A DNA stretch of 64,000 nt from an uncultured Pseudomonadota bacterium. Lineage in GTDB: Bacteria > Oederibacteriota > Muellerivitia > Muellerivitales > Muellerivitaceae. Each line of letters begins with the position of its first letter. The stretch's first letter is position 1. Below, piece by piece: positions 1 through 64,000 of this stretch. Position numbers and translations under genes: made by a program. The stretch lies in assembly GCA_963843375.1 (NCBI GenBank), contig CAWJKT010000004.1:128001-192000 (forward strand), given 5' to 3'. The notes under the pieces are model-generated. The model was not told where the DNA came from. It saw only the letters and a list, made by a program, of their open reading frames with translations, and ran no database searches.

Positions 1-2
1 CC

Positions 3-302
3 CCAGCGGCCCAGCGGGGGGCTTATCACTCAGCTGAAATCGAGTACGTTTTCGGGACTCTGGCTTCGAAGGATCTTCCCTGGCGGCCGGAGGACGAAGA
101 ACTATCGAACCTCATGTCTGCCTATTGGACTAATTTTGCGAAGACTGGCAATCCCAACGGCCCGGGCTTGCCCCCCTGGCCGGCCTATGATGCCAAGGAC
201 CGGTACCAAGTCATGCACCTGGGTGCCGAGTCGCACGCCGAAGAGGATAAACACCGAGAACGGTATCAATTCCTAGATGGCTTGTTGCCGTCTTCACCTT
301 AG
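3..302 (+). CDS. Type-B carboxylesterase, C-terminal part (gene starts before the window)
   Basis: Frame is open from base 3: GAYHSAEIEYVFG (catalytic His region) followed by MSAYWTNFAKTGNPNGPGLPPWPAY, the typical COesterase C-terminus. Confidence 0.9.
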   Translation, partial: PAAQRGAYHSAEIEYVFGTLASKDLPWRPEDEELSNLMSAYWTNFAKTGNPNGPGLPPWPAYDAKDRYQVMHLGAESHAEEDKHRERYQFLDGLLPSSP

Positions 303-512
303 CTGGAAGCGCCCGAAACAAAAAATATGCACTTACCTTTAAAATTGAAACCCAACCCGAATTCCTTTTGATGAATTATGATGGCTTTTATGAATCTTCC
401 TTGGCGGATGAGTTCACCGTTTAAATATTGGATTCCTGGCTTGAAGTGGAACCGCCGGGGAAATAAACAAAAAAACGGAGTGAAGGAGACTGGCTTTGAG
501 AGGAGTTAAGAA

Positions 513-935
513 ATGAAATTAACAGCTAAAGACAAAAAGCTAATCGAAGAAGCCAAAAAAATCATTGCCAAATCCCAGCCGGTTAAATTAAAGGATACGA
601 GCGATGTCGGAGCCGCGCTTTTCACCTCAAAGGGAAATCTTTATCGCGGTGTATGTGTTGGCTTCCATTGCGGAATCGATTCTTGTGGGGAATACCAGGC
701 CATCGGTTCGATGATTTCCAATGGCGAAAAAGAAATCCGAACTATTGTCGCCGTTAAGCTTGATGCAAAATCAAATAAACACCGGGTCATCCCTCCCTGC
801 GGGAAATGCAGAGAAATGATTTGGCAGGCCTGCAAAAAAAATCACCATACCGAAGTCATAGTGTCCGAATCGAAAAAAGTTAAACTGAAGAAACTGCTTC
901 CCCATGCTTGGGGCGGTTCTATCGAAAGAGAATAG
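513..935 (+). CDS. Cytidine deaminase family zinc enzyme (tetrameric CDA / blasticidin-S deaminase-like)
   Basis: VGAAL, SCGE (CxE) and PPCGKCRE (PCxxC) zinc motifs; AGGAG RBS upstream. Confidence 0.85.
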   Translation: MKLTAKDKKLIEEAKKIIAKSQPVKLKDTSDVGAALFTSKGNLYRGVCVGFHCGIDSCGEYQAIGSMISNGEKEIRTIVAVKLDAKSNKHRVIPPCGKCREMIWQACKKNHHTEVIVSESKKVKLKKLLPHAWGGSIERE

Positions 936-1084
936 GCGGCCTAGCTTGTGGGTAGCCGAATTTGATCCACTTCTTAAAAGTTCGCAATGGACTTTGCCCA
1001 TGACGAGGAGGTGAATTGGACAATCGTAAAAAAAGTAATCTTGTTTTGAATTTTAACTGTAACCGTGCGATGGAGGAAGGTTTT

Positions 1085-1753
1085 ATGATCCGTATTTTTG
1101 TTACATTATCCCTCGTTACGTTTTTTGTTTTTGGTTGTGTTTCCGTCAACTACACCAAGTTAGGCAATAACGATTACAACCCCATAGAGCCTTCCACCGT
1201 CATCGTTTATATGGACCCTTCCGATGTTCCCGTTAAATTTGAAAAAATTGGTTTGTTGAATTCCACGGGAAGTTCCACCTTTACGAATGAGAAATCCCTA
1301 ATCGACGCCATGAAGGAAAAGGCCGGTCAAATGGGGGCGGATGCGATAATTTTGGGGACTATGGAGGACGCGGACTGGTTTCAAAAAGCCGTTGGGGCTT
1401 ACTTGAATGTTCCGACAAAAAGGCACGGCCAAGCGTTGGCAATCCGGTTCTTAAATCCTCTGGGCGCCTATGGAAGTGGTCCTTCGGGCAGTTCGCCGAG
1501 TTCCACTATTCCTATTTACATCAGCACGGATGGGACACGCGAAGTCAAAATATTTAATAGCCAGGCTTTCCTTTACGACATGGTTCCCGTTGACAACAAC
1601 CATCGAGCGACTTTTCTTTCCGATAACGTAAAACTAGTAAAGTTCTTACCCGATCTCAATGGTAATCCCCCCCAGGTGTGGACTTTGCTGAACGATGGAA
1701 ACACCCAGATTTTTGATTCGAAAGGCAACCCAATGAAGGGTTCAGGAAATTAA
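1085..1753 (+). CDS. Putative lipoprotein with a YbjQ-like N-terminal domain
   Basis: Lipobox MIRIFVTLSLVTFFVFGC; MKEKAGQMGADAIIL motif; start chosen at ATG 1085. Confidence 0.6.
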   Translation: MIRIFVTLSLVTFFVFGCVSVNYTKLGNNDYNPIEPSTVIVYMDPSDVPVKFEKIGLLNSTGSSTFTNEKSLIDAMKEKAGQMGADAIILGTMEDADWFQKAVGAYLNVPTKRHGQALAIRFLNPLGAYGSGPSGSSPSSTIPIYISTDGTREVKIFNSQAFLYDMVPVDNNHRATFLSDNVKLVKFLPDLNGNPPQVWTLLNDGNTQIFDSKGNPMKGSGN

Positions 1754-1764
1754 AATAAATCGTT

Positions 1765-4371
1765 TTATCGAACCAACAAAATCCTTGTCTGGTGGACACC
1801 GGTCGGCTCGACTAGCCGAATGATATAGGTGCCGCTGGCTACCTCATCTTCGTACTTATTTTTTCCGTCCCAGGTGACCTGAAAGGATCCCGCTGGCTGG
1901 TTAGAATTGTTTAATAGGGTCCGGATATATTCCCCCGCAGTGTTGTAAATCATTACCGAACAGGCGCCCGGATAACAAAGGAAGGCGTTTAAAGTCAAGG
2001 CTTGGTTGGTTTGGGGGGTGAAGAGGTTCAGCGAAACGGAAAGAACGCTTTGGCAAATGGGTGTGGGGCTGGAAGAGGGTGTAAAGGTAACGGTTGGCGT
2101 GGCAGTGATGGTGGGAGTCGGCGTATTCACTGCGAACTTGGTGACGAAAGCGTCCTCGGCCCCGCCCTCGTAATTCATTTGGAAGGCCCCGGACGTGGTC
2201 GGAAAGTTTCCGGTGGAAAATCCGGTTAGATAAATGTTCCCAATAGAGTCCAAGGCAACTTTGAAACTGGAGTCGCCCCCCGAACCACCCAGGTAGGTCG
2301 AATAGACCAAGGCCGTTCCCTGCGGATTGAGAATGGCCATGAATCCGTCTGAGGCCCCGCCTCCGTAAACCGTCTGATAGGCTCCAGCAGTGGTCGGGAA
2401 GGCACCCGCAGTGTCACCGGTAGCATAGGCGTTTCCAGAACCGTCCACGGCGATGCCGCCGCCATGGGTATTGCCTATGCCTCCCAAATAGGTCGAATAA
2501 ATGAGGGCCGTCCCAGTGGGGTTCAATTTGGTTACGAAGGCATCCCCAATGTCACCGGGGTAGGCTGTCTCCAAGGATCCGGCGGTGGTGGGGAAATTTC
2601 CACCGGTGGAGCCGATGACATAAGCGTCTCCCGTGGCGTCTAAGGCAATGCCATAAGCTGCATCATTGTTGTTTTCCCCTACGTATGTCGCGTAGACCAG
2701 GGCGCTTCCGGCCGGATTCAACTCGGTGACAAAAACGTCCCAACTGCTCGTGGCTCCATAAACGGTTTGATAGGCTCCCGGTGTGACCGGGTAGTTCGGA
2801 CTGGTCGTGGCCCCTGTGATAAAGGCGTTTCCTGCGGCGTTTACGGCAATGGCTTCCGCCATATCGTTTCCGCTTCCGCCCACATAGGTTGAATAAAGCA
2901 GAGAGCTTCCAGTGGGGTTCAATTTGGTCACAAAGGAGTTCCCCGCTCCCGAGAGCAGGGTGGTTTGAAATGCCCCAGGAGTCACCGGAAAATTGGTGGA
3001 AGAGGTATGACCCGTGGCATAAGCGTTTCCCGCTCCATCCACCATGATACCGTTACCTTGATCCTCGCCGTTTCCTCCCAGGTACGTCGAATAAACCAGG
3101 GTGCTTCCGGAAGGATTCAATTTGGCCATAAAGGCGTTTGAGCCCCCTCCGCCATAAACCGTTTGATAGGCTCCGCCCGTGATGGGGAAGTTGAGGCTGT
3201 CCGTTTCGCCCGTCACATAGGCGTTCCCAGCGCCATCGATGGCGATGCCAAAACCCCCATCCTCTCCGTTTCCTCCGATATAGGTGGAGTAAACCGCGGC
3301 GCTTCCCGTGGGATTTATTTTCGTCACGAAGGTGTTGGAAATTCCGCCCCCGAAAGTGGTTTGAAAGGCACCGCCTGTGGCGGGAAAATTGGGGCTGTCG
3401 GTTGTCCCAGTGACATAAGCGTTGCCCAGAGCGTCGGCCACGATATCCATGCCGTTATCCTCCCCACTGCCTCCCAGGTAGGTGGAATAAGACAGGATTG
3501 GATCGATTACAAGGGGTTTGGCCTGGTCGTAATGGGGGACCTCAAAGCCCGCCTCGTTCGGGCCTAACCTCACGAATCTTCCTTCGACTTTCGTTTTTTC
3601 GTTTTCTTCACCCTGGTAAACCGCCGGAACTTCAAGGGTGAGCCTACCGGATTTGGTTTGGAGCGCCAAACCGCCCCCCGCGCCAGCCTTTACGATTACC
3701 CCGCCGGAGAATTTAAGCCGGATGGCGTTGGGATCCGCCCCCGGTTTCATTAAGAAGTCGTACTCCAGCTTTCCTTGGTCGCCGTAATAGACCATATCGA
3801 TGCCGGGATAAAGGCCCTCAATTTTGATCCGAGAATATTGGGGCAAGTCTCTTCGCCATTGGTCCGGGTTATTGCCGATAAAATAGTTTGATCGACTTTT
3901 CAGTTCCTCTAGCCCCTCCATGCGGCACAAGCGGTTTCCGCCTTGAAAGCGCATCCGAATGATATCGGGGGGGGAAGTTCTCAAACGGGGGCTGGTAGGC
4001 GGGTTCTGATTCGCAATTGAATCGAGAAGGGAAGCGGAGCGAAAAGAGAAAACGGCCTCCGCCGGAGTCAAGAACAGATGATAACTCTGGCCCTTGGCAA
4101 GGAACCGCACCGAGGGATCAGTTTGTCCCTCGTTTTTCTCAAAGCTCATCGGCAAGCTGTCATAGGCCCGGAAAATTTTCTGTCGGGTCTGGGTGTAGGG
4201 CTTGAATGTCCAAGTTTGGGGAATGGGGGACGAGGAACCCAGTGGGTGGTCCAGGGAAAAAGCAAGCAAACCGACGAGGTAGACCAGAAACAAGGACAGC
4301 AGGCAGCATCCTAAAAGTTGGAAAGGTTTGTGGGGAGTCCTTAGAAAAAAGGGGGTTACGTCCTGTGGCAT
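1765..4371 (-). CDS. Secreted SBBP-repeat beta-propeller protein with Pro/Thr linker and C-terminal FlgD Ig-like domain
   Basis: FEKNEGQ...LEYDF N-domain; seven YSTY(L/I/V)GG...GNAY.TG.T...FP.T.GA.QT repeats; TPTPTITATPT linker; IYNTAGEYIRTL...WDGKN...SGTYIIRL tail. Confidence 0.9.
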   Translation of the reverse strand: MPQDVTPFFLRTPHKPFQLLGCCLLSLFLVYLVGLLAFSLDHPLGSSSPIPQTWTFKPYTQTRQKIFRAYDSLPMSFEKNEGQTDPSVRFLAKGQSYHLFLTPAEAVFSFRSASLLDSIANQNPPTSPRLRTSPPDIIRMRFQGGNRLCRMEGLEELKSRSNYFIGNNPDQWRRDLPQYSRIKIEGLYPGIDMVYYGDQGKLEYDFLMKPGADPNAIRLKFSGGVIVKAGAGGGLALQTKSGRLTLEVPAVYQGEENEKTKVEGRFVRLGPNEAGFEVPHYDQAKPLVIDPILSYSTYLGGSGEDNGMDIVADALGNAYVTGTTDSPNFPATGGAFQTTFGGGISNTFVTKINPTGSAAVYSTYIGGNGEDGGFGIAIDGAGNAYVTGETDSLNFPITGGAYQTVYGGGGSNAFMAKLNPSGSTLVYSTYLGGNGEDQGNGIMVDGAGNAYATGHTSSTNFPVTPGAFQTTLLSGAGNSFVTKLNPTGSSLLYSTYVGGSGNDMAEAIAVNAAGNAFITGATTSPNYPVTPGAYQTVYGATSSWDVFVTELNPAGSALVYATYVGENNNDAAYGIALDATGDAYVIGSTGGNFPTTAGSLETAYPGDIGDAFVTKLNPTGTALIYSTYLGGIGNTHGGGIAVDGSGNAYATGDTAGAFPTTAGAYQTVYGGGASDGFMAILNPQGTALVYSTYLGGSGGDSSFKVALDSIGNIYLTGFSTGNFPTTSGAFQMNYEGGAEDAFVTKFAVNTPTPTITATPTVTFTPSSSPTPICQSVLSVSLNLFTPQTNQALTLNAFLCYPGACSVMIYNTAGEYIRTLLNNSNQPAGSFQVTWDGKNKYEDEVASGTYIIRLVEPTGVHQTRILLVR

Positions 4372-4444
4372 TCAAATATCCTTGCAGGGAATAAATGAAA
4401 AAAATAGCGCTTTCAAAAAATATAGAGCCCAGTATAGCATTCAC

Positions 4445-6346
4445 TTATTTGACCATGAATTTCAAATCCTTTACCAGCATCCGGCCCGAACCCTGACTTT
4501 GGGGAAGGTAAAACTCCACATCCTGTAATGCCTGTAGGTCCAAAATGTTATTTCCGTGTTGGTTACCCCAGACCGTGCGGCGCTCCAGTTCCGAAAGGTC
4601 CACCCGGTAATCCTCCCATTTGCCAGTGCCGGTGAAGGGGGGGAAAGAGTAGGATTCGCCGTCCGCTCCGTTCTTTCCATCGTATTGGGCTTGGCCAGGT
4701 GCAGCGCTTCCCGATTCGCTCATATAAATGGTGAAGCTGAGATTCTTGGGAACGAAAGCTTTAAACTGGAAAAAGTTATAGCCCCGCAAGTCAACGGTGC
4801 CGCCATCGCCCAACGGCAGGACATTGCAAGCCATCGAAGCCCCACAGCCCCAGCCGGTTCCGGTTTCGTAATCCAAAGCGATGACGCCGGTCGTCGTATT
4901 TGCGACCGCCTTTCCGCCCGTGGCGGCATCACCCCAGGTATCCACATGGGCGCTATTGTCGATTCTCAGGAAATTCCTTGTCGAAGGAACATTTACCCCC
5001 GCATCGGCTTTGCGGTAATCCGCCCCCAAGTTTTCCTTAAATTCCGTGGGCAAAGGAACCAGGGACTTCAGATGGAGGGGCGCCGCGACTAAATTCAATT
5101 TCGCGTGTTCCTGGGTAATAAGAGGATAGGCATGGTCGGTAATGTCCACCAAGCCGTAATCGCAGTCCTCGCCGTCGAAGCGTCCCTCGGGGGACTCGTC
5201 GGCCCACTCGTACCAATGCAGGCCCACGACATATGGGAGGCTCAGCAGCTGCCGGGCGAAGTTATCCAAATGAACAGCCCTTTCCTTTTGGGTGGGGACG
5301 ATTACATCGGCGCCGTGGGTGTTGGGGTCGCCGCTTTGGTTTTCCATTGCGCTGAAGGAATATTCCGAAATAAGGATGGGCTTTTTGGTCTGGGCGTAAA
5401 AATCATCCAGAAGTGCTTGGTTGATATTGCCCGACTTCTCATAGGTGTTCACCGAAACTACGTCGCAATAGTTGGCGCAGGCTTCCACCGCCTCCCAGGG
5501 GCTTTCTCCGGCGAAGCGGACGCCCAGGATCAAATGGTTCGGGTCCACCGCCTTGAGGGCTTGGGTGGTCACCGAGAAATAACGGTCGGCCACCACGCCC
5601 ACCCAGGCTTCGGCGTCGGCCTTTTGCCTTTTGGTTTTGGCTGACAGGGTCACGGGTGCGTCCAGACCCTCAAAAGATTGAAGCTGGAGGCCCCAAGCCT
5701 CATCGAACTTCTGAACGTCTTGGTCGTAACGTTCCTCAAAAAATTTTTCCAAGGCTTGCTTGTTGGCGTCGTCCAGGCCCTTGAGAGCGTATTTCTCAAG
5801 CAGGGTTTTTTGACCGTCAGCATGCCAGCCCACATCCCCCCACCATGGCAATTCGTTATCCAGGAAATAGCCGATCAGGAAAGGGTCGTTTTTATACTTG
5901 GCGGCTTTTTGCGCGTTCTCTTTCGCGCGGGCGACGAAATCATCCGTGAATACGGACAAGAGCACTTCATCCCAGGGATTCCCGCGCCCTAGGTAAAGCA
6001 TATAGGTGTATGGAAACTTCTGGCCCAGCAAGGCCTCGTCCGCCCAAGAGCCGATGGTGTTGAAATGCCACCTTCTCAATCGGGTGAAGACCCCTTTTAG
6101 CCATGTTTTCTTATTGCCGTCATATTGGTTTTTAACGGGATTGTAGTAATGGTCGTTAGGCGCCCGGTAGGACTGGTCTCCGATAGCGTTCACTCCCATG
6201 GAAAGGAAGGGCTTGCCTGATGGAGTCGTAAACCAGGCTTTGCCCTCTTTCCAATCCACCGTGAAAAATGGCTGGGTTTTCGCCTGCAGGGGGGGCAACG
6301 GAAGAGGTGAAAGGGCAAAAAGTAAAAAGAAAGTTAAAAACTTCAT
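4445..6346 (-). CDS. Secreted clan GH-A glycoside hydrolase (beta-agarase/GH50-like) with C-terminal CBM-like domain
   Basis: Signal peptide MKFLTFFLLF; FNTIGSW, IGYFLDNE (acid/base), DPNHLILGVRF, ISEYSF (nucleophile), VVGLHWYEWADE. Confidence 0.75.
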   Translation of the reverse strand: MKFLTFFLLFALSPLPLPPLQAKTQPFFTVDWKEGKAWFTTPSGKPFLSMGVNAIGDQSYRAPNDHYYNPVKNQYDGNKKTWLKGVFTRLRRWHFNTIGSWADEALLGQKFPYTYMLYLGRGNPWDEVLLSVFTDDFVARAKENAQKAAKYKNDPFLIGYFLDNELPWWGDVGWHADGQKTLLEKYALKGLDDANKQALEKFFEERYDQDVQKFDEAWGLQLQSFEGLDAPVTLSAKTKRQKADAEAWVGVVADRYFSVTTQALKAVDPNHLILGVRFAGESPWEAVEACANYCDVVSVNTYEKSGNINQALLDDFYAQTKKPILISEYSFSAMENQSGDPNTHGADVIVPTQKERAVHLDNFARQLLSLPYVVGLHWYEWADESPEGRFDGEDCDYGLVDITDHAYPLITQEHAKLNLVAAPLHLKSLVPLPTEFKENLGADYRKADAGVNVPSTRNFLRIDNSAHVDTWGDAATGGKAVANTTTGVIALDYETGTGWGCGASMACNVLPLGDGGTVDLRGYNFFQFKAFVPKNLSFTIYMSESGSAAPGQAQYDGKNGADGESYSFPPFTGTGKWEDYRVDLSELERRTVWGNQHGNNILDLQALQDVEFYLPQSQGSGRMLVKDLKFMVK

Positions 6347-6627
6347 AATCCAAGGGCCTCCGAGATGTGTAAATCTTCCAAATAGTATAGTCCTCGAAGG
6401 TTTAAATAGAAAAACCCGGAAGATCGATTTTAGCAAGTTGACGATGTTGGAACCCCTGGAGATAATGTGCCGATTTTCCATCAATCGTTCTTGTATGGAA
6501 ATCGGCACTATACTGATCTCCTTGAAAAATATTCATTTGTTAGGTGGATCAGCAAGTGCCTTCTTCCGGACCGCCACATTATTTCAGGCTTGTTAAGACG
6601 CCGGAATCAAATTAAGGAGATGAAACG

Positions 6628-7293
6628 ATGAAGAAGTTATTTACCGCTGCTGTCAGCCTGTTGTTGCTGTTCGCTGCTCCTCTTTTCGCCGATGACCAAG
6701 CCGCTGCTCCAGCTCCAGCGGCTGCACCCGCAGCCGGAACCCCGATGAAAGCCAAAAAAGCGGGTGGGGACGAAGCCGGTGTCAAAACCGCTTTTAGTAA
6801 ATTCTCGGAGGCATGGACTAACGGGGACGCCAAAGCTCGCGCGGCCTGTTTCACCTCGGATGCCACCCTCATCAATCCTTTCGGTGTGGCGGCCAATGGC
6901 CGGGCGGAGATCGAGAAGCTTTTCGAGGATGAAAACCAAACGATCGCCAAAGGCACCACGCAAACATTCGACAACTTCAAAATTCATTTCGTGATGTCCA
7001 ATTTTGCCCTGGTGGATTGCGATGGAACTATTTCGGGAATCAAGACCCCGGCAGGCACCGACGCGCCGGACGTGAAAGTGCATGTGTACGGTGTCGTCGT
7101 CAACCGAGGCAAGAGCTGGCAGATGTTCGCAGCCCGTCCGTCGATTTACGCGGCAATGCCCGGTGCAGCTTCCGCCGATATGGCTTCCCCGGCCGCCGCG
7201 GCTCCTGATGCAGCCGCTCCAGCCGGCACTCCTAACGCGGCCCCGCCAGCCGCTCCCCCGGATTCAACGACTCCACCCTCGGCCGCTAAATAA
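6628..7293 (+). CDS. Secreted NTF2-like (SnoaL/DUF4440, SgcJ/EcaC-type) protein with Ala/Pro-rich tails
   Basis: Signal peptide; AWTNGDAKARAACFTSDATLINPFG...GRAEIE; AAGGAG RBS. Confidence 0.8.
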   Translation: MKKLFTAAVSLLLLFAAPLFADDQAAAPAPAAAPAAGTPMKAKKAGGDEAGVKTAFSKFSEAWTNGDAKARAACFTSDATLINPFGVAANGRAEIEKLFEDENQTIAKGTTQTFDNFKIHFVMSNFALVDCDGTISGIKTPAGTDAPDVKVHVYGVVVNRGKSWQMFAARPSIYAAMPGAASADMASPAAAAPDAAAPAGTPNAAPPAAPPDSTTPPSAAK

Positions 7294-7342
7294 ATTAAAC
7301 AAAACGGACGAATAAAAGCCAACCAGTTGATGGGAATTTTTC

Positions 7343-7376
7343 AAAGCCTTCCTCCCCTTTGGGGGAAGGCTTTTTT
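7343..7376 (+). terminator. Rho-independent terminator
   Basis: AAAGCCTTCC...GGAAGGCTTT hairpin followed by a T tract. Confidence 0.8.
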
Positions 7377-7428
7377 ATTTTCCAAAAAAAGAAGATAATC
7401 GTTTTTCATTCCAGTTCGGGGGGGCTCG

Positions 7429-8553
7429 GTGGGAAGCAAGCGGATCATCATCGTGGGCGGTGGCCTTATTGGACTTTCCATCGCCGAGCATTGCCTTCGC
7501 AAAGGCCTTCAGCCGGTGGTTCTGGACAAGGGGCCTTTCGGGAAAGAGGCCTCCTGGGCGGGTGCGGGCTATTTGGACTTGAGGGACGCCTCCCGCCTTG
7601 GCGGGGACTTCCTGGAACTTTCTCGCTTTTCCTACAGCCTCTTTCCTGAATGGACGGATCGCTTGAAGAAGGAAAGCGGAATCGACCCCGAATTTCATCT
7701 TTGCGGCAGCCTGGGCTTGGTCTTCAACCCGGAAGAAGAAACGGCGATCCGCAAAATCGAATCCCAAACCACTTCAAACGGCCTCAAGAGTGAATGGCTT
7801 TCTCCCGCCGATGCGCGCCGGAAGGAATCCCATCTTTCGGACAAACTCCAATTAGCTTGGTACCTTCCCCAAACCTGCCAAGTGCGTCCTCCGCGACTGG
7901 TCCAAGCTTTACTTAAGGTGCTCGAAAAGGGAAAGGCCATTCTTCGGGAAGGGGAGGAGGTTCGGGGATTCATAAGGCAAGGTTCCCGGATTATCGGGGT
8001 GGAGACTACGGACGCGAAATATGAAGCCGAGCAGGTTTTGCTAGCTGGGGGCGCCTGGACGGGGGGGCTCCTGGACATTCTGGGGATTTCCATTCCTATG
8101 AGGCCCGTCCGGGGGCAGGTGGTCCTGTTTAAAGCTGAACCCGGTTTGTTAAGGCATGTGCTTTTCTCCTCCACTGCTTACTTGGTTCCCCGGCTGGACG
8201 GGCATGTGTATGTCGGAAGCACTTTAGAAGAAGCGGGATTCGATAAATCCGTCACGAAAGAGGCCATCTCGAACTTGACGCAAGGGGCCTACCGGGCCCT
8301 GCCGCCACTGGAAAAAGCTACGGTGGAAGCCACCTGGGCGGGTTTGAGGCCCAAAGCCGTGGATGACAAACCCACATTAGGGCTTGTTCCGGGCCTGGAA
8401 AACCTCTGGATCGCGTCGGGACACTATACTCACGGCATTCTTCTCTCGGCGGCTACCGGCTATTTGATGGCCCAAGCCCTGACGGGGGGAGGCACCAAAA
8501 TTCCCTTGGAGTCTTTCCGATTGGACCGTGCGCCTTATGCGCCGATGGGATGA
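7429..8553 (+). CDS. thiO: Glycine oxidase ThiO / D-amino acid oxidase family FAD enzyme
   Basis: IVGGGLIG, EASWAGAG, PVRGQ, YLVPR.DG, WAGLRP, GHYTHGILL. Confidence 0.8.
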   Translation: MGSKRIIIVGGGLIGLSIAEHCLRKGLQPVVLDKGPFGKEASWAGAGYLDLRDASRLGGDFLELSRFSYSLFPEWTDRLKKESGIDPEFHLCGSLGLVFNPEEETAIRKIESQTTSNGLKSEWLSPADARRKESHLSDKLQLAWYLPQTCQVRPPRLVQALLKVLEKGKAILREGEEVRGFIRQGSRIIGVETTDAKYEAEQVLLAGGAWTGGLLDILGISIPMRPVRGQVVLFKAEPGLLRHVLFSSTAYLVPRLDGHVYVGSTLEEAGFDKSVTKEAISNLTQGAYRALPPLEKATVEATWAGLRPKAVDDKPTLGLVPGLENLWIASGHYTHGILLSAATGYLMAQALTGGGTKIPLESFRLDRAPYAPMG

Positions 8554-8630
8554 GATTGATTCGATGCCTTTTCAGGCCGGAATGCTTTTATAATATCGCC
8601 GTTCAATTTCAGCTCACGTGAAGGAAATTC

Positions 8631-9584
8631 ATGAGTCTTCTGCTTACAGGCGCCTACGGCTTCATTGGAGCCCGCTTAGCTCACACCCTCTTGGAAAAAG
8701 ACCAAGAGAGTCTTGTTCTCGCCGACAGGCCCGATTATCGGGCCAGCCGATCCTGCGTTAAGGGGTTGGAAAACCTTCCCGTCATCGACCGGGAAAAGCT
8801 ACTGGATGAACTGCCCAAGCTGAAGAAGATCAGTGCGGTGATTCACTTGGGGGCCTGCACCGACACGGGAAACCATGATCAGGCTTATATGTGGAAAATG
8901 AACACCGATTACACCAAAGCGCTGTGGCAATGGTGCTCCGAAAGCAAAATTCCATTTATCTACGCCTCAAGTGGAGCCACCTATGGCCGGGGAGACGAGG
9001 GTTACTCTGACGATCACCGGGATATTCCCAAATACAAGCCTTTGAATGTCTACGGCCGAAGCAAGCATGAATTTGATCTTTGGGCGCTGAAACAAAAGGC
9101 CGCCCCGCCCCGCTGGTACGGGCTCAAGTTTTTCAACGTTTATGGTATGGATGAAAGCCACAAGGGCCGCATGGCTTCGCCGATTTTCCATGGATACAAC
9201 GAAATCCAGAAAGCCGGAAAGCAAACTTTGTTTCGCTCCCATAAAGAAGGCGTGTTGGACGGGGAACAAAAGAGGGATTTTATTTTTGTCGACGATATCG
9301 TGAAGCTTTGTTTGTTCTTCCTGGAGAAAAACCCGCCAGCGGGAATTTATAATTGCGGGACAGGACAAGCCCGGACTTTTCTGGATATGTCTAAGGCGCT
9401 TTTTACTGCCTTAGGGATGGAACAGAAGATCGAGTGGATCGACACGCCTGAAAAATTTCGAGATGGATACCAGTACTTCACGCAAGCGGATATGGGGAAG
9501 ATAAAGAAGGCGGGTTTTAGTGAATCCTTTTTGCCCATCGAAGAAGGCGTGGCTCGTTATGTCCAATGGTTGCAAACTAAATGA
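8631..9584 (+). CDS. hldD: ADP-L-glycero-D-manno-heptose 6-epimerase
   Basis: [56 protein letters not shown]. Confidence 0.92.
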
Positions 9585-9603
9585 TAGGAGGCTTGAAAAG
9601 ACA

Positions 9604-10518
9604 ATGACCTTTTCTCCCGTTGTGCTTCAAACCAACATACCCGGAGTTCCCACTCCAAAACGCGGCAAGGTGCGGGATATTTACGACTTGGGAGACAAGC
9701 TCTTGATTGTCGTGACCGACCGCATTTCGGCTTTCGATGTCATCATGCCCAATGGCATTCCGGACAAAGGCGTCGTTTTAAACCAAATTTCTCATTTTTG
9801 GTTCAAACAAGTCGAAACGATCATCCCGAACCATGTCATTTCCACTGAACTTTCCGCCCTTTCCGAACCCTTCCAGAAGGCCAAGGACCAGTTTTTGAAC
9901 CGATCGATGATCGTTAAGAAGGCCAAGCCCCTTCCCGTTGAATGCATTGTGCGGGGTTACCTGACGGGTTCGGGCTTGAAGGAGTACCAAAAGACAGGCA
10001 GGGTTTGCGGCATCGAGCTACCCAAGGGTTTGGTGGAGTCCTCCCGCATAGCTGAGCCTATCTTTACCCCTTCCACCAAGGCGGAAGAAGGACATGACCT
10101 TAATATTTCATTTGAAGAAATGAAAAGGATTCTTCGAGATGATCGTCTAGCTGAAAAGGTGAAAGACACCAGTCTAGCCATCTATAAAAAGGGACGTGAT
10201 GTTGCGGATGGCAAGGGGATTATCATCGCCGATACCAAATTCGAGTTCGGACTATTGGATGGGGAATTAATCCTTATTGATGAGGTCATGACCCCTGATT
10301 CTTCCCGTTTCTGGCCAAAGGACGATTATAAAGAAGGTGTTTCCCAAAAGAGTTTCGATAAGCAATTCGTTCGGGATTATTTGGAGACTTTGAAGGGCTG
10401 GAATAAGACTCCCCCGGGGCCGGTCTTGCCCGAAGAAATAGTGATTAAAACCCGTGAAAAATACGTGGATGCTTATGAACGAATTACCGGCAAAAAATTC
10501 GGAGATTTCCGGATTTAA
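9604..10518 (+). CDS. purC: SAICAR synthase
   Basis: [54 protein letters not shown]. Confidence 0.97.
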
Positions 10519-10547
10519 GGGGCTTCCGAAAAAAATAAAAGCCGGGC

Positions 10548-10575
10548 TTTACCCCATCCAAGTCCCCGGTACAAT
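10548..10575 (+). promoter_or_regulatory. Putative sigma70 promoter of the YeeE/YedE operon
   Basis: TTTACC-16 bp-TACAAT upstream of an AAGGAGG RBS. Confidence 0.45.
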
Positions 10576-10604
10576 AGGGTGGCATTTTAACTAAGGAGGA
10601 TCCC

Positions 10605-11135
10605 TTGAACCAAAATGGGACGCCATTCGATTTTAAATTATTCTTTGCCCAAATAGTTCACTTACTCTTTTCCAATCTTTGGTCCTGGTGGGCGGCAGGC
10701 ATTGGAATCGGCCTGACAGCCTTGGGGTTGGCTTGGTTTACCGGAAAGCGTTTGGGCGTAACCGGAGGGTTTGTGGAAGCCACTTCCTTCCAAGATTCTT
10801 CGGCAAAATCTAACGGCTTCCCTTGGAAGCTATGGTTCATCATTGGAATTGTTTTTGGGGGGGCCCTTGCCAATTTAGGGCATTGGAGTTGGACTTGGCT
10901 TTATGGTCGCTTGGATGCGCTTACCTATGGAAGTCTTTTCTTCAAAATTATCTGGCTGCTGGTGGGGGGATTTCTGGTGGGACTTGGCGCCCGTTGGGCG
11001 GGAGGTTGTGTGAGCGGAAACAGCATCATGGGAATATCCACCGGCAATAAGATGTCCATACTGGTGACCGTCGGTTTTTTAGCGGCAGGCATTTTGGTGA
11101 CCAACCTTGTTTATTCATTGTTCAGGGTGATGTAA
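10605..11135 (+). CDS. YeeE/YedE family sulfur-compound transporter, first half-subunit
   Basis: LGVTGG and GGFLVGLGARWAGGCVSG motifs; hydrophobic; TTG start after AAGGAGG. Confidence 0.85.
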   Translation: MNQNGTPFDFKLFFAQIVHLLFSNLWSWWAAGIGIGLTALGLAWFTGKRLGVTGGFVEATSFQDSSAKSNGFPWKLWFIIGIVFGGALANLGHWSWTWLYGRLDALTYGSLFFKIIWLLVGGFLVGLGARWAGGCVSGNSIMGISTGNKMSILVTVGFLAAGILVTNLVYSLFRVM

Positions 11136-11702
11136 ATGGCCCTGAAAAAAAAACCGATAACGATACGGAAAACAGTTAGGAATTCGCCCATGAATCAAAA
11201 GATTTCCCCGAGTCAACCCGTGAATAAAAAGAATGGGATTTTTCCCTATCTGGGTTTCGGAGTTCTTTTCGGCTATTTTCTTTCCAAGGCCGGAGCTACG
11301 GATTATGACACCGTGATTAATATGTTCCGACCGACTGATGTACATATCGACAGGGTACCCAAAGGATTCGCCTTTCACCTGGACTCCTTACGTCTTTACG
11401 GTGTTATCGGCGTGGCGATCGCGGTGATCGCATTGGGTCTTTTTCTTTTGGAAAATAGTCAGAAGCCCACCTTGTCCGGAAAAAAGCTGGATTGGGAGCC
11501 TTTGAAATGGGATCCGGATCGACTCATTGGCGCTTTTATATTCGGCGCAGGATGGGCTTTGACGGGGACTTGTCCGGGAACTTCGTTGGCCCAAATCGGC
11601 GAAGGGAAACTGGTGGCGATTTTTACCGTCATCGGGATCGCGGCCGGAGTTTGGGTTTACCCGAAAATTAAAACCACTTCCTCCAAAGAAACGGTTTGTT
11701 AA
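11136..11702 (+). CDS. YeeE/YedE family transporter, second half-subunit
   Basis: GVLFGYFL and GAFIFGAGWALTGTCPG motifs; abuts the previous gene. Confidence 0.85.
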   Translation: MALKKKPITIRKTVRNSPMNQKISPSQPVNKKNGIFPYLGFGVLFGYFLSKAGATDYDTVINMFRPTDVHIDRVPKGFAFHLDSLRLYGVIGVAIAVIALGLFLLENSQKPTLSGKKLDWEPLKWDPDRLIGAFIFGAGWALTGTCPGTSLAQIGEGKLVAIFTVIGIAAGVWVYPKIKTTSSKETVC

Positions 11703-12484
11703 AACTTTCGGGGCTGCTTTTTTTCCTTACGCTTGGAATATTATTCACCCCGGCTGTTTCCCAAGCGGATGAGGCCTGGCAATCCCCCGATTCCGATACC
11801 TCCCTGGGGCATTTCGCCTCGAAATTTTTTGCCGATATACCCCATCTTTTTATTCCGGACAACGCCGTTCCTTTCTTCGCTGGAAGCTTATTAACCGCTT
11901 CCGATTGGGTTTTTTTTGACCGGCAAGATGATTTGGAGCCCAGTTTAAAAAGTTTGAATATCCAACCGGTATTTGATTTCGGGAATTTTTATGGGGGGGG
12001 ATGGTTGGAAGAGGGAGCCGCTTTGGGAAGTTGGTCCCTGGGTGCTCTTACCCAGAACCTTCAGTTTCAAGAATTCGGTCGGGACGCCTGCGAAACGTTG
12101 GCCGCATCCTTTATTGTTTTGGAAAGCCTGAAAATAGCAGTTAATCGGACCCGCCCGGATGGAAACCCTGATTCTTTTCCTTCGGGCCATTCCATCACGG
12201 CTTTTTGCTTGGCGCCCGTGGTAAACAGATATTTTGGCTGGCAGGTGGGTGTACCCGCCTATATTTTGGCTACGGTAACGGGTTTTGCCCGGGTGGAGGG
12301 CGGTTATCATTACCTGTCCGACGTCATTGCCGGAGCTACTCTGGGGATCGTCATCGGCAACGCGGTGGTTTACGCGCCTAAGGATGTTTCGGTTTCAGCG
12401 GGAATCGGACAAATGAACTTGAAAGTCTGGCTTTTAACTAACCTTTTCCAAGCGGTCCAGCTCCTTTTCGACTTCTTCCATTAG
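11696..12484 (+). CDS. PAP2 family phosphatase (3' end probably extended by a frameshift)
   Basis: KIAVNRTRP, SFPSGH, ARVEGGYHYLSDV; another frame ends at ...LAFN* near 12440. Confidence 0.85.
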   Translation: MLKLSGLLFFLTLGILFTPAVSQADEAWQSPDSDTSLGHFASKFFADIPHLFIPDNAVPFFAGSLLTASDWVFFDRQDDLEPSLKSLNIQPVFDFGNFYGGGWLEEGAALGSWSLGALTQNLQFQEFGRDACETLAASFIVLESLKIAVNRTRPDGNPDSFPSGHSITAFCLAPVVNRYFGWQVGVPAYILATVTGFARVEGGYHYLSDVIAGATLGIVIGNAVVYAPKDVSVSAGIGQMNLKVWLLTNLFQAVQLLFDFFH

Positions 12485-14171
12485 GGGTTCGATCATTTTT
12501 AGGCTGAAATCAAACCGGATGCCCGCGGATTTAAAAATCTCCGGTAAGGGTTGGCTTCCCCCGACGGATAGCCCTTGTTTGTAAAGGCGAACACCCTCGG
12601 CCTTATCTTTCCTAAAATTCTTCCATACTTGAAGAGCCCTAAGTTGGGCGATTCCATATTCGATGTAATAAAAGGGATACTCAAATATATGAAGCTGGCG
12701 GTGCCAAAGATAGGCTTGTACTTCCTCCAAACCATTCCAATCCTCAATACCTCCCAAGCGATGGCGTAAATTCAGCCAATAATCAGACCTTTCTTTTCGG
12801 CTATGGTCGGGATGGGTATAAATCCAATGTTGGAAGGCATCCACGGTGGCGATCCAAGGGAAGTAGGGTAATCACATCTTCCAGGTGGCGGATGGTGGAG
12901 CGGGCCGCTTCCGGGGATTGCATAAAACTCATCCAGGTAAGGATCCGCCATCAATTCCATGCTCATGGAAGCCACCTCACAGAATTCCATGGGTGCGTGG
13001 CGGTAAGGGGAAAAGGAAATATTCCTCCAGGCGAAACTATGCATGGCATGGCCACTCTCATGAAGCAAGGTGCGAACATCGTGATCGAGTCCCACCGAAT
13101 TGGCAAAAATAAAGGGGATTCGGGCCTCTTCCAAATCCACTTGGTAACCTCCAGGGGCTTTTCCTTTGCGGGATTCCAAGTCCAGCAGGCTTAATTCCTT
13201 CATCCGTTTAAAGTTATCCGCCAAAGTCGGGATCAATTTTCGATAATATTTGTTCACATCCATCGACTAGTTTTTCAGTATTTTCAAAAGGTTTTAAGGG
13301 GGCTAATCCAGCCGGATCGACCAAGAGGTCCCATGGCCGTAAAGCGGGTAATCCCATTTTCTTTTTCCGCTTTTCCTGGATTTTGACGACCAAGGGCCGG
13401 ATGGCTTTTTCGGCGCTTTCATGAAAAGCTTCACAATCTTTTGGACCGTAATCAAAACGTTCCTTGCGTCGAAAAATATAATTCCGGTAATCGGGAAACC
13501 CGCGTTTTTGGCGGCTTGGGCACGAATTTTAAGCATCTTGTCGAAGAGTTCTTCAAGGGAATTTTTTTCTTTCAAACGGCGTTCCGCTATCAACTTCCAG
13601 GCTTCTTCCCGTTGAGCCCGGTTGGTGGATTCCAAATAGCGCCCCATTTGTTGAAGGGTTTGCTCTTTGCCCTCGTATTTCACGGTTAAAGCGCCATTTC
13701 GTTTCTGGTATTCCTGGGATAGTTTTTCTAATTCCGTTTCCAACGGGATGTTTTCCTCCCGGTACAAATTTAAATCATTTCCAATAGAGCGGTTGTAAAG
13801 AAAGTAATCTTTCTCCGGAAGTGAAGGGACGGTAAGGGCATTCCCAGTATTTTTTGGAAAGGGCGAAGAATTTGGGTTTGCTTGGCTCCGAGATTTTTTC
13901 AAGGAAATCCAGATAGCTTTTCTCGATATCCGGATCGTCGGTTTTACAGGTCATGCGAACATAGCGGACCGAACCCTCCTCATTCAGGCAATCCTGGAAT
14001 TCTCCTAGGTCCTTCAACCATTTTTCCAAATCTGCGGGATGATAAAAGATTCCGGTTTTGAAGATCCTCAAAAATTTTTTCGACCGTTTCCCAATTTCCA
14101 AGATGGGCTTCCGGCGGAACAAACCGGCGGGGATAGGGATGAGGAAGCGTTTTGGCATTCAAGAGGGTCAT
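12434..14171 (-). pseudogene. pepF: M3 family oligoendopeptidase F split by about six frameshifts (probably sequencing indels)
   Basis: Consecutive fragments give RRFVP, LRPWD, GKAPGGY, LLHESGH (HExxH), EVASMSME, HIFEYPFYYIEY; shifts near 14040, 13830, 13497, 13230, 12915 and 12858. Confidence 0.88.
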
Positions 14172-14268
14172 TTCATTTTCCTTTAAGTTATTTGGGAGCG
14201 GGGCACTTTATCAAAAGCTCGTGGGGAAAAAAAGCTGTATGATAAAACCATTATCGGAGGATGATTCC

Positions 14269-14739
14269 ATGCGTTGGGTAACGGTTTTATATATTTTGGC
14301 GTCACTGGTCGGTTGCAATCTTAAGCGACCGGGGCCTTTCCAAGCTCCAAGTCGCGGAAGATCTGGTGTTGGGCATTAATTTGGAAGACATCAAACAGCA
14401 ATGGTTTCTCTATTCCACCAAGGAACTCGTGGTAGACCAATCCATGAGTACCGACTCCGATATCGTCTATCGTGGCGTCAGTCGGGATCCTGCGGTTACG
14501 AGTTTTTATTTTTTTTTCAATTCCAAACAAAGATTCTCCATCAAGTTGAATGGCGGTACCAATCCAGCATGACCGAAGCGAAGGAAAAGGAACTTTTAGA
14601 CTATTGGACCCAAAAACTTTGGAGTCCCTCTTGTCACCAGCGGTGGGATGGCAAGGTTTACGTTTGGGATGATCGAAAAGCCCAATTACAACTTTACTTG
14701 GCGGATGGTATTTGCCATTTGATCCAAAAGTTAAATTGA
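14269..14739 (+). CDS. Hypothetical lipoprotein split by two frameshifts
   Basis: GGAGG RBS; lipobox MRWVTVLYILASLVGC; continues through ORFs 14366-14572 and 14401-14739. Confidence 0.55.
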
Positions 14740-14762
14740 ATTCTTTTTAGCTTCCACCTTAT

Positions 14763-14791
14763 TCGACATTTGAGAAAGGGATCGTTATAAT
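14763..14791 (+). promoter_or_regulatory. Sigma70 promoter, probably giving a leaderless transcript
   Basis: TCGACA-17 bp-TATAAT ending 6 nt before ATG 14798; no SD. Confidence 0.6.
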
Positions 14792-14797
14792 CGGCCC

Positions 14798-15831
14798 ATG
14801 ACGATTTACTCTTATTCCCGAATTAATACCTACTTTACTTGCCCCGCCCAATTCCAATTCCGATATATCGAAAAAAGACCCTCGCCCGTGGCGGAAGGGA
14901 TCGAGCTTTTCCTCGGCTCCCGTTTCCATGAGACCATGGAATTTCTTTACCACCAAGTCCCTCAACGAATCCCCACCGTCAATGAGATGGTTGATTACTT
15001 CAAGAACCATTGGGAAAAACATTGGCAACAGTCACTTCAAAAGCAAAGAGACAAAAATTTCAAAGAAACTCTCAGAATTGTTAATGAAGGCCAATCTGCG
15101 GAGGATTATTTCCAAAAAGGGCTGCTTTTCGTCGAAAACTATTACCACCAATACCACCCCTTTGACCAAGACAAGACCGAAGGAATTGAGATCAGGGTCG
15201 CCTTTGACTTGGATTCAAAAGGCCAATATAAGATGCAAGGCTTTATTGACCGATTGGGAAGGGATGACGAAGGAACTCTTTGGATCCACGACTATAAAAC
15301 CAGCTCCCGCAAGATGTCGGAAGAAGACGTCAAGACCGAAGATCAACTGGCCCTTTACCAGATAGGGTTAATTCAGAACCCCAATATGGCGCCAAGGAAA
15401 AGATCAAACTTATTTGGCATTTCGTGGCGTTTGAAAAAGACCAAGTGGTGAGTGAACGTAACCCCAAAGAGATCGGCTGGCTCTCGGAAAAATATATCTC
15501 TAAGATACAGACGATTGAAAAAGCTAAAACCTATCCAACCAAGCCAAGTGTTCTATGCTCCTGGTGTGAATACCTGTCCCTTTGCTTGGATGGCCAACAG
15601 GCGGTGGCCAATCGAAAAAAGAAGCAAGAAAACAAAGAAGTATTAAAGGGAACAACTCCCCCTTCATCGATCACCGAAACTCCAGTTAAGACTTCCTCCT
15701 TGGATGAGAAGACGAAAAACGATTTAATGCCTTTATCTAGTAATACAATTTCAGCCAATAATACGTTTAAATCTAGGGGAAGAAAAAATTCTCATTCAAT
15801 GGTATCTTCAGATCAGTTATCTCTATTTTAA
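14798..15831 (+). CDS. Stand-alone PD-(D/E)XK RecB/Cas4-like nuclease with a four-Cys Fe-S staple (one frameshift near 15385)
   Basis: YSYSRINTYFTCP, GSRFHE, GFIDRL, IHDYKT, QLALY; CSWCEYLSLC in the downstream frame. Confidence 0.85.
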
Positions 15832-15846
15832 ATTTCCTAGCAAATT

Positions 15847-15875
15847 AATAAGCCAAAATAAAAAATAAGCCAAAA
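15847..15875. repeat. 12-bp direct repeat AATAAGCCAAAA, two copies, 17-bp period, in an AT-rich intergenic region
   Basis: Copies at 15847-15858 and 15864-15875. Confidence 0.55.
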
Positions 15876-16010
15876 AAACAACACTTTTTCCTAATATCTT
15901 TAAAAACCATATATAAATAAGTTTGAAAAACGGTATTTAAATGCACCCATAAAATATACTAAGAACCATTAGGTAAACGGTTTTCTTAAAATTGCAACAA
16001 AAGAGTCAAG

Positions 16011-17429
16011 ATGACGATTTCAGCCGGCAAAAATACTTTTATCACTTGCCGAAATAGCCAAGGAACTGAATTTCGGGCAACTCTCCTTCGCCTGACGCGA
16101 TACGCAGTGGTTTTTGAAGTCTATAATCCTTACAGCATCCTTCAATTATCAGAGGTTTTAACTGATTTTAAGATGATAATGAACGATCGGATCGTTTATT
16201 CCGGTCGGGCAGTCGTCAGCAACCTTTTGAATACCGGAATCCTTCTAGTTTGCGAAGCCACATTGGAAGATTCCTGGTTGGATATTGATGTTTTCTCTTC
16301 AACCCAGAAGGGGGACTGGTGGGAGGCGGAGTTCGCCGAATTTCTCAAAGAATGGGAGAAGGTTCGGCAGGTCCAGCCGGAATTCAAAGTGATCGTAGCC
16401 GACATTCAAACAATGTTAATGGACCTTCGACGCTGGCTGGAACAAGTGGAATTAAGTATTCGTGCAGAGCCGGGAAAGGACCGGCTGAAAATGGAGGTTG
16501 ATATTCTCGAGAATCTCAGGAAACCCGTAATTCCCACGGTGGCTTCCATTTTCCAGCAATTTGAAGAAGCGGCCTGTCAAATTGAAGAAGACCTGCAACC
16601 GGTACATCGTTCTTACGTTAAGCGACAGATCCATTGGTTGATTCTCTGCTCGCCTTTTATTTACCGGACTTTTCAAAAACCCATGGGTTATGCGGGAGAT
16701 TACGAAACGGTGGATATGATTTTCCGACCACCCCATGAGGGTGGGTCGCTTTTCGCCAAAGTATTGAATCTATATATTTTGAGCCGTGCACCAGCGGAAG
16801 CCCACCGAAACCGGGTGAAGTACATGACGGAACTTTTAATCCGGGAGACCCGAAGGGTTGTTCTTCAGGGACGAAAAGCCATCGTCTTGAATTTAGGATG
16901 CGGTCCGGCTCGCGAAGTCCAAGATTTCCTGAAAGAGGACGAATTATGCGAGAAAGCCCACCTAATTTTAGTTGATTTCAATGAAGAAACCCTGTTACAT
17001 GCCGGAAATAACCTAGAAAAAGCCAAAAAAGAAAATAACCGAAAAACTGAAATTGATTTGGTTAAAAAGTCGGTGCACCAAGTTTTAAAAGAATCGATAA
17101 AAGGTTTTGGATCAAATCCCGATGGAAAATTCGATCTCATTTATTGTGCCGGACTTTTTGACTATCTTTCCGATCGAATTTGTAAAAGGCTTATGAATAT
17201 TTTCTATCAGTCCCTCGCGCCGGGTGGGTTTGTTGTGGCTACTAATGTTGACCCTTCTAATCCCATACGATATTTGATGGATTACGTTTTGGAATGGCAC
17301 TTGGTTTATCGAAACGCTGCCCAATTAAAACTTTTGGCTCCGGATGACGCCCCTGCGGATGCTGTTTTTGTAAAATCAGAGGTCACGGGAGTTAATCTTT
17401 TCCTGGAAGTAAGGAAGCCCACCTCATGA
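16011..17429 (+). CDS. Class I SAM methyltransferase, PhcB-like (candidate fatty-acid methyl ester signal synthase)
   Basis: KPMGYAGDY, AEAHRNR, LNLGCGPAREV, FDLIYCAGLFDYL, LEWHLVYR; first gene of a kinase/regulator operon. Confidence 0.7.
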   Translation: MTISAGKNTFITCRNSQGTEFRATLLRLTRYAVVFEVYNPYSILQLSEVLTDFKMIMNDRIVYSGRAVVSNLLNTGILLVCEATLEDSWLDIDVFSSTQKGDWWEAEFAEFLKEWEKVRQVQPEFKVIVADIQTMLMDLRRWLEQVELSIRAEPGKDRLKMEVDILENLRKPVIPTVASIFQQFEEAACQIEEDLQPVHRSYVKRQIHWLILCSPFIYRTFQKPMGYAGDYETVDMIFRPPHEGGSLFAKVLNLYILSRAPAEAHRNRVKYMTELLIRETRRVVLQGRKAIVLNLGCGPAREVQDFLKEDELCEKAHLILVDFNEETLLHAGNNLEKAKKENNRKTEIDLVKKSVHQVLKESIKGFGSNPDGKFDLIYCAGLFDYLSDRICKRLMNIFYQSLAPGGFVVATNVDPSNPIRYLMDYVLEWHLVYRNAAQLKLLAPDDAPADAVFVKSEVTGVNLFLEVRKPTS

Positions 17430-20056
17430 AATTTTCAGAATTTTCAGCCCCGTTACGAATCGCATTTATTGAAGAAGAACGACGGGTCCGAATTGCCAAT
17501 TCCAAGGGAGGCTGCTGGCTGGCCATCGTACTCATGCCGGCCGGTTACAGTTTGGATGCGGGTCTTTATCCTGAAAAGGCCCTTCTATTTCTTAAGTTAC
17601 GGCTATTGTGCGCTCTATTAGTCGGCGGTGTCTTGGTAGTCCTTTATACGAAAATAGGACGCCGTTTTTACAAAGTGTTGAGTCAGATCTGGTACATCCT
17701 TCCCCTAATGACCCTTTGTTGGATTATTTACGCCTCCAATGGTTATGCCTGCCCGCATTATTTGGGACTTTATATTGTCCTTTTGGCGGTGGGGTTGATG
17801 CTTCCTTGGACCTACCAGGAAAATATTTTTGCAGGCGCACTTGTCACGACCATGTATGTGGTCGCTTGTTGGCTTCACGGTCCCCATCCTCTTCCAGAAG
17901 AATTTAAATCCCATCTTTACTTCCTGATTCTTACCGACATTATCGTGATCACAGGCAGCTTCTTCCAGGAACGCATCCGTTTAAGTGAGTTTGTTTTAAG
18001 GTTCGAGTTAAATGAAAACAAACAAATGCTGGAAGAATCCAATCGAAAACTCGTAGAAGTCGACCAGATCAAAAACCAGTTTTTCGCCAATATTAGCCAT
18101 GAATTACGAACACCTCTCACCCTGCTCATCGCGCCCTTAGAAATGCTTCGAAGCGAAAAGGCGCATCTTCTAGATCAGGAAGCCCAAGATGTTTTAAAGA
18201 CCATGCAAGAAAATGCTATGAGGCTTCTCAAACTTATCAATGACCTATTGGATATCGTCAGGTTGGAGTCCGGCCGAGTGGAAGTCCGCAAGGAGCCTTT
18301 GAAAATCGAGGAATTCATTAGGGGAGTTGTTCTCTCGGTGCAAGGTGCCGCAAGGGACAAAAGGGTAATGCTTTCCGCCAATATCCAGGAAGGCTTGGGA
18401 ACAGTATTGGCCGACCGGGACATGTTAGAAAAAATTCTTTTAAATCTGATTTTCAACTCGGTGAAGTTTACGCCTTCCCGGGGAAAAGTTGAGATTTCGG
18501 CAATCGTGAAAGAGGGCTTTCTCTTCCTCAAAGTTTTGGATACCGGGATGGGCATTTCGGAACAAGACCTACCGCATATCTTCGATCGCTTCTGGCAGGC
18601 GGACGCTTCTGCCCAACGAAAATACCAAGGCACCGGAATCGGGCTGTCCCTGGTTAAGGAATTAACGGAAGTCCAAGGGGGCACGGTCGCCGCCGAAAGT
18701 CAATTTGGGAAAGGGACGACCATAACCGTAAGAATCCCAGTTGAAAAGACCAGCGAAGTTATCGGTCCAGATGCGCAATTACTTGAACAAAAGGATTCTA
18801 CTCTCATCCAATCCGAGGAGTGGCTTACAAAACTTTACCATCGGGCAGAACTTTTCCCGGCTATTACATCTTTGGCCTCAACCCTGCGTCCGGATGAATT
18901 TGGAAAAGGAAGAGGGCCGAAAGTTCTCATCGCTGACGACGAGCCGGACATGTTGAGATTTTTAAAAACCCAGATGGAAAAATATTATGAGGTCTTAGAG
19001 GCCGTGGATGGTAAACAGGCTGTGGAGAAAGCCCGTCAATTCCTGCCCGACCTGATCATTCTTGACATGATGATGCCGGAAATGGACGGTATCGAGGCTT
19101 GTAAGAAAATCAGGGATTTTAGTACCACTCAGGCGATTCCCATTATTCTTTTAACGGCTAGGGCCGACGATGCCACCAAGCTGGAAGCTTTGAATGCGGG
19201 GGCGAGCGATTTTTTGACAAAACCTTTTTCCAACACCGAATTGCATGTGCGAGTTAAAAATCTTGTGGAATCCTATCAATATCAAAGGGATTTGAGCCGA
19301 CAAAAAAGTGCACTAGAATCGACACTCGAACAATTAAAAGAAACGGAAGGACAATTGGTCCAAAACGAAAAGATGGCTTCCCTTGGGCGTCTTAGCGCCG
19401 GTATCATTCATGAGATTAATAATCCTTTGAATTATGCTCATTCGGCTCTTCATGTGTTGAGAATGAAAAAGGATATTTTGCCTCAGGAGGATAGAGAAAA
19501 ATATGCCGAGGTGGTGGCTGATATCGAAGAGGGCATTGGAAGGGTCGAGCGGATTGTCTCTGACTTGAGGACCTTTACCCATCCCAAATTCGGTGGAGCG
19601 GTGGATTCCGTTGAATTGGAAAAATTAATTTCGACAGCTTTGCGCTTTTTAAGCCACGAATTGAAAGATAAGGTTAGAGTGGATTTAAAAATTCCAAAAG
19701 AACAAATGGTCATGGCGGACCAGAACAAGCTCATTCAAATTTTTGTAAATCTTTTCCAAAATGCTGTGGACGCCCTAAAAGAAAAAGAATTCGACGGCGA
19801 AGAACCTCTTTTATCCATTCAAAGCCGATTGGAAGACGACAAAGTCCTGGTAAACGTCCGGGACAACGGAGCTGGGATCGCCCAGGAAAACCTGGACAAG
19901 ATTTTCGATCCATTTTTTACCACTAAGGACGTTGGTCAGGGTATGGGGCTGGGATTGAGCCTTTGTTATAGATTGATCAATGACCAGGGAGGAAGCATCA
20001 CGGTGAAAAGCGAGCAAGGTAAATTCACCGAGTTTCAATTTGGAAATACCGACTAA
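17426..20056 (+). CDS. Membrane hybrid histidine kinase, TM-HisKA-HATPase-REC-HisKA-HATPase (PhcS-like)
   Basis: N-terminal TM helices; SHELRTPL, NSVKF, DTGMGI, GTGIGL; REC ADDE...LDMMMP...KP; second kinase HEINNPL, DNGAGI, GMGLGL; true end probably FQLEIPTKK* at 20063. Confidence 0.9.
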   Translation: MKFSEFSAPLRIAFIEEERRVRIANSKGGCWLAIVLMPAGYSLDAGLYPEKALLFLKLRLLCALLVGGVLVVLYTKIGRRFYKVLSQIWYILPLMTLCWIIYASNGYACPHYLGLYIVLLAVGLMLPWTYQENIFAGALVTTMYVVACWLHGPHPLPEEFKSHLYFLILTDIIVITGSFFQERIRLSEFVLRFELNENKQMLEESNRKLVEVDQIKNQFFANISHELRTPLTLLIAPLEMLRSEKAHLLDQEAQDVLKTMQENAMRLLKLINDLLDIVRLESGRVEVRKEPLKIEEFIRGVVLSVQGAARDKRVMLSANIQEGLGTVLADRDMLEKILLNLIFNSVKFTPSRGKVEISAIVKEGFLFLKVLDTGMGISEQDLPHIFDRFWQADASAQRKYQGTGIGLSLVKELTEVQGGTVAAESQFGKGTTITVRIPVEKTSEVIGPDAQLLEQKDSTLIQSEEWLTKLYHRAELFPAITSLASTLRPDEFGKGRGPKVLIADDEPDMLRFLKTQMEKYYEVLEAVDGKQAVEKARQFLPDLIILDMMMPEMDGIEACKKIRDFSTTQAIPIILLTARADDATKLEALNAGASDFLTKPFSNTELHVRVKNLVESYQYQRDLSRQKSALESTLEQLKETEGQLVQNEKMASLGRLSAGIIHEINNPLNYAHSALHVLRMKKDILPQEDREKYAEVVADIEEGIGRVERIVSDLRTFTHPKFGGAVDSVELEKLISTALRFLSHELKDKVRVDLKIPKEQMVMADQNKLIQIFVNLFQNAVDALKEKEFDGEEPLLSIQSRLEDDKVLVNVRDNGAGIAQENLDKIFDPFFTTKDVGQGMGLGLSLCYRLINDQGGSITVKSEQGKFTEFQFGNTD

Positions 20057-20091
20057 AAAATAGAAGGCGAGAAACTTAAGGAGACAAGTTT

Positions 20092-21354
20092 ATGGAAGAT
20101 TTTTATGATTACAAAAAATTTTATGTCCTCTATGTGGATGATGAGGAAAAATCCCTTAAGTATTTCCGGGAAACCTTTGGGGATAAATTTGCCGTTTTGA
20201 CGGCTTCTAACGCCGAGGAAGGTTTCCGCATATTAAAAGAAAATCAGGACCGGATAGCGGTTCTTATGACGGACCAGCGTATGCCCGGGGAAAAGGGTAT
20301 CCAGCTTTTGGAGAAAACCAGGCTAATGAAGCCACGTATCATCCGCATCCTGGTTACCGCTTATTCCGATCTGGAAACGGCCATTGAGTCAGTCAATACA
20401 GGCGCCATTTATAAGTATGTCACGAAACCTTGGGATATACCCCAATTGGAAGTCACTTTAAAACGAGGAATCGAGTTTTTCATCGTACAAAACGAACGGG
20501 ACCAGCTCCTGCGAGAAAAAATATCCACTCTTTACAACGTAATGTTGACGGACCGGATTTTAAGCTTGGGAATTCTGGCAACAGGCTTAAGCCACCATAT
20601 CCGTAATTCTATGGTTGCTGTCAAAACTTTCCTCGACCTCACTCCCAAGAAACTGGAGGAAGAAAACCTCAATTTGGAACAATTGCGGAATCCTGATTTT
20701 TGGAGTGAATATTATAAAAAAGTTCAGAACCAAATGGATAAAGTCGCTCATCTCTTAAGCGATCTTTGGGAGTCATCCGAACTTCCCGTCAACGAGTTCC
20801 CCGATAGGATTAAGTTGAATCAATTATTACCCGAGATCTTTGCCCAGATGAAAAACGAATTGGATCAAAAAGGACTGACCGTGGAAAGCAAACTTTCCAA
20901 CGATCTACCCGAACTGAAAGTGGACGGTAAAAAATTCAAGCGCCTTTTTGAGATGCTGCTCAAGGAAGAAATCTCATCTTTAGTTCCGGGCGGGCGGATA
21001 AAATTTACGGCGCAAGTGACCGGCTCCAAAGAAGGTCCCTCCGAAATTCAATTGGAGATGGAGGACAATGGTCCTGAGTTGGCTTCAGACGCTCTACGAT
21101 CTATCTTTGACCCATTTTTTGTTCGATCCGGTAATCCACAAGAATATGGCATTTATCTTATGTCTTGTTTTTTTATTGTTTATCATCACGGAGGTAGGAT
21201 TTCATCCCGTCATGAAGCCCACAGGGGGAATATTTTTAATTTAACCTTTCCGATCAATCCAACCGTTAGGCGATCTTCCGTTGAGGAAAGGGACTTTGTC
21301 AGCAAGATATTAGTTAATGAAACCATGTGGGAAAAATTAATTTCCGGAAATTAA
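20092..21354 (+). CDS. Response regulator with REC plus degenerate kinase-like output (PhcR/PhcQ-like)
   Basis: LYVDDE, MTDQRMPG, KPW; then LSHHIRNS, EDNGP, FDPFF with non-canonical N and G boxes. Confidence 0.82.
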   Translation: MEDFYDYKKFYVLYVDDEEKSLKYFRETFGDKFAVLTASNAEEGFRILKENQDRIAVLMTDQRMPGEKGIQLLEKTRLMKPRIIRILVTAYSDLETAIESVNTGAIYKYVTKPWDIPQLEVTLKRGIEFFIVQNERDQLLREKISTLYNVMLTDRILSLGILATGLSHHIRNSMVAVKTFLDLTPKKLEEENLNLEQLRNPDFWSEYYKKVQNQMDKVAHLLSDLWESSELPVNEFPDRIKLNQLLPEIFAQMKNELDQKGLTVESKLSNDLPELKVDGKKFKRLFEMLLKEEISSLVPGGRIKFTAQVTGSKEGPSEIQLEMEDNGPELASDALRSIFDPFFVRSGNPQEYGIYLMSCFFIVYHHGGRISSRHEAHRGNIFNLTFPINPTVRRSSVEERDFVSKILVNETMWEKLISGN

Positions 21355-21486
21355 TTAAGGCTTTTGCCCGGGCATAAAACTAAAAATGTTCTCCCCCTTC
21401 ATCGGGAGAAAAAGAGGGATAACCTGCCGTTAAAAGCACCGACAACATTTTTAATGATGAATCCTCTTCTTAATGGTTGCAAAGGC

Positions 21487-23649
21487 TTAAAGAGTTTGAA
21501 TTTTTTCGTGAATGATCTTGTCCAGCGTTTCCTGCAAAGTCGGATTCTTTTCTCCCATCAAGGATTCCAGAAAGCTCCAAACTTGCGGTTGGTTAATCTT
21601 GGTCAAGGCCCGGATAGCCTCCAACCTCACGGGAAGCGAAAAGTTTTTTCCCCGCAATAAGGGCTTTTTTCGCGCGATGTCCTGGAGGAAAGCTATTCCT
21701 TCCGGCATGGCCAAGTCTCCCAAAGATTGGCATACCGAGGTGAGGAAAATATCATTGTTTGAAAAACGCCCCTCGCGGATTTTGGATGCTTTTAAAAGCA
21801 CGGGAAGCCCTGCCGTAAAATGAATCTTGCCGATCACCCTTGCGGCCATGGCTGCAATTTCTTCCGAGTCGTCCAAAACCGCCAGCCTCAGGGCGGGACC
21901 ACCCGCCGGGTCGCCCACTTCCTCAATCAAACCTAGCAGATCCAATTTCAACTCTCGGCTTCCCCTGGAAAGCCAGGCGGAAAGCAGGAGCGAAAGCCCC
22001 GGATCCATGCCGCACACCCTAAGGATCGGCATCAATGGAAGAATATCTTTCTCGTTCTGGACATAGGCCAGCCATTCGGTTAAAGCGGAGCGGACCGACT
22101 CTTTCATCGCGGCGAAAAGTTTTAAATATCCGCTTTTATCGGAAGCGGATGAAACCAAGAAATCATCCAAAAGAAGCGGCGCTGCCATTTCTCCCAGAAG
22201 CGGGAAATGGTCCAGTTGCTCCGCCTTGCAGGCGCTAAGTACAAATCGGCGGATGAGGTCGGGAGTAGAGCGCTCAAAAAGCCAATGCCGGGCGATGTAA
22301 GCCCTCTCCGGGAAGGACGCCACATCCTCATCGGCGTGAAAGTGAAGGGTGGACAAGAGGGTCAGGGCGGATTGTTCATTACCGCCGACCAGCGCAGGCT
22401 CCATCAGGTCCCAAGCCAGCAGAAGGGCGGTTTGGTAAAGCCCGGGAGTCTTTTCCGTGGCTAATAACGCGTTCAAATGATTTAGTACTTCCCGCAGCAA
22501 TTCGGATTGTCGAACCCAGGGGCGGGCATCCATGAGATGGGTCAAAGCCAGTTGTCTTTCAAAAGAATCGCCACTCAAGTTTTGGGCCAAACAATGCACC
22601 GTTTTCTCCACCAACTCCTGTTTTCCGTTAGCTCCCCAATAAGCCAGGCACTCATTCACCAAGCCTTCCGTAGCGGGATCAAAAAGGACAGCCATCCAAT
22701 TGTTCCGAACGGCGACTTCCAACAGTGGATACATAGAGGAAGCTACATGGCCTTGCATCAATTCGCCATGGGGGGTCCGGAACCATTGGTAAATATTTGC
22801 GAATTCAGGAGAGGATTTTTCCATGCGGTCCAAAAGTCGGTCAAATAGTTTTTCAAAAGAAAGGGTCAAATCGGCCATTTCAGGCGAGACGTTCAAGTTT
22901 TTCTTTTGTAATTGAGAATGTTGCCATGCCTCCGCGACAAAGCTTAAAAGCGCCTCACTAGCGCGTGTCTCGGTCTCGGCGGAGGTGGGGACGAAAGCCA
23001 ATGAAATTTTTTCATCCTTCAGAATTTCCTTCAAGGTGAAAGAGGGAACATCCTTGGGTTCGCTAACTGTAGGTTTTGAAGGGGCCGAAAGATCCACGTG
23101 CGGTATAGGAAAAGGTTTTAAGAAGATATCGTTGTTAACCGATTTGTTTTGAGGAGATGAAAAGGTCAAAGGAAGGCCGGTTTTATTTTCCGAAGTTTCC
23201 GGTTCACTCACGACTTTAACCACGTCTTCCTGAGAAAGCATATGGATATGAGGCAGGGTATCTTTATTTTCCTTTTGATCGGAGATCGGTTGTGAAATTT
23301 GCTTCAACCAGATCGTCAGTTCTTCCACCGTCAATCCCTTTTCGATTTGAACTCCTCGGACATTCTTTTCCTGGAAAATTTTCAAGAGATCGTCCCAATC
23401 GGATAAATCGGAGCCGTTAAGGAGAAGCCCATCTGCTTCCCGGTAAAGAGCCAGGGAATCAAAAGCTTGGAGTAGTTTATGGATGTCTTTGTGGCATTTT
23501 TGGACAGCTTGAACTACGAAGGGACTGTCGGTTGAATAAAATGAAACGTAACTGAGGGCTGCCTTGAAATTCCTAGTTAGTTGGGGGAAAGATATTTGAT
23601 GGGCTTGGGACACAGGCTTCACTTGAAACAGGTTCATGTTCTCCTCCAT
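21487..23649 (-). CDS. HEAT-repeat protein
   Basis: Leu-rich helical protein; C-terminal repeats AARVIGKI, VCQSLGDL, VRLEAIRAL. Confidence 0.65.
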   Translation of the reverse strand: MEENMNLFQVKPVSQAHQISFPQLTRNFKAALSYVSFYSTDSPFVVQAVQKCHKDIHKLLQAFDSLALYREADGLLLNGSDLSDWDDLLKIFQEKNVRGVQIEKGLTVEELTIWLKQISQPISDQKENKDTLPHIHMLSQEDVVKVVSEPETSENKTGLPLTFSSPQNKSVNNDIFLKPFPIPHVDLSAPSKPTVSEPKDVPSFTLKEILKDEKISLAFVPTSAETETRASEALLSFVAEAWQHSQLQKKNLNVSPEMADLTLSFEKLFDRLLDRMEKSSPEFANIYQWFRTPHGELMQGHVASSMYPLLEVAVRNNWMAVLFDPATEGLVNECLAYWGANGKQELVEKTVHCLAQNLSGDSFERQLALTHLMDARPWVRQSELLREVLNHLNALLATEKTPGLYQTALLLAWDLMEPALVGGNEQSALTLLSTLHFHADEDVASFPERAYIARHWLFERSTPDLIRRFVLSACKAEQLDHFPLLGEMAAPLLLDDFLVSSASDKSGYLKLFAAMKESVRSALTEWLAYVQNEKDILPLMPILRVCGMDPGLSLLLSAWLSRGSRELKLDLLGLIEEVGDPAGGPALRLAVLDDSEEIAAMAARVIGKIHFTAGLPVLLKASKIREGRFSNNDIFLTSVCQSLGDLAMPEGIAFLQDIARKKPLLRGKNFSLPVRLEAIRALTKINQPQVWSFLESLMGEKNPTLQETLDKIIHEKIQTL

Positions 23650-24047
23650 GGAGAGATAAAATCAGAACCGTATTTCAAGCGGCAAATCTATAGCATCGTT
23701 GTTCAATCTTCAACACGAAGCTATCACCAATGGAAGAGCTAAAAATAGTGAAAAAGCATTGAAAAAGGGAAGTTCGTTTTCCCGGGTTTTGCAGTTTTAG
23801 GTTTTTTAAAGAGCTTCCTGGAATAAGGTTAATCCTATGGGGCCGCAAGGATTGGTATCCCGATTTCGCTTTTTCCACCAGGAAAGGGGCCTTTTTCAAC
23901 AATTTAATGTAAATTTCCCAAATTATTTTTATCGCCATAGGTTTTTCATTGGTAAAATAAAAGGGCTCAAAAGGGTCTGACCTCTTGATTCATCCCGAAG
24001 CCCAAGGGCAAAATAGAAATAGGTCAGGCTTAACTTGAAGGAGAAAC

Positions 24048-24464
24048 ATGATGGAACGACACAAATTAGTTCTGGCTTTATCCCTTCTAGCTGCTACGAC
24101 ACTTGCAGTTGGTTGCGGAAATACCAAAAGGGTTGAAAGTACGGAAGTTCCCAAAGCGGCTCCTGCCGCTGAGCCGGTTAAAGCCGTAACTTCCGACCAC
24201 TATTTAGTTGCCGATCATGACACGCTTTGGGGCATTGCCGGCAAATCGGACATCTATAGCGATAATTTCCAGTGGCCTTTGATCTTCAAGGCCAACCGGG
24301 ACACCATCAAGGACCCTGATTTGATCTACCCCAAACAAGATTTCATGATTCAAAAGGGCCTAACCGATGAGGAGATCTCCCAGGCCAAGAGTTTGGCCAT
24401 GAAGACCCCTAAGTATGTTCCCCATAGCAAACCAAGGGAAACCTTACCGTTGAATTATTTTTGA
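24048..24464 (+). CDS. LysM peptidoglycan-binding lipoprotein
   Basis: Lipobox LAVGC; DTLWGIAG...WPLIFKANRDTIKDPDLIYP. Confidence 0.9.
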   Translation: MMERHKLVLALSLLAATTLAVGCGNTKRVESTEVPKAAPAAEPVKAVTSDHYLVADHDTLWGIAGKSDIYSDNFQWPLIFKANRDTIKDPDLIYPKQDFMIQKGLTDEEISQAKSLAMKTPKYVPHSKPRETLPLNYF

Positions 24465-24478
24465 ACTTGGTTTTTAAC

Positions 24479-24512
24479 AGCCCGTTCCCGGAAGGGGACG
24501 GGCTTTTTTTTT
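24479..24512 (+). terminator. Rho-independent terminator
   Basis: AGCCCGTTCCC-GGAA-GGGGACGGGCT followed by a T run. Confidence 0.85.
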
Positions 24513-24587
24513 ATGGGGGATTGTAAAAGAGTTTTGAGTAACAGGAAGATAGCTTGGTCCTAATCGTAATCGTTGGGGGAGAACATC

Positions 24588-25550
24588 ATGAAAGCCATTC
24601 TGGTTAAGGAATTCGGCGGACCAGAAGTCTTGAAATTGGAAGAAGTTCCCGATTTGAAACCCGGGAAAGGGCAAGTGCTGGTCCGATTAGAAGCCGCAGG
24701 CGTGAATCCCCTGGAAAATTATATTCGCTCGGGAACTTACGCCTTCAAACCGCCGTTGCCCTACATACCGGGGGCAGATGGAGCGGGTATTGTCACAGCG
24801 GTCGGACCGGGCGTGAGAAATATTAAAGTCAATGCCCGCGTTTATTTGGAGGAGGCTCTCACTGGGACTTACGCACAAGCCTGCCTGGCGAATTCCCGCA
24901 ACGTCCACCTTTTACCGTCATTCATCACTTTCCCCCAAGGGGCGGCTTTGGGCGTTCCTTACGTCACCGCCCATCAAGCCCTTTTTGAAAAGGCGAAAGC
25001 CAAAAAAGGCGAGGCTCTTTTGGTGCATGGCGCCTCCGGCGGCGTGGGGGTGGCTTGCATTCAATTGGCGAGAGCCGCGGGCCTCAAGATCATAGGGACG
25101 GCTGGAACCGAAGAAGGTTTGGCCTTAGTCAAGGAACAAGGAGCCAATCTCGTTTTAAACCACAGGTCGCCTGGTTACTTGGAAGAACTAAAATCTTTTA
25201 CTGATGGAAAAGGGGTGGATATTGTCCTGGAAATGGCGGCCCATGCCAATTTGGGCAAGGATCTTCCGCTCCTTGCCAAGTTTGGCCGGGTGGTGGTCAT
25301 TGGTGCCCGGGGGCCGGTGGAAATCAATCCCCGTGACCTGATGGGCCGGGACGCGGTTATCCTGGGCATGATCATTTTCAACGCGACCCCGGAGGATAAA
25401 ATTAAAATCCACGAAGACCTGGTAAAGGGATTGAAAGCTAAAAAGTTAAAACCAGTCATTGGAAAGGAAATTCCCCTTGCCGAAGCCGCCAAAGCTCACG
25501 AGTTGGTGATGCAACCCGGCGCCTTCGGAAAAATTGTCCTTATTCCTTGA
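24588..25550 (+). CDS. qor: NADPH:quinone reductase (zeta-crystallin/Qor family)
   Basis: FGGPEVL, GVNP, PGADGAG, HGASGGVG, GKIVL. Confidence 0.9.
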   Translation: MKAILVKEFGGPEVLKLEEVPDLKPGKGQVLVRLEAAGVNPLENYIRSGTYAFKPPLPYIPGADGAGIVTAVGPGVRNIKVNARVYLEEALTGTYAQACLANSRNVHLLPSFITFPQGAALGVPYVTAHQALFEKAKAKKGEALLVHGASGGVGVACIQLARAAGLKIIGTAGTEEGLALVKEQGANLVLNHRSPGYLEELKSFTDGKGVDIVLEMAAHANLGKDLPLLAKFGRVVVIGARGPVEINPRDLMGRDAVILGMIIFNATPEDKIKIHEDLVKGLKAKKLKPVIGKEIPLAEAAKAHELVMQPGAFGKIVLIP

Positions 25551-25561
25551 GAGAGAACCCC

Positions 25562-25777
25562 ATGGACGAAAATTTTAAGGAACAGCTTCAAAAACAGGCC
25601 CTGGAGGCGACCGTCAAGACGGTTCAACAAAAGATTGTCTCTTTAGTTTGCCCGGTCCACGAGCAAAGCCCCAAGCTTAAATTCTCCGAGGATTCGGGTC
25701 CTGGAGAACAAAAGATGTCCTTTGACTGCTGTTGCGATACTCTGGCCGGGATGCTTCAAGAAGTCTTGAAGACTTGA
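25562..25777 (+). CDS. Small hypothetical protein with CPVH and CCC motifs
   Basis: Follows qor directly; Cys/His cluster. Confidence 0.55.
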   Translation: MDENFKEQLQKQALEATVKTVQQKIVSLVCPVHEQSPKLKFSEDSGPGEQKMSFDCCCDTLAGMLQEVLKT

Positions 25778-25812
25778 ACGAAACTTTTCTTCTTTTAGCT
25801 AAAGGTACTCAC

Positions 25813-27936
25813 TTATTTTCCAGGTAAGGCTTGTAGGCTGAAGGTTTGAAAATAGCGCAGACACTTGTTACTCCACTCCTCCGCGTCTTTTGCCTGTATA
25901 CGCAACTTATTCTCCACGGCTTCCCAACGTTCACTATCCACGCCGGCTTTAATGCTTTCCCATTGTTTTTCCATGGCCCCCGCTTTCTCAACTCCCCGAA
26001 AGTAACGGTCCGAAAGTTCCTCCCAAAATTTTTTTCCAGATTTCATGGGATGGTCCCAAGGCACATGATGGAACCAAAGCAGGTATTCCTCGGGACAGAG
26101 GTCAAGACTGTTCCACCGGTCGGGAAGGGGAGAATGATATTGATCCACGGCATCACTGCCCAAACGGGTGCGGTCGAATCCCAAGCCCTTTTTATCCGCC
26201 CGAACATAGTAGGCCGCCGACCAGTCCACCCGGCGTGGGTCCACCATTCCCGGGTCAGGGGCGTAATGAATATCCTTTTCGAAAACGCCGTTGAGGCCCA
26301 GAGGAGTAGCGTAATCCACGAAGGTTTGGCGGGAGCCCATCATGAGGTTGACTATGATGGAAGCCACTCGCGGGTCGTTGCTCCAGGTGAGACGGGTCCA
26401 TTCCTCTGCGATGGAATCGGCGCTCAAGGATGGGTTCCAAGCCAGGCGGCCGAAGGCGTACCAATTGGCAGCCGCAAAGGGATGGCCGCACCAGTCGCGG
26501 TCGTCGCCGGTGTTGGCCACGCCCGCGATGGCGCTGTCCGAGTGGTTTTCCAACGTACCATCTACGATTTTCTCCACTGTCGATCCCGGCCCCCGCTCGT
26601 AAGTGTCGGATTCCAAGAATTCCTTCCACATCGGCGCCAGATAGACCAGGTGGGTGGACTGGCCCAGATATTCCTGGGTCACTTCCAGTTCGGCCGTAAG
26701 GGAGGTCTTGGGGACGGCGCCGAAAAGCGGGTGGAAGGGTTCCCGCGGCTGAAAGTCCAGTGGGCCGTTTTTCACCTGCACGAAAACGTTCTGGGCGAAT
26801 TCGCCGTCTAGGGGTTTGAATTCCTTGTAGGCCCGCTTAATCCGGTCGGCATCCACTGTATCGTCATAAACGAAGGCCCGCCACATCACCACGCCCCCAT
26901 GGGGAGCGAGAATCTGGGCCAAGAGATTGGCGCCTTGGGCATGGGTACGGTGGTAATCCTTGGGCCCCGGTTGGCCCTCGCTGTTGGCTTTCACCAGGAA
27001 ACCGCCGAAGTCCGGAATTTTACCGTAGATTTCATTCACCTTGGCATTCCACCATTTTTTTACTTCGGGATCTAAGGGGTCGGCCGTGGAAAGACCACCG
27101 ATAGCCTTAGGCGAGCCGAAGTTGGCGGATAGATAAACCCGGATTCCATAAGGTCGGAAGGCTTTGGCCAGGGCGGCGGCCTTCTCCAAATAAGGGACCG
27201 TCAGCATACGGGGGTCGGCGTTCACGTTGTTAAGCACGGCTCCGTTCAGGCCGATAGAAGCGCAAGCCCTGGCGTAATCGATGACACGAGAATTTACCAG
27301 GCCCGGAAGTTCCTCCCACTTCCATAAGGATTTGCCCGCATAGCCCCGTTCGATAGTCTCGTCTAGGTTGTCCCAATGGTCCAGAATTCGTCGATGGATA
27401 TGGGGCTTCTCAGCGACGTCCAGATGATCGAGGGATTGATGGGTTCCAACGAGCCTCAACAAGTGAAAGGTTCCATAGAGACAACCGATAGAGGTTTGAG
27501 AAGCAATGACGGTAACTCGATGGCCTTGAAGGTTTATTGAGCGGATAAGATAGCCTTCCGTACCCAACCGGGATAGATCCTGGTTCCATTTCAACCCCCC
27601 CACCCAGGATGAGGTTTCGGGAGTGCCAACGACAAGTGAGCCGTCTTTTACAGTGTCCATTTCCGGGATTGAAGTATCCAACATCCTTTGGAAGCCCCGT
27701 TGCAATTCTTTTATCAGAATAGCCTTCGTTTCCATTCCCACTTGCACCACGATGGAAGAAACATCAGAACGGTAACTGTCGCGCAAAGGCTCCTCTAGCA
27801 CCTTTTCATATCTCAGCCAAAGGCGATAGCCATCATCAGCTCGAAGGGGGGGCACAATTGCAAGGGCTGAAAGAAGCAGAAATGACATGAATAAAACGGT
27901 TCGGGGTTTAAACGCATTAAGAAAAAGGTAATTCAT
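25813..27936 (-). CDS. aguA: Alpha-glucuronidase, GH67
   Basis: DDGYRLWLRY, DHWDNL..IERGYAG, NNVNA, GGFLVKANSEGQPGP, KNGPLDFQPREP, LWFHHVPW. Confidence 0.95.
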   Translation of the reverse strand: MNYLFLNAFKPRTVLFMSFLLLSALAIVPPLRADDGYRLWLRYEKVLEEPLRDSYRSDVSSIVVQVGMETKAILIKELQRGFQRMLDTSIPEMDTVKDGSLVVGTPETSSWVGGLKWNQDLSRLGTEGYLIRSINLQGHRVTVIASQTSIGCLYGTFHLLRLVGTHQSLDHLDVAEKPHIHRRILDHWDNLDETIERGYAGKSLWKWEELPGLVNSRVIDYARACASIGLNGAVLNNVNADPRMLTVPYLEKAAALAKAFRPYGIRVYLSANFGSPKAIGGLSTADPLDPEVKKWWNAKVNEIYGKIPDFGGFLVKANSEGQPGPKDYHRTHAQGANLLAQILAPHGGVVMWRAFVYDDTVDADRIKRAYKEFKPLDGEFAQNVFVQVKNGPLDFQPREPFHPLFGAVPKTSLTAELEVTQEYLGQSTHLVYLAPMWKEFLESDTYERGPGSTVEKIVDGTLENHSDSAIAGVANTGDDRDWCGHPFAAANWYAFGRLAWNPSLSADSIAEEWTRLTWSNDPRVASIIVNLMMGSRQTFVDYATPLGLNGVFEKDIHYAPDPGMVDPRRVDWSAAYYVRADKKGLGFDRTRLGSDAVDQYHSPLPDRWNSLDLCPEEYLLWFHHVPWDHPMKSGKKFWEELSDRYFRGVEKAGAMEKQWESIKAGVDSERWEAVENKLRIQAKDAEEWSNKCLRYFQTFSLQALPGK

Positions 27937-27944
27937 AGAGCCTT

Positions 27945-28454
27945 TTATTTTAAGCTTTTTTGGGTGAACCGGCCCAAAAGTTCCGCCAACGAACCGACTA
28001 AAATGGCAAAACCAAGACCAATGGAAGTTTCCAAAAAGCGGGCCCAGGCGTAAGCCCAGGGCTTATCCCCATGAAAAAGAATGACGATGCCTGTGATATA
28101 GCCTGTGATCTTGGCCGCATCTTTCAATCCAATAAGCTCACACAGGAGGATCGAAAAAAGGACTCCCCCCGCCATGACCAGGGGGGTATGGCCTAAAAGA
28201 GACCCCAATCCGCCGCCCAGACCGGCCCCGATCACGTTACCGATCAGCCTGAGCAGGCCCGTACGCCGAGTTACTTCCGGGGAAGGGTCTGTGACAACGA
28301 TGGCGGCGATGACAGCGTAAATAGGGTAATCCATCCCCAGCCGCAGAGCCATCCAGGCCGAGAGCAGGCTGGCCAGCGCGGCCCGCAAGCCGATCTGGAG
28401 GCCTTGTTCCAGGTTTTGGCTAATGTGGGAGGGTGGTTTTTTCTTTTTAACCAA
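27945..28454 (-). CDS. FUSC / aromatic acid exporter family membrane protein
   Basis: YAVIAAIVV, RLIGNVIGA, RFLETSIG. Confidence 0.8.
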   Translation of the reverse strand: MVKKKKPPSHISQNLEQGLQIGLRAALASLLSAWMALRLGMDYPIYAVIAAIVVTDPSPEVTRRTGLLRLIGNVIGAGLGGGLGSLLGHTPLVMAGGVLFSILLCELIGLKDAAKITGYITGIVILFHGDKPWAYAWARFLETSIGLGFAILVGSLAELLGRFTQKSLK

Positions 28455-28460
28455 AGGAAT

Positions 28461-29906
28461 TCACTCCGATAAATTTTCCGGATAGATTGGGTTACGCGCG
28501 CACCACATCATCACCAGCGAGAAAACGGTCAAAGTAACCGTTGGGTAAAGAAGTCGAAAATCAAAAGCCGGTGCGTAAAAAAAATAACCGGCCGCGTATA
28601 AAAAAGCCGATAAAGCCGAAAAAAAGGAAGCCTCTTTACCGAGATTCCAGCGGACGGGTCCGAAAAGGTGAAAACCTATAATCGCCAAAAGAAGGAGCAA
28701 ATAAGGCCAACCCTTGAAAAAGACCGAATTCCCGAATTTCCAAAAATAATATTTTAAAACGACCCGCAGGCTGGGATTACCCGATTCCACCAGATTAAAA
28801 CGGCTTGGGGCCATGTTCAGCTGGAATGGAAAGTAAGAATCCTTTTCCCCGATTCTTAAAAGTTCACAAAAAACCTTCCAACGGTGTTGAAGATAGATCC
28901 AAGGATAAAGACGGATGGATTCCAACCATTTACCGTTCAGTTCGCTTAATTGAGGTAGGTCATGTGTGACCTCCACCGGTAATTTTCCCGTGGAAGAATA
29001 AAGGTCCTCGTTTTGATTATCTTTTCGCAGGGTTTCAGGGTCGATCTTGGGGTTGAGTATTTTCCAATAAGACGGGAGCAATTCCTCCCGGTCCGTTTGG
29101 ATAAAAACGGAAACAATATCCTGTATTTTGAGCGCTTGGGAAACATAGTATTTGTGGGCTTTTAAAACATCATAATTGAAGAAGTGAACAGCCCCAAAAT
29201 TAACAGCTAAAAACAATGGGACGCCAAAGAAAATCCTGATGGAACAGAACTTCCCATCCCCAATTTTAAACAGATACCAAGCCAACGGAACCAAAGCCGG
29301 AAGGGAATTGAGGCGAACGGCGCAGGAATAAAAAAAAAGAGCGACAGACGGGGCCAGGCAAAGATAAAAGAGAAATGATTTCCACTGCCAATTTGTTTTA
29401 TGAACCCATTTTGCCAGAATTAGGAATAAGTAGGCTCCCAAAAGACAGATCGAAAGCTCGGTATCCTTCCAAACCACGATCACCTGGCACCAAAGGGGCG
29501 GCAAGGCGCCGAGGCCCAGTACAAAAAGTTTGAGTTTCCAGTTTTTAAAGGAAATCATGGAAAGGAGGCACCAAAAAAACCAATAACAAATATTATGTAA
29601 GACGAAAAGAATTCCTGGATTTTTCGAGAACCAAAATAGAAAACGCCAAAAAGCCGCCATTATCGGAGGGTGCCCGTCCAGAAAGACCCCCACATTGGCC
29701 TGGATCAATTGGTCATAGGTATCGGCGGTCATTTCCCCCGGAAAAAAAGCGACGACGGTCAGGAGAAAGAAAAGGAAAGAGCCTAGCAAGACGAACCAGT
29801 TATCCCGTAAAACTCTTCCCGGCCAGGAATCATTTCCGGCCCGGATCAGTTGAAGGTTATTGATCAAAAGGGATCGAATTTTTTTTCCGAATCGAGATTG
29901 GCTCAA
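28461..29906 (-). CDS. Polytopic membrane protein, GT-C-like
   Basis: FPGEMTAD...QA...DGHPP, VWKD, C-terminal DFRLLYP; many TM segments. Confidence 0.65.
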   Translation of the reverse strand: MSQSRFGKKIRSLLINNLQLIRAGNDSWPGRVLRDNWFVLLGSFLFFLLTVVAFFPGEMTADTYDQLIQANVGVFLDGHPPIMAAFWRFLFWFSKNPGILFVLHNICYWFFWCLLSMISFKNWKLKLFVLGLGALPPLWCQVIVVWKDTELSICLLGAYLFLILAKWVHKTNWQWKSFLFYLCLAPSVALFFYSCAVRLNSLPALVPLAWYLFKIGDGKFCSIRIFFGVPLFLAVNFGAVHFFNYDVLKAHKYYVSQALKIQDIVSVFIQTDREELLPSYWKILNPKIDPETLRKDNQNEDLYSSTGKLPVEVTHDLPQLSELNGKWLESIRLYPWIYLQHRWKVFCELLRIGEKDSYFPFQLNMAPSRFNLVESGNPSLRVVLKYYFWKFGNSVFFKGWPYLLLLLAIIGFHLFGPVRWNLGKEASFFSALSAFLYAAGYFFYAPAFDFRLLYPTVTLTVFSLVMMWCARNPIYPENLSE

Positions 29907-30092
29907 CGTTTAAACGCTGACAGGAATGAAGTGATCAAAAAACGGGATCTTGACGGTAATTTTTTGGATCCAGTTATCCGGTTTTGGGGCAGGTTTATAC
30001 TACGGGTGTTGCTGGAATTGCCCGTTCCCGTGGAAATCGATAGAATCCGATTTTCTAATTTATTTATCAGAAGATATATGCTCAAGCCTTTA

Positions 30093-30320
30093 TCAAACTT
30101 GGGAAATCTCTCCATAGAAATCATATCCGCCTTCTTTGAATGAAGCCATAACATTATAATTGAAAAAAAACGACAAAGTGATCGGGGGGTATAGATATCT
30201 AAATTCATAAACGAGAGCGTAAAAAAAGTAACTCGTGGCGTTAAATAATGTGGACCAGGCGAAAAAAACCGAGACCGAAGAAAAGAATCCTCGGCCGCTT
30301 TTTAATATAAAATTTATCAT
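30093..30320 (-). pseudogene. Remnant C-terminal fragment of a paralog of the 28461-29906 gene
   Basis: ATSYFFYALVYEFRYLYPPITL aligns with AAGYFFYAPAFDFRLLYPTVTL; DNA similarity also visible (about 30170-30240 vs 28530-28600). Confidence 0.6.
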
Positions 30321-30341
30321 TCTTCTGGGAAAGGTGATTTT

Positions 30342-31937
30342 TTGGACACCTTTTTAAAATCGTTAAAATCGTGTAAATTTTTTTTCACAAATTTCAATAA
30401 AAGAAAATGGCTTGGCAATATCGATTTTTTTATTTTTCTTTTATCGATAGTTTTGGCTTTTGAAATATTTTCCATCCGGGGTAATGTCGATTTGGGTTTA
30501 GGGGATGAAGGATACCTCTGGTATGGCGCAGACCGGGTCTTCCATGGGGAAGTGCCAATCCGCGATTTTGAGTCTTATGCCCCGGGAAGATATTACTGGT
30601 CGGCTTTCTTTTTTAAACTGTGGAAGCCTGGGCTCATTTGTCTCCGTCTTTCCGAATCAGTTTTTCAAGCGTTTGGCCTTTTCTTCGGGCTTCTGGCGGC
30701 TAAGAGATTCACACACAATCGTTGGGAATTAGCCGCGATCGGATTGGTATTAGCCCTTTGGATGTATCCGGAATACAAGGTTTTTGACTGCGCCATTCCC
30801 ATTATGGCGGTTTTTGCCGGGCTTAAAATCTCGGAAAGTCCTTCTTGGATCGTCTGTTGGTTCGCTGGCTTTCTTATGTCTTTAGGGCTTTTTGTCGGTC
30901 TAAACCATGGACTTTATCTTTTCGTATCCGTCCCCATCATTCTTTTGGTTAATTCAAAAAAAATTAAAATTTCAAGATGGGGGGCCGTTGGAATAGGAAT
31001 GGCCGTAGGTTTTATTCCTTACATTCGTCTTTTCTTGTTTTCAAAAGATTTTTTCCCCGCTTTTTTTAAAGAATTTCTGCGGGTCAAGGAACGGGGGGAT
31101 AATGTGCATGTTCCCGTTCCATGGCCATGGACCGTTCATTGGAGTACCGGCTGGGATTCCTATAGCTTTGCGGCTTATCTTTTCGGCGTTCTATTTCTTG
31201 TGGTTCCAATTTTTTATCTTTTTAACATTTATTCCAGGTTCTATCCTTTGGAAAAGATTAAAACCGTGAATCAATTCAACCTTATTTGTGCCACTATTGG
31301 TTTGGTTTATCTCCACTACGCCTTTTCAAGAGCCGACTACCAGCATTTAGCCGTAGCTTTGTCGCCTTTTTGGTTGAGTTTTTTCGGATATGAGCAAGCA
31401 AGCCCGTCTTGGCGAAAGGTGAGAATTTTTTTGGGCGTTGTCATTTCCATTCTATCCATCGGTGTTCAAGCCCAATGGATTCAATACTTCAACTCCCAAC
31501 AATATGGCTGGGTTGAGCGCCCAATAGGAGAAGATAAAATTTTAATGAATCCAAAGACAGCTATGGCTATTGACGGGGCACAAGAAATTGTGGGCCAATT
31601 GAAGTCGGGAGAGAATATTCTTTTCTTGCCACATCTACCGTCCCTTTATGCCGTTTTCGGATTGAAGTCCCCGATTTGGGCGACTTATGTTATTTTTCCG
31701 TTGTTGTCGTGGGAACAGGAACAAGCCATCCAAGAAATGGAAAGAAACAACGTGGTTTGGGCGGTGATCGACAACGAACCCTTGGACGGGCAAAATGATC
31801 TCAGCTTCCAAAATGAAAATCCCCAATTTTGGAAATATTTGATGGAACATTTTCAAATCGCCAGGAAGAATTACTTGTTTTGGGATTGCTATTTATTGCG
31901 CCGGAACGATACGGAGAGAAAATCGCCGAGCCCATAG
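30342..31937 (+). CDS. Polytopic membrane protein, GT-C-like glycosyltransferase
   Basis: DEGYLWYGA...GEVPIRDF.SY.PG first-loop motif; many TM segments; FSRAD..H. Confidence 0.7.
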   Translation: MDTFLKSLKSCKFFFTNFNKRKWLGNIDFFIFLLSIVLAFEIFSIRGNVDLGLGDEGYLWYGADRVFHGEVPIRDFESYAPGRYYWSAFFFKLWKPGLICLRLSESVFQAFGLFFGLLAAKRFTHNRWELAAIGLVLALWMYPEYKVFDCAIPIMAVFAGLKISESPSWIVCWFAGFLMSLGLFVGLNHGLYLFVSVPIILLVNSKKIKISRWGAVGIGMAVGFIPYIRLFLFSKDFFPAFFKEFLRVKERGDNVHVPVPWPWTVHWSTGWDSYSFAAYLFGVLFLVVPIFYLFNIYSRFYPLEKIKTVNQFNLICATIGLVYLHYAFSRADYQHLAVALSPFWLSFFGYEQASPSWRKVRIFLGVVISILSIGVQAQWIQYFNSQQYGWVERPIGEDKILMNPKTAMAIDGAQEIVGQLKSGENILFLPHLPSLYAVFGLKSPIWATYVIFPLLSWEQEQAIQEMERNNVVWAVIDNEPLDGQNDLSFQNENPQFWKYLMEHFQIARKNYLFWDCYLLRRNDTERKSPSP

Positions 31938-32056
31938 ATTGCAGAATCCCGGTGACTTCTTTTTTTTCCAATTAGAATTTTCGAGAAAAAGGCCATCTTT
32001 ATCTATTTCAAGAATATCCTGACTTCCTATTCAAACAAAATGCCACGTCGATGGTT

Positions 32057-32902
32057 TTAGCTGGTCGGAGTAAGTGAATCGTAAGTGCGGATTTTCGTAA
32101 TGACTTCCTCAATGAGATAATCCGGGGTCGAGGCTCCGGCAGTGATGCCGACCTTGTCCTTGCCCTCAAACCATTTTGCGTCTAGTTCCTCGGCAGTTTC
32201 CACATGATAAGTGTCGTTGGGCAGGTTCATTTTGCAGGTGTCGGCCAGCTTGTGGGTGTTGCTGGAATTGCGCCCGCCGATGACGATCATGATTTGCATG
32301 GTCTTGGAAAGGGCGGCGGCGGCGGTTTGGCGGTCCTTGGTGGGCTTGCAGATGGTGTTCACCGTGACCACCTCGGCACAGCGGGTCTTCAAAAGAGACA
32401 CGAACTTATCGAACTTATCCATTAATAGCGTGCTTTGGCATACGACACCCACTCGGGACCCCGTCGGAACCGTTTGGATATCCTCTTCGTGGTACACGAT
32501 GATAGGATTTTTCATGCGGCTGGCGATACCCTTTACTTCCACGTGTTTAGGGTCTCCAATAATGACGATTTGAAGGCCCTGGGTTTCCAGCTTGTGCCCT
32601 TCGTTATAAATTTTGGTAACTAGCGGGCAGGTGGTATCGATGATTTCCAGGTTGCGTTCCTTCATCTGAGCGATTACGTTGATATCCAAACCATGGGCGG
32701 TGATGACCACGCGATTGTCCTGCACATCCTCAAGCGAGTGGACGATTTTCTTGTTTAGTGAAGCAAGACGAGCCACTTCCTGAGGGTTATGGATGAGGGA
32801 GCCGAAGATAAAGGCGCGGTCCATGGTCTCGGCCTTCTGGATGGCCTTCTTCACGCCAAAACAAAAACCAGCGGCATTGGCTATTTGAATTTCACGCGGC
32901 AT
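32057..32902 (-). CDS. ispH: 4-hydroxy-3-methylbut-2-enyl diphosphate reductase
   Basis: AGFCFGV, LIHN, TAHG, DTTCPLV, HVEVKG, NTIC, SSNT, GITAGASTP. Confidence 0.96.
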   Translation of the reverse strand: MPREIQIANAAGFCFGVKKAIQKAETMDRAFIFGSLIHNPQEVARLASLNKKIVHSLEDVQDNRVVITAHGLDINVIAQMKERNLEIIDTTCPLVTKIYNEGHKLETQGLQIVIIGDPKHVEVKGIASRMKNPIIVYHEEDIQTVPTGSRVGVVCQSTLLMDKFDKFVSLLKTRCAEVVTVNTICKPTKDRQTAAAALSKTMQIMIVIGGRNSSNTHKLADTCKMNLPNDTYHVETAEELDAKWFEGKDKVGITAGASTPDYLIEEVITKIRTYDSLTPTS

Positions 32903-32922
32903 AAAAACCTCTAAAGAGTTTT

Positions 32923-33090
32923 AACCACCAAGGGCATCAAGGAAACCCTTTGGGGACAAAGGCAATAACGGAAAGTAGGCCAAAAACCTTTCCGAAGTTG
33001 GATTATATATAATGACGTCCTTAAACTATAGAGGTCTTCCTAGGCCAAGAAATTTATCTTTTCTTGGTGAACTTGGTGCCCTTGGTGGTT
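32923..33090. repeat. Inverted repeat built from 9-bp CTTGGTGnn units, bracketing the ispH/addB divergent intergenic region
   Basis: AACCACCAAGGGCATCAAG (32923-32941) vs CTTGGTGCCCTTGGTGGTT (33072-33090), 18/19 match; third unit at 33063. Confidence 0.75.
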
Positions 33091-33113
33091 CAATCTTTCT
33101 TTAAGGACATTCC

Positions 33114-36100
33114 GTGGTTTTTTCCCTCTATTTAGGCCCCTACCAGCCCTTCCTGGAAAATCAGCTGCTGGAAACCTTCCAAGACTACCGAAAGAAAGAG
33201 CCATTCGCCCCCGTGACAGTTCTTGTCCCAAATTTCCTATTGGTTGGACATCTGCGTCGGACCCTAGCGGAAAGGGCCGAAAATCTTTTTAACCTTCAGG
33301 TCCACACTCTACGGCACTATTTGGAAAGCTTCGTCGAGGAATCCGTCGTCCGGGAAGGCTTCCAGACCCTGCCGGACGTTTTGGCCCCTTGGATTTTGAA
33401 GGAAGTGGCCCGGCCCATCTTATCCAAGGGTACGGCCTTCCGTTCCGTCATGGAAACGCCGGGGTTTTACCCCTCCTTGCGCTCGACCCTTCGTGAATTA
33501 AGGGAGAGCCTCGTCACCCCGGAGATGCTCCAAGGCTTCTCGAAGAGCTACCAGAAAGCGGTAAACACCCACCGGCTGGCGCAAAAACTTTCCGAGTTCG
33601 CCGAAGTATCGGCCGCCTACCGGGAATGGAAAAAAAAAGGCCGCTGGCTGGACCAGGAGGATTCCTATTTCAAGGCCCTCGAGGTTCCGCCTTCGCCTGA
33701 AGGAAAAGTTTGGATTTACGGGTTTTACGACGCTTCCGCCCTTCAAAAGAAGGTCCTGCGACATTTAACCAGCGGCAGTGAAAGCGCCTGGTTTATACCC
33801 TATGAGGAGCAGCCAGCCTACGAATACGCTAAACCTTTTGTGGACTGGGCCCGAAGCCTGGGAAAGGTTCGTAAAGAGGATTCCTGGGAGCCCAATGGCA
33901 AAGGCCCCCTTCAACGCTTGCAGGGGATCTTGTTCCACGGGAAAAACCCCTGGATGGACCATTTCGGGCCGGCTCCGGAAATAAAACCCGAGGATTACGA
34001 AAGGTCGGATTGCAAGATCATCCTCTGTCCCGGCGAGCCCCGGGAAGCTCGGGAAGTGGCCCGGGCCATTTTCGAGGAAGCGGCCCGGAGCAATTCTAAC
34101 CTATCCGATTGCGCGGTAGTCCTTCGGGACCCGGCTGCTTACCGCAAGATCCTTCCACCCGCCTTCGAGGACCAGGGAATTCCCCTTTCCAAAAGCATTC
34201 CCGGTCCGCTCCTGGAAACCATGGAAGCCAAAACGCTTTTGCTTATGTTGGATTGCTTTCTGAAGGATTTTCCACGCAACACGGTGATGGATTTGGTGTC
34301 GTGTCCTCCCTTGCAATCCGCAGGATTTGGATTGAAGCCGGAGAAATGGAATCCCTCCTACTGGGATGTTCTGAGCCGGGAAGCTCGTATCGTGGAGGGC
34401 GAGAAAGAATGGATCAACCGCCTCACGACTTGGCGGGCTTTGAAGAAAAAGGGAAATCGGGAAGAGGATGAGCCGACTTCCGCCGAGAGAGAGATCCAAT
34501 CCTCGATGGCTTTTGAAAAGATCCTGGCTTGGTTGTTCGAAGCGCGGCGTGAATTTGAAAAAGCCAAGGGCTGGCCTGAAAAATCGGCCAAACTGTTGGG
34601 TCGGTTCAAGAGCCTGTGCCTCCCTAGCGAAGCCTTAAAGGAGGTGGCGGGTGTTTTGGAATCCTTCGCCCTTCTCAGCCGGTCCTTCCACCTGGATATT
34701 TCCGCCGAGGACTTCAGCTCGCTGTTGGCCGCTTTGTTGGAGGAACGAAAGGTAAAGGCCAAGTCCCTCCAGCCCGGGGGTGTGCAGGTGGTGGATTTGA
34801 TGCAGGCGCGGGGCGTTCCCTTTGACCTTTTGGTCTTCCCGGGGCTGGTAGAAAAATCCATACCCCGCCTAGTTAGGCAGGACCCCCTTTTGCTCGATGA
34901 CGAAAGAACGCTTTTAAACGCCAAGTCCGAAGGCGCTGAAATCCCACTGAAGAAATCGGGAATGTTGGAAGAAAGACTGCTTTTCACCCTGGCCGTCCGA
35001 AGCGCGAAAAAGGCGATCCTTCTAACAGCTCCCCACCTGAACCCCTCCACCGGTTCCCCCCGAACCCCCTCTATCTATCTCTTCGAATCAGCCGAAGCGG
35101 TCCTGGGGAGGCGCATCACGCGCTTGGGGGATGTGCCTGGATTGGTGAAAGCCGTCCTGGTTAACGATTGGATTCAGACTGATTTTGCTCATTGCGCGGA
35201 CCCTTTGGAAATCCTCCTAACGGCGATGGATTTGGGCCGCCAAGGCGACCTTGCGGCAGTCCTGGCCGTAGTCCGAGAAAAACCCTTTTATTTTGAGGGT
35301 TGTGATCTCCTGAAATTACGGCAAGCTGCCCGTGTTTTCACCGCTTATGACGGAATGCTGCAGGGCGAGGAGGCCCGGAAGCGACTCCAACAAAACCATT
35401 CTCTCAAGGACAAACGTCTTTCCGCCTCCCGTCTGGAGACTTTTGCGGCCTGTCCCCTGAGGTATTTTTACAAATACGTTTTGGGGCTCATCGTGACGCC
35501 TGAGCCGGAAAAGGTGTTGGAACTCCAAGCTTCCGACCGCGGCAATCTGATGCACGAAATTCTGGAGCAAACCCTGAAGCGGGGTGTGAAGGAAGGTTGG
35601 CTTAAGGACACTGCACGGGAGGCGGCCCAAAAGACACTGGGCGAGGAAAAAGAAAAAGCCTTCCGCCGTTTCGAAAAAGAAGGTGTCCCCGGCGCTCCAG
35701 CATTGTGGGCCTGGGAAAAGGACCAAATGGTCCGCGACATGCTTCGTGTCGTAGAAGATATTCTTCAGGAGGCCGATTGGACCCCCTTGGATTTTGAGGT
35801 GGCTTTTGGAAGCGAACCGGGGAAGAACGATGTAGCTTTTTCCGCCGGAGGAAAGGTTTCCTTCGGTTTGCAAGGCCGCATGGACCGAGTGGATATTTCC
35901 AAGGATGGGAATCGTCTAAGGGTGGTGGATTACAAAAGCGGTAGTTCAAACGGTGTTTCCAAGAACAGCGTTAAGGCCGGCACCAAATTACAGCTCCCCT
36001 TTTACCTATGGGCCCTCCAAAGCATTTTCCCCCAAAAAGAAGCCAAGGAAGCCCTTTATGATTACGTTACCCGCAAAGGAGGATACCGACAGGTTTCTTT

Positions 36101-36317
36101 CACACCTCAGTCCCCGGACCAAATCCGTGACATCCTCTCCCAAATACTTTTCACGGTGGATGGAAGCGTGGAGGAAGGAAGATTTCCTGCCGTTGGGTTG
36201 GAATGTGAACAATGCGATTACCAGAAACTTTGTGGGACGGGCATGAAAGCGCGAGGCGAGCGCAAGTGTGAAGATAAAAAAGTTAGTAGTTATTTCGAGT
36301 TGGAGAATTTGCCATGA
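33114..36317 (+). CDS. addB: AddB-like DNA repair subunit (inactive helicase fold plus PD-(D/E)XK nuclease with Fe-S Cys)
   Basis: LSASRLETFAACP, RGNLMHE, GRMDRVD, VVDYKSG, LQLPFY, CEQCDYQKLC; paired with addA. Confidence 0.85.
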   Translation: MVFSLYLGPYQPFLENQLLETFQDYRKKEPFAPVTVLVPNFLLVGHLRRTLAERAENLFNLQVHTLRHYLESFVEESVVREGFQTLPDVLAPWILKEVARPILSKGTAFRSVMETPGFYPSLRSTLRELRESLVTPEMLQGFSKSYQKAVNTHRLAQKLSEFAEVSAAYREWKKKGRWLDQEDSYFKALEVPPSPEGKVWIYGFYDASALQKKVLRHLTSGSESAWFIPYEEQPAYEYAKPFVDWARSLGKVRKEDSWEPNGKGPLQRLQGILFHGKNPWMDHFGPAPEIKPEDYERSDCKIILCPGEPREAREVARAIFEEAARSNSNLSDCAVVLRDPAAYRKILPPAFEDQGIPLSKSIPGPLLETMEAKTLLLMLDCFLKDFPRNTVMDLVSCPPLQSAGFGLKPEKWNPSYWDVLSREARIVEGEKEWINRLTTWRALKKKGNREEDEPTSAEREIQSSMAFEKILAWLFEARREFEKAKGWPEKSAKLLGRFKSLCLPSEALKEVAGVLESFALLSRSFHLDISAEDFSSLLAALLEERKVKAKSLQPGGVQVVDLMQARGVPFDLLVFPGLVEKSIPRLVRQDPLLLDDERTLLNAKSEGAEIPLKKSGMLEERLLFTLAVRSAKKAILLTAPHLNPSTGSPRTPSIYLFESAEAVLGRRITRLGDVPGLVKAVLVNDWIQTDFAHCADPLEILLTAMDLGRQGDLAAVLAVVREKPFYFEGCDLLKLRQAARVFTAYDGMLQGEEARKRLQQNHSLKDKRLSASRLETFAACPLRYFYKYVLGLIVTPEPEKVLELQASDRGNLMHEILEQTLKRGVKEGWLKDTAREAAQKTLGEEKEKAFRRFEKEGVPGAPALWAWEKDQMVRDMLRVVEDILQEADWTPLDFEVAFGSEPGKNDVAFSAGGKVSFGLQGRMDRVDISKDGNRLRVVDYKSGSSNGVSKNSVKAGTKLQLPFYLWALQSIFPQKEAKEALYDYVTRKGGYRQVSFTPQSPDQIRDILSQILFTVDGSVEEGRFPAVGLECEQCDYQKLCGTGMKARGERKCEDKKVSSYFELENLP

Positions 36318-36391
36318 ACCAAAAACAAAACGAGGCAGCCGAGGATGGAAAAATTTCTATAGATAAATTTCCTCGAGTATTGAGATTTTAG

Positions 36392-39300
36392 ATGATTTCA
36401 GATGAAGAGGCGCGGCAACGGATACGAAAAGACCTAGACGCTTCTTTCGCGGTGGACGCGGGAGCGGGCACTGGCAAGACGACACTACTGATAGACCGGC
36501 TGGCGGGTGTGCTTTTGGAAAAACGCATCCCCCTCTCCCGGGTCGCCGCCATTACATTCACCGATAAAGCGGCGGGAGAACTCATTGAACGGCTTCGAAT
36601 CAAGCTTGAAAAAGCCTTCGACGATCCTATCATCGAGCCCCAATTAATAAGGCGAGCCCTGCAAGATTTGGAACAGGCTTCGGTATCTACCATTCATTCC
36701 TTTTGTTCATCGATTCTCCGTGAATATCCCGTGGAAGCTGGAGTGGACCCCCGCTTCGTAGTCTTGGATCAGGTGCAGGCGGATACCCTGGAAATTCAAG
36801 CTTGGGAAGGATGGTTGAAGAGGTCGCTGGAGAAGGAAGTGGAAGCTCTCTCCCGGTTTTTAAAGCTCGGCGGGACCTTCAACCAGGTGGAAAGCCTGAA
36901 GGACAACCTGCTCAAGAACCGGTCTCTTTTAAATCGGCCTACACCACCGTCTCTGCCGGAAACCCAACCAATCTATGGGGAAATCAAAGCTTTTCACGGC
37001 AAAATCCCGGGATTTCTCCATAAGTGCATTGATTACCAGGACCCCATGTTTCAAAACCTGTCGGCTTTCTTGAGGCTATGGGAATCCTTAAAGGATTCAA
37101 GCGATCCTATAGAAATAGCCAGGATGGAATTGCCCTCTTCCAAATCGGGTGCCGAGATCCGATGGGAAAAGGGTGTAATCAAACCCCTCAAGGCGGAGCT
37201 CAAGAACCTGGAGGAAAGCCATGAGAAATTCGCTGCCCAAGTGAAGGATTCCTGCCTTCTTTCATTGGTCAACTGGCTTTGGGATTATCTGCAAGAATAC
37301 GGGGACGCCAAGACCCGCCTAGGATTCCTGGATTTTGATGACCTGCTTTCCAAGACCCGTGACTTATTGAAGGGCCAGCCCCCAGTACGGGAGGAAATGA
37401 AAAAACGGTTCGACCGGGTTTTCGTGGATGAGTTCCAGGACACGGATCCCTTGCAGGTAGAAATCGCTTTCTTTCTATCAGAAAAGAAAAACAACAAAGC
37501 CGCCCAATGGCAGGACGTGAAACTGGAACCTGGAAAATTGTTTCTCGTTGGCGATCCCCAGCAAAGTATTTACCGCTTCCGGCGTGCGGATGTGGAGATT
37601 TACGGGGAAGCCAAGGGAAAACTTGAGGCTTCGGGAGGTCGGGTGGAAAAGCTGACGGAAAACTTCCGTACTCTTCCCCCAATTGTGGAATGGGTGAACG
37701 AAGGCTTCCAGAAACATTTTGAGAGCGGCCTTTTTCCTTATGTGGCCCAGAAGGCCCACCGCGTTTTGGCGGAGGGAAGATTTTCACCCCTGATGACCCT
37801 GGCCATGGTCGAGTTGCCTGAGGGTGAGCAGACTGCCGATTCCTTCCGGAAACTTGAAGCCGAAACGGTGGCTTCCTTCATCACACAACTGTTGAAAGGT
37901 GATCCGCCCCTGATCGAGGATCCCAAGACCAAGACCCCGAGACCATTGAAGGCTGGGGACGTCGCCATCCTTTTCCGCGACCTTTCCAACACCGAGGAAG
38001 TTTACGAGGAGGCTCTTCGAAGCCGTGGGGTGCCTTTTTCGGTTGTGGGCGGGAAGAAATTCTATAACCGACCCGAGATCGTGGCCTTGGAGACCCTGCT
38101 GTCCGCACTGGAGTCGCCCGCAGACGAGGCGGGTTTAGTGGCCCTGCTTCGGACGCCCCTCTTCGGGTTCAGCGATGAGGACTTGTTCCTTTACCGCGAA
38201 AAAAGGGGGGCTTTCCAGTTTTTACAAACTGCGGACGGAAAGATGGGCGAGGCTTTTTCAAAACTCCGGGAATGGCGGGAGGCCATTCGGGAAAAATCCC
38301 CGGCCGAATCCCTTCTATATCTTTACCAAGCGACGAATCTTCTGGCTGTGGTGGCTTCCCAAACGCACGGCACCCAACGCGTGGCCAACATCCTGAAGGT
38401 GGTGGATCAATGCCGTGATCTGGAGGCTTCCCAAAACTTTACCTACCGGGCCTTCGTGAAATGGCTCTCCCGCCAAAGAGAGGAAGATTCCATGGAAGGT
38501 GAGGCCCCGGGGCCGGAGGAAACGGGAAACCAAGTTACCCTTATGACCCTTCATAAAGCTAAGGGGCTGGAATTTCCGGTAGTGATTTTGTCATCCGCAG
38601 GTAAGAGCGCCGACAAGCCGAGGGCCGCCGAATTCATCGTGAACCGCAAGTCGGGCACGGCCGCCTTCAAAGTTGGCGATTCCAGAAATGAATTTTGGAC
38701 CAGCAGTTATCCCAAGGCCAAAGAAGAAGAGCTTGCCCATGAAAGAGCTGAAACCCTGCGCCTGCTTTACGTGGGCTGTACCCGGGCCCGGGAAAGCCTG
38801 GTGATCCCCCGGTTTTCCCAAGAGAAAGCACCGGCATTTTTGAAACCACTTTGGGATTATTTGGATTCCCCGGCTGTGAAGGTCGTGAAAGTCACTTTGG
38901 ATAAGGGAGGGGAAGATGTCTCCCCGTTGGTTTTGGAGCTCAATGAAACCCAGGCTAAGGGTGGGGCTGTTGATAAAAAGGCACACGATTTAAACCGTCT
39001 TCAGGAAGAAAAGAAAAGCAGGACCCAAGCCCTTACCCATGAACCTGCTTTGAAATCCGTTACTTCTCTTGTTCATTCCGATGATGATAAATCACTCCGG
39101 GAGGGGTGGAACCTGGCGGGCGGGCCGGAAGCCGACCCTCTCTCCTTATCTAAGGAAGAAGCCAAAACCTTCGGGGTTTTGACCCACAAGCTTCTGGAAA
39201 AGGGATGGAATTGGGATGAGGAACTTTTAGAAAAAGCCGCCCTTTCTTGGAGAGTGAATTTGAACCTATCTGAAGAAAAGGCCCGGGAAGCCGCCGGAAT

Positions 39301-39610
39301 GGCTTCCCGGGCACTCAAAGGGGAACTTCTCCAAAGAGCTAAGAAATCCCCGCAGGTTTTCAGGGAATTACCTTTGTCCGGTAAAACTTCCGCCGGTGAA
39401 TTCCTAAATGCCATTATGGATCTGGCGTTCCTGGAAGGGAACGAATGGGTGATCGTGGATTATAAGACGGACCAGGATATGGAAAGAGAAAAAGATAAGT
39501 ACAAGGAACAGTTGGGCTATTACAGCCAGCTTTTAGAAAAGTTCACGAATTATAAGGTGAAAGAAGTATTTCTTTATTTCGTTCGGCATAATGAAATCGT
39601 CCGGCTTTAG
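36392..39610 (+). CDS. addA: AddA-like UvrD helicase-nuclease
   Basis: AGAGTGKT, ITFTDKAA, TIHSF, VDEFQDT, VGDPQQSIYRFR, TLHKAKGLEF, YVGCTRA, VDYKT. Confidence 0.92.
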   Translation: MISDEEARQRIRKDLDASFAVDAGAGTGKTTLLIDRLAGVLLEKRIPLSRVAAITFTDKAAGELIERLRIKLEKAFDDPIIEPQLIRRALQDLEQASVSTIHSFCSSILREYPVEAGVDPRFVVLDQVQADTLEIQAWEGWLKRSLEKEVEALSRFLKLGGTFNQVESLKDNLLKNRSLLNRPTPPSLPETQPIYGEIKAFHGKIPGFLHKCIDYQDPMFQNLSAFLRLWESLKDSSDPIEIARMELPSSKSGAEIRWEKGVIKPLKAELKNLEESHEKFAAQVKDSCLLSLVNWLWDYLQEYGDAKTRLGFLDFDDLLSKTRDLLKGQPPVREEMKKRFDRVFVDEFQDTDPLQVEIAFFLSEKKNNKAAQWQDVKLEPGKLFLVGDPQQSIYRFRRADVEIYGEAKGKLEASGGRVEKLTENFRTLPPIVEWVNEGFQKHFESGLFPYVAQKAHRVLAEGRFSPLMTLAMVELPEGEQTADSFRKLEAETVASFITQLLKGDPPLIEDPKTKTPRPLKAGDVAILFRDLSNTEEVYEEALRSRGVPFSVVGGKKFYNRPEIVALETLLSALESPADEAGLVALLRTPLFGFSDEDLFLYREKRGAFQFLQTADGKMGEAFSKLREWREAIREKSPAESLLYLYQATNLLAVVASQTHGTQRVANILKVVDQCRDLEASQNFTYRAFVKWLSRQREEDSMEGEAPGPEETGNQVTLMTLHKAKGLEFPVVILSSAGKSADKPRAAEFIVNRKSGTAAFKVGDSRNEFWTSSYPKAKEEELAHERAETLRLLYVGCTRARESLVIPRFSQEKAPAFLKPLWDYLDSPAVKVVKVTLDKGGEDVSPLVLELNETQAKGGAVDKKAHDLNRLQEEKKSRTQALTHEPALKSVTSLVHSDDDKSLREGWNLAGGPEADPLSLSKEEAKTFGVLTHKLLEKGWNWDEELLEKAALSWRVNLNLSEEKAREAAGMASRALKGELLQRAKKSPQVFRELPLSGKTSAGEFLNAIMDLAFLEGNEWVIVDYKTDQDMEREKDKYKEQLGYYSQLLEKFTNYKVKEVFLYFVRHNEIVRL

Positions 39611-39701
39611 CGGTTTTGGCACACGGCCAAAGCCGCTTTAAGTCATATTTGAAGAGATGTATTTATTACTCAAGTTTTTGTTTAAAAGATAAAATAGCCC
39701 T

Positions 39702-40664
39702 ATGTCCCACGAACACCCTCATGACCACTCACACAAACCGCACAAATCAGTTGAGTTACACCATGGCCACTCCCACGAGGAACCCAGTCGCCGAGGAAAG
39801 ATGATTTGGGCCATCGGCATCACCAGTTCCATCTTAGTTCTCGAAGCCGTGGGCGGCATTGTTTCAGGTTCTTTGGCCTTGCTTTCCGACGCCGGTCATA
39901 TGCTCACCGATCTGGCCGCACTCTTGATTTCCCTGGCCGCGATGATTATGGCCGCCAAGCCGGTCAGTGCCCGGCATACCTATGGTTTCGCCAGGCTCGA
40001 AGTTCTGGCGGCCTTGGGAAACGCCATTACGTTCTTTCTTATGGTTGTGGGTGTAGGTTGGGAAGCTGTGAACCGATTCGCCCATCCTTCTTTGCCCGAT
40101 TGGAAGATTATGGGAATCATCGCGGGTGTCGGGCTTTTGGCCAATGCCCTTTCAGCCTGGTTTTTACATGGAGCGGAAGAGGAAGACTTGAACCTACAAA
40201 GCGCCTGGGTTCATGTAATGGGCGACTTGGCTTCGTCCCTGGGGGTCTTAATGGGCGTTTTCGTCATTGCCAAAACCGGTTGGACCTGGGTGGACCCGCT
40301 TTTAAGCTTAGGGATCGCCCTACTCATCGCGGTGAGCGCCTTCAAGCTTTTCATGAAGGCTCTTCATATTCTCTTGGAATCGGCGCCCAAAGGCCTTACC
40401 TCCGACCTCATTTATGAAGCCCTGACCCAGGGCATTCCTGAGATAAAGGAAGTCCACCATGTCCACCTCTGGGAGGTGGGGTCCGGGGAAGTGCATTTGA
40501 CCGCGCATCTGGTGGTGATCGACCGTCCTTTAAGCCAGGGACTTGATATCATCCAGAATGCTTCAGAAATATTGGAGAATAAATTTTCGATCCATCACAG
40601 TACTTTCCAGTTAGAAGCGCCAGCCCTTGTTCCGATGCAGGGTCCCAAGAACCCAGCTGATTGA
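39702..40664 (+). CDS. Cation diffusion facilitator (CzcD/ZitB-like) metal exporter
   Basis: His-rich N-terminus; SLALLSDAGHMLTD, HVMGD, HHVHLW, HSTFQLE. Confidence 0.93.
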   Translation: MSHEHPHDHSHKPHKSVELHHGHSHEEPSRRGKMIWAIGITSSILVLEAVGGIVSGSLALLSDAGHMLTDLAALLISLAAMIMAAKPVSARHTYGFARLEVLAALGNAITFFLMVVGVGWEAVNRFAHPSLPDWKIMGIIAGVGLLANALSAWFLHGAEEEDLNLQSAWVHVMGDLASSLGVLMGVFVIAKTGWTWVDPLLSLGIALLIAVSAFKLFMKALHILLESAPKGLTSDLIYEALTQGIPEIKEVHHVHLWEVGSGEVHLTAHLVVIDRPLSQGLDIIQNASEILENKFSIHHSTFQLEAPALVPMQGPKNPAD

Positions 40665-40703
40665 CCATGAAAAGGGAATTTTCTCCTTGTGTTTTAGAAA
40701 CAT

Positions 40704-42734
40704 TCAAGGACTTGGCCGGATAGTTCTCCCCTCCTCCATTAAAAGGATTAACTTTTCCGACAAAACGGCATCCCGACAGCTTTTATCAAAAGATTGCTGG
40801 AAGATTTTTGGGAGATTCCCCCAACCCTCCTCTTTATCCTCGGGATGAAAGGTTTCTTCCCAGGAATAATTGAAGGCCAATTTTTCGAAGAAAAAAGACT
40901 GTAAAAGGGAATCGTTGGGGACCCATGGATAAAATCTGGCCATGTTCCTCAAAATTTCTGTTCGTGGCTGCCCATCCGCCAGATCGATAATTTTGAATTC
41001 GATTCCCTGATACCATGAGTAAAAATCATTCCATGAATTGAAAGTTCCCGCAAGGGATGGATTGAGGGGTATCAAAACAAGTCCGTGACGGTTCGCAGGT
41101 CCGCCTGCTTCGGCAGGAAGATCGAACCATCGGGAAGAAGGAAAGCGCTGGGAAAAGACAGGCCGATAGTGCTCCAAAGTAAAAACCGCGGCCCATTTCA
41201 CGTTTCGTGCTTGGACATCGGAGTTGAGGGTCGCATTGAAGAAATAAGTGGCATAGGTCAGGATATGGTCGCTTTGCTCCGGCACCAATTCAGGGAAAAT
41301 AAAACCGGGACCTTCGCGATCCGAAAGCTGTTTCAATATTTCATAACAATATTGTTTTGGGGGAATTGTTGTCCCCCTGTCTTCCGCGTTAAAGGGCAGG
41401 AATAACCTGTTCCAGTCCAATCCTAAAGAAGTCAATAAAACCAACGGGAGAAAAGTTGCCCGACCGCGTGAAGAGAGGCGGGCCCAGAGGGACTGGGCTC
41501 CCAGAGCTGTCACGATCACCAACAAGGGGAGAAGAGGAATTATTCGGTAAGTTTCCATACTGTTGGACAGGAAGCCCGGGGATAAAAAGAGAAGAAAGAA
41601 AAAGGCAATGAACCGGGTCGACGGTTCCCGGCGGAACCGGTAAAGTTCTAGGCACCCCACGAAAAAGGAGGATGCCGATAAGACGTTTAAAAATCCACCC
41701 AAGGGCGGGACACACAACCCCTTTACTCCCCCCCAAAAAAGTACAGAAAGGTATGCCATCGCCACATTCACGGGAACCCACCAAGATGAAAAGTTTTTCC
41801 AGGAAGCTACGGCCAAAATGTGATGGCCAAAGCCCTGGGTCCGGATGGCAATCAAAAAAGGGATCAAGGCGACCCCCAGACCCATGAAGAAAACAAACAA
41901 CAAAGCATAATCTCGCGGACGTTTCTTAAAGAATTCAAAGACGATGACAACAATAATTCCAAAGGACACTACTTCCCAGGGATCAATGGTGAGGGGACCC
42001 AATCCCGCGCAAAAGCCTAAAAAACAGGTCCATTTTTTCCTGGAGGAGTTTGCGGAAGGAAAAAGATAACGTCCAAAAACGTAAAAACACCCGCATTCCC
42101 ATAAAGGAAACAAAACTCCCGCCAAGGGAGTTCTTCCAACCAACTGGGCCCAAAGATTTAAGGCTAGAAGGAAAGAAGCGAGAAAGGAAAAGGAAGAGGA
42201 AAAAAACCTTCGGGCCGCAAAATAACTTGCCAACACGGTTAAAGTGGAAAGAAAAGCTGGAGGAAAATAGAGGCTGAGGAACGGGTTGTCTGACAATTTT
42301 AGGGTGAAAAAACATAAACGGCTCAAAAGACTTGATACTTGGGAAAAATCTTGGAAGAGCCTCCAATGCCATTTCTGAAAGAGTTCCAGGGCGCTCATAC
42401 CCGTCAAAGCTTCATCCCCTTCCGGCCAAAGGCCGGAGTCGGTTAAGCGCCAAAACCGCAGAAACAAACCTAACCCGGCAGGAAAAATCCAAATCCATCG
42501 ATGTTGAAAGGTAAAAATCTCAACCGCATAGGGGGGGCGCTGGTCAGGGGATACCTCCACATGAGTCGCCCAATAAAGGAAAAAGGGCAGGGCCAAACCG
42601 AGCAAAAGGACCCAAAATCTGAAAACAAGCGGGAGTGAACCAAAGGTCAATAAGGTATTGGAAAGAAGAAATACCAGGAAATAAATCCAAGGGTTATAGG
42701 GAAGTTTCAAATCCGCCCGCGAGGTGGCTTTCAT
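40704..42734 (-). CDS. GT-C (PMT/ArnT-like) membrane glycosyltransferase, paralog 6
   Basis: LRFWRL...WPEGDEA, PPLGGFLN, ETYRIIP, FFEK; many TM segments. Confidence 0.78.
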   Translation of the reverse strand: MKATSRADLKLPYNPWIYFLVFLLSNTLLTFGSLPLVFRFWVLLLGLALPFFLYWATHVEVSPDQRPPYAVEIFTFQHRWIWIFPAGLGLFLRFWRLTDSGLWPEGDEALTGMSALELFQKWHWRLFQDFSQVSSLLSRLCFFTLKLSDNPFLSLYFPPAFLSTLTVLASYFAARRFFSSSFSFLASFLLALNLWAQLVGRTPLAGVLFPLWECGCFYVFGRYLFPSANSSRKKWTCFLGFCAGLGPLTIDPWEVVSFGIIVVIVFEFFKKRPRDYALLFVFFMGLGVALIPFLIAIRTQGFGHHILAVASWKNFSSWWVPVNVAMAYLSVLFWGGVKGLCVPPLGGFLNVLSASSFFVGCLELYRFRREPSTRFIAFFFLLFLSPGFLSNSMETYRIIPLLPLLVIVTALGAQSLWARLSSRGRATFLPLVLLTSLGLDWNRLFLPFNAEDRGTTIPPKQYCYEILKQLSDREGPGFIFPELVPEQSDHILTYATYFFNATLNSDVQARNVKWAAVFTLEHYRPVFSQRFPSSRWFDLPAEAGGPANRHGLVLIPLNPSLAGTFNSWNDFYSWYQGIEFKIIDLADGQPRTEILRNMARFYPWVPNDSLLQSFFFEKLAFNYSWEETFHPEDKEEGWGNLPKIFQQSFDKSCRDAVLSEKLILLMEEGRTIRPSP

Positions 42735-42842
42735 AGGAGTTCTTTCTTTAAAAACCGTCGGCGGGAAGGCGCTTTTCCAAAACCCGCAGTCCGTCAGCAT
42801 AGTTAAAGCGTTTTTAAAAATCCTTTTGTTGGCCGAATAATC

Positions 42843-43196
42843 CTAACAGGCCTTAAACCATCCTTCCAAATTTTTTTCAATGAGGTTCAGACGTTTTACC
42901 CAACGGTCATGTAGTTCGGATGACAAAAGGTTCTTCTTTAGGCAAAGAGAGATCAAAGGAACGCACTCATGGGTGAGGGCGAGGGAATCCTCGAGGAGTT
43001 TTTGGGTGCGGGCCATATTGGAAGAATCTTGGGCGGCAGCAACTTTTTGGGATAATTCGTGGATCTGGCGTTTAAGACGGGATACGGCTTCATGCTTCAA
43101 GGCCCAGGGCAGGTGCCGGTAGGTTTTGTTGATTTCACTGGCTAGGTCACCGCAGAGAGCGGCTATGTCGACGTTCAAGAAGTCTGATGAAGGCAT
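42843..43196 (-). CDS. Divergent four-helix-bundle protein (23S rRNA IVP / Avd-like fold)
   Basis: 117 aa, all-helical; LP...SRLKRQ, ECVPLISLC, IEKNLEGW; lacks the usual SNIAEG motif. Confidence 0.6.
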   Translation of the reverse strand: MPSSDFLNVDIAALCGDLASEINKTYRHLPWALKHEAVSRLKRQIHELSQKVAAAQDSSNMARTQKLLEDSLALTHECVPLISLCLKKNLLSSELHDRWVKRLNLIEKNLEGWFKAC

Positions 43197-43205
43197 GGAC
43201 TTATT

Positions 43206-45287
43206 TTATGGCAATGTCGATTGCTTCCCAAGTGTTCCAAGGGTAGGGCCCACGTTTTTTCCTGAGTTACGATCGTTTGTTGATAAGCTAAAAACTGAAA
43301 GGTACCATAAACGGCAGGGATAGGCTGTTTTACGGGCTCGATCCATAGCCTGATTGGCGGCCTGATAATTACCATCCTTCAGAAAACATTGGATGATTTT
43401 TTCAAAAAGACAGGATTCTAAAAAAGGATCATTGCGGAATTCCGATTGAAGTTCAGCCATGACTTTCAGCGCTTCGCCAGGGGCATTCTTATCGTGGCCT
43501 AATAGGATGGCATTGATTTGATCAAAAGAAGCGTGTGGTGCAATCCAGGATTGAATGGTAGAAATCTGGGAAGGGGGCCAACGAAAAATCCCAAGTAAAA
43601 GGCTGCCATACCCTGGATGTACATCCGTTGCCAATGGATACCATTGCGCTTCTGGAAAGCGTTTCCTTAAAGAGGCTTCGTAATCGGAATTTACAATGAT
43701 GCCAGCCCAACGGATTTCTTGAAATGATAAATTTTTGTTATCCAACTCGTTAAAAGGATAACAAGCGATCCGCAAAGTTTGATCCGGTAATCCCAAGTCC
43801 CCGCTGAAGTCGGCCGCGAACTCGGTAAACACCCACCCCGGCCCCAAATTATCGGAGGTTTTTTTTAGGATTTGATAAGCCTGGAATTTGGCTGCAGATT
43901 TGAACTCGATATTGTGTTTTCCGGGTATCTGCCATTGGCGGAAAGGACCCATCAATTGATAAGTATCAAGTGAACAGGAGAGCAAGAGCAAAGTCGCCAA
44001 GATTAAAGTGCGGCGGTCAGGTTGGGTGTCCGCCAAGAGTTTTTGAAACCCCACGCAAGCTAATCCCAAGCCAATGGGAAGGACCGCAGCAATCCGCATC
44101 ATTTCCTGATTTCCCGATAAAAGTCCCGGCAGGAGCAGGAAAATAAAAGCGAAAAGGCTTCCCCAAGCTTCCGTGTATTTCCTGAATCGAACGGCTTCAG
44201 CTATTCCAATGAAAATGGCCGAACTTAAAACAGGATTCCAAAGGCCTCCCCAAAATGCCGTAAATCGAAAGTCCCCGTTCCAATTCCCCCAAAAAAGGGC
44301 GGTGATATAAGAAAGAGAATCCCGAAGCCGATCAAAAAACGGTCTTGGCGAGGAGTTAAATAACCAGTTTTGAGACACATGCTGCCCGAATCCAAAATGG
44401 AAAACTTGCCATAATAATGGTCCAAGTAAAACGAGGAAGGAGACCAAAAACGCGAAAAAAGAGAGGTAGCCATTTTTTTTCCCTTGAAGAAGTAACCAAA
44501 GCCCCAAGAAAGGAGGAATGGCAATCAAAAAATTAGTGAAATAATATCCGATACCTATAGTTGCTCCTATTATCGTGGCCCAAATGATCCTATGTTTTGC
44601 GGATGAAAGGTGCCAAGTCGCCAACACCCCCCCGAGGACGCATTCCAAGGCCAATGCCAAGCTAACATTAGGGCACATCACTTCGATGAGAAGAGGCCAA
44701 AAACTGAAGGCGAGAAAAAAAAACATGAGGAAGGAAAAAGACCGGTTGAAAAAAAGACGAACTACTCCATAACCCGTTAATAAGCAAAAAAACGAAAAAA
44801 AACAAAAATAAAGCCAAATAGCGTCTAAAGACGGAGAAAAAATTTTATAAAAAACTGTGATTATCCATAGGTAACCAACCGGGACATCGGAATAACCATA
44901 AAAAAACTGATGATTCCAGACTTGAGAAATTTTTAAGGCGAAATAATCCAAAAAACCATTGTCAAAAATTGGCCAAATGCTCAGGTTATGGGATACAAAC
45001 CAGCGGATGGCGAATGCTAAAAAAAAGAGGAAAAACAAAGCTATAGGGGAGGGAGTTTTGAAAAATTCAATTTTCCAGGGCGGGGTCGGTTCGGAGGGAT
45101 AGGCTTTTTTAAAAACGATCCCAAATGGAACAACAACCATGAATCCGAATATAAAAATTTTTAAAATCAGCGGCAAGGAAGAATAGGCCAGGATTGAATT
45201 AGCCACAAAACTCAAGGCAAAAAGCTGGAAAGAAGATATGGGTTTCACAAACAATTTGTTGATTGTTGGGAGCATGAAATGGGACAT
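43206..45287 (-). CDS. GT-C (PMT/ArnT-like) membrane glycosyltransferase, paralog 5
   Basis: WPIFDNG, FWGGLWNP, PDQTL, DPFLESCLFEK. Confidence 0.75.
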   Translation of the reverse strand: MSHFMLPTINKLFVKPISSFQLFALSFVANSILAYSSLPLILKIFIFGFMVVVPFGIVFKKAYPSEPTPPWKIEFFKTPSPIALFFLFFLAFAIRWFVSHNLSIWPIFDNGFLDYFALKISQVWNHQFFYGYSDVPVGYLWIITVFYKIFSPSLDAIWLYFCFFSFFCLLTGYGVVRLFFNRSFSFLMFFFLAFSFWPLLIEVMCPNVSLALALECVLGGVLATWHLSSAKHRIIWATIIGATIGIGYYFTNFLIAIPPFLGLWLLLQGKKNGYLSFFAFLVSFLVLLGPLLWQVFHFGFGQHVSQNWLFNSSPRPFFDRLRDSLSYITALFWGNWNGDFRFTAFWGGLWNPVLSSAIFIGIAEAVRFRKYTEAWGSLFAFIFLLLPGLLSGNQEMMRIAAVLPIGLGLACVGFQKLLADTQPDRRTLILATLLLLSCSLDTYQLMGPFRQWQIPGKHNIEFKSAAKFQAYQILKKTSDNLGPGWVFTEFAADFSGDLGLPDQTLRIACYPFNELDNKNLSFQEIRWAGIIVNSDYEASLRKRFPEAQWYPLATDVHPGYGSLLLGIFRWPPSQISTIQSWIAPHASFDQINAILLGHDKNAPGEALKVMAELQSEFRNDPFLESCLFEKIIQCFLKDGNYQAANQAMDRARKTAYPCRLWYLSVFSLSTNDRNSGKNVGPTLGTLGKQSTLP

Positions 45288-45575
45288 CGCCTGTAAAAAA
45301 TAGAAGGTTTTTTCAATTTTTCAGCCCGAACAATTTTAAATATGATTGTTTTAAATCCGAAGTGGAAAACGCGATCAAAACGGAGGGGAATCTTCATTGT
45401 TTGTTCACCATTAAACTTAATTGTGGGTTAGGCGTCTCGATGGAAATTTATTTTAGACTTTATTGGGTTGGGTAACATATTTATTTTAGGAAACTTAACA
45501 GACTGAGAGCGGGTTTTTCCTAGGCTCTTTCCTTGAGTATTTTCAAACACAACTGCTCCGGGTTTCGTTTCTGTT

Positions 45576-47786
45576 TTATTTTGAAGAATCCCCAATGTTC
45601 TTTTGTCTTGGCAGGGTCTGAAGATAGTCTGCGGCCATGGTTAGATTTAGGGGGGCCTTCGTTGCTTTTTGAAAAGCTTGACGGGCGCCGGTTATGTTGT
45701 TTTCTACCATATATAAAGCTCCCAAACGTTCATAAAGATGGGCCGCTGGATAACCCTGCTCAGTCGCTTTTTTCAAATCCGAAATGCTTTTTTCAAAATT
45801 GAGGGGAGTTTGAGAAGAAAAAAGAGGTGTTCCTGAAGTTTGGCCATTTAAAAAGGCCGATTCTTTGAACTCAAGGTCTGCGGCTTTTTCCCAATAAATG
45901 CTTTCCAAAAATCGGTCTTTTTCAAAAAAAGGATAGGCCTCGGAAAGATCCTGGGATTGCTCAGCATAAGACTGGATTTCTCTCGAGCATATTTGCCGGT
46001 CGATCATAGGTGTTAAAGCGCCTGAAGCTTTCTGCCAAGTTCTCAAGGCCTCCCTTCGGGATGGGTCGAGGGACATTTCCCAGATCATATAACCGCCATC
46101 GGGGTTGGGGTGTTCCCCGGATGAAAACCAATGGACTTTTCCCCCCGGAAAACGACGGGAAAGAAAAGGCGCATAATTCACGTTGGTTAAGACCGCAGCC
46201 CAAGAAGCCCGGTCAAAATCGAGCCGAGTATTGATGGCTGCGTTATAGCCTGCCGTGGCCATTTCCAAGGTTTCATCCGGCAGGACCTGGAAGAAGAGTG
46301 TAAAAACAAGGCCATCCCCCTTTGTCCTATGGATTTTTTCGATTTCTTCATAGGCCTGATAAAGCCTGCTGGATTTGGTGTAATACTTTTCCATTTCGGC
46401 GGAAAAGGCCCAATGTTTTTGGTAGGGACCGTTCAAGTGGTAAAGATCCGTACCCATGGAAAGGGCCAAGCCAGCGACCCAAAAAAAGGAGAATCGACGG
46501 AGGGGAAAGGCCATCAAAAGTTTTTGGCATCCCACGGCCACAACGATAGCCAAGAGAGGCAACAATGGAATAATCCGAAAAAATTCCTCAAAGTTGCTTA
46601 AGAGGCCCGGTAAAAGGGTGAGCCCCAAGGCCACACCCATCCAAAGGCAGAAAGGATCCCGGCGCCGACGAAAGAGTTCCAGGATTCCCAAGTCGCATAA
46701 GGATGAAATCAAAGGATTAAAAAATCCACCCCACACTGGTGCGAAATAAATGGATTTTCCAACCGGTCCCCAGAACAAGGAAGTGACATAAGAGGCAGAT
46801 ACTAGCAATTGCTCAAAAGGGCTTGATTCGGGTCGAAGGGCGGCAGTTTGCAAAAGATACGAACCCAGATGGCTTTTCCAGGCTTCCACCACGAGAGGAA
46901 TGGGAATGAGAAGCATAGGAAGTAAAAAACACAAAAAGGCCGGAATCCGAGTAATGGAGGGCCGCCGTAAGGTGGCCAGCACCGTAAGGGTAAAAAGCAG
47001 CGCAAGAAAGAGCCAGTGATAGTGGACATAAAAACCCAAACCAGTCCAAATTCCCAGCAGGGCGAGGAAAGTTTTTTGGAGGTTATACTTCTCGGTTTTC
47101 AAATAAAGAACCAGAAATACAAAACCGCCGCATTCCCAGAGGGGAACCAAGGTGCCTTCCACGGCCGTTCGGGCAGTGGAAAGAGACCAAAAATTAAAAG
47201 CCAGGATAAAGGCCACAATGAAAGCGAAGGAACTGGAGAAGAAATATCGCGCCGCAAGAAAACCCAACAGCAAAGTAAAAACAGAAATTAATCCTGAATA
47301 TAGCCAAAGTGAAGCCAGAGAAGGCTGGAAAATTTTGAAAAAAATCCCAAGCCCCCAAACAAAGAAGGGAGGAATTCGACTGTTACCGTAAAAGAGACTC
47401 CATTGGTTTTGAAAAGCGGCTTCCAATGCGAAATGAGCGTTTTTACCCTCATCAATATGGGGCCAAACGGAAAAAGTGGAGAGGTTATAAAACCTCAAGT
47501 AAACCGCCAATGCCCCCAAAATTGCCAGCAGAACGGCGGGCACTTGCGGGAAGGTTTTTTGCTCCCAAAGAGGCTTTTCCGACAAGGGCGCTGGAACTAT
47601 TGAAACCAGGGCCCAACCGATGGGAAAAGCCAAGCCAATTAGGAAAATCCAGAGTTTTGCTTCCGCCGGAAGTGACCCATAGGAAAGAATGGAATTAGCC
47701 ACTACGAATAAGAAAAAGAAAAGTCCAGGGTGGTCATAGGGAGCAAGCTGGAGGAAAAATTTTTGAAATATATTTTTCAACTTCAA
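45576..47786 (-). CDS. GT-C membrane glycosyltransferase with C-terminal TPR-like helix pair, paralog 4
   Basis: WPHIDEG, PVWGGFFNP, PDETL, GYPAAHLYERLG; TTG start overlaps the upstream TGA. Confidence 0.8.
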   Translation of the reverse strand: MKLKNIFQKFFLQLAPYDHPGLFFFLFVVANSILSYGSLPAEAKLWIFLIGLAFPIGWALVSIVPAPLSEKPLWEQKTFPQVPAVLLAILGALAVYLRFYNLSTFSVWPHIDEGKNAHFALEAAFQNQWSLFYGNSRIPPFFVWGLGIFFKIFQPSLASLWLYSGLISVFTLLLGFLAARYFFSSSFAFIVAFILAFNFWSLSTARTAVEGTLVPLWECGGFVFLVLYLKTEKYNLQKTFLALLGIWTGLGFYVHYHWLFLALLFTLTVLATLRRPSITRIPAFLCFLLPMLLIPIPLVVEAWKSHLGSYLLQTAALRPESSPFEQLLVSASYVTSLFWGPVGKSIYFAPVWGGFFNPLISSLCDLGILELFRRRRDPFCLWMGVALGLTLLPGLLSNFEEFFRIIPLLPLLAIVVAVGCQKLLMAFPLRRFSFFWVAGLALSMGTDLYHLNGPYQKHWAFSAEMEKYYTKSSRLYQAYEEIEKIHRTKGDGLVFTLFFQVLPDETLEMATAGYNAAINTRLDFDRASWAAVLTNVNYAPFLSRRFPGGKVHWFSSGEHPNPDGGYMIWEMSLDPSRREALRTWQKASGALTPMIDRQICSREIQSYAEQSQDLSEAYPFFEKDRFLESIYWEKAADLEFKESAFLNGQTSGTPLFSSQTPLNFEKSISDLKKATEQGYPAAHLYERLGALYMVENNITGARQAFQKATKAPLNLTMAADYLQTLPRQKNIGDSSK

Positions 47787-49903
47787 TTCCCCGCGGCCAT
47801 AGTTTTTTTCAAAAAAGAATCGGCATCCGTACGGTTGAGGGGAGCTTTCAAAGCTTTTTGAAAGGCGCCTTCGGCTTCTTTTTTATCACCCGCGATCTCA
47901 AAAAAAACACCCAAATGCTCATATAAATGAGCTGCCGGGTATCCCTCTTGAATAGCTTTTTCTAAGGCTTGAACAGCTTGGCGGTAAGATTCGGAGCCTG
48001 GAGTTAAAAAAGAATCTTTGAAATAGGTGTCGGCAGCCCTCTCCCAAAAGCAGGACCTTAAAAAGGGATCGGAAGCAAAGGCCGGTTCGGCGACGAACAA
48101 AGCTTTCAGGCTATCCTGATAGGTGCGGTCCGGAAAGTAACCGATGGTTTCATCCACAAAGGAACGCAAGGCCAGATCGGCTATTTGCCAGTTTTTTAAT
48201 TCCTTGATCCGAGAAGCTTCCAACGGCATTACGAAAAGCATAAGGCCCCCATCGGGCGGGGAAAAATCCTTGGACAGCCAGGAATAGCGACCGTCCGGAA
48301 ATCTTTTGGTTAAGAAGGGCTGATAATTGACGTTGGTCAGTATCGCACCCCACCGGGCCTTTTCGAAGGAAAGGTCAGGGTTTTCAGCTGCGTTGAAATC
48401 ATGGGTGGCTACAGTCAAGGTCTGGTCCGGCAAGCCGGAAACGAAATCATTGAAGAGAAGCCCCGGGCCCTTTTCGGAAGCGATTTGTTTTAGAAGGTTG
48501 TAGGCCCGGAAACGTTCCACGGATTTGGTATAACCGCGCCAATTGTCGGAGGAGTCCCAAAGATGGTGATAAACTCCGAACAAATGGTAGGTGTCCAAAC
48601 CCACTGAAGGGAGAAGTAAAAGAAGGCTTAAAACCATTCCTTTTTTGCCCAGAAAGGACTCTCCCAATTTTTTCCAGCCCAAAACCGTAATGGCCAACAG
48701 GACCGGAATCACCGGAACTATCCGGAAAGTTTCGCGGTCGCTTGTCAAAAGTCCGGGAAGGAGGAAAAGGAAAAAAGCCCAAAGGAGCCAGCGATTCAAG
48801 CCAAGTCGACGATTTTTAAATATATCCAATAGGCCCAGAAAAAAGAGAGAACCCAGAACCGGATTCAAGAACCCCCCCCATAAGGGTTGATAAGTATGAA
48901 AGCGGGGATCCATTCCCCAGAAGAGGGAGGAAATATAGGAAAAAGAAATGGCGGCTTGTTGGATCCATGAAGAGCTTTGGTGAAAAGCCGCCAGATGACG
49001 CAGGTAAGGGCCGTATCCCCGGGTGGCGCAGAAGTAAAAAAAAGGAAGGAACAGCGAAAGAAAGGGAAAAATCCAAAAGAGAAAGGCTCGTTGAGAAGTT
49101 TTTTCCCCGGTTATCAGATCATATAAAAGGGTTGCCACCAAGACAGCGGCAATGACCGCCCAATGGATGTGAATCAAAAAGCCAAACCCTAGCAGGAGTC
49201 CCAGTGCCAAAGCCCATTTTTTCTTAGAGGAGGGGTACGAAGGATGAAGAACTCCTCCCAAAAGGTAAAAGGCCAGGCATTCCGCCAAAAGAACAAGTCC
49301 AGTCATGAAGGAAAATCTTCCCAAGAGCCAAGGCCAAAAACTAAACGCCGCCAGGAGTACACAAAGAAAGGAAAATGATTTTGAAAAAAAACGGGTGGCG
49401 GCTAAATAAGCGATGGGAACTACCGAAATTGAAATTAGGGCTGGAAGCAACCAAAGGCTTGTCAGGGAAGTTCCGAAAATCCTAAAGGTCAGACTGAGCA
49501 GCCAAATATAAAAAGGGGGGACACGACTATCCCCATAAAACAACCGCCAATCCCATTTTTCATTCAACTGGAGGGCGTAATACCCATAGACTCCCTCGTC
49601 GTAGTGGGGCCAAACCGAAAGAGTGGTCAGTTGGGCAAGTCGCACGGATACGGCAAGGATCGCGACCAAAATCCATATCCAAGCTGGAATGAATGGTAAA
49701 AATTCCAATTGTTTCATCGTTTTTTCATTTTGGATTTCACCCCTGCTCGTTCCCAGCCAAAGCACAGCCGGCACCAGGAGCCCCCCCAAGCCGATCCAAA
49801 TCTTGGTTTCCAATGAAAAAGGCAGATAAGACAATCCCAGGTTGGCCGCTAGGAAAACAAAAAAGAGAAGCCATGGGGTATGAAGCCATTCATTTTTTTT
49901 CAT
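47783..49903 (-). CDS. GT-C membrane glycosyltransferase with C-terminal TPR-like helix pair, paralog 3
   Basis: WPHYDEG, YQPLWGGFLNP, PDQTL, GYPAAHLYEHLG; ATGA overlap with the upstream gene. Confidence 0.8.
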   Translation of the reverse strand: MKKNEWLHTPWLLFFVFLAANLGLSYLPFSLETKIWIGLGGLLVPAVLWLGTSRGEIQNEKTMKQLEFLPFIPAWIWILVAILAVSVRLAQLTTLSVWPHYDEGVYGYYALQLNEKWDWRLFYGDSRVPPFYIWLLSLTFRIFGTSLTSLWLLPALISISVVPIAYLAATRFFSKSFSFLCVLLAAFSFWPWLLGRFSFMTGLVLLAECLAFYLLGGVLHPSYPSSKKKWALALGLLLGFGFLIHIHWAVIAAVLVATLLYDLITGEKTSQRAFLFWIFPFLSLFLPFFYFCATRGYGPYLRHLAAFHQSSSWIQQAAISFSYISSLFWGMDPRFHTYQPLWGGFLNPVLGSLFFLGLLDIFKNRRLGLNRWLLWAFFLFLLPGLLTSDRETFRIVPVIPVLLAITVLGWKKLGESFLGKKGMVLSLLLLLPSVGLDTYHLFGVYHHLWDSSDNWRGYTKSVERFRAYNLLKQIASEKGPGLLFNDFVSGLPDQTLTVATHDFNAAENPDLSFEKARWGAILTNVNYQPFLTKRFPDGRYSWLSKDFSPPDGGLMLFVMPLEASRIKELKNWQIADLALRSFVDETIGYFPDRTYQDSLKALFVAEPAFASDPFLRSCFWERAADTYFKDSFLTPGSESYRQAVQALEKAIQEGYPAAHLYEHLGVFFEIAGDKKEAEGAFQKALKAPLNRTDADSFLKKTMAAGN

Positions 49904-52014
49904 TTGTATATCGGTTCTTTCCCCTGGGAAGGGATTTTCAATTGCTCCAAAAGAGAAGCCGCATTGGTGAAATTCATAGGAGATTGGGTCGCTTTTTCCA
50001 AGTATTGGCGGGCCTTTGAAGGGCTTTGTTGGAGAATTTCTAATATGCCTAAGCGGTAGAAAATTTGAGCAGCTGGATAACCCTCACGCAAAGCCTCCTG
50101 AAGGCAGCCGATGCTTTCAGGAAAACGGCGGGCTTTGAAATCGTAGTCCGCCATCTTTTCCCAGAAACATGATCGTAAGAAAGGATCATCTTGGAAGGCA
50201 GGATAGGCATCCTCCAGAATCCGGAATGTTTCTGCGGAAGGTTGGCCCCAAAAGTAATTGATATTTTGAAAACTGGAATCCCGGAAGTTATCCAATGCCA
50301 AGTCAGCTTTGTACCAGCGCCGGAAAATGGGCCGGTTCGAATCGGTGATTGGAATTATCCAAAGCATCCGGCCGCCATCCGGAAGGTTAAAGTCCTTGGA
50401 GAGCCAATAGGCCTTTCCAACGCCGAACTGCCGTTCTAAAAAAGGACGGTAATGGACATTTACCAGTAGGGCTGCCCATTGGGCCTCCTCAAAGGATCTT
50501 TCTCGGTCTACCAGTGCATCGAAGGAGAAAGTTGCCAAGGAAAGAGTTTGATCGGAATTGTTGGGGTTGAAATCTTGGAAGACCAGTCCAGGCCCTTTCT
50601 TAAGAGATTCTTCCTTGAGGATGGGGAATGCCCGGTAACTATTGATGGATTTCACCGATTTCAACCAATAGTCGGGAGAATCCCAGAGATTCCGACTAGG
50701 TCCGGTCAAGTGATAAAAATCAACACCAATGGAAGTTAGAAAAAGGAATGTCAGCAAGATAGCAGCCCGGGAAGGGGCTAAACCATCTAAAAACCGGGAG
50801 ATACCCAAAGCGATCAAAGGAATAACGGCAGCTAGGACGGGAAGAACGCGGTAGTTTTCCGAATCCCGGCTGAGCATTCCAGGCAGCAAAAAGACTAATA
50901 GAGAAACCAACAGCCATTGATAGACTCCATCGGAGATGTTTTTAAAGGCTTCCAGGATGCCTAAAAAACAGAGGGATCCCAAGATGGGATTTAAGAACCC
51001 TCCCCAGGAAGGTTGATAGGTGTAAAACTCGAGCGGGATTCCCCAGAAGATGGATTGGAAATAGGAAAAATTTACTCTTAAATGATCCGGATTTGAGAGG
51101 TAACCAACGTAACCCGGAATGCCCGAACTAAAGGCCAATAAAGCGAAAGGAAGAGCCGCTAATGCGAAACCGATTGCAAAAAAACTAGCCATTGCCGGAG
51201 ATTTACGGGTTTGGTAAAAAACCGTCGCCCCTATCATGGCGATCACCGCCAACCAATGCAGATAAATGGCATAAAGGATAAGGCCTAATCCAAATCCCAA
51301 TATGAAAGCGAGAATTCGACGGTTCTTTTCTAAATTTGTTCTAAGTAATTTTCCCAACCCTAAAAAAACAATAGCTTCCGCCAAGGGAATCAAGGTTGTG
51401 CATTCGGAAAAGCGGGCCATGTACCAAACCCAAAAACAAAAAGCCATCAACAAAACGCAAAGGAAGGAAAAAGACCGAGAAAAATAATATCGGGCCGCCA
51501 GATAACAAATCGGAAGGGTTAGCGTGGAAAAAAAAGACGGCCAAAACCATAAGTTGGCCATAGAGGGCCCCCAAAGTCGGAACTGCAGAGCCAGCCACCA
51601 GGGATAAAAAGGAGGAACCTGGCTACTACTATAAAGTAAACGGGTCACTCCTTTTCTCATGATGGACAAAGCGAAAAAAAAATAACTACCTTCGTCCCCG
51701 TTAGGCCAGAAGAAAAGGGAGCTGAGCTTATAAAAACGGAAGAAGAGAGCCAGGCCCCCCAATATTCCCCAAATCCAAAGTGGTACTGTAGGAAGAAATT
51801 CTCTGGTGTAAAGGGGGCCGTCGGCACGCAGGGGTGTCCTACTGAAAACAGCAAAAACAAGGGGAAGAACCAGACCCGCCAGGCCCACTCCGAGAGCCCA
51901 TTTCGGCGACAAGTTAAAATAAGAAAGTAGAATATTAGCCAACAGAAAAACCAAAAAATAAATACGTGGACGGTAGGAGTATGGAAATTCTTTACCGAGG
52001 AAAAGTTTTGTCAT
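49900..52014 (-). CDS. GT-C membrane glycosyltransferase with C-terminal TPR-like helix pair, paralog 2
   Basis: WPNGDEG, YQPSWGGFLNP, SDQTL, GYPAAQIFYRLG; start chosen at ATG 52014. Confidence 0.8.
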   Translation of the reverse strand: MTKLFLGKEFPYSYRPRIYFLVFLLANILLSYFNLSPKWALGVGLAGLVLPLVFAVFSRTPLRADGPLYTREFLPTVPLWIWGILGGLALFFRFYKLSSLFFWPNGDEGSYFFFALSIMRKGVTRLLYSSSQVPPFYPWWLALQFRLWGPSMANLWFWPSFFSTLTLPICYLAARYYFSRSFSFLCVLLMAFCFWVWYMARFSECTTLIPLAEAIVFLGLGKLLRTNLEKNRRILAFILGFGLGLILYAIYLHWLAVIAMIGATVFYQTRKSPAMASFFAIGFALAALPFALLAFSSGIPGYVGYLSNPDHLRVNFSYFQSIFWGIPLEFYTYQPSWGGFLNPILGSLCFLGILEAFKNISDGVYQWLLVSLLVFLLPGMLSRDSENYRVLPVLAAVIPLIALGISRFLDGLAPSRAAILLTFLFLTSIGVDFYHLTGPSRNLWDSPDYWLKSVKSINSYRAFPILKEESLKKGPGLVFQDFNPNNSDQTLSLATFSFDALVDRERSFEEAQWAALLVNVHYRPFLERQFGVGKAYWLSKDFNLPDGGRMLWIIPITDSNRPIFRRWYKADLALDNFRDSSFQNINYFWGQPSAETFRILEDAYPAFQDDPFLRSCFWEKMADYDFKARRFPESIGCLQEALREGYPAAQIFYRLGILEILQQSPSKARQYLEKATQSPMNFTNAASLLEQLKIPSQGKEPIYK

Positions 52015-52024
52015 CGAATCTATT

Positions 52025-53362
52025 TTACTGGCCCTTAGACAGATATTCTGCGATTTTTTCTGCCGCCCGGTGTCCCGAATGGCATGCGCCCTCAATGGTG
52101 GCCGGAAGCCCGGTGGCAGTCCAATCCCCGGCGAGAAAAACATGAGGGAAAGGTGTTTCGGTGGGAAGGCGAAGAGAATTCGTTTCCTCTGTCCAGATAA
52201 AGGTGGCGGCCATCTCGCGGGTCACTTTAGCATGCAGAATCTCCGCGCTTCGGGATGAGGGGCAACGGTCTTGAAGTTCTTCTAAGGCCAGGGCGACCAG
52301 TTCATTTGCAGATTTACCGGCCAAGTCCTCTGCGGCGCTAGTCGTAAAGCTCAAGTATTGGCCTTTCCCTTGCCAACCCCAATTGGCATTGCGATTGAAA
52401 ACCCAGTCGAACCTTGCGCCGGAAAGGCCCACCATATGTTGGTCGGTTACTTTTTTAGAAAGGATCAAATGCACCGAAAGGATGGGGGACTTGCCCAACT
52501 TCGGCAATGCTTCCACTGCCCGCCAAGTATTTGGAGGCCAGAGGGCATAAAGCGAAGAAGGAGGAACGGCCCAAATCAAAGCGTCGCCGTTGAAAGTCTT
52601 GCCAGAGCGGGATGTTAATTGGAAATCCCTTCCTTCCACTCGGAAAGCTTGAATACCCTCGTGGAAATAAACGCTCCCGCCCTTTTGTTTTAGGTAAGCG
52701 ATAGTTTGGGGAAAGCCTAATTCGCTTAAGGGACGGGAAGGGACGGCCAGAGCACTGTTCCTCCGGCTCTGGAAAAAAATCCGGCGAAGGACTTCGCCTA
52801 AGCCTTTTATAGGGGCTATTTCCACCGGAACGTTCATTACCGAGTTACAGAGGGGAATCCAAAATCTTTCCCGGGCGAGAGATCCTTGATAGGTAGCATC
52901 CAGAAATTGGGCCACGGTTTTAACCCCCGCCTGTAAGGCAAAGGGCTTTTTAGAAAAAACCCTGAGGGCCAGGGCAAGATTAAGTTTTTCTCCAAAGGGA
53001 AAAGCATTGGACCAGAAAAGCCCCCAGACTAGATGGAAAGGCGCCGGAAGGGGAGCGCAGTTCAGCGAAACCGTGGAATGATTCTTTACCAGCCAGGAGA
53101 GCCGTAAGGGATCCAGCCAGTGGAAGGGTTCCTGTACGCCTATTCGATGAAAAAGCTTGAAGGTTTCATGATAACAACCCATGAGAAGATGGGGACCATT
53201 GTCCACCGGGGCTGGGAAATTTTCCAAAGTGGTGGTGGAGTAAACACGACCTCCGAGGGAACCGCGGGATTCCAGCAATTCCACCTGATAGCCGCGTTCC
53301 GCTAAAGACGTGGCGGCGGATATTCCCGCAAAGCCCCCACCCACAACGATTACTTTAGTCAT
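52025..53362 (-). CDS. hpnE: Hydroxysqualene dehydroxylase (squalene-associated FAD enzyme)
   Basis: VVGGGFAG, LGGR, VDNGPHLLMGCY, LAGDWTATGLPATIEGA; linked to hpnCD. Confidence 0.9.
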   Translation of the reverse strand: MTKVIVVGGGFAGISAATSLAERGYQVELLESRGSLGGRVYSTTTLENFPAPVDNGPHLLMGCYHETFKLFHRIGVQEPFHWLDPLRLSWLVKNHSTVSLNCAPLPAPFHLVWGLFWSNAFPFGEKLNLALALRVFSKKPFALQAGVKTVAQFLDATYQGSLARERFWIPLCNSVMNVPVEIAPIKGLGEVLRRIFFQSRRNSALAVPSRPLSELGFPQTIAYLKQKGGSVYFHEGIQAFRVEGRDFQLTSRSGKTFNGDALIWAVPPSSLYALWPPNTWRAVEALPKLGKSPILSVHLILSKKVTDQHMVGLSGARFDWVFNRNANWGWQGKGQYLSFTTSAAEDLAGKSANELVALALEELQDRCPSSRSAEILHAKVTREMAATFIWTEETNSLRLPTETPFPHVFLAGDWTATGLPATIEGACHSGHRAAEKIAEYLSKGQ

Positions 53363-53432
53363 AAAATTCCTCAAAATTGATCTCTTGATTATCCTTGGAG
53401 CAAAAAAGGCGGAATTAGGAATGACGCCTATT

Positions 53433-55571
53433 TTAAGGAGTTTTATCCACTCCGACATTTTTAAGTTTTATCTTTTGGTTCAATAAAACCAAGTTTTGGG
53501 CGGCAGGGGTTAAGTCCAGGGGAGAATCAATAGCTTTTTGATAAGCTTTTTTCGACTCCATCAATTTTCCCTTTTTCTCTAGCAGGAAGCCCTTATCGTT
53601 CCAAAGTTCAGGCAGGGAATAACCATGGGCCAAAGCTTGATTAATTGCGGATAGAACAGCGTCGTAATCACCCTCCACTTTTGAGTGAAAAATGACTTTT
53701 TCCCAAAAACAGGATTCGAGAAAAGGGTCTCCTTTTATTTCAGGGTGAATATTAAATAACAAATCCAGAATGGGTTTCGTAGTCTGTTCCGGATAATCAG
53801 TCATGATGGCGGTTGTAACCGCCTCGAGCTTTTGGTTTACGAGGATCCAATGTTTCAAGGTGGGTGCCGTTGACCCATTGAAAGGAATTACGCCCAACAT
53901 TTGGGCTTGGTTAGTCGTTGCGCCAATTTTCTCTAACCAAAACCAACGCCCTTGAGGAAATCGGGAGGCCAGGAATGGCTTGTAATTGGCGTTGATGACA
54001 ACCGCGATCCAGCGTACGTCCGAAAGTGAAAGAGCGGGGTTATGGGCGGCGTCAAAAGGGAAGGTTGCTGTCATCAGGGTGGTATCGGTCGGATTCGGCT
54101 GGAGGTCTAAGAGTAGCGCCCCGGTTCCTTCCTGTTCTCGGATCTGTTCCAGAATGTTGTATGCCTGGTCCAATTCCACCGATTTCATATTTTTCCAATA
54201 AGAATTAGGAACCCCCCAGAGGTGGTGATAAGGGCCCATGAGATGGTAAAGGTCAAAAAAAACAGAAGAGGCTAAAAGAAGACCCATGATCGGCGTCCGG
54301 TACTCCTTTTTCCAATCCGACGGCCAGGTTTTCAAAAGGTTTTGAGCTCCTATGGCGGAAACCAATATTAATAATGGAAAAATTTGAGTATTGCGGAATA
54401 TTTCAAACCCTTTGGATACCAGGCCTGGAAGACAAAAAAGTCCCAGTGACAAAAGGAGCCAAAGGTAAAAGCGGTTCCGATGGATTCGGAAGCACTCAAG
54501 GATTCCCCAAAAGAAAAAAGCATCCATAACAGGATTTAACATTCCTCCCCAAAGCGGACCATAACTTGCGGAAAGGGGGGCAATCCAAAATAAGGAGGCA
54601 AGATTTAACAACGCGTCTTTGAATGGGAGTTTGGAAACGTTTTGAAAGTGGAAAGTTCTTGCGCTTAAAAGATGAGAGCCGTAGTTTTTATTAATAGAAA
54701 TGTAAAGGAAAAAGGCGGAGACGAAAATTAAGGACGCAAAAAAAACCCAGAATTTTTTCTGGCTAGAACGGGAAACGAAAATGTATAAAACAGCTATTAC
54801 GACAGAAAATGCAACGACGGGCCAACTGATGGCAACAAAAAATCCAAGTCCGGTTATAAAGCCTAAAAAGAGACCGGGTTTAATTGTTTTATTGCTTGAA
54901 TTGGTTACGTAAAAACTTAGGGCCACGAGGGTTATAACTGTCCAAAAAAGAACCATGACCGGCCAAGTGCAAAACCGGGCTGAATAAAGAAAGGTGAAAT
55001 TGAATGATGCCATTGTCAATAAAAGAAAGGTGAAGGAGGCGGGAAATGTTTTTTTTGCCCCTACATAAATCACGAAAACCGTCACCACGGAGATTGTTGC
55101 TGGAAAAAGCCAAAGGGAAAAAAGCGAGGGTTCAATCCATTTATAAAATAAAGACAAGGCCCATACGGTTATAGGGGGGACTTGAACATAGCTGAAGAAA
55201 AAATTCCAATGCCATTTCCGGGCCAATTCCAAGGCATAAAAAGAGAAAAGGCCTTCGTCCGGCATGGGCCACGTAGAAAGTCGGGTCAGGTGCCAAAAGC
55301 GGACCAGGATCGCTCCGGCCAGAATTCCACAAGTCCAAAGATAATGGGGTTTAAATGAATCCTCGGGACCCACAGGGAGGTTCTCGTTTCTTTGAGATGA
55401 AAGGATGTAAAAGATCAAAAGAAGTCCGAATCCTAAAAGCCCAACCAAAACCTTTATAGCTGTGGAAAAAGAGGAATAGGAGAGAAAAATATTAATAAGA
55501 AGAAATATAAAAAAACATTTCCAGGAATGAAAATTAATCGGGATTTTTTCAAAAATATTATTTCTAATCAT
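53433..55571 (-). CDS. GT-C membrane glycosyltransferase with C-terminal TPR-like helix pair, paralog 1, between hpnD and hpnE
   Basis: WPMPDEG, YGPLWGGMLNP, TDTTL, DPFLESCFWEK; start overlaps the hpnD stop by 8 bp. Confidence 0.8.
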   Translation of the reverse strand: MIRNNIFEKIPINFHSWKCFFIFLLINIFLSYSSFSTAIKVLVGLLGFGLLLIFYILSSQRNENLPVGPEDSFKPHYLWTCGILAGAILVRFWHLTRLSTWPMPDEGLFSFYALELARKWHWNFFFSYVQVPPITVWALSLFYKWIEPSLFSLWLFPATISVVTVFVIYVGAKKTFPASFTFLLLTMASFNFTFLYSARFCTWPVMVLFWTVITLVALSFYVTNSSNKTIKPGLFLGFITGLGFFVAISWPVVAFSVVIAVLYIFVSRSSQKKFWVFFASLIFVSAFFLYISINKNYGSHLLSARTFHFQNVSKLPFKDALLNLASLFWIAPLSASYGPLWGGMLNPVMDAFFFWGILECFRIHRNRFYLWLLLSLGLFCLPGLVSKGFEIFRNTQIFPLLILVSAIGAQNLLKTWPSDWKKEYRTPIMGLLLASSVFFDLYHLMGPYHHLWGVPNSYWKNMKSVELDQAYNILEQIREQEGTGALLLDLQPNPTDTTLMTATFPFDAAHNPALSLSDVRWIAVVINANYKPFLASRFPQGRWFWLEKIGATTNQAQMLGVIPFNGSTAPTLKHWILVNQKLEAVTTAIMTDYPEQTTKPILDLLFNIHPEIKGDPFLESCFWEKVIFHSKVEGDYDAVLSAINQALAHGYSLPELWNDKGFLLEKKGKLMESKKAYQKAIDSPLDLTPAAQNLVLLNQKIKLKNVGVDKTP

Positions 55572-56445
55572 GAGACTTTATGTTTTTTTTAAAATCAGAC
55601 ACCAATTTCTTATCGGCCCATTTCCAAAAATGACATTGTCCAATAATGCCAATCACCGAAATTAATTTGTCCCATTTGGACAGTGTGATTCGGCCTTGCA
55701 GTATCCGGTAAGGATTGTTTTTAAGCTTTTGAAAGAGTTTCACGTAAACCGCGGCAATGGCTTCGGCGGTCGACAGTTCGGCCCTTTGGGACCGGGACAA
55801 GGATTGACGGGCTTTTTCAAGGAATCCCCAAGCCCGGTCCAGTTGGAACTCGACGAAGAGTTTCCAATGGGAATTATTTTCATCAATATTCTGTGGGTTC
55901 AAATGGAACCGCTTAAAATCTTCACTAGGAAAATAAATCCTTTTGATGGCTTTATCTTCCAGGAAGTCCCGGGCAACGTTCACGATTTGAAGGAAAACTC
56001 CCAAGTTTTCGGCGTATTCCCGGTGAGGCTTATCCTTGAAACCGAATATTTCCATGCTGGAAAGACCCGGTCCGCCCGCTACTTGAAGGGCGTAGTGGTG
56101 GAGTTCAGTGAATTTTTTGAAACGAACTGGCCGAAGATCCCTCTGCACCCCGTTCACAATGCGTTCCAAAGGCTCTCGTGTAAGGCCGAAACGTTGGACA
56201 ATTGTTTGAAATTGACAAAAAAAGTAATCCTTGGGTTTGCCACGGAAGGTATCCCGTAGGTTTTGCTTGAAACGGGCCAGCTTTCGACACTTTTCAACGA
56301 TGGTGCCGGGGCCGTCCGAAATCTCATCAGCCATCCAGCAAAAACGATAGAGAAGTTCCATGGCCTGTCGCTTCTCTTTATTCAAAAGAAGGAGCGGGTA
56401 ATAAAAACTGGTTTTATTTTCAAGGGACCCGATTTTAGGATTCAA
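55564..56445 (-). CDS. hpnD: Presqualene diphosphate synthase
   Basis: TSFYY, LYRFCWMADEISD, LGVFLQIVNVARDFLED...RIYFP. Confidence 0.85.
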   Translation of the reverse strand: MNPKIGSLENKTSFYYPLLLLNKEKRQAMELLYRFCWMADEISDGPGTIVEKCRKLARFKQNLRDTFRGKPKDYFFCQFQTIVQRFGLTREPLERIVNGVQRDLRPVRFKKFTELHHYALQVAGGPGLSSMEIFGFKDKPHREYAENLGVFLQIVNVARDFLEDKAIKRIYFPSEDFKRFHLNPQNIDENNSHWKLFVEFQLDRAWGFLEKARQSLSRSQRAELSTAEAIAAVYVKLFQKLKNNPYRILQGRITLSKWDKLISVIGIIGQCHFWKWADKKLVSDFKKNIKSHD

Positions 56446-56460
56446 AAAATCCTCAATATG

Positions 56461-57337
56461 TTAATTTTGTGGAAGGACCCGACTGAAAAGGGCTTTTAAA
56501 ACCAGGGAAAACTTGTCCATAGCGTTCCACGAGGGCCGATTTTGAACCACATTGTAGTCCAAGGTTTTGATTTTATTGAGGATTCCGTAGCCCCCCAAGT
56601 AAGTGGCTTTCATTTCCCACCTGAATCGTCCCGATCACCGATTCCAAGAGGGGATAACCTTTTTGAAAATAGTTTTCCGTATATTCCACCGCGTTTTTCA
56701 CCAATTGCCGAACCTTAGGTGAATCCTTTAAAGACAAAAGTTCTTTTTCTGCCACACCTGTTTTTTTCATTTCCTTCCGGGGGTAATAAATCCTATTTCG
56801 CCTCAAATCAATGGAAGTGTCCTGCCAGAAGTTGATGAGTTGGAGACCACTACAGATAAAATCGGAATAATCATGAAGTTTTTTATCCCGGATACCTGAA
56901 ATGTAGAGAACCATACGGCCGATGGGATTGGCGCTGTGACGGCAATAATAAAGAAGGTCATTCCAGGAAGCGTAGCGCTTAATGGTTAAATCCATTCGAT
57001 AAGCCTTCAATAAATTTAGGGGAAGAAGAAGGGGAATATGAAAAGTTTTCAAAGTATTGGCAAAGGCCTGAAGAATCTTGGGCGCTTTTTTACCCTTCAC
57101 TGCGGCTTTCAATTCCTTTTCCCACCGGTTCAGTTCGGGCAGGCGTTTTCCCTCGAAAACTTCCTCGTCGGCAAAGTCATCGGCGGTGCGGGAAAAAGCG
57201 TAAAGGGCCGCTACATGGGGCCGAGATTCCTTGGGTAAAAGAAGGGATGCCACCGGAAAATTCTCATAGTGGGAAAAAACCAGCTTTTGACACTGTTGGT
57301 AAGCAGATTCGAGATCTTTGGAAAAGGGCGATTTCAT
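56461..57337 (-). CDS. hpnC: Squalene synthase HpnC (one frameshift near 56632)
   Basis: HYENFPVAS, YAFSRTADDFAD, YCRHSANPIGR, LQLINFWQD; shifted frame supplies GRFRWEMKATYLGG...DYNV...RP to the stop at 56461. Confidence 0.9.
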
Positions 57338-57491
57338 TGAACAAGAATAAGCGCGGAAGGGTGTTGAGATAAACGCTTATTTTCCTTTGGAAAGGCATAA
57401 AAAGTAATGACCAATTCCAACATTAGAAATGATAAACTTTTCCCGAATATTTAATCTATTTCAGGTATGAACCAAGGGATTTCCAGAGCTC

Positions 57492-58565
57492 ATGACCTTG
57501 AACAAGTCCTTTCTACTTGGAGCTTTTTCCGCCTTTTTTGGCCTTTTGTTCTTATCCGAAATATTCCTCCGCCTGACTGTTCCCACTGGCTTTTGGTACC
57601 GCCATTTCGACTTATCCGGTGACATGACCAGCTTGGCCGAGCTTCGGGACCGACTTTCCTTTGCGGCTCCATCGGATCACAGGGTATTCTTATTAGGCGA
57701 CAGCGTATTAGGCGGCAGCGCCCTGATGGAACACCGAATTCCTGAAGCTCGATCCAAAACCCTTTCCAGGTTATTAAAAGTTAGCCTTGGGGCCGCCGAT
57801 ACCAATGCGATTAGCTTAGGTTCGGATGGGCTTCTTTTACCCGACATTGAGGGTTTGACGAAGGAATTCTCCAACGCACTCCCGGATAAGATCCTACTTA
57901 TCTTGAATTTTCGAATGTTTTCCAAGGAATTCGGTGAAGGCGCCAAAGCCCTTTCGCGTAATTTCTTACTTCCGGATCTGCCTGGTGAAATCCAAAAAAG
58001 ATTAAGACCGGATAAATTACCCACAGCCGAAGCTCAATTGAGCGACCGGCTTTACGCGGGAATGTGTGACCATTGGTTTCTTTTCCGTGAAACCCAAATG
58101 CTCAAGACTCTATGGTATTACCCCAGCCAAAAGGATTTTCTTCAACGCCTGCTTGAGCAAGTGGTGGGAAAAAACGAAGACCAGGCGGACATGATTGAGG
58201 CGGCTTTGAAACAAAAGATCGCTTCCTACTATCAACCCTATCTTTGGGATCCCGATGCACTTCCCTTGAATTGCCTGAAAAGGATTCTGGATCAATGGAC
58301 GGAAAAACATATTCCCGTCGAGGTGATATTGACTCCCCAGAATAAAAAATTTTTAGGAAGCTACTTGGATAAACCCAGCTTCGAGAAGAACCGAAAAACA
58401 TTGGCGGTATTTATGAAGAATTACACCCAACAAGGTGTGGCCTATCTCGATTGGGCGGACCGGTTTGATAGCAAGGCTTTTTTGGATCACTGCCATTTGA
58501 CCCCTGAGGGGAACGAACAATACGCCAAAGATTTAATCCAAGTTTTGGGAAAAGGGACACAATGA
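57492..58565 (+). CDS. Membrane-anchored SGNH/GDSL-fold protein (DltD/AlgJ-like acyltransferase)
   Basis: N-terminal TM; VFLLGDS (catalytic Ser); C-terminal FLDHCHLTPEG (DxxH). Confidence 0.8.
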   Translation: MTLNKSFLLGAFSAFFGLLFLSEIFLRLTVPTGFWYRHFDLSGDMTSLAELRDRLSFAAPSDHRVFLLGDSVLGGSALMEHRIPEARSKTLSRLLKVSLGAADTNAISLGSDGLLLPDIEGLTKEFSNALPDKILLILNFRMFSKEFGEGAKALSRNFLLPDLPGEIQKRLRPDKLPTAEAQLSDRLYAGMCDHWFLFRETQMLKTLWYYPSQKDFLQRLLEQVVGKNEDQADMIEAALKQKIASYYQPYLWDPDALPLNCLKRILDQWTEKHIPVEVILTPQNKKFLGSYLDKPSFEKNRKTLAVFMKNYTQQGVAYLDWADRFDSKAFLDHCHLTPEGNEQYAKDLIQVLGKGTQ

Positions 58566-58684
58566 GGAATGTAGAATTCTGGAAGGGTTTCGGAATTGGT
58601 GTAGTTTTGTTCGCCATGTTCCTGGCGATTCTTCTTTTTTCAGGCGACCTATCAGCTTCCAAATTCATCTATGTGGATTTTTAA
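58562..58684 (+). CDS. 40-aa single-TM DltX-like peptide (absent from the ORF track)
   Basis: MRNVEFWKGFGIGVVLFAMFLAILLFSGDLSASKFIYVDF*; ATGA overlap upstream; its TAA abuts the MBOAT GTG; terminal F-I-Y-x-x-F motif. Confidence 0.85.
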   Translation: MRNVEFWKGFGIGVVLFAMFLAILLFSGDLSASKFIYVDF

Positions 58685-59890
58685 GTGATCTTTAATACCA
58701 GTTGGTTCCTGCTCTTCTTCCTTGTTTTTTATTTTTTCCTATGGTTCATGCCCAACGCCAAAGTGCGGTTTCTATATCTCCTGATCTGCAGCGCTATTTT
58801 CCACTATCATTTTGCCGGCCCGGCAGGAGTAACGCCCATCATCATCATGGCGGTTATCACTTTTTTCTTCGCCCTTTGGATTTCCAAATGTTCCCCGGGA
58901 AGCCTCCGGAAGAAATGGGTTTTTACCGCTGCTCTTTTGGTACCTATCTTTGGGCTTCTCTTTTATAAATATCGCGCGCTATTGCTGGGGTCCATAGGTC
59001 CTCTCGTCGGTGGTTCCGTGGGCGGGTGGCTGACTGCCAATGCTATTCAACCGGCGATGCCGCTGGCGATCTCCTTCTTCACTTTCGAATTCGTTCATTA
59101 CCTTACGGATATCTATCATGACCACGGAGATCCAATAAGGAATCCATTCAAGTTCGGTATCTTCTGCATATTCTTCCCCTCCATCGTTTCAGGCCCTATT
59201 AAGAGGTTTCAACCTTTTTTGGCCCAAATGGAAAACGGTTTGGAGAGGCCGCCAGTGGAAAAGGCCGCCTTGGGTTTGGCTCAATTGCTCCTGGGTTTTT
59301 TTAAGAAACTTGTCATCGCCGACAACGCCACTATGCTCATCCATCTCTTGGAAAAGCGAACCGACCTTCATTTTGGTTCTGTCTGTCTCTTACTGACACT
59401 TCTTTCAATTCGAATCCTTTTTGACTTCAGCGGCTATAGCGATATTGCTATAGGCTTGGGCAAGATGATCGGGTTGGATTTACCTGCGAATTTTAATTTT
59501 CCTTATATTTCCCGCAATATCACCGAGTTTTGGCGCCGGTGGCACATGTCCCTCAGCAGTTGGATCAGGGATTACATTTATATTCCTATGGGCGGAAATC
59601 GATTCGGTGTTGTAAGAAAATTCTTCAACCTGATGGTCACTATGTTCGTGTGCGGGCTCTGGCATGGCGCTAGCTGGCACTTCGGCCTTTGGGGCATGTA
59701 CCATGGGGTAGGGTTGGCGGTTCACAACGTCTGGAGCAAATCGAACATGGGCCAGAAATGGGAAGCCCTCCCATTTAGCCGATGGGTGGATATTGGAATT
59801 ACGAATGTTTTCGTGGCTTATGGCTGGCTTTTGTTTTTTTATCCGATGGAACAAGTTACAAAGTTCACGGAACGTTTATTTCAATTTTGA
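58685..59890 (+). CDS. MBOAT O-acyltransferase (DltB/AlgI family)
   Basis: PLAISFFTF, FFPSIVSGPI, FDFSGYSDIA, FWRRWHMSLSSW.RDY.YIP.GG, GLWHGA (catalytic His); 401 aa. Confidence 0.95.
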   Translation: MIFNTSWFLLFFLVFYFFLWFMPNAKVRFLYLLICSAIFHYHFAGPAGVTPIIIMAVITFFFALWISKCSPGSLRKKWVFTAALLVPIFGLLFYKYRALLLGSIGPLVGGSVGGWLTANAIQPAMPLAISFFTFEFVHYLTDIYHDHGDPIRNPFKFGIFCIFFPSIVSGPIKRFQPFLAQMENGLERPPVEKAALGLAQLLLGFFKKLVIADNATMLIHLLEKRTDLHFGSVCLLLTLLSIRILFDFSGYSDIAIGLGKMIGLDLPANFNFPYISRNITEFWRRWHMSLSSWIRDYIYIPMGGNRFGVVRKFFNLMVTMFVCGLWHGASWHFGLWGMYHGVGLAVHNVWSKSNMGQKWEALPFSRWVDIGITNVFVAYGWLLFFYPMEQVTKFTERLFQF

Positions 59891-59904
59891 TCTCAGGAGA
59901 AGTG

Positions 59905-61980
59905 ATGCCCAAGGAATACCAGCGAAAGACACACGAGTGGATAGCATTTTGGATGTCTTTCTTCTTCTTTCCATCGTTGGTTTTTGCCCTTTCTCCCATG
60001 GATTATTACAACAGCCTTGTTTGCGGAGCGGAAGAGGCTGGGTTCCAAGATGGGGCTTTTTATCAGGCCCGATTCAACGGTCCATGTGGCTTGGCTTTTG
60101 ACGATAAGGGAGAGAGGCTTTTCGTAGCCGACAGGGATAATCACCGAATTCGAGTCATTTTCCTTAATGAGGACAACCGGGTGGAAACATTGACCGGAAC
60201 GGGCAAAGCGGGGTCAGTAGATGGAAGTTTAGACCAGGCTTCATTCGACTTGCCTTGGGCGCTGGCTTGGGTTCCAGGCGGACACTTGGTGGTTTACGAT
60301 GCTGGCAATAAACGGTTTCGGGAAATCGACTTAAGCGCTGGGAGCGTTTCCACGCTGGCTTGTGATTCTTCGGACTGTAAAACCACCGCAGCGCCTGCGT
60401 TCCAAGTATGGAACATTGTCTATTGTTCAAAGGACAACAGCCTTTATTTCACCGAACCCTTGGGTCAGGAGCTTCAAAAGATGGATTTGGGATCCCAATT
60501 GGTCTCCACCGTTTTTTCAAAAAATTCACAGATACCCCAACCCAAAGCCCTTTGTCTTGACGGGGACCATCTTTACGTCGCGGACAAGGATCTTCCGACG
60601 GTGTATGAAGTGGATATGCCGACGGCCACCGGAACTACCCTAGCCCCTGTTTCGCTGACGGAAGTGGGAAAGGGGCAGCTCATTCAAGAAATGACTTTTT
60701 CGGACGGACAATTGTACGCCTTACAATTTGGAAACCCGCCCTTGGTGAGATTAAACCCCTATGAACCTGTAAGTCTCGCCACATCCTGGGGCTTCACCCT
60801 GGACGAATCGGATTCGCAATACAAAGCTCTTTTGAGTTTCACTTTACTTGATCCGGTAGGATTTGCTTCTTGTCCCGCCTTTCCCCGGAAGCTGTTTATT
60901 TCCCATCCCAGAATTACGGATCATTCCCTTTTAAGCGTTAAGGATTACGAGTTCGATAAATATTGGGCCGGCCGTGACTTGGTTTCGGATGAGAGAGAGG
61001 GGGTTTTAACGGATTTTCATTATCCCGAGGCAAAGCCTCCCAACACTTTTCGTATTTTAGTGGTGGGGGATTCCCAAATTTTGTCCGGTGACCTCATGGG
61101 ACCGAGCGACGGGGCCGTGACGGGAGAAGGGGCCTCGCTTTTCCAATTCGGGGCCTCTCCACGGGATTTAACTTGGCCCAAGCAGTTGGAGTTTATGTTG
61201 AATGCCCAAGCCGCCTTGGCCCATGGGAACATCCATTACGAGGTACTCGTGTTGGGCCACCCTGGGAAGTCGGCCCAACTCTTCGGTTATTATGAAGCGC
61301 CACCGCTTGTGGAGAAATATGACATCGACTCTGTCTTGTTTTTTGCCACGCCCTACAACATTGATAATCAGGATTCCTATTCGAGTTATTTCTTGAAAAA
61401 AATGACCCAAGAAGGCGTGCCGGCCCAGGAGGTCGACCCGGAGTATCTTTTGACGTCCGCTTCCAAGCGGGTGCCCCCCGGCATTCCAGCCGATCTTTAT
61501 CAAAGAGCCTACGAAGCGGGATTCATCAAGAAGGTTTCGCCAACCCAGGATTATTTCGCTCCTTTTGCGGACTTGTTGGAATCCGACGACAGCCAAATCC
61601 ATGAGGACTTGGTTCAAATGGTGGGGCTGCCCCTCAAGCTCCTGTCGAATAAAGTCCAACTGCATAAAACCAGAGGAGGAAAAGAAACCTCTTTTCTTCT
61701 TTGTTATGCCCCCAGCGGCGATAATAGTATTAAAACTAAATCGGATTATCATGTTTTTTGGCGGGATGTGATTTCCCAAACCCAATTGCCTTTTCTGGAT
61801 CTGGACGATTCCTTCAGGGTTTTCAAATCCGCTTTTTACCCCACGAATGATGCCTGCTGCCATAGCCACTTTACCGCTTATGGTGATATGCTGGTTGCCT
61901 ATCTGTTGAATTATTATCTGGTCGCTGGAAAATTTATTCCTTTTGGGACAAACCAGGGCCTCGAAGGCTCGTCCAAGTAG
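59905..61980 (+). CDS. Secreted NHL-repeat beta-propeller fused to an SGNH-like domain
   Basis: ARFNGPCGLAFD, LFVADRDNHRIR NHL repeats; FRILVVGDS; C-terminal CCHSHFTAYG. Confidence 0.75.
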   Translation: MPKEYQRKTHEWIAFWMSFFFFPSLVFALSPMDYYNSLVCGAEEAGFQDGAFYQARFNGPCGLAFDDKGERLFVADRDNHRIRVIFLNEDNRVETLTGTGKAGSVDGSLDQASFDLPWALAWVPGGHLVVYDAGNKRFREIDLSAGSVSTLACDSSDCKTTAAPAFQVWNIVYCSKDNSLYFTEPLGQELQKMDLGSQLVSTVFSKNSQIPQPKALCLDGDHLYVADKDLPTVYEVDMPTATGTTLAPVSLTEVGKGQLIQEMTFSDGQLYALQFGNPPLVRLNPYEPVSLATSWGFTLDESDSQYKALLSFTLLDPVGFASCPAFPRKLFISHPRITDHSLLSVKDYEFDKYWAGRDLVSDEREGVLTDFHYPEAKPPNTFRILVVGDSQILSGDLMGPSDGAVTGEGASLFQFGASPRDLTWPKQLEFMLNAQAALAHGNIHYEVLVLGHPGKSAQLFGYYEAPPLVEKYDIDSVLFFATPYNIDNQDSYSSYFLKKMTQEGVPAQEVDPEYLLTSASKRVPPGIPADLYQRAYEAGFIKKVSPTQDYFAPFADLLESDDSQIHEDLVQMVGLPLKLLSNKVQLHKTRGGKETSFLLCYAPSGDNSIKTKSDYHVFWRDVISQTQLPFLDLDDSFRVFKSAFYPTNDACCHSHFTAYGDMLVAYLLNYYLVAGKFIPFGTNQGLEGSSK

Positions 61981-62006
61981 GGACTTTTAATTAAAGGAGA
62001 AATAAG

Positions 62007-62510
62007 ATGAAAGAATTTCTGTTCATTTTAATTTTTTTCGGGCTTGTGACTTTGATAGGAGCTCAAGAAACTCCGGTGCCCGCGATAACAACGCCCGCCA
62101 CCGTTCCAGTGACAGTCATCGAGAAGTGGAACACCTCCAATGTACCTTGGGACGATTGGTTCAAGAGCAACGCTATGGTCACGGATAAGACCGATTACGT
62201 CCATTTCTTTTGGAACGCGCAAGACTTCAAGGCCAATTTCGAGGTGAAGAATAAGAAAGTCCGCTTAGCTGAGGCTGCGCTGGAATTGGTGAAGCGTCTT
62301 TATCCCTCGGACGCCAGTGCGGACCAGGTAAAGGTGGATATTGTTTATGTATTAGAGAGGGATTCCTATGGCCAACCCAAGTGGGACAGCCTACAACAGG
62401 TGGCTCATTTTGAGTTCTTGAAATCAAAAGCGCTCAAACAGGCCAAGAAGAAGCAAGTTCTAACCGATACTGTTATGAAAAAGATTTTCGATAAATTTGA
62501 GTTTTATTGA
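62007..62510 (+). CDS. Hypothetical secreted protein
   Basis: AAGGAG RBS, signal peptide, short Thr/Pro stretch. Confidence 0.7.
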   Translation: MKEFLFILIFFGLVTLIGAQETPVPAITTPATVPVTVIEKWNTSNVPWDDWFKSNAMVTDKTDYVHFFWNAQDFKANFEVKNKKVRLAEAALELVKRLYPSDASADQVKVDIVYVLERDSYGQPKWDSLQQVAHFEFLKSKALKQAKKKQVLTDTVMKKIFDKFEFY

Positions 62511-62742
62511 GCTTTGTTTGCGACGGTAAACTTCAATTTTCACGTAAAATAAGGTCGTTGTGCCCATTATTTCCCTTAGGTAACCGGCTTCCTAGAGCTA
62601 GAATCATCCTCTCATTTTGATCGAACGAAATGGCAAATTGAGTTGGGTTTAGAAGCAGACTCTAACCATGTTTTGCCCGGGTTTAATGACCCTGGCTTTT
62701 TTCTAAAATTTGCAACTGTGACAACTTTTCAAGGGGTGGACG

Positions 62743-63597
62743 ATGAAAAGAATTTTGAGTTTCGCTGTAACTTTTTTCATCTTGGCGGGAGTTTCCGCAA
62801 GTAATGCTCAAAATTTATCCACAACTCCATCTGCCAGTGGCCCCACTCCGTCCACGACACCAGGTTCAACCGTTAAGCACCACAAAAAGAAGAAGGCCTC
62901 CGTCCAAGCCACGGTTCAACCCACTGCCCAAATGACTGTATCGCCAACATCAAGTCCTTCGGTTACTCAAACCCTCCCTGTCAAACCGACCTCAACTCCG
63001 ACTGCGATGCCGACCCCAACAAACGTTCCTGAATCCTCTTCGATGGGAGCTATCGCCAATTCGAAAATTTATGACCGCATGGACCTGCCTGGGGACTTAC
63101 GTGGAGCTTTGTTCCGTGCCGTCAAGACATTGACCAGGGTTTCCGTGAAACATGGCCACACGGTTTTCTTGGACCTGGAAAAGGTTTCCGCGAACAAGAT
63201 CGATAAGGAAAGAAGGAACGCCTACGCGCGATTCGAGATTAATGAACTGGAATTAGGGGGAGCTCGCAACCCTTGGATTCTTCTGGCCGGAACTGTTTTC
63301 GAGCAAAGTGGGGATGATTGCAAAGTGGACGGTCCCATCGAAGTGGCAATTGATTTTAAAGATATCAAGATCAATTACGGCGGGAGCAAAATGGGGGAGA
63401 TCCAAAAAGGAAACGATATCGCCGCCCAAGTGTATAAGAAACTCATCAGCCATGACGGCTACCAATTGATATTGCAAGCCAATGACCAGGACAAGGATTC
63501 CAAGTATATGGACGATACAGCGGCCTATACCGTCAAGGCCAGGGATGGATACGTTATTATGGATTTCCCGAATTCCTCCCATGAAGCATCCCGATAA
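62743..63597 (+). CDS. Hypothetical secreted protein with Ser/Thr/Pro-rich N-terminal region
   Basis: Signal peptide ending ASNA; STTPSASGPTPSTTP...PTSTPTAMPTPT. Confidence 0.75.
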   Translation: MKRILSFAVTFFILAGVSASNAQNLSTTPSASGPTPSTTPGSTVKHHKKKKASVQATVQPTAQMTVSPTSSPSVTQTLPVKPTSTPTAMPTPTNVPESSSMGAIANSKIYDRMDLPGDLRGALFRAVKTLTRVSVKHGHTVFLDLEKVSANKIDKERRNAYARFEINELELGGARNPWILLAGTVFEQSGDDCKVDGPIEVAIDFKDIKINYGGSKMGEIQKGNDIAAQVYKKLISHDGYQLILQANDQDKDSKYMDDTAAYTVKARDGYVIMDFPNSSHEASR

Positions 63598-63615
63598 ACC
63601 CTGGAGGACTTAGTT

Positions 63616-64000
63616 ATGCGCGAAGTTAAAATGAAAGCATTGGGATGTTTTTTGTTGGTTCTCTTGGCCATGCCGGGCTTTGTCGGAGCCATGAGTTTAG
63701 CCAGCCAATTAAATAATCCCCCTGAACCCTTGAGTGTGGAGGCGGAGGGGATGGGAGAAGCGGTTGTTGCGGACGGAACTCTTTTCAACGCCACGGCTTT
63801 CAACCCGGCCTTACTCTCCAACGCTCCCTATTCCGGGGAATTTAGTTTGGGCTTTGACGCCTCCAGCGGCGTTACCGGGCTCAGCAATTACCTGTCAAGC
63901 GGGTCCACCGACCTTCCCCCCGATACCGTGAATATCGGGGCGGGCTTCAATCTCGCACTGAAGTTCGACGACCATTGGGGTTTCCAGGTTTACAACAATA
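63616..64000 (+). CDS. Partial outer-membrane beta-barrel protein, PorV/TraF/FadL-like (runs off the window; absent from the ORF track)
   Basis: GGAGG RBS; open frame MREVKMKALGCFLLVLLAMPG...SVEAEGMGEAVVADGTLFNATAFNPALL matches the GMG.A..A......NPA N-terminal motif. Confidence 0.6.
   Translation, partial: MREVKMKALGCFLLVLLAMPGFVGAMSLASQLNNPPEPLSVEAEGMGEAVVADGTLFNATAFNPALLSNAPYSGEFSLGFDASSGVTGLSNYLSSGSTDLPPDTVNIGAGFNLALKFDDHWGFQVYNN

Follow-up and report, generated by a model that had tools for sequence, protein, structure and literature searches.

A conserved five-gene cassette with a free tyrosine microprotein suggests a CoA-fed transmembrane acyl relay in an uncultured diderm soil bacterium

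The window analyzed here is a 64-kb stretch of DNA (64,000 nucleotides) from the 80% complete genome (labeled G000) of an uncultured outer-membrane (diderm) soil bacterium. A first-pass annotation had described in it a translationally coupled trio made of an SGNH protein, a 40-aa single-helix membrane peptide and an MBOAT (membrane-bound O-acyltransferase). All three open reading frames are present at the positions claimed (Table 1), the stop of the SGNH gene and the start of the peptide gene overlapping in an ATGA (58562-58565) and the GTG start of the MBOAT gene (58685) directly abutting the peptide stop. The trio is real, but the unit extends to 62510 and includes two genes that had been overlooked, one for a 691-aa NHL-SGNH protein, with AGGAG located 6 nt upstream of its ATG, and one for a 167-aa protein. 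A promoter scan returned fewer sites than were found in shuffled sequences, and no RNA run carrying the locus was among those listed.

Table 1. Features of the cassette, with positions in the window
Feature	Position	Strand	Description
Anchored SGNH protein	57492..58565	+	357 aa, DltD-like fold; Ser71 codon 57702-57704, Asp332, His335
40-aa single-helix membrane microprotein	58562..58684	+	C-terminus FIYVDF; putative shuttle of acyl groups; Tyr37 codon 58670-58672
Short MBOAT	58685..59890	+	401 aa; His327 codon 59663-59665; YIYIPMGG loop (PatA/AlgI-type)
NHL beta-propeller + SGNH-type protein	59905..61980	+	691 aa; N-terminal hydrophobic segment; candidate terminal transferase
167-aa protein	62007..62510	+	signal-peptide-like N-terminus; conserved ERDxYGxPxWD; candidate adaptor

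Over 57400-60100, no indel is seen in the contigs of four runs, which were drawn from two studies. Both the SGNH/peptide and the peptide/MBOAT junctions are spanned by contigs X5 record 21 and X3 record 14, which belong to runs other than the best holder and come from the other study (the source sample is possibly X1).

The peptide forms one hydrophobic helix (Kyte-Doolittle 2.49) and ends in FIYVDF, as first described. As a chance control, an F-x-Y-x-x-F ending was searched among the 36,952 ORFs of 25-80 aa of this genome; it occurs in six, and a hydrophobic helix is unique to the FIYVDF peptide among them (2.49 vs at most 0.39). F35, Y37, D39 and F40 are invariant in 58/58 homologues. Over the last 14 codons, the differences of 57 homologues from the window copy fall 69, 24 and 428 times on codon positions 1, 2 and 3, a distribution showing that the frame is selected as a protein, and the codon changes comprise 367 synonymous and 78 non-synonymous ones. 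In a comparison with DltX and with the tails of fused MBOATs, of the kind proposed in the first-pass annotation, the Pfam DltX profile gives weak matches to 19 of the 58 family members at E<=1 (best 4.9e-5) and none to the window's own copy. With the peptide profile, DltX obtains no higher score than the fused MBOAT tails, the two groups being inseparable by it. In the Atlas, a cluster of which 45% is DltX was retrieved at 0.87 for the peptide, which we treat as a lead only. Co-folding of MBOAT and peptide gave a score of 0.02 and a mark of 0.32, controls not being folded, and is counted neither for nor against the docking of the Tyr. The peptide gene lies upstream of the MBOAT gene in the window and two genes downstream of it in loci L126-L130, where five genomes (families f8 and f9) share the order NHL-SGNH, MBOAT, 167-aa gene, SGNH, peptide; the peptide is therefore not a displaced tail of the MBOAT.

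The MBOAT matches PF03062 over the cut-off (E 2.4e-24) and reaches 186 bits with TIGR04091 (DltB) against a cut-off of 375. Its active-site motif GLWHG (His327) and its RLFQF ending devoid of tyrosine were both verified. Family MBOATs are 379-411 aa long, and His327, which aligns to His336 of DltB, is conserved together with G303 and G304 in 42/42 of them. None of these 42 ends in Y-x-x-F, so that, with the separate and conserved peptide gene, the motif is indeed supplied in trans as had been claimed. This is the sole MBOAT found in the 80% complete genome. Its sequence identity is 22-25% with three DltB and 25-35% with 37 fused MBOATs. Because it stops 47 residues after query position 355, compared with 36-42 for DltB and 114-159 for the nine fused MBOATs printed, it is devoid of the motif-bearing tail of the fused forms, which run about 70-110 residues past its end.

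The phylogeny of MBOATs was built on 60 rows reduced from 87, with 20 short rows kept by hand, three DltB rows and no outgroup. The 19 core short MBOATs form one clade (100/100), and PatA-type rows join the tree next to it. Short MBOATs and DltB are separated from the fused ones with a support of 86/79, unstarred, in an unrooted tree with a long DltB branch. A recent split of the short MBOATs from the fused MBOATs of L105-L107, L111 and L113, neighbors of the nearest SGNH relatives, was rejected (AU p 0.0002). On these alignments, a common descent of the short clade and Dlt is possible.

The anchored SGNH protein starts with a hydrophobic helix and carries the two motifs reported at first, as G69-D70-S71 and D332-H333-C334-H335. 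S71, G113 and N139 are present in 77/77 homologues and DHCH in 76/77; the Ser-Asp-His triad (S71, D332, H335) of the linked SGNH proteins is conserved. The AlphaFold2 model (pLDDT 93.3) adopts an SGNH fold, and its best structural match is DltD (7dxm; Z 17.5, 280 residues aligned, rmsd 5.4), the best 10 Foldseek rows being all DltD. PatB aligns over 176 residues with Z 14.5. At the sequence level, TIGR04092 (DltD) gives 12 bits against a cut-off of 150, hhalign a probability of 2.4%, and the SGNH profile found no match among PDB sequences. The predicted fold thus appears closest to DltD, with weak sequence backing for membership in that family. Distant SGNH relatives (L104-L108, L111, L113) adjoin MBOATs with a fused FIYFQF or FIYFEF motif, the L108 copy being cut off.

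The NHL-SGNH protein has a Pfam NHL match, GDS at position 388 and HSH at position 653. It has five full-length paralogues in this genome, up to 14 matches occur in one relative, and the serine motif varies (GDS, GTS, GNS, GES, GAS). Among the 43 wide loci, 26 contain it at E<=1e-20; the 17 where it was missed include some short ones. The 167-aa protein was retrieved in 36 of the 43 wide loci and in 28/99 genomes, including all 26 that carry the cassette. It has no Pfam or NCBIfam match. Its model (pLDDT 86.7) is predicted as mixed alpha/beta, and fold searches returned a best Foldseek E of 0.08, a best Z of 5.6 and a best Atlas value of 0.84 (unnamed), AlgF not being among the matches listed. 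Relatives have another cassette, composed of genes for an FkbH-like protein, an ACP, a fused 531-aa MBOAT and an SGNH protein, which is likewise flanked by these two genes, as expected of shared downstream parts. The two proteins belong to the same unit as the trio and, by analogy, would resemble AlgF and AlgX in role; that the 167-aa protein acts as an adaptor and that the NHL-SGNH paralogues carry out the last, acceptor-specific transfer is a proposal to which we give even odds.

The first-pass annotation had left the recurrence of this synteny in relatives to be checked. The SGNH profile detects 26 of 99 genomes of the phylum, belonging to four families, and with the peptide profile these same 26/26 each show one strong copy, two further matches being weak and helix-only; both profiles were partly built from these genomes, which are kin and not independent. 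The peptide is present in 43/43 wide loci. Of 74 locus records, a set with some duplicates between sources, 62 have the MBOAT start 0-68 nt past the stop codon of the peptide. Related cassettes also occur on metagenome contigs of 66-71% GC, with no taxon assigned. The cassette is a real, conserved system. Its host here is a diderm, as had been supposed from an LPS heptose gene in the window: this gene is HldD (8631-9584, above cut-off), the genome also encodes LpxC, KdtA and Omp85 above their cut-offs, and LpxC is found in 25 of the 26 cassette-positive genomes.

We propose, with a probability of roughly 0.6, that the five genes encode a transmembrane acyl relay fed by CoA and running through Tyr37 and then Ser71 to a surface glycan. 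The MBOAT would draw on cytoplasmic acyl-CoA, of which acetyl-CoA is the likeliest, and load the acyl group onto Tyr37 of the separate peptide; the peptide would pass it to the anchored SGNH protein at Ser71, for delivery to a probable cell-surface glycan. The predicted catalytic residues (MBOAT His327, peptide Tyr37, SGNH Ser71) are all invariant, and the available part of PMC12148441 reports acyl-bearing residues of these types for PatA and DltX. By analogy with Dlt and PatAB chemistry, the order His-Tyr-Ser is very probably that of the transfer.

The source of the acyl group was examined through the missing genes and through the cytoplasmic face of the MBOAT. The first-pass annotation had reported no D-Ala ligase and no carrier protein. 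The window is indeed empty of DltA, DltC and ACP matches, and DltA (TIGR01734) is above cut-off in 0/99 genomes, in a search where all three controls (B. subtilis, L. lactis, E. coli) were detected and two of them passed the cut-off. What had been overlooked is an unlinked pair of a stand-alone adenylation-domain protein and a second ACP on contig C28 of this genome. With TIGR01734, this 80% complete genome scores at best 268-272 bits (cut-off 560), and the DltC query has no match in the window or in the genome. At E<=1e-60, DltA matches are limited to four of the 26 positive genomes, and two of these matches are contained in long frames of NRPS size. At least one ACP is encoded in 25/26 positive genomes, and four of 97-100% completeness (G034, G061, G070, G073) have a single PP-binding match each. 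Three of the 43 wide loci include an ACP gene, but directly upstream of the fused MBOAT.

According to the available part of PMC11035591, DltB contacts DltC through M302, V305, I306, M309, K312 and R317. In the alignment of the family to DltB, V305 and I306 face a gap, M309 lies opposite Gly303, while K312 and R317 lie opposite R306 (39/42) and R311 (41/42). A [PSA]-[ILM]-G-G loop is kept in 20/20 short and 32/37 fused MBOATs, including L117, assigned as the Neisseria PatA-type representative from a record that is itself unannotated. The loop is absent in the six rows with an adjoining carrier gene (three DltB, L121, L064 and L142). A single origin of these six carrier-linked MBOATs was rejected (AU p 0.003), and the loop as a marker rests on two independent carrier-linked groups. 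L122 and L123 are loop-less as well, with no carrier detected in their 3.5-kb flanks. PatA uses acetyl-CoA, as stated in the accessible text of PMC12148441. Since the PatA-type P-[LM]-G-G loop is kept and most of the DltC-docking patch is absent, and since no DltA passes the cut-off and the four near-complete genomes hold a single carrier, an acyl-CoA donor is favored, and we consider CoA the likely donor. The loop lends support to the initial suggestion of a system perhaps fed by acetyl-CoA, which we still infer from sequence.

Several other readings of the locus were weighed against the CoA-fed relay. The one that would dissolve it, a non-functional small ORF (a chance frame or a fragment of a neighbor), could invoke the missing Pfam DltX match of the window's peptide but is contradicted by the strong synonymous bias and invariant motif, by the indel-free contigs of two studies and by the position of the peptide upstream of the MBOAT here and two genes downstream in L126-L130; its probability is close to nil, and the doubt raised at first about the conservation of this ORF does not hold. 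A true Dlt pathway whose dltA and dltC escaped assembly, and which would D-alanylate LPS or a polymer of the teichoic-acid type, would account for the DltB-sized MBOAT, the DltX-like peptide and the DltD-like fold. It is nonetheless very improbable, given that DltA is above cut-off in none of the 99 genomes while the controls are detected, that this genome has no DltC match and that the MBOAT is 22-25% identical to DltB as against up to 35% to the fused types. More serious, though still unlikely, is the same tyrosine relay fed by a carrier encoded elsewhere, either the housekeeping fatty-acid ACP, in which case the group transferred would be a fatty or hydroxy-acyl one, or an unlinked ligase/ACP pair. 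The DltD-like SGNH fold and the presence of at least one ACP in nearly all positive genomes are in line with it, and R306 and R311 match the salt-bridge residues of DltB; as these basic contacts are kept, docking of a housekeeping acyl-ACP may occur. Arg or Lys after the GG loop is however also found in most carrier-less fused MBOATs, and the hydrophobic DltC patch is absent. The C28 pair, which would provide the ligase and the carrier, was put aside as the donor: it lies in an island of 40% GC, compared with 47% for the cassette, its adenylation protein scores 272 bits vs 560, and a similar stand-alone match at E<=1e-60 is limited to G000 and G054, of the same genus.

The acceptor was approached through neighboring genes. 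The cassettes of families f8 and f9 (L126-L128) are embedded in glycosyltransferase, flippase, O-antigen-ligase-family and sugar-nucleotide genes, and those of L082 and L096 adjoin genes of the sugar kinase, nucleotidyltransferase and SIS isomerase types. This glycan-gene context is not universal, because in the window's own family the cassette follows squalene-synthase-type genes and GT-C-like membrane proteins, with housekeeping genes nearby, and in G034 its neighbors are housekeeping genes. A glycan is rather probably the acceptor on these grounds, a surface glycan being our best guess. The squalene-synthase-type neighbors, present in 12 of 43 loci, had suggested a hopanoid acceptor, which was set aside because the linkage is limited to genomes of the own family and unplaced metagenome contigs, to the exclusion of the f8-f10 loci, and because this genome, 80% complete, yielded no squalene-hopene cyclase. 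The trio could alternatively substitute for PatAB in the O-acetylation of peptidoglycan, the 167-aa and NHL-SGNH genes being then incidental or esterases. The detection of a sole MBOAT in the genome, its PatA-type loop and the attachment of PatA-type rows beside the short clade speak for this alternative. It is made quite unlikely by an SGNH model nearer to DltD (Z 17.5, 280 aligned) than to PatB (Z 14.5, 176), by the 167-aa gene in 26/26 positive genomes and by the polysaccharide-cluster context of the f8/f9 cassettes.

Extending the CoA-fed relay further, the combination of a CoA-fed MBOAT, a free Tyr-shuttle peptide and a DltD-like SGNH protein might constitute a third envelope-acylation architecture, a sister or precursor of Dlt predating carrier docking, in which the 167-aa adaptor, of a new family, would lead to interchangeable NHL-propeller/SGNH transferases serving several glycans; this extension is speculative and we hold it to be doubtful. 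In the accessible part of Anderson et al. 2025 (PMC12148441), non-Dlt MBOAT/SGNH pathways are presented as operating without a carrier and without a DltX-like microprotein, the motif being fused, and the portions available of PMC13653941 and PMC13721041 describe DltX only for the Gram-positive Dlt system. No description of a non-Dlt free shuttle and no paper on DUF5989 were found in the literature searched, a scope from which most subscription papers were excluded. The stated pairing of free shuttle and carrier is broken by the present family, which has a free shuttle, no carrier and LPS-bearing hosts. If the CoA-fed relay is true, a free shuttle is separable from carrier feeding, a Dlt-like three-part complex becomes assayable with plain acetyl-CoA, and the finding bears on the origin of Dlt. 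The analysis also supplies a testable sequence marker for the donor type (P-[LM]-G-G loop vs extended helix) and two uncharacterized partner families, the 167-aa protein and the NHL-SGNH protein. The chemistry would be that of a known class, the MBOAT-SGNH acyl-tyrosine relays, whose catalytic His, F-x-Y-x-x-F ending behind a membrane helix and linked SGNH triad are all present in the cassette; the hosts are uncultured.

The cassette can be compared with three known systems. With DltB-DltX-DltD it shares a short MBOAT with a catalytic His, as far as the available parts of PMC12148441, PMC11035591 and PMC13653941 describe it, and a separate single-helix microprotein ending in F-x-Y-x-x-F; the anchored SGNH protein has DltD as its best structural match. 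Dlt performs the D-alanylation of teichoic acids in Bacillota, whereas the present host carries LPS genes, the relay is without DltA or DltC, the MBOAT and SGNH proteins are far below the Dlt family cut-offs, the DltC-docking helix is replaced by a P-M-G-G loop and two extra partners are present. With PatA-PatB the cassette has in common the diderm host, the absence of a carrier, the same cytoplasmic loop and the same Tyr motif, and the acetyl-CoA donor, only predicted here, has been shown for PatA (accessible part of PMC12148441). It differs from it by a Tyr motif placed on a separate peptide and not fused as in PatA, an MBOAT about 70-80 residues shorter and an SGNH protein that is DltD-like and not PatB-like.

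AlgI-AlgJ-AlgF-AlgX offers a third comparison. The extra domain of AlgX is a carbohydrate-binding module. From the available part of 10.1101/2023.07.25.550544, both systems combine an MBOAT, an anchored SGNH protein, a small protein that is secreted and not an enzyme, and a second SGNH protein with an extra domain. The motif is fused in AlgI-type MBOATs but free here, the 167-aa protein is predicted as mixed alpha/beta whereas AlgF consists of two beta-sandwiches according to the portion available, the second SGNH protein carries an NHL propeller with up to 14 matches per genome, and no alginate synthase neighbors were seen here. The correspondence of the 167-aa and NHL-SGNH proteins with AlgF and AlgX is one of analogy and not of homology. 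In agreement with the distinct envelope-acylation system suggested at first, the proposed relay works like the membrane half of Dlt, yet is a member of neither Dlt nor the fused PatA/AlgI type.

Within the phylum, genome G004 has a split system of another kind, again with the tyrosine motif on a peptide separate from the MBOAT. Its 42-aa free peptide ends in FIYIDF, and its 393-aa MBOAT contains the PLGG loop and shares only 33% identity with the window MBOAT. The accompanying 458-aa protein did not match the SGNH profile.

Coordinates of the additional systems and neighbouring features
Feature	Location
42-aa peptide, 393-aa MBOAT, 458-aa protein (second split system)	L151:3566-6250 (G004:C98)
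FkbH-like protein, ACP, fused MBOAT, SGNH (second cassette in relatives)	L140:12162-16960; L133:11673-16474; L142:4973-9771; L064:56-3822; L171:8770-11429 (record ends after the MBOAT)
Lower-GC island	G000:C28:18146-22513; L170:8206-12591
Six ~700-aa membrane proteins, squalene-type genes	window 40704-57337
284-aa Thr/Ser/Pro-rich paralogue pair	window 62743-63597; L167:1281-2138
Peptidase M3 gene in two pieces	window 12772-13902
Broken SGNH and MBOAT frames (G048)	L133:7508-9956
Fused MBOAT, ACP, DltA-like adenylation protein (Ralstonia record)	L121:3213-6698
DUF5989 microprotein upstream of SGNH and fused MBOAT (Tistrella record)	L123:1882-4604

The second cassette found in relatives, which sometimes adjoins the split cassette, with 167-aa and NHL-SGNH genes of its own, encodes an FkbH-like protein (630 aa), an ACP, a fused MBOAT (531 aa) ending in FLYFRF and an SGNH protein (338 aa). 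Such a cassette would make up a fused system supplied by a carrier, and the group that it transfers may be glyceryl, in keeping with the function of FkbH. Both genomes of the host genus also carry a lower-GC island, whose products are a stand-alone adenylation protein, a member of the nitroreductase family, an ACP and a 260-aa protein that matches no family.

Upstream of the window cassette, five of the six membrane proteins match PMT_2 (three over the cut-off) and several contain TPR; one end of this run holds a pair of squalene/phytoene synthases together with a flavin oxidoreductase, and these genes are hpnC/D/E-like. No squalene-hopene cyclase was found in the 80%-complete host assembly. 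The secreted-looking 284-aa paralogues that follow the cassette had no family match and, among the cassette loci compared, adjoin it only in L002 and L053. The broken frames in the window and G048 are probably assembly frameshifts.

The DUF5989 microprotein, which ends in FLYAVF and of which no mention was found by that name in the literature searched, may represent a further family of free tyrosine shuttles. In the Ralstonia locus the MBOAT, which ends in FLYFQF, is followed by the ACP and then the DltA-like protein. This diderm thus has a fused system fed by a carrier, which likewise falls outside the published division between Dlt systems with a carrier and free DltX and carrier-less pathways with a fused motif (PMC12148441).
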